Below, piece by piece: positions 1-45,754 of a stretch of 45,754 bases of DNA; position 1 is the stretch's first letter, and the number at the start of each line of letters is the position of its first letter. Made by a program: the position numbers and the translations under genes. Origin of the DNA: Octopus bimaculoides (taxonomy: Eukaryota). The DNA lies in contig NC_068987.1 in the NCBI RefSeq assembly GCF_001194135.2, positions 59,632,668 to 59,678,421 on the forward strand, given 5' to 3'. The notes beneath the pieces were generated by a model. That model was not told where the DNA came from. It saw only the letters and a program-made list of their open reading frames with translations, and ran no database searches.

Positions 1-398
1 ATATATATGAATGTGTAAATACATATACATTCATAGTCATTTACGTATGTAAAAAATGGGCACATATTAATTTCAATTTGTTACATAGGCAAATGATTAT
101 TAAATATATATGGTTAATGATATTAAGTAATTATAGTAATAAATGTTAAATTATAGTAATTAATGTAAGGTTATGGAGCCAAAAATAATGCGAAATATAA
201 GTGTTATAATTATTAATATTTAGATATGTGTAAATACATGGGAGAAAGAGAATAACGATAGCAGAGTTAATGACAACCAAGAGTTCAGAAAAATTCTTCA
301 AATAGAAGGCCACGTATTAATTTAAATTTATTATTAATATTATATTTTATAGTTATGTTATCCTATAATATAATTAAACATTTTATAATTAAACTTAG

Positions 399-478
399 AG
401 AATACACGAAATACTTTTTTCTTTCCACGAGTTAAGTAAGAATACAAGAAATACTTTTTCCTTTTTGCGAGTTAAGTA
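399..478. repeat. Two imperfect 40-bp tandem units at the end of the Penelope endonuclease
   Basis: agaatacacgaaatacttttttctttccacgagttaagta (399-438) is followed by agaatacaagaaatactttttcctttttgcgagttaagta (439-478). Confidence 0.9.
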
Positions 479-479
479 A

Positions 480-1700
480 ATATTATTTAACAGTAAGGAT
501 TATAAAAGCCTCTTCTGTACACAAGTCACATCTCCTGTTTGAGATTCTATAAGAACTTGCAGAACAAATGATATCCTATCTCATTTTAAATTCAATGTTA
601 TCCTTTAAATCCCATATGAACTTACTTAATCCGGTGGAATTAATTTTTTGTCAATTTTTAAAACTCTGTAGATGGTTAGACACGCTGAGTTTAATCCTAT
701 TTTCGGTAGNNNNNNNNNNTTGCATAAGGAATAATTAACCAAATCGTACTAGGTTTATCAGAATTAATTTTAGATAATTTGTAATCGTTTTAAGATTTAG
801 TAGAGTTATGAGTAAATGATTTGTTTCTACTATTAAGAATATTGTATGGATTATCAATGGTGTTGTTATTCAAAGAAATTATTTGTTTATTCATATCATA
901 ACGTTTATTAATTATGGTTTTGCCACTATAAGAATAATTATAACTATTGAATGGTTGTTTATTAATCTTAGGTTTATAAGATAACTTGATATTGGATTTT
1001 ACTATATTGTGTTTACTATTTCGAGCTTGATTCATATTAATTATCATTATCACCCAGCGTTTTATTAATAAAAGAATTATTAATTTTATGTTTATTTTTA
1101 CTACTAGTTTTAGCTTTCATTGAATTACCAAACTTTTCAGTTTTGGTTCTTCCCTTATAATTAATTCTATCATATCTATTTATATCGTTTGGTCGATGGT
1201 ATTTTGTCTTTATATCCAGCCTTAGCTAGGGCCATGTTATAAAAATCTGTGTGTTTCATGAATATGTCTTCATTAGATGATATATATGTTTGTCTTTTCC
1301 CAATGTTGGAGACTAATGCGTTTTTAATTGATCTTGGATGATTACTTAGGAAATTAATGTAGCTTAAATTCGTATTTAATTTATGAAAAGGTTCGTGCTA
1401 ACCGGTTAGATTGAAATTAACATACAAAAAGTTAACTGAGTTATTATCTTTTTCAATAGATACGGAAAGTCCATGTCTCTTGAAAAATTTATAAAATCGT
1501 TTCTTAAATAATTCTAACTTTCTATTAGATGTATTCTTGATGACAAAAAGTGCATCATCCCTGTACAATTCCCCTCTAATTTCATTCATCATGCAGGTCA
1601 TACAAAAGGTAGATTCATAAATGACAGAGAAATAGTTTGATGAAATTTTATTTAACAATAAGAAAATTCTAATATCACAACAAATTGTTTCGTAACTTAA
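480..1700 (-). mobile_element. Penelope-like retroelement remnant: RT C-terminal half, linker and GIY-YIG endonuclease C-terminus
   Basis: The minus frame reads ELYRDDALF...FKRHGLSVSIEK..VNFLYVNFNL, then YINFLSNHPRSIKNALVSNIGKR...ALAKAGYKDK. After the linker comes TIWLIIPY (about 720-750), and after the gap SNHLQSFKN..STGLSKFIWDLKD..SYRISNRRCDLCTEE. These are Penelope RT and GIY-YIG motifs in the expected order, with stops. Confidence 0.85.
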
Positions 1701-2161
1701 AAACATGTAAATAATTAATATTATATTTAATAATAAGTAAGTTACTTACATGTCTCCACTTATGCAAAATGTAAAAGTTCCTTCTAAATAATGCAGAATT
1801 TAAGCTACGTATATTCGTATATTGTGACACACACACACACACACANNNNNNNNNNNNNNNNNNNNNNNNNNNNNNNNNNNNNNNNNNNNNNNNNNNNNNN
1901 NNNNNNNNNNNNNNNNNNNNNNNNNNNNNNNNNNNNNNNNNNNNNNNNNNNNNNNNNNNNNNNNNNNNNNNNNNNNNNNNNNNNNNNNNNNNNNNNNNNN
2001 NNNNNNNNNNNNNNNNNNNNNNNNNNNNNNNNNNNNNNNNNNNNNNNNNNNNNNNNNNNNNNNNNNNNNNNNNNNNNNNNNNNNNNNNNNNNNNNNNNNN
2101 NNNNNNNNNNNNNNNNNNNNNNNNNNNNNNNNNNNNNNNNNNNNNNNNNNNNNNNNNNNNN

Positions 2162-2238
<77 letters not shown>

Positions 2239-2239
<1 letters not shown>

Positions 2240-2530
2240 GTGTAGCTTGGTGGTTAAGGTGATATACAATCAATTTTTTATATATAATTTGCTATACGGC
2301 TCATGGTCGTCAGTTCAGTTCCCGGTAGCGCGTTGTGTCCTTGCGCAAGGCGCTTTATTTTAAGTTGCTCCAGTCCACTCAGCTAGTAAAAAATGAGTAG
2401 TACCTGTATTTAAAAGGACCTGCCTTGTCATGCTGAATCTCCCTCAGAACGACGTTAAGGGTTCACGTGTTGGTGGAGTGCTCAGCCAGATGCACGTTAA
2501 TTTCAGGTCATCATAACCGACTGAGTGCCA
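2239..2530 (+). mobile_element. tRNA-derived SINE (degenerate head, CORE-like centre, body shared with family D)
   Basis: A-box-like tagcttggtggttaagg, B-box-like gttcagttccc and centre gttgtgtccttgcgcaaggc. The segment 2430-2500 is the reverse complement of part of the SINEs at 22346-22717 and 28440-28821. Confidence 0.7.
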
Positions 2531-2554
2531 GTTATACAATATATTGTATTTACT

Positions 2555-2645
<91 letters not shown>

Positions 2646-2715
2646 TATACACATATCTTTACGATACAATTTGTATATATATTTACGATTTATAGATAGT
2701 TTACTATTTTAAAAT

Positions 2716-2870
2716 ATGCGTGGTTGTGTGGTAAAAAGCTTGTCTCCCAACCACATGGTTCCGGGTTCAGTCCCACTGCGTGGAAACTTGGGCACGTGTC
2801 TTCTACTATAGCTTCAGGCCGACCAAAGCCTTGTGAGTGGCTTTGGTAGACCGAAACTGAAAGAAGCCCA
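2716..2870 (+). mobile_element. SINE family B, 5' half (tRNA-derived head)
   Basis: tgcgtggttgtgtggtaa...gggttcagtcccactgcgtgg...ctactatagc...gaaactgaaagaagccc recurs at 12660, 24000, 25715, 26290 and 27085. Confidence 0.8.
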
Positions 2871-2949
2871 CCCTTCCTTTAACGAGAGAAAATTATAAAA
2901 TTTTTGTAACAATAAGGATAAGATTAAATGCCACAATATTAATACTCTA

Positions 2950-3560
2950 AGAAGTGATGTTAGTAATGAATGTATAAATAATTCTTCTAATGTACAAGGG
3001 GAAACAATTCTTATTAAATCCCATCCGAACCTGAAGAATAGTAGTAAAGTAGTAAATAACCATACTGAATATAATGGTGTAAATCAAAACAGTAATATTA
3101 ATAAAAAGGAAAATATATATTGTGATTGCAAAGTTATAAGTAGCTCTTTGTTTTATAATTATCGTAAGCAAAGAAATGTAGCATACAGATTTAGAGTGAA
3201 ATCTGAAGGTAAAAATTTCTTCTACATCGGTACAACTGAAAACTTTATCAAAATACGCATCGCTAATCGCAATTACACCTTTAATAATGAAAACAAGTCA
3301 TCTACTAGCCTTAGTAAATTTATTTGGGACTTAAAGAACAAAAATAAAATGTTTACTCTGGAGTGGGAAATAATAAGCAAGGCCGGTGCCTATAGAATTG
3401 GAAATGCTTATTGGTTTCTTTGTGTGGAAGAATTATTCCAAATCCTAAATTCTAGGCGGATAGGCGGAGATTCCTTAACACAATAAAAGAGGGCGGGTTA
3501 TCATGTGTTCACACCTGTAAGCATGTTTTCAAAAACGACCATTAAATTGAATATAATGTA
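2950..3560 (+). mobile_element. Penelope-like GIY-YIG endonuclease fragment (second subfamily)
   Basis: YCDCK...NVAYRFRVKSEGKNFFYIGTTENFIKIRIANR...STSLSKFIWDLKNK...EWEIISKAGAYRIG...LCVEE (ORF 3148-3486). This is homologous to the minus-strand copy at 480-700. Confidence 0.85.
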
Positions 3561-3961
3561 AAGAATATTAGGACTATAAATTAGGTAGTAACTTAGTACT
3601 AATGTGCTGAAAATTGTAACTAAAAGGATTAGATAATTCTTAGTAGATATCTTATTAATATTAAAATATAAAATACATGGTAAATAAAAATATAACATTT
3701 TATTTACGGGTAACTGTATTATATAAAGGTTGCTAGGACATTAATTTAAGTACGTATCTCATGAATCTGGGATTATTATTTATAAAGTAACGGGTAATTT
3801 TAGATTAAAGATACTACGTATTAATTTAATAATGGTTTTAATTTTTCTTAATTTTGATTTGTTAACGTTAATGCTTTCCTCAATTATGATCGTTGCTATC
3901 TATTCTCGCTATTATAAATAAATATATTGTGTACATATATTGATGATGTAATATTCAACTT

Positions 3962-4169
3962 AATTAGGCGGCGAGCTGGCAGAAACGCTAGCACGCCGGG
4001 CGAAATGCTTAGCGGTATTTCGTCTGTCTTTACGTTCTGAGTTCAAATTCCGCCGAGGTCGTCTTTGCTTTTCATCCTTTCGGATGAAGTACTAGTTGTG
4101 TACTGGGGTCAATGTAATCGACTGGACCCCTACCCCCAAATTTCGGGCCTTGTGCCTAGAGTAGAAAAG
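3962..4169 (+). mobile_element. SINE family A (tRNA-derived) with 12-bp TSD
   Basis: Head ggcggcgagctggcagaaacgctagc and B-box-like gagttcaaattcc. Perfect flanking direct repeat aatattcaactt at 3950-3961 and 4170-4181. Confidence 0.9.
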
Positions 4170-4684
4170 AATATTCAACTTTGCTAAATAGTAAGCAGTT
4201 TGATTCCTCATCGTCCAGTACCTTTCAACACATTAACAAACGCACGTACGAATACATAAAAGAATATTACATATACGTAACTACAGGTTAAAAATAATAA
4301 TAAATAATAATAATAATAATAATAACAATAATAATAATGATTTATTATTTAGCTGTAATTACTAGAGATTACAATTGGGTGAATTATAACAAATTTCTTA
4401 AGTGATTAAATACTTTACTGACATTTCGATCTATCATAATTAATAATGTAAATTAGGGATACTGTTTTAATTTATTGGTAAAGCAATCGTATTGAAATAT
4501 TGTTTATGCTAACAAACGGATACTTTCGTTTCTCAACGCATTACATGCACACGCGAACAAATACATAAACAAATTTGCATATACGTATACACAAATAACG
4601 GTTTTTAAAAAATACATTGGTTGCTGAAACGCACATATCTGAGTGTAACAAGAATCAAACAGCTCGTTGGAATGTAGCGCCTTT

Positions 4685-4821
4685 ATATCAAATTCTTCCC
4701 CTGACGAAACGCCTAATTAACGATATTCAGTATGAAAATTTATTTTAGTTTAATTTAATTTAATTTCTCAAATTGAATTGGTTGGGCATGGAAACAACTG
4801 TAGGTGCAATAGATCTGATAT
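4685..4821 (+). ncRNA. Type I hammerhead-ribozyme-like motif (probably degenerate), likely from a Penelope pLTR
   Basis: CTGACGA at 4701-4707, GAAAC at 4791-4795, 4-nt loop AACT and GTA triplet at 4800-4802. The intervening 83 nt fold into a long hairpin; stem I is only partly paired. Confidence 0.6.
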
Positions 4822-5038
4822 TGTTCGGAATTGAATATGTTCTAATAATTAATGTCTATATATCAATTTCTCCGTTTTCTTTTCTCATACCAAAATGCTA
4901 ATGTACCTATATCCATCAATGTGAAACTAACATCTTTAGTTTTTCTTTGATACACTGGATAAAATCAGGGAATTTGGATGCCGACATCCCTGTAAGAGGA
5001 TTTTGTATCTTCGCTTTAATTTAATTATATACATACAT

Positions 5039-5088
<50 letters not shown>

Positions 5089-5089
5089 T

Positions 5090-5290
5090 GTGTGTGTGTC
5101 TGTGTTTGTGCCCCCGCCACCGCTTGACAATCGATGCTGGTGTGTTTATGTCCCCGTAACTTAGCGGTTCGGCAAAAGATCACGATAGAATAAGTACAAG
5201 GCTTACAAATAGGTCTTGGGGTCGATTTCTTCGACTTTAAGGTGGTGCTCCAGCATGGCCACAGTCAAATGAATGAAGCAAGTAAAAGAA
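5090..5290 (+). mobile_element. SINE family B, 3' half
   Basis: cgcttgacaatcgatgctggtgtgttt...aacttagcggttcggcaaaag...gtgctccagcatggccacagtcaaatga...aagtaaaag matches the reverse complement of 26865-27050 and 23780-23950. Confidence 0.8.
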
Positions 5291-6196
5291 TTAAGCAACA
5301 CAATTTAAATATATTTACTATATACTATACCACACAAAAGTATATATGCTCTACAATTTTTGTTATATATATTTATTATGCAATTTTGTTCTGTACCATC
5401 ACAAACTGATACAGCTTTAGGTATAAGTAATTTTAAACATAAGTAAATTCAATCTCAAAATCCTCCATTTCTTAAACCAGTAAGTCTAAGTACATCATTA
5501 TTTCATAAACGTTTTTTTAGAAGTTCATTGATGTGTTTTAATATTTTTGCCATTACGTAAATGGCTCTAGAATTTTTATTTCTAATACAAACAAATGATG
5601 TATTAAATTTTTCTTTCTGTTTAATGTTTTCATTAGAGAATACTTTTATAATCACTTATTACACCTAATTTGCTGAGTTCTTTTGTCGAACTCGATTAAG
5701 ACAAGTTAAAGTGTTCTCTGTTATGTTCATGCAAGTCTTATTACTACACACACACACATACACAAACACCCACACAGACACACACGCTCACATATAAACA
5801 AACTCAGTATACGTTGACCGACCTTCCGAACAATCACGGCCAAAGCAAACGTCAAGGCGATGTCGTCTATCAATTATATACTCATTGAATCAGTGGAAAA
5901 GCAATGGCATTAGTTGAGATCGAGTCGTGTAGCAACACAAAATTTTAACATTACCTGAATCATAATGTCAATGACTGTATGCTTGCCTCTCGAATTTCGT
6001 TGGATGGAGTACGACTGATTAATACTGAGGTCACAGCAACTTTGATACGATATGATATTGCAGTATACACCAAGATTGGCTATTTAATGTAGTACCAAAC
6101 GTATCCTGCAGGTTTAGTCTCCAGAGTTTGACAGATCATACTTTATATCTTGAAAATGTATCAGCAGTTTAATGTTGTAACCAGTGATGAGATATA

Positions 6197-7709
6197 CGAG
6201 GGGTGTTCATTAAAGATTTCTCCTGACCTCCTTCCGGTCACTGAAGGAATCGAAACTTGTAAAGGTATAATCATACATGTCTCTACATGTCACATTGTAA
6301 ATTGCAGCTTTCCACTAATATTCATTTGTCTTTTATGGCTGCTGAAGTGGACTAAGGTGTTATAATGGATGCAGTTGAATGCAGATGAATAATCAGGTTC
6401 TTATACTCGAAAGGTCGTACACCAAAAGAGACTTTCGATGAAATGAAAGAAGTTTCTGGTGACGATGCACCATCACACGACGTAGTCAAGCACTGGCATT
6501 GCCAGTTCAAATGTGGTCCAACATCGGTGGAAACTGCTCCTATTCTTAGACGACAACATTCCGCCATTGATGACGACACCATTCATAAAGTGGAAGCCAC
6601 CATTTTGGAGGATCGCCACATAACTATTCAGAAACTAGTCCAAGAAGTGAAGATAAGTGTAGGGTCCGTGGAAAAAATCATTCACAACCATTTGCACATG
6701 CAGAAGTTGTTTGCACGATGGATTCCCCGGATGCTTACACCTTTTCAGAAGCAGGAACGAGTGAATTGCTCCCAGGCTCTTTTGGCAAGAAAACGAGGGA
6801 GGACCTTTTCTTATTTCTTTATTGCCCACAAGGGGCTAAACACAGAGGGGACAAACAAGGACAGACAAAGGGATTAAGTCGATTACGTCGACCACAGTGC
6901 GTAACTGGTACTTAATTTATCGATCCCGAAAAGATGGAAAGCAAAGTCGACCTCGGCGGAATTTGAACTCAGAACGTAACGGCTAAGCATTTCGCCCGGC
7001 GTGCTAACGCTTCTGCCAGCTCGCCGAGGGAAGACCTATTCTGAAGACTTATCACACAGGATGAAACATGGATCCATAACTATGACCTTGAGACTAAAGT
7101 CCAGTCGAAATAATGGAAACATTATAACTCACCACCTCCAAAGAAGGTTCGTGACCAACCCTCAGCAGGCAAGGTGATGCTCGCAGTGTTTTGGGACTAG
7201 CGCGGAGAAGGATGGATTTTCTGGCAAAGGGCATCACAATTAACGGGGCATATTATGCTTCTCTGCGGCAGAAATTGCAGGACGCCATCAAAGCAGAGAA
7301 GTATGGCATGCTGATCAAAGGAGTCCGCTTCCTCCAAAACAATGCCCCAGTTCACAATGCGCATGTTGCCCAAATGAAAGTACATTCCTGCGGCTATGAA
7401 ATCTTTCCTCATCCTCCTGGCTCTCCCGATCTCTCCTCATGTGACTTCCACCTCTTTCCAACCATGAAGTCTTTTTTGAAGGGGAAGCACTTTTCGGATC
7501 ATGATGAACTTAATTTTGAGGTAAAGTCTTGGCTCCAGGCACAACCTACCGACTTCTGCAGACGAGGTCATTACAACTGCATAAAGCAAGGGAAGAAGCG
7601 TGTCACCATTTATGGTGGCTATGTAGAGAAAGACTAATAATTAAGCCAAGTTTCGTTTATCTCTGTCGTTGGGAAGTGGGTTAGGGGAAATCCTTAATGA
7701 ACACTCGCG
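6197..7709 (+). mobile_element. Near full-length mariner (DD34D) DNA transposon with inactivated transposase
   Basis: TA at 6195-6196 and 7710-7711, with imperfect TIRs (cgaggggtgttcattaaagatttctcctgacc versus the reverse complement cgcgagtgttcattaaggatttcccctaacc). Motifs ARWIPRMLT, ITQDETW, FLQNNAPVH and HPPGSPDLSSCDFHLF are present. It has frameshifts and stops and is interrupted by a SINE. Confidence 0.95.
6811..7025 (-). mobile_element. SINE family A inserted in the mariner transposase, with 16-bp TSD and Tx1-like tail
   Basis: TSD gagggaggaccttttc (6795-6810) and gagggaagacctattc (7026-7041), with 2 mismatches. Same head and central domain as 3962-4169, but a different tail. Confidence 0.9.
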
Positions 7710-9748
7710 TATGTTTTGTTAACTTATGCATCACTTGATTAGCTCGTCATGGCATTTAAGCAATTAAAATCGTGTATTTTAGTTTATAAATTTGAATCGT
7801 CCGCGTGAGAAATATAACCAATAATTTAATATCTGCATAATTCTTTTAAAAAATTGATATTTAAGCTAATTTAGCCAAATCTCTCAATTGAAAACAACTG
7901 TTATAAGACTAATTTGTGTGTGTGTATGTGTGTTTGTACGCGCACGTAATAATCTGCTCTAGCAGGGTGTGACGTAAGCTAGTCTGTTTTATACCCTGAG
8001 TGTAGTTCAGTTTATAGCCGAATGTATAAACAAGCTAGCTCATATTATCCTCGGGCGGAGGCATACTCGTATTTCTGGCTGTTACATCAGGGACAGTGTG
8101 CATGAAAGTTGCGCCGTGAGAAAAATAGTTACTTGCTCGGACAAGTCGCGCGCGCGCACACTGATATAAAGCTAAATGTTTTCCATATCCTTACTATTGT
8201 TGACATAATTAACAATTGTCGTACATAATTCTTCCGGAATGTTCCGTATATTTTCGTTGAATTGTGATCTTGTCTCGTGTAACAATATATATATTAATAC
8301 ACTGTTCAACGTCTCATTGTATCAATCCTTTCTTGTCTTCCTGTCTTTAGTACACTATTCCCTAGTAGAATTATATTTAAATCTAGTGGTTCACTTGAAG
8401 CTAACGATCCTGACGTTAACCGTGCCGAAATTGCTACGAGCTTTAATCAACTGCTGTTGAAGGGAAACTTGAGTCATTATTTGTGATTTTCCATGTCCTA
8501 TTTGTTTGGCTTGTTCATTGCGGTTCTTTTTTTTTTATTATTTGGAGTATATTGGAACGTACATTTTGCAGCATATTATTATACATATTATCTCTTTGTG
8601 ACCATCTTTCTTTATTATTCGAACCTTCGTTCCCTTTTATATATTTATATATTAAATTTGACTACCCTTTATTACCCCTCGTTCTGGTTTTTCTTCGTTC
8701 CTTTCGTTCAAGGACCAATGATGGCAAAATAACTATAATTTCTTGAGCGTTACCGTCCTGTACGTTGTCCCCGCTTGCTGGACGCCATTTTGTCAGTGTT
8801 TGGTGTTAGATTTGGTTTGTTTTCTGAGATGTAAAGTGGTTTATCGAGTGTTGGTTAGTTGTTGAATATTAATTGCTAGAAATTGTAATGCTTTGGGATA
8901 GTAATCCACCCATATTCTTTAATACTAAAGACTATATAGTAGCACTGTCACCTCACCGCCAAGCTCATGCGGTTCTTTTTTTTTTGTCTCAGACAATAAT
9001 TAGTAGCATGTACAGTTTTGCCAATGAGAGAGTTTCCTTGCAATGAAATTTTCTGGCGACAGCATGGATAATGAAGTTAATCACCCTTAAATCATGGTAG
9101 ATAGAAATTTATTCTTTATAAAGGACTTAGAGGATTTCCTTTCTCCTTCATAGCTCGTTACAGGCATTGTCAAATATTGATACATTGTCAAAATTTTCTG
9201 GGTAATACGATCGCATACATTTAAGATTGCCTTCATTAATTTCACCCATACTGAAAGGCACTTGAAATTTTACTGGCCAAGTGCCTTACGTAAATGGATT
9301 ACAAAAAACTTCTATCCTAAACATGTCACCTCCTCTCGAAGAAACATTTTGGCATGTAAGGGTGACAACTCAAGGTATGTTTCACTCTTATTTTCAGGTA
9401 ATGTACAAAACGTCGTCGTCGTCGTACTTCACTTGGCCAAAGTAGTGATGAGACATGTCAAAGCAACGATTACAAAGTAAACAACTTGCAAGATTGCTTT
9501 GAACTTTAATTATTATTGAACTTTATTTGTCTAGCGATTGTTTTATTCTTTTACTCCTTTCATGATTCAGAAATACATTTATTCCTTGTCAAATATTTTA
9601 CAATTTACTTATTTACTTCTCTTTTCCTTTCTACTGAAAGTTAACTGTAATTTTACGATCGTAAATGATACAGTTTACCATAAAATTCTATTTATTAACT
9701 ACTAAATCGTATTTTCTATTAATTGCACATTCTGTACTGATCTGTCTG

Positions 9749-9806
<58 letters not shown>

Positions 9807-10229
9807 CCTTTGTCAGTCTGTCTATCGATCTCTGTACGTGTGTGTGTTTGTGTGTATATGTGTGTGCGTGTTTATATATATATATATATATATATNNNNN
9901 NNNNNNNNNNNNNNNNNNNNNNNNNNNNNNNNNNNNNNNNNNNNNNNNNNNNNNNNNNNNNNNNNNNNNNNNNNNNNNNNNNNNNNNNNNNNNNNNNNNN
10001 NNNNNNNNNNNNNNNNNNNNNNNNNNNNNNNNNNNNNNNNNNNNNNNNNNNNNNNNNNNNNNNNNNNNNNNNNNNNNNNNNNNNNNNNNNNNNNNNNNNN
10101 NNNNNNNNNNNNNNNNNNNNNNNNNNNNNNNNNNNNNNNNNNNNNNNNNNNNNNNNNNNNNNNNNNNNNNNNNNNNNNNNNNNNNNNNNNNNNNNNNNNN
10201 NNNNTATATATGTGTGTGTGTGTTATATG

Positions 10230-10520
10230 TCTTAGTAGTTAGAGTGTATTCTCACGATTGCGAGATCGTGGGTTCGATTCTCAGACCGGGCGTTGCGTTG
10301 TGTTCTTGAGCAAAGCAATTCATTTCACGTTGCTCTGCGATCATTTCGTCATCTGACATGTGGAACACGGAACACCTGTACAGGTAATGCTGATTTGATA
10401 GAGGGAGTGAGCTTATGTGTACACAAAAATTTGATCACTATAAGCAAATCAACTGCGTAGTTCTTCGTCAAGAAATTGCCGAACACTCACTCATACGACG
10501 TCTAACGACGGAAGAGTACA
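10230..10520 (+). mobile_element. tRNA-derived SINE (family E)
   Basis: B box gggttcgattctc, CORE-like gttgtgttcttgagcaaagc and tail cgacgtctaacgacggaagagt. Confidence 0.7.
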
Positions 10521-10958
10521 TATTATATATACACACATATATATAAACGTCTCTCTCCTCCTCTCTCTATATATGTATCTATGTGTCTATATATATATGT
10601 ATATACACGTACACACATTTGTGTATATAAATCTCTCTCTCTCTCTCTCTAGCTGGCCAACGACACACAGTCTGTGTCTGGTTAGCACAGGGAGGTCATC
10701 GCACTCATCTATAGCTTTACGTGATACATACATACATACATACATATATATATATNNNNNNNNNNNNNNNNNNNNNNNNNNNNNNNNNNNNNNNNNNNNN
10801 NNNNNNNNNNNNNNNNNNNNNNNNNNNNNNNNNNNNNNNNNNNNNNNNNNNNNNNNNNNNNNNNNNNNNNNNNNNNNNNNNNNNNNNNNNNNNNNNNNNN
10901 NNNNNNNNNNNNNNNNNNNNNNNNNNNNNNNNNNNNNNNNNNNNNNNNNNNNNNNNNN

Positions 10959-11000
<42 letters not shown>

Positions 11001-11749
11001 CTATATGTATATATAATATATTTATGTATATTAATATACATGTTTATGTATATTTATTTATGTTTGCATAGTATGTGTGCATATCTGCATGTATGTAAAT
11101 ATATAAAATAATATCAATTTTTGTATAAGCAGATGTATGTGAATACGTGTATCCGTGTTTGCACATTTTAGATTGCATCTATATGCATATTTTACGAACA
11201 TGTATCAATATGCTTAGACATTACAGTATTTATACAGTGTCTGTGTGTGTGTGTGTGTGTAGTGCATAAATCTATTTGTTTACGCGTGTACATACCTACA
11301 CGCACTTTGCTCTCTTTGTGTGTGAAAACGATACTTTCCTTGAGGGTGTATTTATTTTTCATATACATATTTTTTTATAAAACTTGTTTTGCTTTCACAA
11401 TAGCTTTCTGAACTTCATTAGTTTATATGAATTCAAGACATCATTGTCTCCAATACGGTTCTTACTCTGTAGTATTGTCTTTCTAAAAATAAAAAATAAA
11501 AAAAACAAAAAAACCCTGAAATGTGTCTTTCAAAAAGAATGGGAACTTACACTGCACAATCCTATTCTTTTCTACGTTAAAATATTGATTTGTTTTCAAT
11601 AGGAAATATTTAGTTGTGACATTTATTTATTATCTAAGAAATTTTGCGAAGTAACGGAAGTAAATTTGCTCCAGTATAACAATTTGAATCGAAATCACAC
11701 CACTATTTTCGTGGTACTTGTTACCTACATTTGTCAATAAAAAATATGC

Positions 11750-11850
11750 TCTTTTATCTTTCAGTCATTGAAATACGGTCGTGCTGCGGTAGCATCTTGA
11801 AGTGTTTAGTCGAATAAATCGACGCCAGTACTTATCTTCTTAAGTCTCGT
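11750..11850 (-). mobile_element. SINE family B, 3' fragment
   Basis: ttttatctttcagtcatt...gtcgtgctgcggtagca...tttagtcgaataaatcgacgccagtacttat resembles 26865-26960. Confidence 0.55.
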
Positions 11851-12009
11851 AATTATTCAGTCAGTGCCTCTTGCTGAATCACATCACTAAGTAACAGAGA
11901 CGTAAAAATATAAATCAACACCTGTTGCCAAACCGTGTGGTGTGAACGAAAACAAACACACGCGCGCGCGCACACACACACAAACATACATAATGTAATG
12001 AGATACGTC

Positions 12010-12500
12010 GAAAGGATGACCCCGAGAACAATAAGAAATAAGAACTCACAATATGGCAGAAGCCATACCAACTCATAAAAAGGAATTTTGGTGGAGTGTC
12101 TCAGTGAAAACCTCAGTAAAACGTAAACATATCAGGTCTATTGACCTGATATAATGATTTGGGACAGAGAAGAGAAACTGTGTACAGTTGTGGAAATCAG
12201 CCGCCCAGTGGATGTTAACATAAAGCTGAAGATCAGTGAAAATGAGAATACCTACTTTGAATTATTGAAGAATCTGCAGTTACTCTTTCCAGATTACAAG
12301 TTCAGGTTTATACCTGTAATTATTGGGGCACACGGATATATGAGACACTAACTAAATACCAATTTTGGGAAATTAGGCTTCTCAAAACCAGAATAGAAGA
12401 TGCTAATTCGAAGACTACAGATTCAAGCCATCACTGGAACTGTAAAAATCTGTAAAACTTTCCAGAAGTTTACCATTTAAGTATATATGAGCATATCTAG
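12010..12500 (+). mobile_element. RLE-type (R4/Dong-like) LINE, 3' fragment
   Basis: ..PDIMIWDREEKLCTVVEISRPVDVNIKLKISENENTYFELLKNLQ...FIPVIIGAHG...LQIQAITGTVKICK is a PD-(D/E)xK restriction-like endonuclease signature. Confidence 0.75.
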
Positions 12501-12639
12501 ATATGCAACTATATGCATGAGAATACATACATAAAACAAAACATACAAATCTGCACACATACATACATACATACATAAATACATGCATACGTACATACAT
12601 ACGCACATGCATACATACATATATACATACGTACATACA

Positions 12640-12800
12640 TACATACATACATACATACAACGGGTTTCTTTCAGTTTCTTCCAGTTTCTTTCTACCTAGT
12701 CGACTCAGAAGGCTTTGGTCGGCCAAGTGTAATAAGTAGAAGATACTTGCCCAAGGTGCCACATAGTGAGCCTGAACCTGAAACCATGTAATTAGAAAGT
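12640..12800 (-). mobile_element. SINE family B, 5' half with adjacent (TACA)n
   Basis: Reverse complement of the family B head (cgggtttctttcagtttc...ggctttggtcggcc...acttgcccaaggtgccac...gaacctgaaaccatgt). Confidence 0.75.
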
Positions 12801-13050
12801 AAAATTCTTATCACGAAGCAATATTTTTTTGACAATATATTAAGCAAAATGCTGTAAAATTTATGTCTTTTAAGAGATATTAATGATGCAATTGAAACCA
12901 TCTCACTATTGCGTAATTCTCGTACTTGTATGTAATGACAATCTATGTAGACGTACAATTAGGGCCGATTCAACCGACTTCAACGTGCAACTCGTACTTA
13001 GTTTATCAATCCAAAAGTGAACTGCAAAAGGGTTTAAAATCGGGCATGTT

Positions 13051-13290
13051 TATGGACCAACGATGAGGCGGACTGGTTAATGTCTGCGGCACAATATCTC
13101 TTACGTTGTGGCTCACTCTCAATAGAAACAGTTTCGAAAAGGGTTCCGAAATGAATTTCGAAGATTAGGATCTTGTCATTTGTTCAAGTAATGACATTGG
13201 CATATCGATAAAAAAAAAAAATGGTTTCCAATTAATCAGATTCTGGTATATATGGATGCTGCTAAAATTGTGAAGTCTCACTACAGAAAA
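13051..13290. repeat. Copy 1 of an approximately 230-bp local direct duplication
   Basis: Near-identical to 15095-15318, differing by a few substitutions, a 12-nt indel and poly(A) length. Confidence 0.95.
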
Positions 13291-13921
13291 GTCATGACAA
13301 AATATAGTGAAACATCACTATCAAAATATGTCATCCATCACAGTAGATTTAAAACAGCGTTAAAATTGATTGACTTTTAGCTTGGTTAAAGACTAAATTG
13401 CTTTTGCTTAGGAGAATATGAATCGACCTCCATGTACTACTGGCTTTCCAGTGTTATGAAATGCAAATTTCTACTCAGTGATACTGGAACTTGTAAAAAC
13501 AAAAAAAATCTTGTCGATGTAAGTTTTTTTGTTTTGACGAGGTACATACATGCACACATGCGAGCGCGCGCACACACGCATTAATAATAATAATAATAAT
13601 AATAATGATAATAATCCTTGGATGGAATTTATGTGATCTGTGGAAACGCGCGTAGCGATGCACTAAAATATTTATAAATTCAATCCCAGGTTTATTATTA
13701 TTATTACTATATTTATCCTACATTATATCAGTACAGCTCGGTGCAACCCCCCAAAAACTGGTATCGCCAGTTGGCAACGTTGGCATAATACAATAGGAGA
13801 TATTATATGCATATTCAGAACGTTTCTCGCAAACGAACTTAAAGGATATATATATATATTTGAGTCTCTTTCTTATTTATTTCGCTTAGTCTGTGAATGA
13901 GAGTTAGCTTTCCATACACTA

Positions 13922-14131
13922 GAATAAAATTTCAAATTTTGGTACAAGGCCACCGATTTTGGGGGAGGAAATAAGTCGATCACATTCCTCATCTGGTACT
14001 TATTTAATCGACTCCAAAAGGACGAAAGGAAAAGTCGACCTCAGTGGAATTTGAACTCAGAACACAAAGACGGACGAAATGCTGTTAAACATTGTTTATC
14101 CGGCGTGCTAACGACTCCGCCAGCTCGGCGC
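13922..14131 (-). mobile_element. SINE family A, tail type ending ggccttgtaccaaaatttgaaa
   Basis: Reverse complement of the family A head (gagctggcggagtcgttagcacgccgg) and central domain (gaggtcgacttttcctttcgtccttttggagtcgattaaataagtaccag). Confidence 0.85.
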
Positions 14132-15094
14132 TTCTCCATGCACTCATACAGTAGAACTAGTAGTCTGTCAACCAGTGTCAATCGATTCCCTGTGCGTAGT
14201 TAAGCAATTGTTGATATTTATGGATTAGTTTAATTGCCAGTATTATTGATAAAGGAATGAAACTTTTCGATTTCTGAATTCGTTGCCTTTTTGAATCTGA
14301 AGTGTCGAGCTTATGTGTGAAATGAATGGAAAATGGGCAAACATAATAAACTGGAGGTCGATCCATCGAATATAACTTACTGCTACAAAAATTATTCTCG
14401 TTCCTTGTCAAAAGGAGCAAATATAATTCGCTCCCAAATAACCTGAAATGCTAGTAGAACCCGATGTCATTATAATATCCACAGCTGTTGCAGTCATTAA
14501 TGTCCAGGATACAATTAGTTCTAATTAAGCAATGCAGAATCTAGAACGAAACCTACATGCATGATAACACTATCTACCCAATGATTTTTGGGGAAAACTA
14601 ATTAAAATTCCAAAGCATGAATAAGCATTTGATTTATATGATCCAAATCTGCGAAGACAATTAGTATGTAATTGAAATATTTACTAAGCTGTATAATATT
14701 TGATAATTATACGTCCAGGTGAGCGCTGTAGAGAATATAAATTAAGTTCTCATCGAAAGCGGTCCGTGAACTGCTTTTAAATCTCACTGTAAATATTTCT
14801 CTTCCTCCAAATTAATTGCTTGTACTCTTGAGAAATAAATAAATATCTTAGCATTTCCTTTTACCACCTCTATAAATCTAACACATGATAGTCTAGTTTC
14901 GCTTTAACAGCACATCTAAAGCTGGTGGTATACAATGATATAACTTTCATGTATCACTCGCTGAAAAATATTAGCTATACAACGAAGTGCACTGGTTCAA
15001 GATGATATTAAATCGGCTCGTGCAGTCAATGATATAATAAAAATCTTGCCAGATGCAATGTTACATTTCGTGTATCTGTTGACCTTGTTATGGA

Positions 15095-15318
15095 TATGGA
15101 CCAACGATGAGGCGAACTGGTTAATGTCTGTGGCACAATATCTCTTACGTTGTGGCTCACTCTCAATAGAAACAGTTTCGAAAAGAGTTTCGAAGATTAA
15201 GATCTTGCCATTTGTTCAAGTAATGACATTGGCATATCGATAAGAAAAATGGTTTCCATTTAATCAGATTCTGGTATATATGGATGCTGCTAAAATTGTG
15301 AAGCCTCACTACAGAAAA
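15095..15318. repeat. Copy 2 of the local direct duplication
   Basis: tatggaccaacgatgaggcg...ctcactacagaaaa is shared with 13051-13290. Confidence 0.95.
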
Positions 15319-15966
15319 TTATTGCTATAATTAAGCGCGAAATTGCCTAAATATACACCCCCACCATATAGATTATGAACAAAAATATATTGTTTTGTGC
15401 TTTGAAAAAGACCCAAAAAAAGCTGCTTAAAAAAATCAGGTTATCTAACTGTTTTTCAAAAAACGCAAAACATATTTAAAAAATGTATGAACCCATTTTT
15501 TTCTTACCAACCAAATGCAAAAATACCTCAAAACAAGAAAGATGAATTTTAATTTAATCATAAGTTAAAAAAAAAAAAATTTTGAATAAATAATTGAATA
15601 CATTTTTGGAGGAGGGCACATGCGAACAGCATTACCCCTATACTTATTTGCTACTTACGTTATTAATCGCTGCGAGAATCAAAGAGAAAATCGACTGCAA
15701 CAGAGTTTAAATTCAGAATATAAATAAATGTAAGTTATTATTGTGAGGCATTTAATCCGCGGAAATTGTTCCCCACCTACCACCACATCCCATTCGTAGC
15801 TAAAGAGAAAATAGTTTATTGAACTTAGGGATAGTTATATGCTCCACAATTTGAAGCTGTTTATATTTAAATAGAGTTAAGGTCTATTTTATGATAAACA
15901 GACTTCATCCGATATAATTTCTCTTAGTGTATGTTATAATTTAATAATGATACTCGATGTTATTCT

Positions 15967-16325
15967 AAGGCGATGAGCTGACAAAATCGTTAACGCATCA
16001 AACAAAATGCTTCGCTGTATTCCTTCCGGCTCTTTACGTTCTGGATTCAAATACTGCTGTGCTCAACTTTGCTTTTCATCTTTTTGGGGTTCGATAAAAT
16101 AAAGTACCAGTCAAGTACTGAAGGGGCGGGTGTGTTGATGCTATCGACTTGCGCCCTTCATCCAAAATTGCTAGTTTTGTACTTATATTGGTTTCAAATC
16201 TTGGTACAAAGCCAGTAATTTCAACTCCAGTGCTTAACTGGTACTTATTTTATCGACCTCAAAAGAATGAAAGGCAAAGTCGACCTCGGCTTAAACTTAT
16301 CTTAAAGTAATATTAGAAAGAATTA
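15967..16325 (+). mobile_element. SINE family A with an inverted family A 3' fragment inserted in its tail
   Basis: Head aaggcgatgagctgacaaaatcgtt, then tail gttttgtacttatatt...agaaagaattatt split by a minus-strand fragment at about 16190-16290 (ggtacttattttatcgacc...ggcaaagtcgacctcggc). Confidence 0.7.
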
Positions 16326-16968
16326 TTAGTAGTTATTGTTTATCATACGATATCTCTTGTTTGCGCAGAAGAAATACAATCAAAGGAATTCATTTCAGTG
16401 AAAAAGAGAAACAAACAAAATACACAAAAAAACACTCGTACTAATTTTTCTTATCCAAATATATCATCATTTTCCTAATGTTCGCTCTCATAAGCTGAAG
16501 CGTCATATCTCACTTTCTAGTGTAACCTCAGACATTCATTATATTTAAAACCACCCATTTCTTTATATCTTAATCCACATAATTAGATGTTTTCCACCAC
16601 TTCACTTACATTTATTTTGCCTTCTATTAACAACTTTGGTAAACTACGCTTTTTTTTCTTAGTTAATTGCTCTAATTATTTTAGTTTTCTCTCTTTGATG
16701 TTGTTTACTGAAATTTCTCTGTGTTAGTCGTTCTTTATACTTCATTGGTTTCATGTTCTGTACATGATATTCTTAAAAGTCATTTATATACCAACTCCCT
16801 AAATTTTGTTATTTATTTGATAAAACGTTTGTCAAATGTCCATGCTTCGTCTCAACACAGTAGAATGGACCATATACAACACTTTAATATGCAGGGTGGG
16901 TCAAAATAACGCAACAAAACATTTGGTATTTTATCATTATTATCAATATTATTATTATTATTATTATT

Positions 16969-17522
16969 GAGTGAGAGAGCAGTGCATGCCATCAAAGTGA
17001 TACTGGGGTAAAATATGCGAAGCCCATTATACCCATCATGACTACCAGTCTGATAAGGGTACACCAGGCACATGCATCACAACCATATGTGCGCAACATG
17101 GTGATCTTATATCAAGATAAACAGCGCATGACCTCGCAGGTGGGGCCTAGTTAGCATTTTCTTCAGGTCGAGTATCCCATCCCGCTCAAAACGTCCCTGA
17201 ATAAGGTCTGTTTAAGGATGTTAAGCAAAACACCCATGTTTCCAAAGGTGAATTATCCAAACCTCAAAGAATTCCTCTCAACACATGTCTATGATGCTCC
17301 CTCACTACTTCTGCTCATGATCAGAGATGCACATATCGTCAGCCCCCAAGGGACATGCTCAACTGGCTAAGGTCAAACAACTGACAAGCAAATCTGTGGT
17401 ATTAAGCAGAATATTTGCTGTAGCCCATCTTTTATACCAAGACAAAACAATGTACATGATAACACTCCCAATCAATTAAGATCAGAAGCCAGGAGAGCCA
17501 CTGCCCGGTACTGTATCCGGGC

Positions 17523-17527
<5 letters not shown>
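16969..17527 (-). mobile_element. Approximately 560-bp non-coding interspersed-repeat-like element bounded by (TAA)n on both sides
   Basis: A higher-GC island with sharp edges between (ATT)n tracts (16948-16968 and 17525-17607). It has no meaningful ORF. The minus strand ends in ctctcactc(aat)n, and a terminal hairpin lies at 17502-17523. Confidence 0.6.

Positions 17528-17607
<80 letters not shown>
17525..17607. repeat. (TTA)n microsatellite
   Basis: Direct reading. Confidence 0.98.
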
Positions 17608-17609
<2 letters not shown>

Positions 17610-17820
17610 GGTGGCGAGCTGGTAGAATCGTTAAGCACGCCGGGCGAAATGCTTAGCGGTATTTCGTCTGTCTACGATCTGAATTCAAATTCCTCCGAGG
17701 TCGACTTTGCCTTTCATCCTTTCGGAGTCGATAAGTTAAGTACCAGTTGCGTACTGGGGTCGGTCTAATCGATTGGCCGCTTCCCACCATATTTCAGGCC
17801 TTATGCCTATAGTAGAAAAT
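17608..17820 (+). mobile_element. SINE family A between TTA tracts
   Basis: aaggtggcgagctggtagaatcgttaagcacgccgggcg...gaggtcgactttgcctttcatcctttcggagtcgataagttaagtaccag...ggccttatgcctatagtagaaa(att)n. Confidence 0.9.
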
Positions 17821-17834
17821 ATTATTATTATTAT

Positions 17835-18350
17835 TTTATGAAACTTACAGCTTATTTTGCTGGGTATGATGGAAAGTGTCAGCTGTCCACAGCCAGCAGA
17901 CTAAGGTGCCACTTGTTTACTGGTCATGCTTCAAGAACCATGCGAAGAATTCTTGCAGCTCCAAGCAATGCTGATTTTTGGAGGTGTTCTATCTTCACAG
18001 CTGTACCAATATTTTTCATCTATGTTGGTAGTTGAGTGCTGATACTTCCAAGTGCACCAATTACTGTTGGCATCACATCTACTCTCTCCATTGGCAACAA
18101 ACTTCGTATTTCCTACTTCAAATCGTCATAGTTGTTTATTTTCTTCTTCTATCATACTGATGATGTTGTGACCGGGGCATGCTATGTCGATTATCACACA
18201 TGTTCTTTCTTTTTTATTTACCACAACAATATCCGGTTTCCGATGTCTGGTTGGGTGATCGCACTGGATCATTACATCCTCAAGATTTTGCAGCTCTTAT
18301 TTTCGGTGACGACTTCTGGAGTTTGCTCATACCACATCTTTGCTCTTTGT
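17835..18350 (-). mobile_element. RLE-type (R4/Dong-like) LINE, 3' fragment
   Basis: Frameshifted minus translation: WYEQTPEVVTENKSCKIL...IQCDHPTRHRKPDIVVV..KERTCVIIDIACPG..., ending in ...cataaa(ata)n. Confidence 0.85.
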
Positions 18351-19253
18351 AGGACGTGAATTCCACAGAGCTTCCAATGGATCATTCTTGCCACATTGTC
18401 ATGGCATCTTTTGTATTCTCATTGTACCAATTTCGGGCATTCGCTAACGATACGCCAGCAAAGCGTGGAGGCTGTCTCGGACTATATAATCCTACCGGAT
18501 GGCACAAAACTTCATGTTGCTATCGAGGGCAGAAATCCAAGATGTCACCTGTGCGGTGACACAGACTATCTAAAGGCCTGTTCGGGGTAAACTCCAAAGG
18601 CACGAAGTGTAGTCAGCCGGGCTTGCCCGAGATGCGCGCGGAGCGACGAAACAGTTCTGCACGCTCTCGTCCAGTGCCCAAGTATTTCTGACTTGTGGGT
18701 TTATGTCGAACACCTACTGTCGCGTGTGGGACGGATTCGGCTATCGGCTGAATCCATTGTGAAGATAGTCCCACCGTCTTCCTTTGGCCGGGAAGGGCAG
18801 GCTGTGTTTCTTTACCTGATAGCCTTGGCAAAAGAGGTTGTGTAGTGGACCAGACTGAAAGGGCTGAAGACAGACACTTTCCTCTTTGGCCAAGTCTTCA
18901 TCAGCTCTTTCAAGTTTCACTTGAAAAGGAAAGTGAGGATAGAGAGGGAAGTTCTGCCTCTCAGCAATTTTGTTAAAAGGTGGATGAATATCGCAAGAAT
19001 GGCCCGTGTGAATGGCCCTGCTCTGAGCATGCACCTGTAGACAAAGTGGAGAGGGTGCTTGCCCTGGTGGTCAGGACTGTTGTGGATTTGCGGGGTTTAC
19101 ACGAGCAGTCCTAGGAAGTCTCTCACTTTTGGGGAATTTTGTTGTTATAATCGATTGTTTTTCATTGTTTACACGACTTTCATGTAACCCTACATTCTAT
19201 CTGTCCTGTGCTTTCCACAATGTTTTTAAATGTAAACCCTATGTGGTTAATAA

Positions 19254-19255
<2 letters not shown>
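18350..19255 (+). mobile_element. Internally deleted Tx1-type LINE: ORF1 zinc knuckle joined to ORF2 C-terminus and 3' UTR
   Basis: LHVAIEGRNPRCHLCGDTDYLKAC (compare LNVTVEGRRPRCYQCGQ in ORF1 at 33.9 kb) is followed directly by ACPRCARSDETVLHALVQCPSISDLW...FKFHLKRKVRIERE...RWMN. The latter is homologous to 35323-35660. The copy ends aataaa(ata)n. Confidence 0.85.
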
Positions 19256-19337
<82 letters not shown>

Positions 19338-19340
19338 ATT
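19250..19340. repeat. Compound (TAA)n(TGA)n microsatellite
   Basis: Direct reading. Confidence 0.98.
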
Positions 19341-19341
19341 G

Positions 19342-20597
19342 TAGCTGGATGACATTCTACACAGAGAAATGAAAGTCTAGGTCAGTGGGGTGTATCAGAA
19401 AAGGGTGAAAATGGTGTTGAAATCCAACTTGAATGCTTGGCAGTTGCGGTAGTGAGATATAGTGCGTCCATTCTGAAATGGACTAAGGAGGAAATATCAA
19501 CACTGGATAGAGGGACGAGAAAGTTGGTGACGTTGCATGGGTCGCTACACTCTAAAGCAAACGTAAACAGACTGTATATGAAAAGAAAGAATGGTGGCAG
19601 AAGACTAATTAGTATAGACCATTGTATAACGAGTGAAAGGAGAATGTGGGCCGAGTATTTTATAAATAGTGGCGAAGACCTGCTGCAATATGCCACGAAC
19701 GATATAGGTGTAAATGCAGATGAAATGATGGTCAAGGAAGAGTTTAACTAAAGAGCTGAGGAGAAGAGAAAAGAAGACCTTAAAATGAGAATGCTTGGAC
19801 ACTTTTGAAAGGAATACACAAGACGTCATGGTTATGGCTTGAACGAGGTCATTTGAAGCGTACCACCGAAAGCCTGATCATTGCTGCACAAGCCCAGGCT
19901 CCTGCTACCAATTTAGCGAAGTATAACATCTATAAAACTTCTGACACCCAGAAATGCTAACTCTGAGGAAAGAGTGTTGAAAATGTGACCCACTTGGTAA
20001 ATGGATGTGAGATCCTTGCAAAAAAAGAATACAAACGCCGCCACGATAAAGTGTGTATCTTCATTGGCTTCTATGCTGTAAATACCAATATGAAGTTGGT
20101 ATGAGCATGTACCAAGTAAAATTATGCAGGAGGATGGAAAAGTAACGATACTCTGGGACTATGATTTTCAGACGGATCGTGTAATCGAACGCTGTCGGCC
20201 GGATATTGTCATTGTGGATAAGAGAGACAAATACTGTCAGATCATTGATGTAGCTATACCAAATGACATGAATGTTGTGAGCAAAGAAGTTGAAAAAATC
20301 ACCAAGTACTCGGAATTGAAAGTGGAAATAGCAAGACTGTATCGAATGCGAGAGGGTAATGTGAAAGTGTTACAAGTGGTGATCGCAGGTGTTGGGCTCA
20401 AATCCCATTGAAGCTTCAAGACATCTTAAGACAACTGGAAATCCCATGCAAGATTGTTGTTTTGCAGAAATCAGATTTATTGGGCACAGGGCACATCTTA
20501 AGGAAAGTATTATCTGTCTTAGGTCCTTGTTGTGATTTGACAGATGACTAAAGACTCCGGTGCATTTTTACCTATACTGTGTTACGAAGGAATAATA
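19342..20597 (+). mobile_element. RLE-type (R4/Dong-like) LINE, 3' portion (RT thumb, CCHC, RLE)
   Basis: AVAVVRYSASILKWTKEEISTLDRGTRK...RLYMKRKNGGRRL; ENVTHLVNGCEILAKKEYKRRHDKV; LWDYDFQTDRVIERCRPDIVIVDK...IIDVAIP...EKITKYSELK. Confidence 0.9.
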
Positions 20598-20689
20598 GTC
20601 TTCTCACCATCTGCCGAACCTATTTACAGACCTGTGGAATTTGGTCTATTCACCAAGCTGCTTCTCTTTCTCCTACTCTCTACTCCAAT

Positions 20690-21915
20690 CCTGACATATT
20701 TATGATTATCTCAAGTACAAGACAAAAGTCAAAACTAAACAACATTTAAGTGAGGAAGATCAGAAGGTTTTAGATGAGTTGCAGAAAGTAATGAGTAAAG
20801 AAGTAAGACATCAACAGAAGGAAGCTACAAAAAATGACTAGGGAAGTAGATTCTGTTATCAGGAGAATAGATACTAAAAATATAGAAGACACTAACTTAT
20901 TGATCTATGTAGGAGGGGTAGTAGTCACCAGAAGATTAGATATCTCACAAGGAAAGATTAAAAAAGAGCGAAAGGAGACTACAAAATAAAGTGAAGACCT
21001 TAAGACAAGATCCGAGTAGAAAAGAAACCTGGAAGCTGAACAAGTTAGGAAACACAATATGCAAATCTTCCTCCGAGAAAAGATATTTAGTCAAAGAGAA
21101 AGGGTTGTGGATAGTAATAGAAGAGTTGAAACAGCATAGCAGTAGCAGGAAAGCACTCCAGATATCAGAAAAGAATAGTTCAGTATCAAGAGAATAGATT
21201 ATTTGAGACAGACCAGAGGCGATTTTATAACCAAATAAATAGTGGAGAACGAAGTACTAAAGATGAGAAACCTAATGCAGAGGAAGCTAGACAGTTCTGG
21301 AGTAATATTTGGGATAAACCAATCAATAATAATGGAGATATATTATGGTTAAAGAAAATGAGGGAAGAAGTAGTGAGTGAGAAGCAGCCAGATCTAAGAT
21401 CAATTAGTGCATTAATGAATAAAGTGTTAGGAAAAATGCCGAATTGGAAGGGCCCAGGAACAAATTTAGTTCAAGGGTACTGGCTTAAGAAATTCAGTAG
21501 TTTACATGGGAGGCTGAGGGAACAACTTCAGGATTGCCTTAGTGGAGGAATAATATCAGATTGGATGACTAGAGGGAGAACACAACTCATTATCAAGGAT
21601 AAGAGCAAGGGTAATACAGCTAGCAACTATAGATCAATCACTTACTTACCATTAGTGTGGAAGATGTTAACAGGAATGCTTTCAGAAAGCACTTAAGAGC
21701 ACTTTGGCAACCAGAATTTACTACCAGAACAGAAAGGTTGCAGGAAGATGGCTAGTGGAACGCATGATCTATTATATACAGACAAAGCAGTTATAAATGA
21801 AGTAAAAGCTAGAAAGAAAAATCTAACAATAGCTTGGATAGATTACAGGAAAGCCTATGACATGATCCCACACTCATGGATAAGTGAATGTTTGAGTATG
21901 TTCTGTATAGCAGGC
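20690..21915 (+). mobile_element. RLE-type (R4/Dong-like) LINE, N-terminal region and first RT domains
   Basis: NRLFETDQRRFY...FWSNIWDKP...KMPNWKGPG...GYWLKKF...NYRSITYLPLVWKMLTG...EQKGCRK...AWIDYRKAYDMIPHSWISECL. Confidence 0.9.
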
Positions 21916-21941
21916 AACATGAGAAAATCAGTAAATGCAGA

Positions 21942-22796
21942 CAACATAAGAAAATCAGTAAATGCAGAGAAGTATTGTCATCAATTGAAAGCGGTGCACA
22001 AAGTGTTGCGGGAAAAAAAACGCCCATCATTGGTCAAAAGGCGTAGCGTTCTTGCACAATAAAACAAGACCACAATTGCCCAAGTCACCCAGTAAAAAAT
22101 CATTGCATTAAATGCTGAAATTTTCCTTTATTTTCCTTACTGCCCTGACCTTACACCATCTGACTACCATCTTCTCAGATCATTGCAACATTATCTAGAA
22201 GGAAAAAAGTTTATTAATCTTGAAGAGGTGAAAAACAATATGGGATATTTCTTTGCTTCTAAACCTAAAGAATTTTATGCCCAACCAATCAACAATTTGC
22301 TTAATAGATAGGATCACCTAATTGACATTATCTTGATCAAACCCGTGGCACTGCGTCGGTTACGACGACATGGGTCCCAGTTGATCCAATCAACGGAACA
22401 GCCTTCCCGTGAAATTAACGTGTAAGTGGCTGAGCAATCCACAGACACGTGTACCCTTAATGTGGTTCTCTGGGAGATTCAGCATGACACAGAGTGTGAC
22501 AAGCATGGCGTTTTGAAATACAGGTACAACAGAAACAGGAAGAAAGAGTGAGAGAAAGTTGTGGTGAAAGAGTACAGCAGGGTTCACCACCATCCTTACC
22601 GGAGCCTCGTGGAGCTTTTAGGTGTTTTCGCTCAATAAACATTCACAACGTCCGGTCTGGGAATCGAAACCGCGATCCTACGACCGCTGCCCTAACCACT
22701 GGGCCATTGCGCCTCCACATCTTTATCAAATATATTAAGACCAAAGAAGCATTTTTTCACCTTGATTTGCGACAGAACGTTTTTTGCAACATAATA
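21942..22796 (+). mobile_element. Mariner 3' fragment interrupted by a SINE
   Basis: NAEKYCHQL...KRPSLVKRRSVL...PYCPDLTPSDYHLLRSLQHYLEGKKF. A TIR-like end (ttttttgcaacataata) lies at about 22780-22796. Confidence 0.75.
22346..22717 (-). mobile_element. SINE family D (tRNA-derived)
   Basis: Minus head tggaggcgcaatggcccagtggttagggc (A box) and ggtttcgattccc (B box). Approximate TSD atcttgatcaaa (22330-22341) and atctttatcaaa (22719-22730). Close relative of 28440-28821. Confidence 0.9.
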
Positions 22797-23769
22797 TTTT
22801 ACTTAACAACAAGGGATGTTGAGGGGAAAATAACTTAAGAGAAACCAAAACTAAATTATTCTTTCCAATAGAGATAGTAAGTTGCTTATATCTAGGCCAG
22901 CTCTCATCGCGCAAGCATATTAGATGGTAACTTAATAGAAACGGCAGTGCGCCGGATTAAATTTCGTGTAGGTATGGTATTCTGTGTGCTGAGTTAGAAT
23001 CTAGCTTCTATCGATGCAGTCATTCACTAAACTGGAGAGTCCAACAAAATAAATAAATATCAGCGACACACTGGAATCCCAATTCTCAGTAATGCTAACG
23101 AGTCGATTCAATTGACTATTTCTCTGTCACCAGAAAATAGCTTTTTAATTTGTCAAAATAAATCAATTTATTCGTTTAAACGACTGTTAGTTTAGCTATT
23201 AATCTTCAAAGATTTAAAAGAAATAAAATACGATATAGCAAGATATAGTGTTTCGCTTAAAAAAAAGTATGTATCCAATAGCAATTAAAAAGACGTGATG
23301 TCATTTTTCGATCAACTATAACCAAAATTTATTTAAAATTAAAAATCTTAATTTCCCATTAAATTAATTTGGGATTCTGCTCACTTATATTAAGATAATT
23401 TTTTTTAGAAGAAACACGTAGTCAAAGAATTAATTCTGAAATTTAAGAAAAAAAAAAAAAGGAAAATCGATTCATTGAAATATTAGGTGACCTATATATA
23501 CAACTTTTCTCCTTAAAAGTCAGTTAGTTTCTGCAGTAATTGCAGTTTATAATAAGTGTTAATTAGAAAAGGAAGATGATATTTTTCTTGAAATTACTTA
23601 AGGCAACGTAAATTGTTTTCTTTGACAAAGCAAATACACTACTGTGTTGTAAAGAAGAGAATGAAACAAAAAGTTGTGACAGTCATGCCTTTCCAGTAAT
23701 GGAAATGATATTGCGGCTTCGATTCAGTAGAAATATATCTCTTTTATAATTTATTTTATCCTTTTTCAT

Positions 23770-24150
23770 TTATATTGTACATGTTTTCAGTCATTGGATT
23801 ACGGCTATGCTGTTTTGAAGGGTGTAGTTGAACAAATAGAACCCAGTACTTATGTCTTTAAAGTCTGGTACTTATTTTATCAGTCTTTTTGCCGACCCGC
23901 TAAGTTACGGGACATAAACAAACCAACACCGGTTGTCAAGTGATGGCAGGTGGACAAGTACAAAAGCACACACACACACACATACATACATACATACATA
24001 TATACGACGAGTTTCCACACAGTTTCTGTCTACCAAACTAACTCACAAAACATTGGCCGATCCGGAGCTACAGTAGAAGACACTTCCTCTTCAGTGGGAC
24101 TGAACCCGAAACCAAGTGGGTTGCAAAGTGAGTTTCTTAGCTATACAACC
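23770..24150 (-). mobile_element. SINE family B, full bipartite copy with internal microsatellite
   Basis: The head half (24000-24150), (CA)/(TACA)n spacer and tail half (23770-23960) lie in colinear order. Confidence 0.75.
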
Positions 24151-25714
24151 ATTCCGCCATTCCTGCACTTCAAAACATGCTGGTAATGTGTAGTTTAAAT
24201 AGAATTATATAATACAATTTGACTGAGTGTTAGCGCCATTAAACAAGCCATTGTTTCTTTGAAAACTTTACAGTGAGTAATAAACACATTCGTACTAATT
24301 GACGAATAACCGAACAGAGAGCGTGTGCTAATGGACTACTACGTGACAGATGGTTATTTGTTGTCATGTGATATAATTTAGTTCGCTTCGCAGTTCATCA
24401 TTATATTGCTCTGCTTAAATGGATGTCACACAGAGATTATTTTAAGCAGCAAATATGTATGATAATTGCTCGTTTATGTTAACGAAATTTACAAATTTGT
24501 AGGTGAAAGGAATAAAATTGTAGCAACATTTATGTTTACCTCAAGTATATTAATGTAGACGGACAGGAGAAATGAAATGATTTCGATCGGGAATCGAAAC
24601 AAGTCTACAATTTCTGTTCACTGGAGGTGTATCTCTTCTAATCTCGTGCATTATATACTCTTACTTTTTTCTTTTATTGTTTTAGCCTTTGGAATGCTTT
24701 TATGTTGGAGCCTCTGGAAGTGTTTTGGTCAATTATATTGATCCTTATACTCGTTTATTCATACAAACGTAACTGAGATGAAATATGTCATAAATAACAG
24801 TGACAGACGAAATATACACTGCCGGAAGTTGTTGTCGACAAACAATAGCAGTAATTTTATTCAGCTCAATCGACGTCATTGGTTGGTTGAAATTACCGAA
24901 ATACGACAACTTTAACACGAAATAGCTTCGAAAATACAGAATTTTCTCAACAACGCCAAGAGTAAAAGATGTTTTATGTGACACATTCTACCAGTATAGG
25001 AAGTTTGAAAGTGTTTAGTAACAAAAAATTAATTTTTCGATCTGCCAGTCAAAAGGCAAAGATCCTTAGACGTTATTAATTTTCTAGCTTTCAGTAGAAA
25101 TGTTTTGTAATGCATGNNNNNNNNNNNNNNNNNNNNNNNNNNNNNNNNNNNNNNNNNNNNNNNNNNNNNNNNNNNNNNNNNNNNNNNNNNNNNNNNNNNN
25201 NNNNNNNNNNNNNNNNNNNNNNNNNNNNNNNNNNNNNNNNNNNNNNNNNNNNNNNNNNNNNNNNNNNNNNNNNNNNNNNNNNNNNNNNNNNNNNNNNNNN
25301 NNNNNNNNNNNNNNNNNNNNNNNNNNNNNNNNNNNNNNNNNNNNNNNNNNNNNNNNNNNNNNNNNNNNNNNNNNNNNNNNNNNNNNNNNNNNNNNNNNNN
25401 NNNNNNNNNNNNNNNNNNNNNNNNNNNNNNNNNNNNNNNNNNNNNNNTTCAGGATAATAAACTAAAGTGAAAACAATATTTAAAATTTGGTTATTACGTG
25501 CTAAATTTTAGAAATTATACTTTTATTAAATATTTCTAATTTTTTCAAAAGTGACCTGTTTCTACCTATGACCGTTTATTAAAAAAACTGAATTACTTTT
25601 TCACTAACATTGTCTCAGAGGTCTATTGAAAAAGTAAAGATTCCAAAGGGAGTCACAACTCCCCCCACCAAAAAAAAAGCAAAAAAAAAACAAAAAAAAA
25701 CACAAAAACACTTT

Positions 25715-26100
25715 TGCAGCCACGTGGTTTCGGGTTCATTCCCATTGTGTGACACCCCGGAAAAGTGTCTCCTACTATTGCGCCAGGTCGATTAATGCCT
25801 TATGAGTGAATTTGTTAGATGGAAACTGTGTGGAAGCCTGTTAGATATATATATGTGTATATATATGTGTGTGTATGTGCACCTATGTATGTTCTTGTGT
25901 GGCTTATCGTTTGCTTTTGTGACACACTCCTAATCTGTTTGACAAGCAGTGCTGATTAAGCGGTCTAGCAATAGTGAACGATAGAATACTAAACTAAAAG
26001 AAAAAAAAAAAGAAATAACAAACAAAAACTAAAATACAGAAGTCGATTATTTCGACTACAACCCATTAAGACGGTACCCTAGTGGCTGAAACAAGTTAAG
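25715..26100 (+). mobile_element. SINE family B, degenerate full copy
   Basis: ccacgtggtttcgggttcattcccattgtgtg...ctactattgc...gatggaaactg, then a TA/TG tract, then decayed tail ...gctgaaacaagttaagg. Confidence 0.65.
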
Positions 26101-26289
26101 GATAAACCACAGGGGGAAAAATGAAAGGCAAGAAGAATACTTGGAATTAAAGGAGATTACGCGATCGAAACTAAACGCATGGTCTTTTTTCATGATACAC
26201 CGATTTTTGTCCAGCCTACATACATACATGCATACATGACAGTCATTCGCACACATTTATATGCATATATATACATATATCTATTTATC

Positions 26290-26440
26290 TGTTTATATTC
26301 TGACTTGCTTCCATAAAATTTTAGTCACCAGGCATGTTCTATTCGAGGCTGTAGTAGAAGGTACTTGTCAAAGGTAACATCCAGAAGAATCGAACTCGAA
26401 ACTATGTGACTGCATAAATAATTTTTTAACTACACAACCT
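26290..26440 (-). mobile_element. SINE family B, degenerate head half
   Basis: gaggctgtagtagaaggtacttgtcaaaggt...gaactcgaaactatgtg matches the family B head. Confidence 0.55.
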
Positions 26441-26864
26441 GAGTGTATTACTTTAATCAACAGCAAAATTAGATCACAGATGGCTGAATCGATAGAGTAC
26501 AAAAAGAAACAAAAGAAAAAACAAAAGATAAAAAGACAAAAAATCACAAAAAGAAACAAAAAAAAAGCTGAAATATAGGTAATTCGGATCTGGTTAATAG
26601 TATTAATATGAATGACCAAGCCTTTACTTTCCAACAGCTGTCCACGTATTTCTAAGCTGGTACTGTAAGGTAGTCAAAAAGGTAGCCAAATTCTGTAAGC
26701 AGCGACAACACTGTAACATTTACGAGTGTTTACTTTGATCATAGCGCGGGATTTATTTTCCTCTGTGAAGGAAAAGTACGTTCTTTATATGAATTTGGGT
26801 TTGGAATTGGCTGAGTAACTCACTCCCATAAAATTTTCTTTGCTACGTAATGCAATATCTTTTA

Positions 26865-27053
26865 TCTTTCACTTGTTTCAGTCGCGAGACTGCGGACTGC
26901 GGCCATGCTGGAGCACAGCGTTGAAGAATTGTTTTAGTCGAATGTATCGACTCGAGTACTTATTTTTTAAAGCCTGGTACTTATTCTATCGGTCTCTTTT
27001 GCAAAACACACAAACACTGGTTGTCAAGTGGTGATGGGGGAACAGACACAAAG

Positions 27054-27084
<31 letters not shown>

Positions 27085-27215
27085 CAACGGGCTTCTTTCA
27101 GTTTCCGCTTACCAAACCCACTCATAAATTTTGTCGGCCTGAGGCTATAGTAGAAGATACTTGCCCAAAGTGTCACGCAGTAGGACTGAACCCAGTACCA
27201 TGTGGTTGCGAAGCC
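26865..27215 (-). mobile_element. SINE family B, full bipartite copy with internal (CA)n
   Basis: Tail half 26865-27050, (CA)n about 27052-27082 and head half 27085-27215. Confidence 0.85.
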
Positions 27216-28439
27216 ATACATGCGCCAACAGAACACAACTTTTTTAAAATATTTGGTGGAGGAAATATATAATAATCTAAACAACATATCTGAAATAACA
27301 GCGAAAAAAAAATGAAGTTTGATGGTATAACGGAGTATTGTGACATTTGTTGCAAATCTGATTGAATTACATTAAAAACGTTAGTCGAAAATTTATCAGT
27401 AAATTATGTTTTATTTTCATTTCGTATATGTCATACTGTAAAGTTTCGTGATAATGGAATGGCACGAAGAAAAAAAATAACGGATATCACTTGTGCAATT
27501 TTTTTCTTTGTATTAACTTTATACAAATTTTATTTCACTCATGGAATAATTTTATCTCTCTCCCAACATCGAGCATTTGAATCCAGAATTAGCCCCACTC
27601 ATAGTGTAGAAAGTTTAATAGCCTTACAAGGACAGCATTATAAGTTTGTATGAAATGACGACAATAATAGATTTAAACGTTATCAGTTTCAAACTTTGAT
27701 GAAAGCAGAGAGCACATACTCTTATAAAGAAAAGATCTACAAAAGAAAAAAAAACAATTATCCGGATTGCTGAATTAACTATTTTTGTGGTTGCTGCAGT
27801 CAGTGTTGAATCTCTATTTACACAATAATTTGTTAACTCTCAGTATAAGTACATTAACATAGCAGACTTAATGGTTGTTTCACTACATCTCAATCTGGAT
27901 TGAGGCGGTTACAAAAAAAAACAAAAAAACATGCACATAGCACAAATATAGTTTAGAATGTCATTCTTTGTGGTAATAACTGGAAACATGTTTTGCAATT
28001 TAATGGCACTAACCGCATGAGCTTTTATTCCCTTAGATATTGCATTCGTTTTATTAACTGTTGCTGCTCTAGTTGCTTTCAATGCACGGAGCAAATATGT
28101 GTTTTATGTGCAATGATATCTGTATGTTTGCCGACCATATCGAACGTTTAAGTTAGTAAATAAAGCAGAACAAACATATTCCAATATTTAGAATCTCGAT
28201 TTAGCTGTGAACCGATAGGATTACTATATCTGTTTTCTGGTGATCTTTTGATAAATAACAGCAATATTTTAAAATCGTGCAAGAATGGAAAGTTAATAGA
28301 AAAAACGTTTTACAATAATGATGGCGTAGAAGGGCAAATAAAGGATCGTAAAATATGTAAGAGCCTTGCAAGTAGAGTAATCGACGTCGTTTCAATCTTG
28401 AGTCGAAGTCTATTCACTTATTTCATGATATTGAGCTTG

Positions 28440-28821
28440 TTGTTGGTACTCCGTCGCTTACGACGTCAAGGGTTCCAGTTGATCCGATCAACGGAACAAC
28501 CTACTCGTGAAATTAACGTGCAAGTGGCTGAGCACTCCACAGACACGTGTACCCTTAACGTAGTTCTCGAGGATATTCAGCGTGACACAGTGTGACAAGG
28601 CTGACCCTTTGAATTACAGGCACAACAGAAACAGGAAGTAAGAGTGAGAGAAAGTTGTGGTGAAAGAGTACAGCAGGGTTCGCCATCACCCCCTGCCGGA
28701 GCCTCGTGGAGCTTTAGGTGTTTTCGCTCAATAAACACTCACAACGCCCGGTCTGGGAATCGAAACCGCGATCCTATGACCGCGAGTCCGCTGCCCTAAC
28801 CACTGGGCCATTGCGCCTCCA
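28440..28821 (-). mobile_element. SINE family D, well-preserved copy
   Basis: A box tggcccagtggtt, B box gtttcgattcc and tail ...cgtcgtaagcgacggagtaccaacaacaa. Confidence 0.9.
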
Positions 28822-29329
28822 TACTGTTGAGGTATTAACATCACAATATCGTATTCATTTGCCACAAGATAGCGACTCTAGTTCCCAGTAAAACAACAAT
28901 ATCGTTGCAATAAAGTGCTTATTTTCTCCATGTATCATACAATAGGAAATTCCACTGGATCGAATTTGCGTTAGCGATGCATGTTAAGAGACATCGATAG
29001 AACAGGAATTAAAGCCACACTGGAAACTCAGCTCAGTTGCTGCATACCATATTCTCTTTAGTTCCAGGTTTCAATACTAAAAATGAAAGGAAGAATAAAT
29101 GGGAAATGTAATGTTAAAGCAAATTTCAAAAGCATTCTTGATATAAAGGAAGCGGATTGATTTTAACTGGGAAATCAAAACAAGTTTAAGGTTTCGAAAT
29201 ATCAGGAGCTTTTCCTTGGCTCTACAGTCTGGATGGTGATCACTACAATTTGGGTGGTAAACGTAATCTATCGCCCTGTTTAACAACACCAACTGGCCCT
29301 CGGGTATTTTTAGCAGAGTGCTCTATTGC

Positions 29330-31250
29330 AGGTTTTTGGGACAGATCTTAGACCTGAAGATAACTTATTTCCAGCTTTGACTGAACAACGAATTATTGGT
29401 TCTGGTTGCGACAACTGGCTTGAACTGCTGTTTAGTTGAGATGACTAATATAACACAGGCGTTGCACTTGCATACTTATCGTCGAATAAATATCGCCCTC
29501 TTACAGGACGAATTTTACAAACTATTACTGACACTGTATCTCATAATGATTACTTCATTCTGGTCGTAGACTGTGATACGCATACCAAGCCACAAATATT
29601 TGTTCTGAAATCCGCGCTTTGAGAAAACAACGGTGTTGAAGATATGAATGACAATTATTATCGTCTACTAACTTTTGCAACTACAAATTGTCAACTGATT
29701 TCTTCTGTCATTACTCCAGGAAACACCAACTTAATGGTGTATCCCAAATGACAAGGATAATGGATGTTTGATTACATTTTTATTAGTATTGTCTTTCGAA
29801 GCGCTAACAGCGTAATTATAGGAGTGGGCTGTAGAAGCGACTAAACTATATTATGTTTTGTTAAATTCCTCTTAAAGAAATACCATGAGAAAAATTATTC
29901 AAATCATTTTTACTGGTCCAAGATAATGAACATAAACAAGAATACCAAATTATCATCGCTTTTCTTTGCTGGAAGAAATAAATGATTTTGAGATAGACTT
30001 AAAAAGATTTTCTCTGATTGTGACTGAAACTGCAAAATATTTCTACTTTCCAAAACGGAAATGAAAAAAGAGAAAAAAAGGAAAATAGAGATTGAATATT
30101 CTATCAGATTATCTAAGTCATCGTGGAACGAAAGCATTGCAAATTTACTGACTTAGCACAATTCAAAAGCTTAATAATAGAGAAATAAAACGTAATCTAA
30201 ATTCTGTCAGAAAAGCTCACTGGGATTCATTTACCCGAGATTTGGAAAATTGCTAACACTGAAATGAACACCGGAACATGTTCTGGGAGGATTCTACGTC
30301 GTTTTAGCAGAGAAACCTATCAAGCTGAAGATTACATTCTGAAACGTGTAGTTACCTTATCACATGAACAACAGAAAGTTTGAAGAGATGGAAAGAATAT
30401 TTTCAATCTCTATATAATCATGTTTTTCTAATTGAGATACCACATTTGCAGAATCATTGAATATCCCATTTCACACTGTTTCTAGTGAATCACTTTCCAC
30501 ACAGGAAATAAAAATGGTTGTTAGATTAAAGCAAAAAAGCCGCTGGAGATTTATTGCTTTCTAAACTATAATCATTATTGCACATTGTTTCTATTCAAAG
30601 TTGAAAAAAAACAACTATAATTATCGTTTTCACATACTTTAAAAACCACAATTGATAATGTACATTTTTTAAACTGAAAGTGTACCAAGCAGATTCACCC
30701 TCTTACTGGAGTAAATGAGTCGTTTGACAAGTTCAATAAAAATGAAAGATTAAAGATCCGGCTTGTTTTTCAATTCAGACAGGGTTGTGTAATCTCCTTT
30801 CCGTTATTTAATGACGTTGTTAATTTGATAATACAAACAATGTTCAATTCCGAACGGAGTTTCCAGTTTGATGGGAGTTGATAAACCATTAAGCTCGAAC
30901 TTGCTTACAACAGTAGAGAGGCAGCTTCTAATATACAGACTATAACTTAAAAATTTGATCTTAAAACCAATGTTGATAAGAATAAACTATTTCTTGTTAT
31001 GAATGATACTTTGATCGATGTTACATTAGATGGAGTACTGTTGGATTAAGGTCCCGGATTTAAAATTTAAAACCTATGTAGAAGACAACCAAGTGGCTGC
31101 AAGAATACATTACATATCAAAAACAAATTTGGCTCCACATTCTTGACTTCTGGCCTTCTGAACCGTATTTAGCAACAATAGAACATTTAATTACGTACTA
31201 AAATTCGCATACATTTATAATCTGCACCGGCTTTATTGATTCCTGAACAT
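29330..31250 (+). mobile_element. Heavily decayed APE-RT LINE, RTE-like
   Basis: Endonuclease remnants (FDYIFI at about 29768 and an SD-stop relic of SDH at about 29835) and RT motif FRQGCVISFPLFNDVVNLII (30774-30835). Many stops. Confidence 0.6.
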
Positions 31251-31484
31251 CACACGTATAATGAAAGTCTTCAGATAAGGTACCATCGCACCAGTGCAGC
31301 AATTACAATAACACGGCCATTTGTATCGAATAAATCAGAATTTCAATAAACCTCTCTTGATTGCTGTCACAAGACTGTAAAGTACGCAAAACAGCGTTAA
31401 AGAAGGCTTACATGAAAATTATTTAAACAATATCAAAAGACTTGGACGAACTAAAAATATCCATAAACTATGTTGAGAGTATAG

Positions 31485-31486
<2 letters not shown>

Positions 31487-31556
<70 letters not shown>
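31487..31556. repeat. (CA)n microsatellite
   Basis: Direct reading. Confidence 0.98.
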
Positions 31557-31609
31557 TTATGTGAGTAGTGACTTCTGAAGAAAAGGAAGTAGATCAAGAG
31601 GAACATCAA

Positions 31610-34600
31610 TAGCCATGGCATACCAAGCCCACCGTTCATAGGGTGTTGACAGCAAATGGAGCGCCAGTTCTTCTCCAGTTGGAGGTCCGGTCCGAACCAG
31701 ATCCCAAGCAATTTTACGGGCCCGATTGTCCAACGTCCTACAACGCTGTCGGTCGGCATGGATCTGCCTCTCCAGGTGTCGAGGGGCAGGCTTACTGATT
31801 TTACCGGTTTAATCTTCGTACTCTTTCACAGTATTGCTGACCAGATCTATGTGCTTGTCGTCCGACACTATGACGGTGATTTCGTCTGCGTATGCCGACA
31901 CAACTCTCCCACATCCTAGTTCACGCGAGATGCCTCTCAGCGTCTCCAGTTTCCGAAGTAATGGCTCGTGGGTCAGTACATACAGACGGGACGAGAGTGG
32001 GCACCCTTGAAGGACCGAACGTACGAAGTTGAGTGGTTCCGATAGGTAACCATTCACCCGGACTACCGAGCAGGTGTCGCTGTACATGGCAGCGATCCAA
32101 CCGCAGAAAACGAGATCGAAACCTCCCGCCGTGAGAACAGCCGCCAGATATTGATGGTCAATCCTATCAAAAGCGTTTGACTGATCTAAATTGATCAGTA
32201 CCCCACCCATGCCCGGTTTCTTAACTACTCTATCCACGATGTAGCGCATGAAGTGGAGGTTGTCGTGGATAGATCTGTTTGGGACGACGCATGATTGTAC
32301 GTCTCCAACCAGTTTCTCGACGACGAGCGCCAACATCTTCACTAACATTTTGGCCAAAATTTTCATGTCTGCACTAAGTAGAGTGATGGGCCTAAAATTA
32401 TCTAATACCTCTCCCTTGTTTGGATCCTTTCTCAGCAGTAGCACTGCTCCACGGCTCACAGATTTGGGAATTCTCTCATTCTGTTGCCAGTTGCAGTAGA
32501 TATCTGCCAAGAGGCCTGCAAACAAGTCTGGCATACTAGAGTAAAGCTCGTGGGGCAGACCATCTAATCCCGGCGATTTTCCCTCCGTGCAGCCCGTTAT
32601 CTCGTCAGTGAAGAACTGGCTTGAAGTCTTTTGGAATATGCCAAAATCGCCCTCAAATCTATTTCTTTCTACAGCTAAAACGTTGCTAAATCTAACTGAT
32701 TCTACTTTGATGGCTCATTTTAGGTTATCCCACCATTTATTGTTGACGATTGCCAGTGTCAAAGCTTTCTGAACTAACTCTTTAATCCGGTGTCTGTAAG
32801 CTTGATACGCCGTGAGTAACGTGTTCAGCTTCCTGTTGCAGTTCTTTAGATAGGGATAGTATTTGTTGTCCACAATTTCAAATAGTCGGCTACGCANNNN
32901 NNNNNNCTATGTATGCTATCTAAGTCAACCTTACGGGTCAACGATTTGTGATCTGCGTAGCCGACTATTTGAAATTGTGGACAACAAATACTATCCCTAT
33001 CTAAAGAACTGCAAAATATTTTATTTAGATACGATCTGGATGTTCTGATGCGGTTTGCCCATGTCTACATTGGCACATTCGGGAGATCCAGTTGAAAGTG
33101 TCTGAGCAGGTTTGCGTGGCTTCTGCAACCACCTTTCCGATCAGCTAGCTCCACACAATCCAATTGTGCATCTAAGATGGCGTTGAAATCACCCACTAAC
33201 ACTAAAGGTAGGACGTACCCAGGAAGGCCTCCAGATGCCTGAAGTATTCCGGCTGTCCTGCACCTGTCGGTGCGTAAACAGCTACCAGTCTGAAAGCCTC
33301 ACTGTTACCACCATTCACGTCCAGGACCAGCAACTTACCTTCTGGGTCCAAGAAGACTGACTTTATTTTGAGATCCAGACCTTTCCGAAACAATACGGCA
33401 GTACCCCCACCACCCATTCCCCGCCGACACGGAGTTGCATAGATCTCGTAGTCATCGAAAATGGGCATGAAAGCTCGCGGTTCGGTTAGTCTTGATTCAG
33501 TAATGGCTATTACATCTATTCCTCGTGACATGAGGTCGCTGAGTAGGTGACCTTGAAATTTGCTGATGTTTTTGTTTCTCTGGCAAGAGTTGCGTTGATG
33601 GTGTAGGCGCTGTGGTTGTGGTTGTGGTCAGTGCCTCTGTTGTTATTGGCGTTGTTGTCTCTCATGTAGTAGTTGTTGTTGCTGCTGGTGGTATGTTTGC
33701 TGGATCCCTCTCCGTTTTCTTCTCGTGGGGTCTCTTTTCTTGTTGAGGTTGCTTTTGCTGTTGGGGTTGCTTCAGTTGTGGTGTGGGTTGTGCTTGAATA
33801 AAAGGGGTAGTGCCCTCCTGTTTTAGTTGTGGGTAGAAGGCTTTCAGGGGGTTATTCTGTCCGCATTGATAACATCTTGGCCTTCTACCCTCAACTGTGA
33901 CGTTTAACATAGTGCAATCTCGAAGGCTGAGTTGGTCAGGAATTTGTTCCAAAACGTCTTGGTTTATTTTGACCATTATTTGCAATTCCTGTCCTGTCCA
34001 GTTGTTTTTTCCCCCGTTTCTCGACTTCATTTCCCTGTTTCTCAACTTCATCTCCCTGTTTCCCAACTTCATTTCTCCTTCATTTCTGGTGATATCTCCA
34101 GTATTTTTTTTATTCTGGCGGCGTTCCGTCCCAAGTATGTTGGAATTAGGACAAGTTCACTGCTTCTCAGCCGGGCTGTTAAGTGCTGTTTTACTACGCC
34201 TTCTGTAGCAAATCTGACTTCAGTTGTGCCATATTTCTTACCCCTCGACAGATATGTTATGTCTTTCTCAATGGGTTGCAAGCATTTTTCAACTACTTGC
34301 TTTGTGGCAGTTTCTAAACGTCTATTTTTTTAAAGATATAGTGTTGTACACTAGGGCACGTTTGTTTGTATTGTCTATAATATCTGGAGGTGTGTTTATC
34401 GAAAAACATCTTTCACTTTTTCTTTTTAACATGTTTCTGTAATCTTTGAGAGATTCTACAGACACATTAATGAATTCATTTCTAGGCTTTAGCATTGAAG
34501 CCAAACCCTTGCTATTTTAAGCATTAGGTTGTTGTTGTTGTTGTTGAGTGTTCAGTGTATTAGTGTTAGTGGTCGTAGTGGGAAGGCTTTGATTCACAGG

Positions 34601-35040
34601 TATTGCGACGCTAACAGCGTCCATTAGCTGAATTTCCTTGCTCTTTTCCTCTCCTTTCTCGCGTTTCTTTTCTTCTTTTTCCTTCTGTTGTTCAGCGTTG
34701 CACGTGCTAGCAAGACTTTGGTCGTCTCACTCTCTGCCTTTTAAAGTGCAGAGAGGGCGGAGACAATTAATTTTGAAACTCTTTTGTCTGTTTTCCGACA
34801 GCAGAGGGGAGAAGTCAGAAAGAAAGGAAGAGCTGACACTCTCCAAGGACATTTTGCAAAATTTAAAATTGAAAAATGGTGAGGTCCCACCTAACCACTC
34901 ACCTCAGCAAGAGTCCAGTCGGCCTAGCCACAGAAATGTAAAAGAATTTCAGATAGAACAACATTATCTATAAAAATCGAACATAAACTTACAGCTCAAA
35001 AACACACGTCCTTCCTCTTTGAAATCCACGAGCCTTATTC
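31610..35040 (-). mobile_element. Tx1-type (L1-clade) LINE: 5' region, ORF1, APE endonuclease and RT; internally deleted and 3'-truncated
   Basis: ORF1 with knuckle EGRRPRCYQCGQ; EN GIDVIAITESRL...LVAVYAPTG...GDFNAILD...GYADHKSL; RT NFRPITLLSADMKILAK...LDQSNAFDRIDH...VLQGCPLSS...SAYADEIT; post-RT LLGIWFGPD...HPMNGGLGMP. Confidence 0.92.
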
Positions 35041-35665
35041 AATAATAATAATAATAATAATTAATTCTGGTTTATTGGCCACAAGAGCTAATATAAAATC
35101 AAAAACATGTAAGGACAAACACAGGACGATAAAAACAAAGGGTTTTGCAAAAAGAAAGGTCCGTGTAAACATTAAATAACAGCGAAAATATAACAAAATA
35201 TAACAAGTAAAAACTCCCAATACAGGGAGGCGCTTTGAAAGGTTATTCGTGGAAAACCCATAAAAGCCATGGGAGCCTATTCAAACGAGGATAGAGCCCC
35301 TTCTCCTTTTATATTCCTTTTTTTACAGGTGTAATCTCAGAATTGGTCCGTTCATACTGGCCATTTTACCGACATTCATCCACCTTTCAGCAAGTTTGCT
35401 ACGAGACAGCACTTCCCTCTCTACCCTCACCTTCCTTTTCAAGTGGAACTTGAAAAAGTTGATGAGGCCTTGGCCATAGAGGAAAGAGTCTGACTTTATC
35501 TCTTTCAAACGGGTCCGCCATACCACCTTTCTCGCTACAGCCACCAGACAAATAAAAATTGCCTTGCCCTCCCGGTTAAAGGAGGTCGGCGGGAGAATCT
35601 TCACTATGAATTCAGCTGATAGCCGGATCCGTCCTACACGCGACAGTAGCTGTTCGACATAAATT
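35041..35665 (-). mobile_element. 5'-truncated Tx1-type LINE 3' end with 3' UTR and (TAA)n tail
   Basis: ORF 35323-35604 ...ARKVVWRTRLK...FKFHLKRKVRVERE...ERWMNV. The UTR ends cttgtggccaataaa followed by (TAA)n. Confidence 0.88.
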
Positions 35666-35760
35666 TCAATAATAATAGTAACGAATTGGGGATGTGTATG
35701 ACATATGATACAGGGACACTAGGGAAATATGTCGTGTGACCACATGTGATACACAGGCAG

Positions 35761-35772
35761 CTAAAGGGTTAA
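35761..35772. mobile_element. Possible piggyBac-type terminus (ctaaaggg followed by TTAA)
   Basis: Only the short terminal motif is seen; no partner end was found. Confidence 0.25.
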
Positions 35773-36984
35773 ATATTTTGATTATGTATATGATTTTCCT
35801 CCATAGTTGAAAGCAAAATGCAAGACTATTTTTTAATGTTAAAATGTTTTATTATAATCAAGATTTCCACCCATAATTAAAGTTGCTCCAAGTGCAATAT
35901 TATGGCTTGTTTCATTATCTTTACGATTTCGATTATGTCTACGATTTTCCGCGATAGCTGACATTGTTGAAAGAAAAATACAACTTTTTAAAATTATGTT
36001 AAAGAGTTTGATTATGACTGCGATCTTCTTCCATAAGTAAAGCTGTTAAAAACATAGCTCGAGAACACATGTCGTGACAAACAGAAATATATTTTAAGAT
36101 TACAATGATTTCTAAGATAGGCATGATACTAGACATTTTATTGGAGGATATAAAAATTATTCGATTACTGAAGGCTGTTATATCGAATGAGAGATGAGAT
36201 ACTTTATTTTGTCTATACTTAGACTAAAATAATGATTATAATAAAATCAACTAAACATTTTGCTAAGATGCTTGTAATTGCTGAACTACTGATTAATTGA
36301 CAATAGATTCATGTATCCAACTTCAGCAAAATCAAGAACATTTTAATAAAATTTTAAACATTTTTCGAGGAAATAATATAGCATAAAAATAAGCTATAAC
36401 TGTCATTCAGAAATACCAACGTTAGTCATGAACATATTGAATGAATTCCAAATTCAATAGAATTACGTTCATCCTGATGCACTGTTAATCTATTCCAATA
36501 ACATAATTATTTGCCGTAGTCTAATCGATCTTTTAATTACTTTTCTGGACAGTTATTCAACCATCTGCTGTCACCGAAAGGCATTTAAGTTGAGAAATAA
36601 TTAATTTCGCCTGTACGCTTATGAAGAATAAAGAAATGAATGCACTTAGATATTTATAAGTTTTCCGGCAACTTTTGTCTTTAAGTCTAGTTTCTTGCTT
36701 TGTCGAAAATCTCAAGTTCTATCTAATGCATTTCTTCATTTCATCACCAATACAATGTTTGTTAGTGAAATTGTTATTGAACGTCATAATTATATGTAAA
36801 TAAGATTTAGAACTAAATAAATGGAAACTTGAATATTCATTAAATTTTTAAATAGTTTATATAACATTACCAGGCCTTAGGAAGTAATCATAATTTCTAA
36901 CGACAAATTGAAATAAACAGAAACTAAATAGGAGATGAAATTTCTAACGAGAGAATATTTTAATCATTATTATACAAACAGCAC

Positions 36985-37140
36985 AGTGAAGGCACGTGGC
37001 CAACTGATTAAGGTGTTCAGCTTAAATAGTAGGTTCGATTCCTGAGCCGGGCAGCATATCATGTCTTTAAGGCAATTCAAATTTCACTGTTTCAGTCTGA
37101 AGAACTATAAATGAATGCTGATCAGATGCTGGTGCAGTCT
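36985..37140 (+). mobile_element. Degenerate tRNA-derived SINE
   Basis: gaaggcacgtggccaactgattaaggtg...aggttcgattcctg (B box). Confidence 0.55.
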
Positions 37141-37696
37141 TTTCTACCTCTGTTGAGTCAAGGTCGAGAGGCCCAGAGAGTATCTATGTTTGTTCCCAAC
37201 TACATAGGGACTTAATATAACGAAAGCATGGTGTATGTTATCAAGCAATACTCGCTCGTGCGTGGACGTACTGTATACAGACAGCAGGCAAAGTAAGTAG
37301 GTTGAAATGCTGAAATGTCTGCCTGTAGCTCATGCAATGTATATTTATGATCTTCTATATTACTCCATTCGCATGAAAAAAAAAGATTGACTTCAACGTT
37401 TATCGTTTTAAGACCATTAAAATAGAGATAGATTTCTTGTCATAATACAAAAGCTGGAAGCTGTATATTGTTTTATCTTCACTAGCGTGATAAAAGGCTC
37501 AGGGATGTAAAGAAACGGAACTAAATTCTGAAAACACATATAGTCTTGTATTCTCCCAATTCTCACACTTCATTGGTCTTCTAGCTCCGTTGAATTCAGA
37601 ATTAGTCATGTAGATGAGTCGATTCAATCGCCTATAATTTTCCGTATAAGCGTTCACTTTATACTCAATCAAAACAATGCAATCAACAAAATAAAC

Positions 37697-37756
<60 letters not shown>

Positions 37757-37761
37757 GTCTG

Positions 37762-37848
<87 letters not shown>

Positions 37849-37860
37849 GTCTATATATCT
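37697..37860. repeat. (TCTA)n microsatellite
   Basis: Direct reading; similar tracts occur at about 9745-9806, 41564-41627 and 42660-42770. Confidence 0.98.
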
Positions 37861-37994
37861 ACCTATCTATCCGTATCTCCCCCTCTCTATCCTTCTTTCA
37901 TTCTTTCTCGCGCTCTCTCGCTCTTTCTCATTGTTCATTTTCTCTCTCTCACTCTCTCTCCCCTCTCTCTCTCCCCCTCTATCTCCCCCCCCTC

Positions 37995-38670
37995 NNNNNN
38001 NNNNNNNNNNNNNNNNNNNNNNNNNNNNNNNNNNNNNNNNNNNNNNNNNNNNNNNNNNNNNNNNNNNNNNNNNNNNNNNNNNNNNNNNNNNNNNNNNNNN
38101 NNNNNNNNNNNNNNNNNNNNNNNNNNNNNNNNNNNNNNNNNNNNNNNNNNNNNNNNNNNNNNNNNNNNNNNNNNNNNNNNNNNNNNNNNNNNNNNNNNNN
38201 NNNNNNNNNNNNNNNNNNNNNNNNNNNNNNNNNNNNNNNNNNNNNNNNNNNNNNNNNNNNNNNNNNNNNNNNNNNNNNNNNNNNNNNNNNNNNNNNNNNN
38301 NNNNNNNNNNNNNNNNNNNNNNNNNNNNNNNNNNNNNNNNNNNNNNNNNNNNNNNNNNNNNNNNNNNNNNNNNNNNNNNNNNNNNNNNNNNNNNNNNNNN
38401 NNNNNNNNNNNNNNNNNNNNNNNNNNNNNNNNNNNNNNNNNNNNNNNNNNNNNNNNNNNNNNNNNNNNNNNNNNNNNNNNNNNNNNNNNNNNNNNNNNNN
38501 NNNNNNNNNNNNNNNNNNNNNNNNNNNNNNNNNNNNNNNNNNNNNNNNNNNNNNNNNNNNNNNNNNNNNNNNNNNNNNNNNNNNNNNNNNNNNNNNNNNN
38601 NNNNNNNNNNNNNNNNNNNNNNNNNNNNNNNNNNNNNNNNNNNNNNNNNNNNNNNNNNNNNNNNNNNNNN
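37995..38670. other. Assembly gap (largest of several N runs, most of them flanked by microsatellites)
   Basis: N runs also occur at about 710, 1846-2161, 9896-10204, 10756-10958, 25117-25447, 32897-32906, 41947-42071 and 43561-44004. Confidence 1.
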
Positions 38671-39029
38671 TATATATATATATATATATATATATCAATC
38701 AGTGAACTGATCAATCAATTCATCTATGTGTCTTCCGAACAAGCGACCGAATTGGAAGGGTTATTCTTTTGAAGACGTACTGTATCTTTTCATGATTTAT
38801 CGGCTCTAAGATCTAGCTACTGTGCAGTATGAATGAAATTTACAACAACCGTCTAATGGTTTCTAATGGAACCTTTCAAGCTGCTTACTTCTTGTGATAG
38901 AATTTATAAATGTCCATGATCTGATTTGTTTTGGGGGTTTTATGATGCAGAAAATGTTAGCAGAAGGTTCTTAACGTCTGGTTTCCTTCATTTGTCAGGA
39001 TGTAATGTGAAACTCATTTCAAGCAAGCT

Positions 39030-39246
39030 ATTAATATTGATTTCTCACATAGGCAAAATGCCAGAAAATTTATGGGAGATGAGTGTAAGCAAATGAATCG
39101 ATCACACTACGTGACCGGTACTGTATCTACTTTTCGAGCCCGGAAGAATGAAAGGCAAAGTTGACAATGATTTGAAATTCGTACGTAGAGCAATGTAAAT
39201 AAGACATTTAATTCGGCGTTCTACCACTTCCGCCAACTCATTGCTC
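39030..39246 (-). mobile_element. Degenerate SINE family A
   Basis: Minus strand gagttggcggaagtggtagaacgccg...caactttgcctttcattcttccgggctcgaaaag...taccggtcac. Confidence 0.6.
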
Positions 39247-41563
39247 TAAGATTGTAGTTAAATGACTTGAAATCTAATGTTTAAAAGTTTTATTACAAAA
39301 CCAGATGAAAGATTGTGAGATGCAACTGGAAAAAAGGTTTTGGATTGCTGGCAAACGACCACTAATAGTAATAGAAATTATATTAATGGTGAAAATATCA
39401 GTTGCTTCTATTGCTCTTGAAAACTTTAGTATGAAAATATAACATCAAATGTAGAAATAAAACTAAATTACACATACGTATCATTATTGCGAGAAAGGTT
39501 TGATATATCTACTTTCCAAAGTTATTCTTATGTTGTTGATAGAAAACTATTCTTACACCTTAATCTATGAAAGCCCTCATGAAAAATAAAAGAGTTTGTT
39601 TCGACAATTTCAGAGAAGTGAGTAAAATATATACCTGTTTTGAAGAGTCGGGCGATAGTTTGTATTGCTTTACTATTCATATTGTTAAATTATACGTTAT
39701 TTGGTTCTTTGTGATAAAAAACAAAAACAAAAACTAAGCACATAAATATTTGAATGAAGAATACTTATCAACTTATATTCTAGCTCTGGCCTTCCTCTCC
39801 AAATATTACTGTTTGTCTAAATTTTCCATTTACTTCAAAAATCATAAGTATAATCTGAACATTTGACATGTTAAAGAAATTTATTTAAAGGAAAATGAAC
39901 TGGAATTTATGTGCTAGGGAATGGAACAGCAATAAAAAATATAATTCTATTATTGGTATGTAAGCTGGCGTTTAGTTATAGACATGCATAAAGTGTTGAA
40001 CCAGCGAAGGCGTTTCCATCAGTCGCTTGACTTGCTAAGAATAGTATCTAAGTCTCTCTAAAACTATACCTTATTATTTGCCTTCTTAAAAAGATACAGT
40101 GCATAATGTAGCCTAAAGTATATTATAAAGATGGGATGGTCATGGCTGGCATAGTTGTGAATATAAGCCTATTCGATAAGGGATTTAGGGATAAACTCCT
40201 TGTTGAATTGGCCGTTGACTACACACTAGTTCTTCCGCCTTTTGACGGGTCTTACTTTTCGTCCCGCAGGGTGTCCAACAATCATCTTCCTCATCAAGCG
40301 AGTTTGATGGGGTTACAGTTTAGTTGCCGACGACCCGACCATGCGACAAAAGATACTTAGTAATGTGCTGTCTGATATAAATACGAATGGGTAACCTCTG
40401 ATAATGAAGAAAGGTTTAATTAGCAATTCCCTAATGAAGTTGGTTGACATACTAAAGCCTTTTTGTAGAGCTGCAGCGTTTATGTACCATTAAAGGATTC
40501 TTGGTTCTGATATTCAAACTAGAAAACGTAAAGTATATTTTATTTTGTATAAACAGTTAATTATAGAAGTCTATAAGTTGAAATATAGGGACAGAATAAC
40601 AGAGTGGGATTGCTGCAGGTATCAATGATAGATGATTGTAATTTTAGTTTAGCCCCAAGTCAGCTGTCATTGAGTAAACTTATGATCAATGGCCTTCTAC
40701 ATGTGGTCGTTGCACATTTTTGTACATTAAGCATTACGTTTGCATTGTGTCCTGTTTTTTAAAGACAGCCTGATGTAGTTTGCCCTTCTAGCAGGTCGAT
40801 TGACATTGTAGAATCTTCTCCATCGATTCGGCAGTTCATGGTTATAATCACTGTACATTTGATCTTATACAAATATGTATCATTTTAGAGCTGCTTGGCA
40901 TAAGAAGTGTTAGCTCAGAGTTGACACTATGTTCACATACGTAAATATTTTACTAGTTAAAATATTAGGAAATTAATTGGGTGGACACATACTAATGATA
41001 GCATAGACTATATTATGAAGTCCGATCTACCCTTTCACTTACCAGAGAATAGTTCGCTCCACCAACAACCATTAAACCTTCGATAAGTTAATGTGACATC
41101 AACACTTAAGTGTTGCTACCACATCTGGGTTGGTTTTGCTGTGGCACATGCTGATAACTTAGACCGCATCTAGAGGAAACACCATCCAACCGATTGCAAT
41201 TAAGTTTTTCATGAACGCAAGATAATCTCTTGACAACAAACGTGCTGCCTCCTTTCTCTGCCTTTTCTAACGATATTGCAGTCACTTCTGTTTTTTCGAA
41301 CCTCCTAGCCACGTGTCACCTTCATTCAAGTAACCATGAGCGACTCGTCTCTTATCTTGATACTCATATTAAATCCAATCCCCAGCTACCCACCATGCAC
41401 TAACCATTGCGTACAATCTCTATCAGTCGTATAGAATTTTTTCCTATACATTTTCCTGTAGCTTTCGAAGTACAATTGCTTAAGAACAATTCCTGTGTCG
41501 CACTGACTGATCTTGGAACAACTGTGATGGTCATGGGGACAATACTACACTCAAAACTTCTAA

Positions 41564-41629
<66 letters not shown>

Positions 41630-42071
41630 CGATATATGTATATATGATGTATATGTTATATATTTATAAGATGTATATGCATACGTATATGATATATACA
41701 TATATGTATATACATATGTATATCATGTTAGTGTTAGCGAGCGTGGTTGCGCGAGCGTCCATGTGTGTGTTATAAGTTTATGGTGAAACAAATATAACGA
41801 TAGGGAAGTCTTAAATTGTTAACTTGCATGTTCTTCGCCAATCTGGTATGCAAGAGATAGACGTTAAATAGTGAACCAGATATGTATACATACATGCATT
41901 CATATATATATATATACACACACATAAATATATATATATATATATANNNNNNNNNNNNNNNNNNNNNNNNNNNNNNNNNNNNNNNNNNNNNNNNNNNNNN
42001 NNNNNNNNNNNNNNNNNNNNNNNNNNNNNNNNNNNNNNNNNNNNNNNNNNNNNNNNNNNNNNNNNNNNNNN

Positions 42072-42111
<40 letters not shown>

Positions 42112-42658
42112 GGAGAGAGAGAAAGAGAGAGTGGAGGAGAGAGAGAAAGAGAGAAAAGAGTTTAGGCTTTGATACAATGAGAGTTTGTATTTCGATAATT
42201 TGTTTCACTATATAAGCATGGCTTGTATTCTTGACCCGGAGAAGGTGAAAATGTCAAACAAAATTTGGATGGTCATGAAAGTTAGTCTGAAGATTTATTT
42301 CCAAAATGTAATGATTATTATAAGATCAAATTGCTGCTGGTACAATGTCATTTATTTGGCTAAAGTGATCCAGTGAAATAATGGTAATAAAATGTTTATC
42401 GATTTGGAAGGACAAACAAATTGCATTGTGTGTAATTCTGTTTTACAAGAAATTTCCCTACGTACATGGCGGCGGGTTTTCCTGTTTATATGAAGAGCCA
42501 AATTTTGTCTTCTTTCTTAGGAAATGATATAGTCTTAAGTAAATATACATAATTACTTGAAAACAATTTGCCTACATTTATTCTTGTATTTAGGAAAAGA
42601 AATAGAAAAAAAGTTACAAACCCACACGTTCTGAGAGTTTGTTTGTCTTCCTACGTGC

Positions 42659-42720
<62 letters not shown>

Positions 42721-42999
42721 GTCTGTCTGTCTGTCTGTCCGTCTGTCTGTCTGTCTGTCTAATCTATCTATCTTTTTATCTGTTTACTTGGTTTTAGTTT
42801 TCGAAAATCTCAGCAAGGAAGGAAGAGTCGGTTTCTAGCCTTTAAACGAAGCTCTTCATTCAGATTTAGACAACATCAGTAGAGTAGTCCTATATATTTG
42901 TATGCATGCGTATATATGTATGTATATGTAAACGATTATGTGTGTATGTACACGCTTCTGTACGTGCGTATGTATGTTTACATGGACACATGAATGCAG

Positions 43000-43340
43000 G
43001 CATGGATATCATTTCATATGTGGATCCTATTTCCTGCTAAGCTTCTTGAATGTCTCACAAATTTTGACAACGGCTCTGATTGGTTGAAATTATAATCTTT
43101 TGATAAACGTGTTCTTTCTGCGTCTTTAAAAAATTTTCTCAAATTAATCACGAAACTAAATGTTCCAATAATTATAGGCAGTAATCTAAAGCTATAATCG
43201 AGATTGTTTAGTTGAAGATTTCTCATCAGAGATATTTTCTTTTTCACTGATATTAAAATATTGGTATCTGCTGGGCAATTGAATTCAATTACTGTACATA
43301 ATTTTATCCCTCAATTTTAGTTCATTACAACTTATGTGTT
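43000..43340 (-). mobile_element. RLE-type LINE 3' fragment, same family as 12010-12500
   Basis: KLCTVIEFNCPADTNI...LMRNLQLNNLDYSFRLLPIIIGTF aligns with KLCTVVEISRPVDVNI...LLKNLQLLFPDYKFRFIPVIIGAH. Confidence 0.7.
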
Positions 43341-44004
43341 ATGTTTGTACTTTATCGAAGTTTTGACAGCGTTATTCCTCGTATTCTTTCATATCTTGCG
43401 TGATTATATCCTTCCCATCATTGTAGCTTCATATATTTTTATATTTGTATGGTCAGGATTATGAGTTCGACGAATTTCGTAATAATCTTCTAAACACAAC
43501 GTCATGTATCTACACACACACACACACACATACACACACACGTATTATATATATATATATNNNNNNNNNNNNNNNNNNNNNNNNNNNNNNNNNNNNNNNN
43601 NNNNNNNNNNNNNNNNNNNNNNNNNNNNNNNNNNNNNNNNNNNNNNNNNNNNNNNNNNNNNNNNNNNNNNNNNNNNNNNNNNNNNNNNNNNNNNNNNNNN
43701 NNNNNNNNNNNNNNNNNNNNNNNNNNNNNNNNNNNNNNNNNNNNNNNNNNNNNNNNNNNNNNNNNNNNNNNNNNNNNNNNNNNNNNNNNNNNNNNNNNNN
43801 NNNNNNNNNNNNNNNNNNNNNNNNNNNNNNNNNNNNNNNNNNNNNNNNNNNNNNNNNNNNNNNNNNNNNNNNNNNNNNNNNNNNNNNNNNNNNNNNNNNN
43901 NNNNNNNNNNNNNNNNNNNNNNNNNNNNNNNNNNNNNNNNNNNNNNNNNNNNNNNNNNNNNNNNNNNNNNNNNNNNNNNNNNNNNNNNNNNNNNNNNNNN
44001 NNNN

Positions 44005-44041
<37 letters not shown>

Positions 44042-44369
44042 GCACATACACACGGGCCTGCATACACCCACATACAAAATATAACATTTAACGTAGGGTG
44101 CTCACAAACCGTCCCCGATGATTAAAGTCTGATTAATTATATCTTCCGGACCCGTGAAATGGTTGAGGTCTTCGTAAGACCTCTCACTTTCTGAATTAAG
44201 CATACACACTGCATAAATGTATCCCGAGTCCTCGTTTCAACTATGATCTCGCCCGATTTTTAGTGGTCATATTTATATTCATCCATCCATCTATCCACCC
44301 ATCCATCCAAAACCTACCTACCTACCTACCTACCTACCTACCTACCTACCTACATTCCTATCTATCTAC

Positions 44370-44432
<63 letters not shown>

Positions 44433-45708
44433 CTAGCAAAAGCACCCGTGCTTAGGACGTGTAATTTATTATAATGGCACACTCCTTTGGACAGTTTAAG
44501 TTGAATTAACCCACAGTTAGAAGTCGTGTCCAGTTGGTAAACGTAAAACGTATAATCACCAATTTCGTTAGCAGTTTATTATATGGTATTAAGAAACCTA
44601 GGTAATGAATAAAGTATTTTGAACACAAATTTGGTAGTTAGTAATAAATGAATGTCTATGAAATGAGATCACAATTGCAGTAGGCATTAGAGATCCTATA
44701 TCTTACCTGAAGCGTTTTGTACCATGTTGTTATTTTACTCGTAATGCCTGACACAACCGTATTGAAGATTGTTTTCAATGAAAGTCATGTATGGTAGAAA
44801 GTGCAGCGACTGACCGATGGCTTTGATGTGCCCCGACACAGATCCTTCTAGTTTGTTTTGGTTTGAAGTCACATTGTTCTTTGTTCATCCGTTTCAGACT
44901 TTGAATCCTTAGCAGTTACAGAAGTTGCAGGTGCGTGTACTGCACGGGCAGCAGCATCGTAGGTAGCCTGCAGGGGCCTCTGGTCTTGAGTTTCATTATC
45001 CTGATATCTTCTGGCTTTGACGGCAGCGTGGGACAATCTACCAATGTGAGATCTCTTTCTCCTACTTGGCATTGCAGGGTTATCTGCAAAGCGAAGGTAG
45101 AGGTGGGGTTAAGTCGAATGCCTGAATGATGTTTGTTATACTATTGTTTGCTGAGTGGGTTCAGAAAAGTGTCACAATGGCCTTAGGAAGGGTAGAGACG
45201 TTTGAACCTTAGGGCATTCTGGTCAAACATTGTCTTAAGGCATTTAAAAATAGTTAAAAGTTGATTTAAATTGCATGTTACAATTTTGTATGAGTAAAAG
45301 CAGAGAGTATATATAATATGGATTAATTTTTGAAAGCATTTAAAAAATGATTATAAGTTGATTTAAATTGCATGGCTACCTCATGGAAGTGCTAACGTGC
45401 AACTATCGGCGGTTTGTAGTGAATGGGCTTTGTAAAAAGTCTAGTAGGAATGAAAGTAGCATGTCTACGCCATCAAGAGTAATGTACCTTGAAGCTACGA
45501 TCGTTGGTATTTGTTATTTACCTATGAGAAGGTGTTTTCGTCCTTTAGAGGCAACATTACTCATTATGTGGAAAACTGGAGGAGCCTATGACCATTTCTG
45601 GAACATAAATGATGTATGTTCCCAGCGTGAAAGAAATCGGATGAAAAATATTGATTTTCAGGGGGATCAAGAAAAAGGCCTATGTACACATACACACACG
45701 CACACACA

Positions 45709-45754
<46 letters not shown>
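44433..45754 (-). mobile_element. Helitron-like non-autonomous (internally deleted) element; 5' end lies beyond the window
   Basis: The minus strand ends ...CTAG (44433-44436) next to a T, preceded by an imperfect GC-rich hairpin (about 44441-44461). ORF 44869-45072 (MPSRRKRSHIGRLSHAAVKARRYQDNETQDQR) resembles the basic, charged N-terminus of Rep-helicase proteins. No Rep or helicase motifs are present. Confidence 0.6.

Follow-up and report, generated by a model that had tools for sequence, protein, structure and literature searches.

Tail of an octopus SINE subfamily shared with the 3' end of an L1-superfamily, probably Tx1-type, LINE

When a SINE has the same 3' tail as a LINE, this usually signals that the LINE copies the SINE. 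Stringent SINE/LINE tail pairs include UnaSINE1/UnaL2 of eel and the SINEs partnered by CR1, L2 and RTE elements (Ohshima and Okada; Kajikawa and Okada 2002; in PMC4824008, PMC3472496). Within the L1 clade, tail pairs have been reported for maize and sorghum SINEs with LINE1-1_ZM and for the Chlamydomonas SINEX-3_CR with L1-1_CR (Ohshima 2012, PMC3472496). Such sharing was rare in that 2012 survey: of 58 pairs, 3 were of this kind, while the L1-clade LINE entries numbered more than 800 (PMC3472496). In crocodilians, Tx1-Mar was proposed as the driver of SINEU on the grounds that the two share a target site within a single Mariner family (Kojima 2015, PMC4494074); SINEU ends in poly(A), and no LINE with the 3' end of SINEU-1 was found (PMC4494074). 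The original prediction for the locus described here had stated that few such cases are known, which holds, and had hinted at novelty, which is softened by the L1-clade pairs and SINEU that precede it.

The window analysed here is the whole stretch of DNA, 45,754 nucleotides long, and it carries seven copies or fragments of one SINE. Octopus tRNA-derived SINEs named OK, OR1 and OR2 were reportedly described by Ohshima and Okada in 1994. Recent libraries annotate octopus tRNA-derived SINEs as tRNA-Deu and tRNA-Core (PMC8967140, PMC13282606), and in published annotations SINEs make up about 11.6% of the Octopus vulgaris genome. The literature searched yielded no assignment of LINE partners to octopus SINEs, nor a published description of a pair formed by an L1/Tx1-like LINE and a SINE of the type studied here. 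That type is represented in the window by the copy S1, which interrupts a transposase remnant:

6806..7024, minus strand: SINE copy S1, 219 bp, with a head bearing A/B-box-like motifs, a conserved core and a LINE-like tail
6806..6877, minus strand: LINE-derived tail of S1, TTAATCCCTTTGTCTGTCCTTGTTTGTCCCCTCTGTGTTTAGCCCCTTGTGGGCAATAAA plus an A-rich end, beginning directly after the body motif AATCGACT
7025..7036, minus strand: 5' TSD of S1, GGTCTTCCCTCG, 12 bp
6794..6805, minus strand: 3' TSD of S1, GGTCCTCCCTCG, 12 bp with 1 mismatch to the 5' copy
6389..7634, plus strand: mariner (Mos1-type) transposase remnant (HTH_48 at 6.7e-6; weak Transposase_1), interrupted by S1

The element had been placed at 6811-7025 before; it is real, but its exact ends are now set at 6806-7024, which makes it slightly longer. 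All strings quoted earlier for the SINE and LINE tails were found in the window. The conserved core of S1 reads ..GATAAATTAAGTACCAG.. and its head is 16 nt shorter than that of the other copies, through a private deletion. The SINE head contains motifs like those of internal Pol III promoters, namely TGGCAGAA.. and the B-box-like GAGTTCAAATTCC; searches of the heads of S1, S3 and L009 with ARAGORN or Rfam (E up to 10) gave no tRNA match. The element is short and non-coding and occurs as dispersed copies flanked by TSDs, with more copies on unrelated contigs, and we therefore regard it as a SINE. It resembles the octopus OK, OR1 and OR2 SINEs in being an abundant composite SINE of a SINE-rich genome with a B-box-like GAGTTCAAATTCC and a conserved central core, a likeness of general features rather than of aligned consensuses.

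Over its final ~60-75 nt, S1 is homologous to the 3' terminus of an L1/Tx1-like LINE in the same window, and the two are co-terminal. Three LINE remnants of one group are concerned:

35052..35665, minus strand: LINE B, 5'-truncated, with the final ~115 ORF2 codons plus the 3' UTR, ending ..TTAGCTCTTGTGGCCAATAAACCAGAATTA(ATT)n without poly(A)
35666..35678, minus strand: 5' TSD of LINE B, TATTATTATTGAA, 13 bp, with an identical 3' copy at 35039-35051
35071..35146, minus strand: terminal block of LINE B, colinear with the SINE tail
18440..19254, plus strand: LINE A, internally deleted, with the end of ORF1 including a CCHC knuckle (~18470-18585) fused to the zf-RVT C-terminus of ORF2 and the 3' UTR
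19183..19254, plus strand: terminal block of LINE A, colinear with the SINE tail and followed by (AAT)n(GAT)n
31490..34330, minus strand: LINE C, with ORF1 (CCHC knuckle), APE and RT of the same LINE group, its 3' side cut by a (TG)n tract so that it has no tail

Local alignment of the 58-nt SINE tail with each of 2113 overlapping 120-nt windows, both strands included, put the two highest scores on the 3' termini of LINE B and LINE A (131 and 116), followed by a third best of 96, over a background with a mean of 46 and a standard deviation of 12. Both matches are colinear, co-terminal and on the same strand, and they end at the same AATAAA. Over 300 dinucleotide-preserving shuffles of the tail, the window-best score averaged 96 and never exceeded 114. 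Against the LINE tails the shuffled tails reached means of 65-70, above the average-window mean, and composition thus contributes to the similarity. Pairwise alignment of the S1 tail with LINE B gave 49 matches, 9 mismatches and 19 gap columns (~84% identity at aligned positions, with several indels), and with LINE A 48 matches, 11 mismatches and 13 gap columns. An nhmmer profile of S1-type tails, searched against the masked window, placed LINE B at the top (E 0.017), followed by LINE A (E 0.17-0.25). When the profile was made from external copies alone, LINE B again came first (E 0.17), and LINE A was absent among the matches to E 10. These E-values are modest taken alone, and it is the rank of the matches and their co-terminal, same-strand position that render the homology convincing; blastn alone gave E about 1. 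None of the three LINE tails compared was more than 90% identical to the S1 tail, and no other LINE fragment in the window or the fetched loci matched it. Further tail-like matches, at 9741-9890, 26035-26200, 17275-17440 and 34601-34770 (scores up to 96), were rejected as TG/CT-rich chance similarity. The homology had been predicted to be colinear and terminal, and the scan, the shuffles, the profile and the pairwise alignments all bear this out, the observed scores lying beyond those of all 300 shuffled controls. In these respects S1 is like UnaSINE1/UnaL2 and the other stringent pairs: it is composite, and over its final tens of nucleotides it runs colinear with a LINE 3' UTR and ends where that UTR ends.

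The tail is a replaceable module. The six other SINEs in the window have the same head and body as S1 and a different, major tail, and the switch between the two tail types lies exactly after AATCGACT. Five of these copies are:

3969..4175, plus strand: SINE copy S2, head and body as in S1, major tail (..CCCCCAAATTTCGGGCCTTGTGCCTAGAGTAGAAAAG), 12-bp TSD AATATTCAACTT
17610..17835, plus strand: SINE copy S3, major tail type, within an (ATT)n tract
13940..14127, minus strand: SINE copy S4, major tail type
15975..16180, plus strand: SINE copy S5, diverged, major tail type
39040..39240, minus strand: SINE copy S6, diverged, major tail type

Used as a control, the major tail does not align with the LINE tails, and within the window no partner LINE was found for it. 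The S1-type tail occurs on independent SINE copies with different flanks in ENA and Logan assemblies, namely in L009, in L010/L011 and twice in L012. Since these carry the same junction and the same tail, the S1 tail belongs to a subfamily and not to a lone chimera, which disposes of the concern, raised with the original prediction, that the tail might exist in this one copy. The L009 copy is 88% identical to S1, both over the whole SINE and over the tail, and a profile built from external tails only recovered S1 at E 6e-14 with nhmmer. The comparison of S1-type sequences comprises 4-5 copies and 3 LINE tails only. The external SINE contigs were reached by an exhaustive HMMER search with a 48-residue antisense SINE peptide, whose matches are spurious ORFs lying across SINE copies. 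This peptide gave no match in a word-indexed protein search, and a SINE body pattern with 22 fixed bases had no match in viral contigs or JGI metagenome contigs. The exchange of tails among subfamilies with a common head and body is a further trait shared with the stringent pairs, as is a small stem-loop near the end.

LINEs A, B and C belong to the L1 superfamily, as had been predicted. Between them, they encode APE, RT and zf-RVT domains (Exo_endo_phos at 9e-10, RVT_1 at 3e-24, zf-RVT in Pfam), and the nearest solved relative is human L1 ORF2p, with 3e-21 compared to 6e-12 for R2. The window holds no single intact LINE of this group, and the domain order was pieced together via P0004/L013, which links RT-end motifs like those of LINE C with a C-terminus like that of LINEs A and B, and via a full-length relative in L002, in which the complete order APE-RT-GGLG-zf-RVT is present in a single element. 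Searches with the LINE proteins led only to short ENA/Logan contigs and one distant non-octopus relative, and no relatives of the ORF2 C-terminus were found in JGI metagenomes. LINE C and the ORF1 remnant of LINE A contain the CCHC knuckle ..EGRRPRCYQCG.., and Pfam gave no match to Transposase_22 in the LINE ORF1. An ORF1 with a CCHC knuckle fits the Tx1 type (PMC5203782), although it is not exclusive to Tx1, because plant L1s have the same type of ORF1 (PMC5203782). L1-Tx1 is the sole L1-like group in octopus repeat annotations (PMC13282606, PMC8967140). Taken with the CCHC ORF1, these annotations make it plausible that the LINEs lie on the Tx1 branch. As in the maize/sorghum and Chlamydomonas pairs, a LINE of the L1 superfamily and a SINE have ~45-80 nt of the LINE 3' end in common. 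Those pairs come from plants and a green alga and have poly(A) ends, whereas the present host is an animal, the LINE is probably a Tx1 element and the LINE ends are AT-rich trinucleotide repeats.

The terminal block is common to LINE A, LINE B and, in part, L004, a third LINE from another assembly, while the remaining 3' UTRs are only 50-60% alike, which argues that the block is ancestral to the LINEs. The transfer would then have run from LINE to SINE. LINE A and LINE B do not resemble each other more closely in the terminal block than in the remainder of the 3' UTR.

TSD lengths are alike, with 12 bp for S1 and S2 and 13 bp for LINE B. Many Tx1 elements, though not all, insert at sequence-specific targets. 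No common target emerged here: S1 has inserted into mariner, the L009 copy into a different SINE and LINE B into ATT-rich sequence, and AT-rich trinucleotide repeats contain or adjoin several of the insertions. A shared specific target in mariner, as for Tx1-Mar, was not supported. The case is like that of SINEU and Tx1-Mar in that a Tx1-clade LINE is proposed as driver of a SINE, and the location of S1 within a mariner element is a coincidence. It differs in that the SINEU proposal is built on target-site evidence, whereas the S1 partnership is based on the shared tail with no common target.

Close to the end of the S1 tail a small hairpin is predicted:

6821..6833, minus strand: predicted mini-hairpin GCCC-CUUGU-GGGC, directly 5' of AAUAAA

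The hairpin, which has a YUUGU loop, shows covariation between SINE and LINE tails, with all four pairs varying on both sides, although the covariation is largely one arm swap between the two SINE tail types. Its cells are paired in 85% of cases, compared to 60% in shuffles and 20-48% in slid controls, figures that concern 3-4 bp only and a structure derived from the same sequences that were tested. The major SINE tail bears a similar hairpin, and the hairpin is missing from L004 and several decayed copies. Folding the tail in search of a stem-loop, as suggested with the original prediction, yielded this small covarying hairpin; the predicted folding energies of the tails are no better than those of shuffles (z -0.5 to -1.6). 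In contrast to the stringent pairs, the LINE here is from the L1 superfamily with a CCHC ORF1 and not from CR1, L2 or RTE, the hairpin is very short and the pair is known from sequence alone. The similar TSD lengths and the covariation of the hairpin hint indirectly that the LINE protein may recognise the tail stringently. A broader proposal is that an animal L1/Tx1 lineage stringently recognises the hairpin (YUUGU loop and AAUAAA) and, via two arm-swapped tails, drove much of the octopus SINE expansion beyond the minor subfamily; this we consider unlikely.

The account that we favour, and hold to be reasonably probable, is that S1 represents a subfamily of the abundant composite SINE with the AAGTACCAG core, which acquired its tail from an L1-superfamily (probably Tx1) LINE by template switch and was then mobilised in trans via the shared block. 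The reverse transcriptase of the LINE would begin on its own 3' UTR and switch template to SINE RNA at ..AATCGACT, which would create a master SINE copy with the new tail. The LINE ORF2 protein would then recognise the shared terminal block on SINE transcripts, made up of the YUUGU hairpin, the AAUAAA and the A/AU-rich end, and insert the SINE by target-primed reverse transcription, leaving TSDs of 12-13 bp.

The tail could also be a passenger from a template switch, carried along while a relaxed L1-like enzyme, or the LINE of the major subfamily, moves the SINE by way of the A-rich end, with no sequence-specific recognition. This is unlikely. S1 ends in the A-rich AATAAAGAAATAAGAAAA, and one L012 copy has a proximal S1-type tail and a poly(A) end; an A-rich end alone could suffice for an L1-like enzyme, and relaxed recognition is the usual mode in the L1 clade (PMC3472496). 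The lack of extra conservation in the LINE terminal block and the unexceptional stability of the folds point the same way. However, the LINE copies themselves are without a poly(A) end (LINE B has (ATT)n, LINE A (AAT)n), S1, L009 and L012b all retain the final 25 nt with the hairpin and AATAAA, and the hairpin arms covary. Retrocopies made by a relaxed enzyme are not expected to retain a LINE block across a subfamily. It is improbable that the SINE is really partnered by a LINE from a different clade, such as CR1 or Dong-R4, with a closer tail, LINEs A and B sharing an old or recombined block. The identity to LINE B of only ~84% at aligned positions with several indels would fit this, as would the activity of CR1 and Dong-R4 in octopus (PMC13282606), the similar hairpin of the major SINE tail, which has no LINE partner found in the window, and the AT-rich trinucleotide repeats at several insertion sites, which recall (TAA)n-targeting elements. 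Yet the tail is matched by no further LINE fragment in the window or fetched loci, and three related L1-type LINEs have the block as their extreme 3' end.

Chance resemblance between T/G/C-rich low-complexity sequences would account for the elevated scores of shuffled tails on the LINE tails, for the blastn E-value and for the other TG-rich regions scoring up to 96. It is very improbable, given that no shuffle attained the observed scores, that LINE 3' termini of matching orientation and with the same AATAAA end take the first two places among the 2113 windows, and that the major SINE tail fails to align. We give least credence to S1 as a single chimeric retrocopy in which a single insertion event fused the 5' part of a SINE to the 3' end of a LINE. 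The S1-type tail is indeed found in 1 of the 7 SINEs of the window, on a copy with a private 16-nt head deletion, but copies elsewhere (ENA, Logan), with other flanking sequences, have this junction and tail as well and contradict this reading.

We propose to regard S1 and its LINE as a real and fairly ordinary SINE-LINE tail partnership from an uncommon clade. If the partnership is only historical and the tail a passenger, it would represent routine SINE tail exchange. The terminal block and the small hairpin would supply a concrete sequence pair for a retrotransposition assay. With an L1/Tx1-type tail pair, the very few L1-superfamily elements that apparently need a specific 3' end would gain an animal example, which bears on whether the relaxed poly(A) recognition of mammalian L1 is a derived state (Ohshima 2012). 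For octopus, it would name the likely driver of at least one SINE subfamily.

The SINE copy under study, S1, occupies 219 bp on the minus strand (7024->6806) between the two halves of a 12-bp target-site duplication (GGTCTTCCCTCG at 7036-7025; GGTCCTCCCTCG at 6805-6794), and it interrupts a Mos1-type mariner transposase remnant at 6389-7634 (+). By self-BLAST of S1, the 45.7-kb window was found to contain six further copies or fragments:

3969-4175, plus strand: SINE copy S2
13940-14127, minus strand: SINE copy S4
15975-16180, plus strand: SINE copy S5
16228-16290, minus strand: SINE fragment
17610-17835, plus strand: SINE copy S3
about 39040-39240, minus strand: SINE copy S6

S1 and the six have in common a head with the B-box-like GAGTTCAAATTCC, a core ..GTCGATAAA(T/A)TAAGTACCAG.. 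and a body that extends up to ..AATCGACT. Past this point the six diverge from S1 and carry the tail ..CCCCCAAATTTCRGGCCTTGTGCCTAKAGTAGAAAA (the major type); among the window copies, the LINE-like tail is found on S1 only. The S1 head also lacks 16 nt that are present in the other window copies. ARAGORN and Rfam (E up to 10) gave no tRNA match to S1, S3 or the external copy L009, so that a tRNA origin of the head is not confirmed. The pair at 15975-16180 (+) and 16228-16290 (-) is inverted, about 50 bp apart, and could form a hairpin. A second repeat family (about 5100-5290, 23700-23960 and 26800-27040), adjoined by a (CA)n/(TG)n tract, has the core ..GATAGAATAAGTACCAG.. in common and differs in the remainder; it probably represents a further SINE family assembled around this conserved central domain. 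The window contains nine N runs totalling 2424 bases (710-719, 1846-2161, 9896-10204, 10756-10958, 25117-25447, 32897-32906, 37995-38670, 41947-42071 and 43561-44004) and is thus a gapped draft scaffold, and several listed ORFs of at least 150 aa are artefacts of these runs.

The original prediction matched the S1 tail to the 3' UTR of Tx1-type LINEs in the window. Three LINE copies are relevant here:

35052-35665, minus strand: LINE B, a 5'-truncated copy
18440-19254, plus strand: LINE A, an internally deleted element
31490-34330, minus strand: LINE C, a related LINE without the tail, with a CCHC-knuckle ORF1, APE (Exo_endo_phos, 9e-10) and RT (RVT_1, 3e-24)

When the 58-nt S1 tail was locally aligned to 2113 overlapping 120-nt windows on both strands, with S1 masked, the termini of LINE B (score 131) and LINE A (116) ranked first and second, above a third-best score of 96 and a background mean of 46 (sd 12). 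The maxima of 300 dinucleotide-preserving shuffles over the whole window averaged 96 (sd 6.4, highest 114) and none reached 116; with the comparison confined to the LINE tails, the S1 tail scored 5.8 and 4.9 sd above the shuffles. Global alignment gave 49 matches, 9 mismatches and 19 gap columns with LINE B, and 48, 11 and 13 with LINE A, while the major-type tail, used as a control, did not align. The next-best window matches were rejected as TG/CT-rich chance matches. In the masked window, LINE B was also the top match of an nhmmer profile of S1-type tails (E 0.017), followed by LINE A (E 0.17-0.25); a profile from external copies only again had LINE B at the top (E 0.17) and did not list LINE A. 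Taken alone, these E-values are modest. The tail homology is nevertheless convincing, because this LINE family has no 3' terminus in the window besides the two top matches, which both have the right orientation and stop at the same AATAAA.

The two copies of the 13-bp target-site duplication that flank LINE B (35666-35678 and 35039-35051) are identical, TATTATTATTGAA, and the element ends in ..TTAGCTCTTGTGGCCAATAAACCAGAATTA(ATT)n without poly(A); the duplication shows microhomology to this (ATT)n end. LINE A ends at 19254 (+) in ..CCCTATGTGGTTAATAAA, followed by (AAT)n(GAT)n. Its internal deletion brings the CCHC-knuckle end of ORF1 (..VAIEGRNPRCHLCG..) into direct fusion with the ORF2 C-terminus, of which ~150 codons remain along with the 3' UTR; LINE A is thus possibly a non-autonomous LINE derivative. 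LINE A and LINE B are 79% identical over ~600 nt, comprising the last ~115-150 ORF2 codons and the 3' UTR, with only 50-60% identity in the 3' UTR and no extra conservation of the terminal block relative to the rest of it. A related LINE 3' UTR from another assembly, L004, ends in ..GAGCCCTTGTTACTAATAATATAA and retains part of the terminal motif. AT-rich trinucleotide repeats, (ATT)n/(AAT)n/(GTT)n, hold or adjoin several LINE and SINE insertions (35039-35051 with 35666-35678; 17560-17612 with 17815-17835; 19255-19340; L009 ~395-415; L004 860-900).

The RT of LINE C is closest among solved structures to human L1 ORF2p (3e-21, versus 6e-12 for R2), but LINE C ends before its C-terminus, at a (TG)n tract, while the C-termini of LINE A and LINE B carry a zf-RVT CCHC motif. 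The LINE A ORF1 remnant matches the end of the LINE C ORF1 at 47% identity (E 1e-12). In the external protein P0004 and contig L013, the LINE C motifs ..GPVKLLG(V/I)WFGPDLQ(I/L)EKNW.. and ..CCQ.P..GGLG.PWLLM lie upstream of a LINE A/B-like zf-RVT C-terminus. A distant, near full-length relative in a 458-kb ENA contig (L002, 8834-12141, plus strand) combines APE, RT, GGLG and the zf-RVT C-terminus in a single element; the LINE group is therefore present in another eukaryote as well, and this contig contains no copy of the SINE. Because of the LINE C domains, the zf-RVT motif and these four links, the terminal motif of L004 included, membership of the three LINEs in the L1 superfamily is well supported, and to this level the predicted LINE type holds. 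Assignment to the Tx1 clade is plausible, since an ORF1 of the CCHC type, in animals other than mammals, has been reported to agree with Tx1 (PMC5203782) and L1-Tx1 is the only L1-like group in octopus repeat annotations, beside RTE, Dong-R4 and CR1 (PMC13282606, PMC8967140). A different LINE group is represented by a fragment at 20094-20408 (+), with a restriction-enzyme-like endonuclease motif recognized by eye (CRPDIVIVDK..IIDVAIP; no Pfam match), and a downstream RT fragment at 21130-22308 (+; RVT_1 5e-5) interrupted by a mariner piece.

External copies were found by exhaustive HMMER search of public assemblies with a 48-residue antisense peptide of S1 (6840-6983, +), whose matches are spurious ORFs called over SINE copies. 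The S1-type tail peptide (GQTRTDKxIK) was present in two of them (P0050, P0053) and its major-type version in P0051, P0052 and P0054. L009 (ENA ERZ23499442) contains a full SINE that is 88% identical to S1 (188 matches, 25 mismatches), with the tail TTAATCTGTTTGTCTGTCCTTGTTTGTCCCATCTATGTTTAGCCTCTTGTGGGTAATAAC.. (53/60 identical), different flanks and a position nested in a major-type SINE. A more diverged copy in L010/L011 (Logan SRR11869391, SRR11869385) retains ~40 nt at the start of the tail. L012 (Logan SRR11869384) holds two adjacent copies, head to tail, at 880-1223 (-): the first has a proximal S1-type tail with a poly(A) end, ..CCCCTGGTAGAAAAAAAAA, and the second lacks its 5' part and carries the complete S1-type end ..TCTATGTTTAGCTTATTGTGGGTAATAAAGAAATAAATAAAAA, which suggests hybrid or intermediate tails. 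A profile from external tails alone recovers S1 at E 6e-14. Since these copies are independent, the tail is not confined to S1, and a one-off chimeric retrocopy is essentially excluded.

A small hairpin is predicted directly 5' of AATAAA in the tails:

S1, 6821-6833: GCCC-CUUGU-GGGC
L009: GCCU-CUUGU-GGGU
L012b (the L012 copy keeping the terminal 25 nt): GCUU-AUUGU-GGGU
LINE B: GCU-CUUGU-GGC
LINE A: AACC-CUAUGU-GGUU
Major-type SINE tails (4141-4158, 17792-17809, 13935-13952, 39046-39066): GGGC-CUUGU-GCCU; AGGC-CUUAU-GCCU; in S6, UGGC-AUUUU-GCC

Both SINE tail types have a 3-4-bp stem and the same YUUGU loop just ahead of the A-rich end, with the stem arms exchanged (GCCC/GGGC in S1 versus GGGC/GCCU in the major type); this arm swap hints at a related LINE as the possible partner of the major subfamily. 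In a 10-sequence alignment 85% of cells pair, versus 60% in shuffles (0/500 reach the observed value), for a stem of just 3-4 bp that was read off the same sequences, and pairing falls to 20-48% when the 3' partners are slid by 1-3 columns. All four pairs vary on both sides, and this covariation comes mostly from the one arm swap. The hairpin is absent from L004 and several decayed copies. Overall folding energies of the tails are no better than those of shuffles. We treat the predicted hairpin as a lead that falls short of proof.

The classical account of template switching and tail partnership explains the data best. A LINE of this family would have copied its 3' end by reverse transcription before jumping to a SINE RNA template at ..AATCGACT, creating a master SINE with a new tail, and the LINE ORF2 protein would take tail-bearing SINE transcripts for target-primed reverse transcription. 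Consistent with this, tails are exchanged as modules at one fixed junction, the S1-type SINEs form a subfamily, S1, S2 and LINE B have target-site duplications of 12-13 bp, and the LINE B (ATT)n end shows microhomology with its target. Transfer probably went from LINE to SINE, since the block is terminal in three LINEs with otherwise divergent UTRs. The stringent recognition suggested in the original prediction may operate here, but with its A-rich end the SINE could also be moved by relaxed, L1-like mobilization, the tail being a passenger, which we consider unlikely; judged from the window and the external loci, a closer partner LINE in another clade is less likely still. More ambitiously, a hairpin-reading L1/Tx1 lineage could have driven both tail types, and so much of octopus SINE expansion, but this model, built on a 4-bp stem and few sequences, is quite doubtful.

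Stringent SINE/LINE pairs, in clades such as CR1, L2 and RTE, are characterized by shared tails. Tail sharing is rare in the L1 clade: Ohshima lists three SINEs with L1 tails among 58 pairs, from maize/sorghum and Chlamydomonas (PMC3472496). Kojima proposed that Tx1-Mar mobilizes crocodilian SINEU, based on common insertion into one Mariner family, and found no LINE sharing the SINEU-1 3' end (PMC4494074). Since no other copy lies in a mariner, the location of S1 inside one appears coincidental. Reported partners of bivalve SINEs are CR1, CR1-Zenon, L2 and Nimb (PMC11481361, PMC4824008, PMC4758252), and we found no LINE partner assigned to octopus or other cephalopod SINEs in the literature searched. 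Compared with Ohshima's L1-clade pairs and other known SINE/LINE tail pairs, the octopus pair would be of the same kind, in a clade and a taxon that are under-represented among them.
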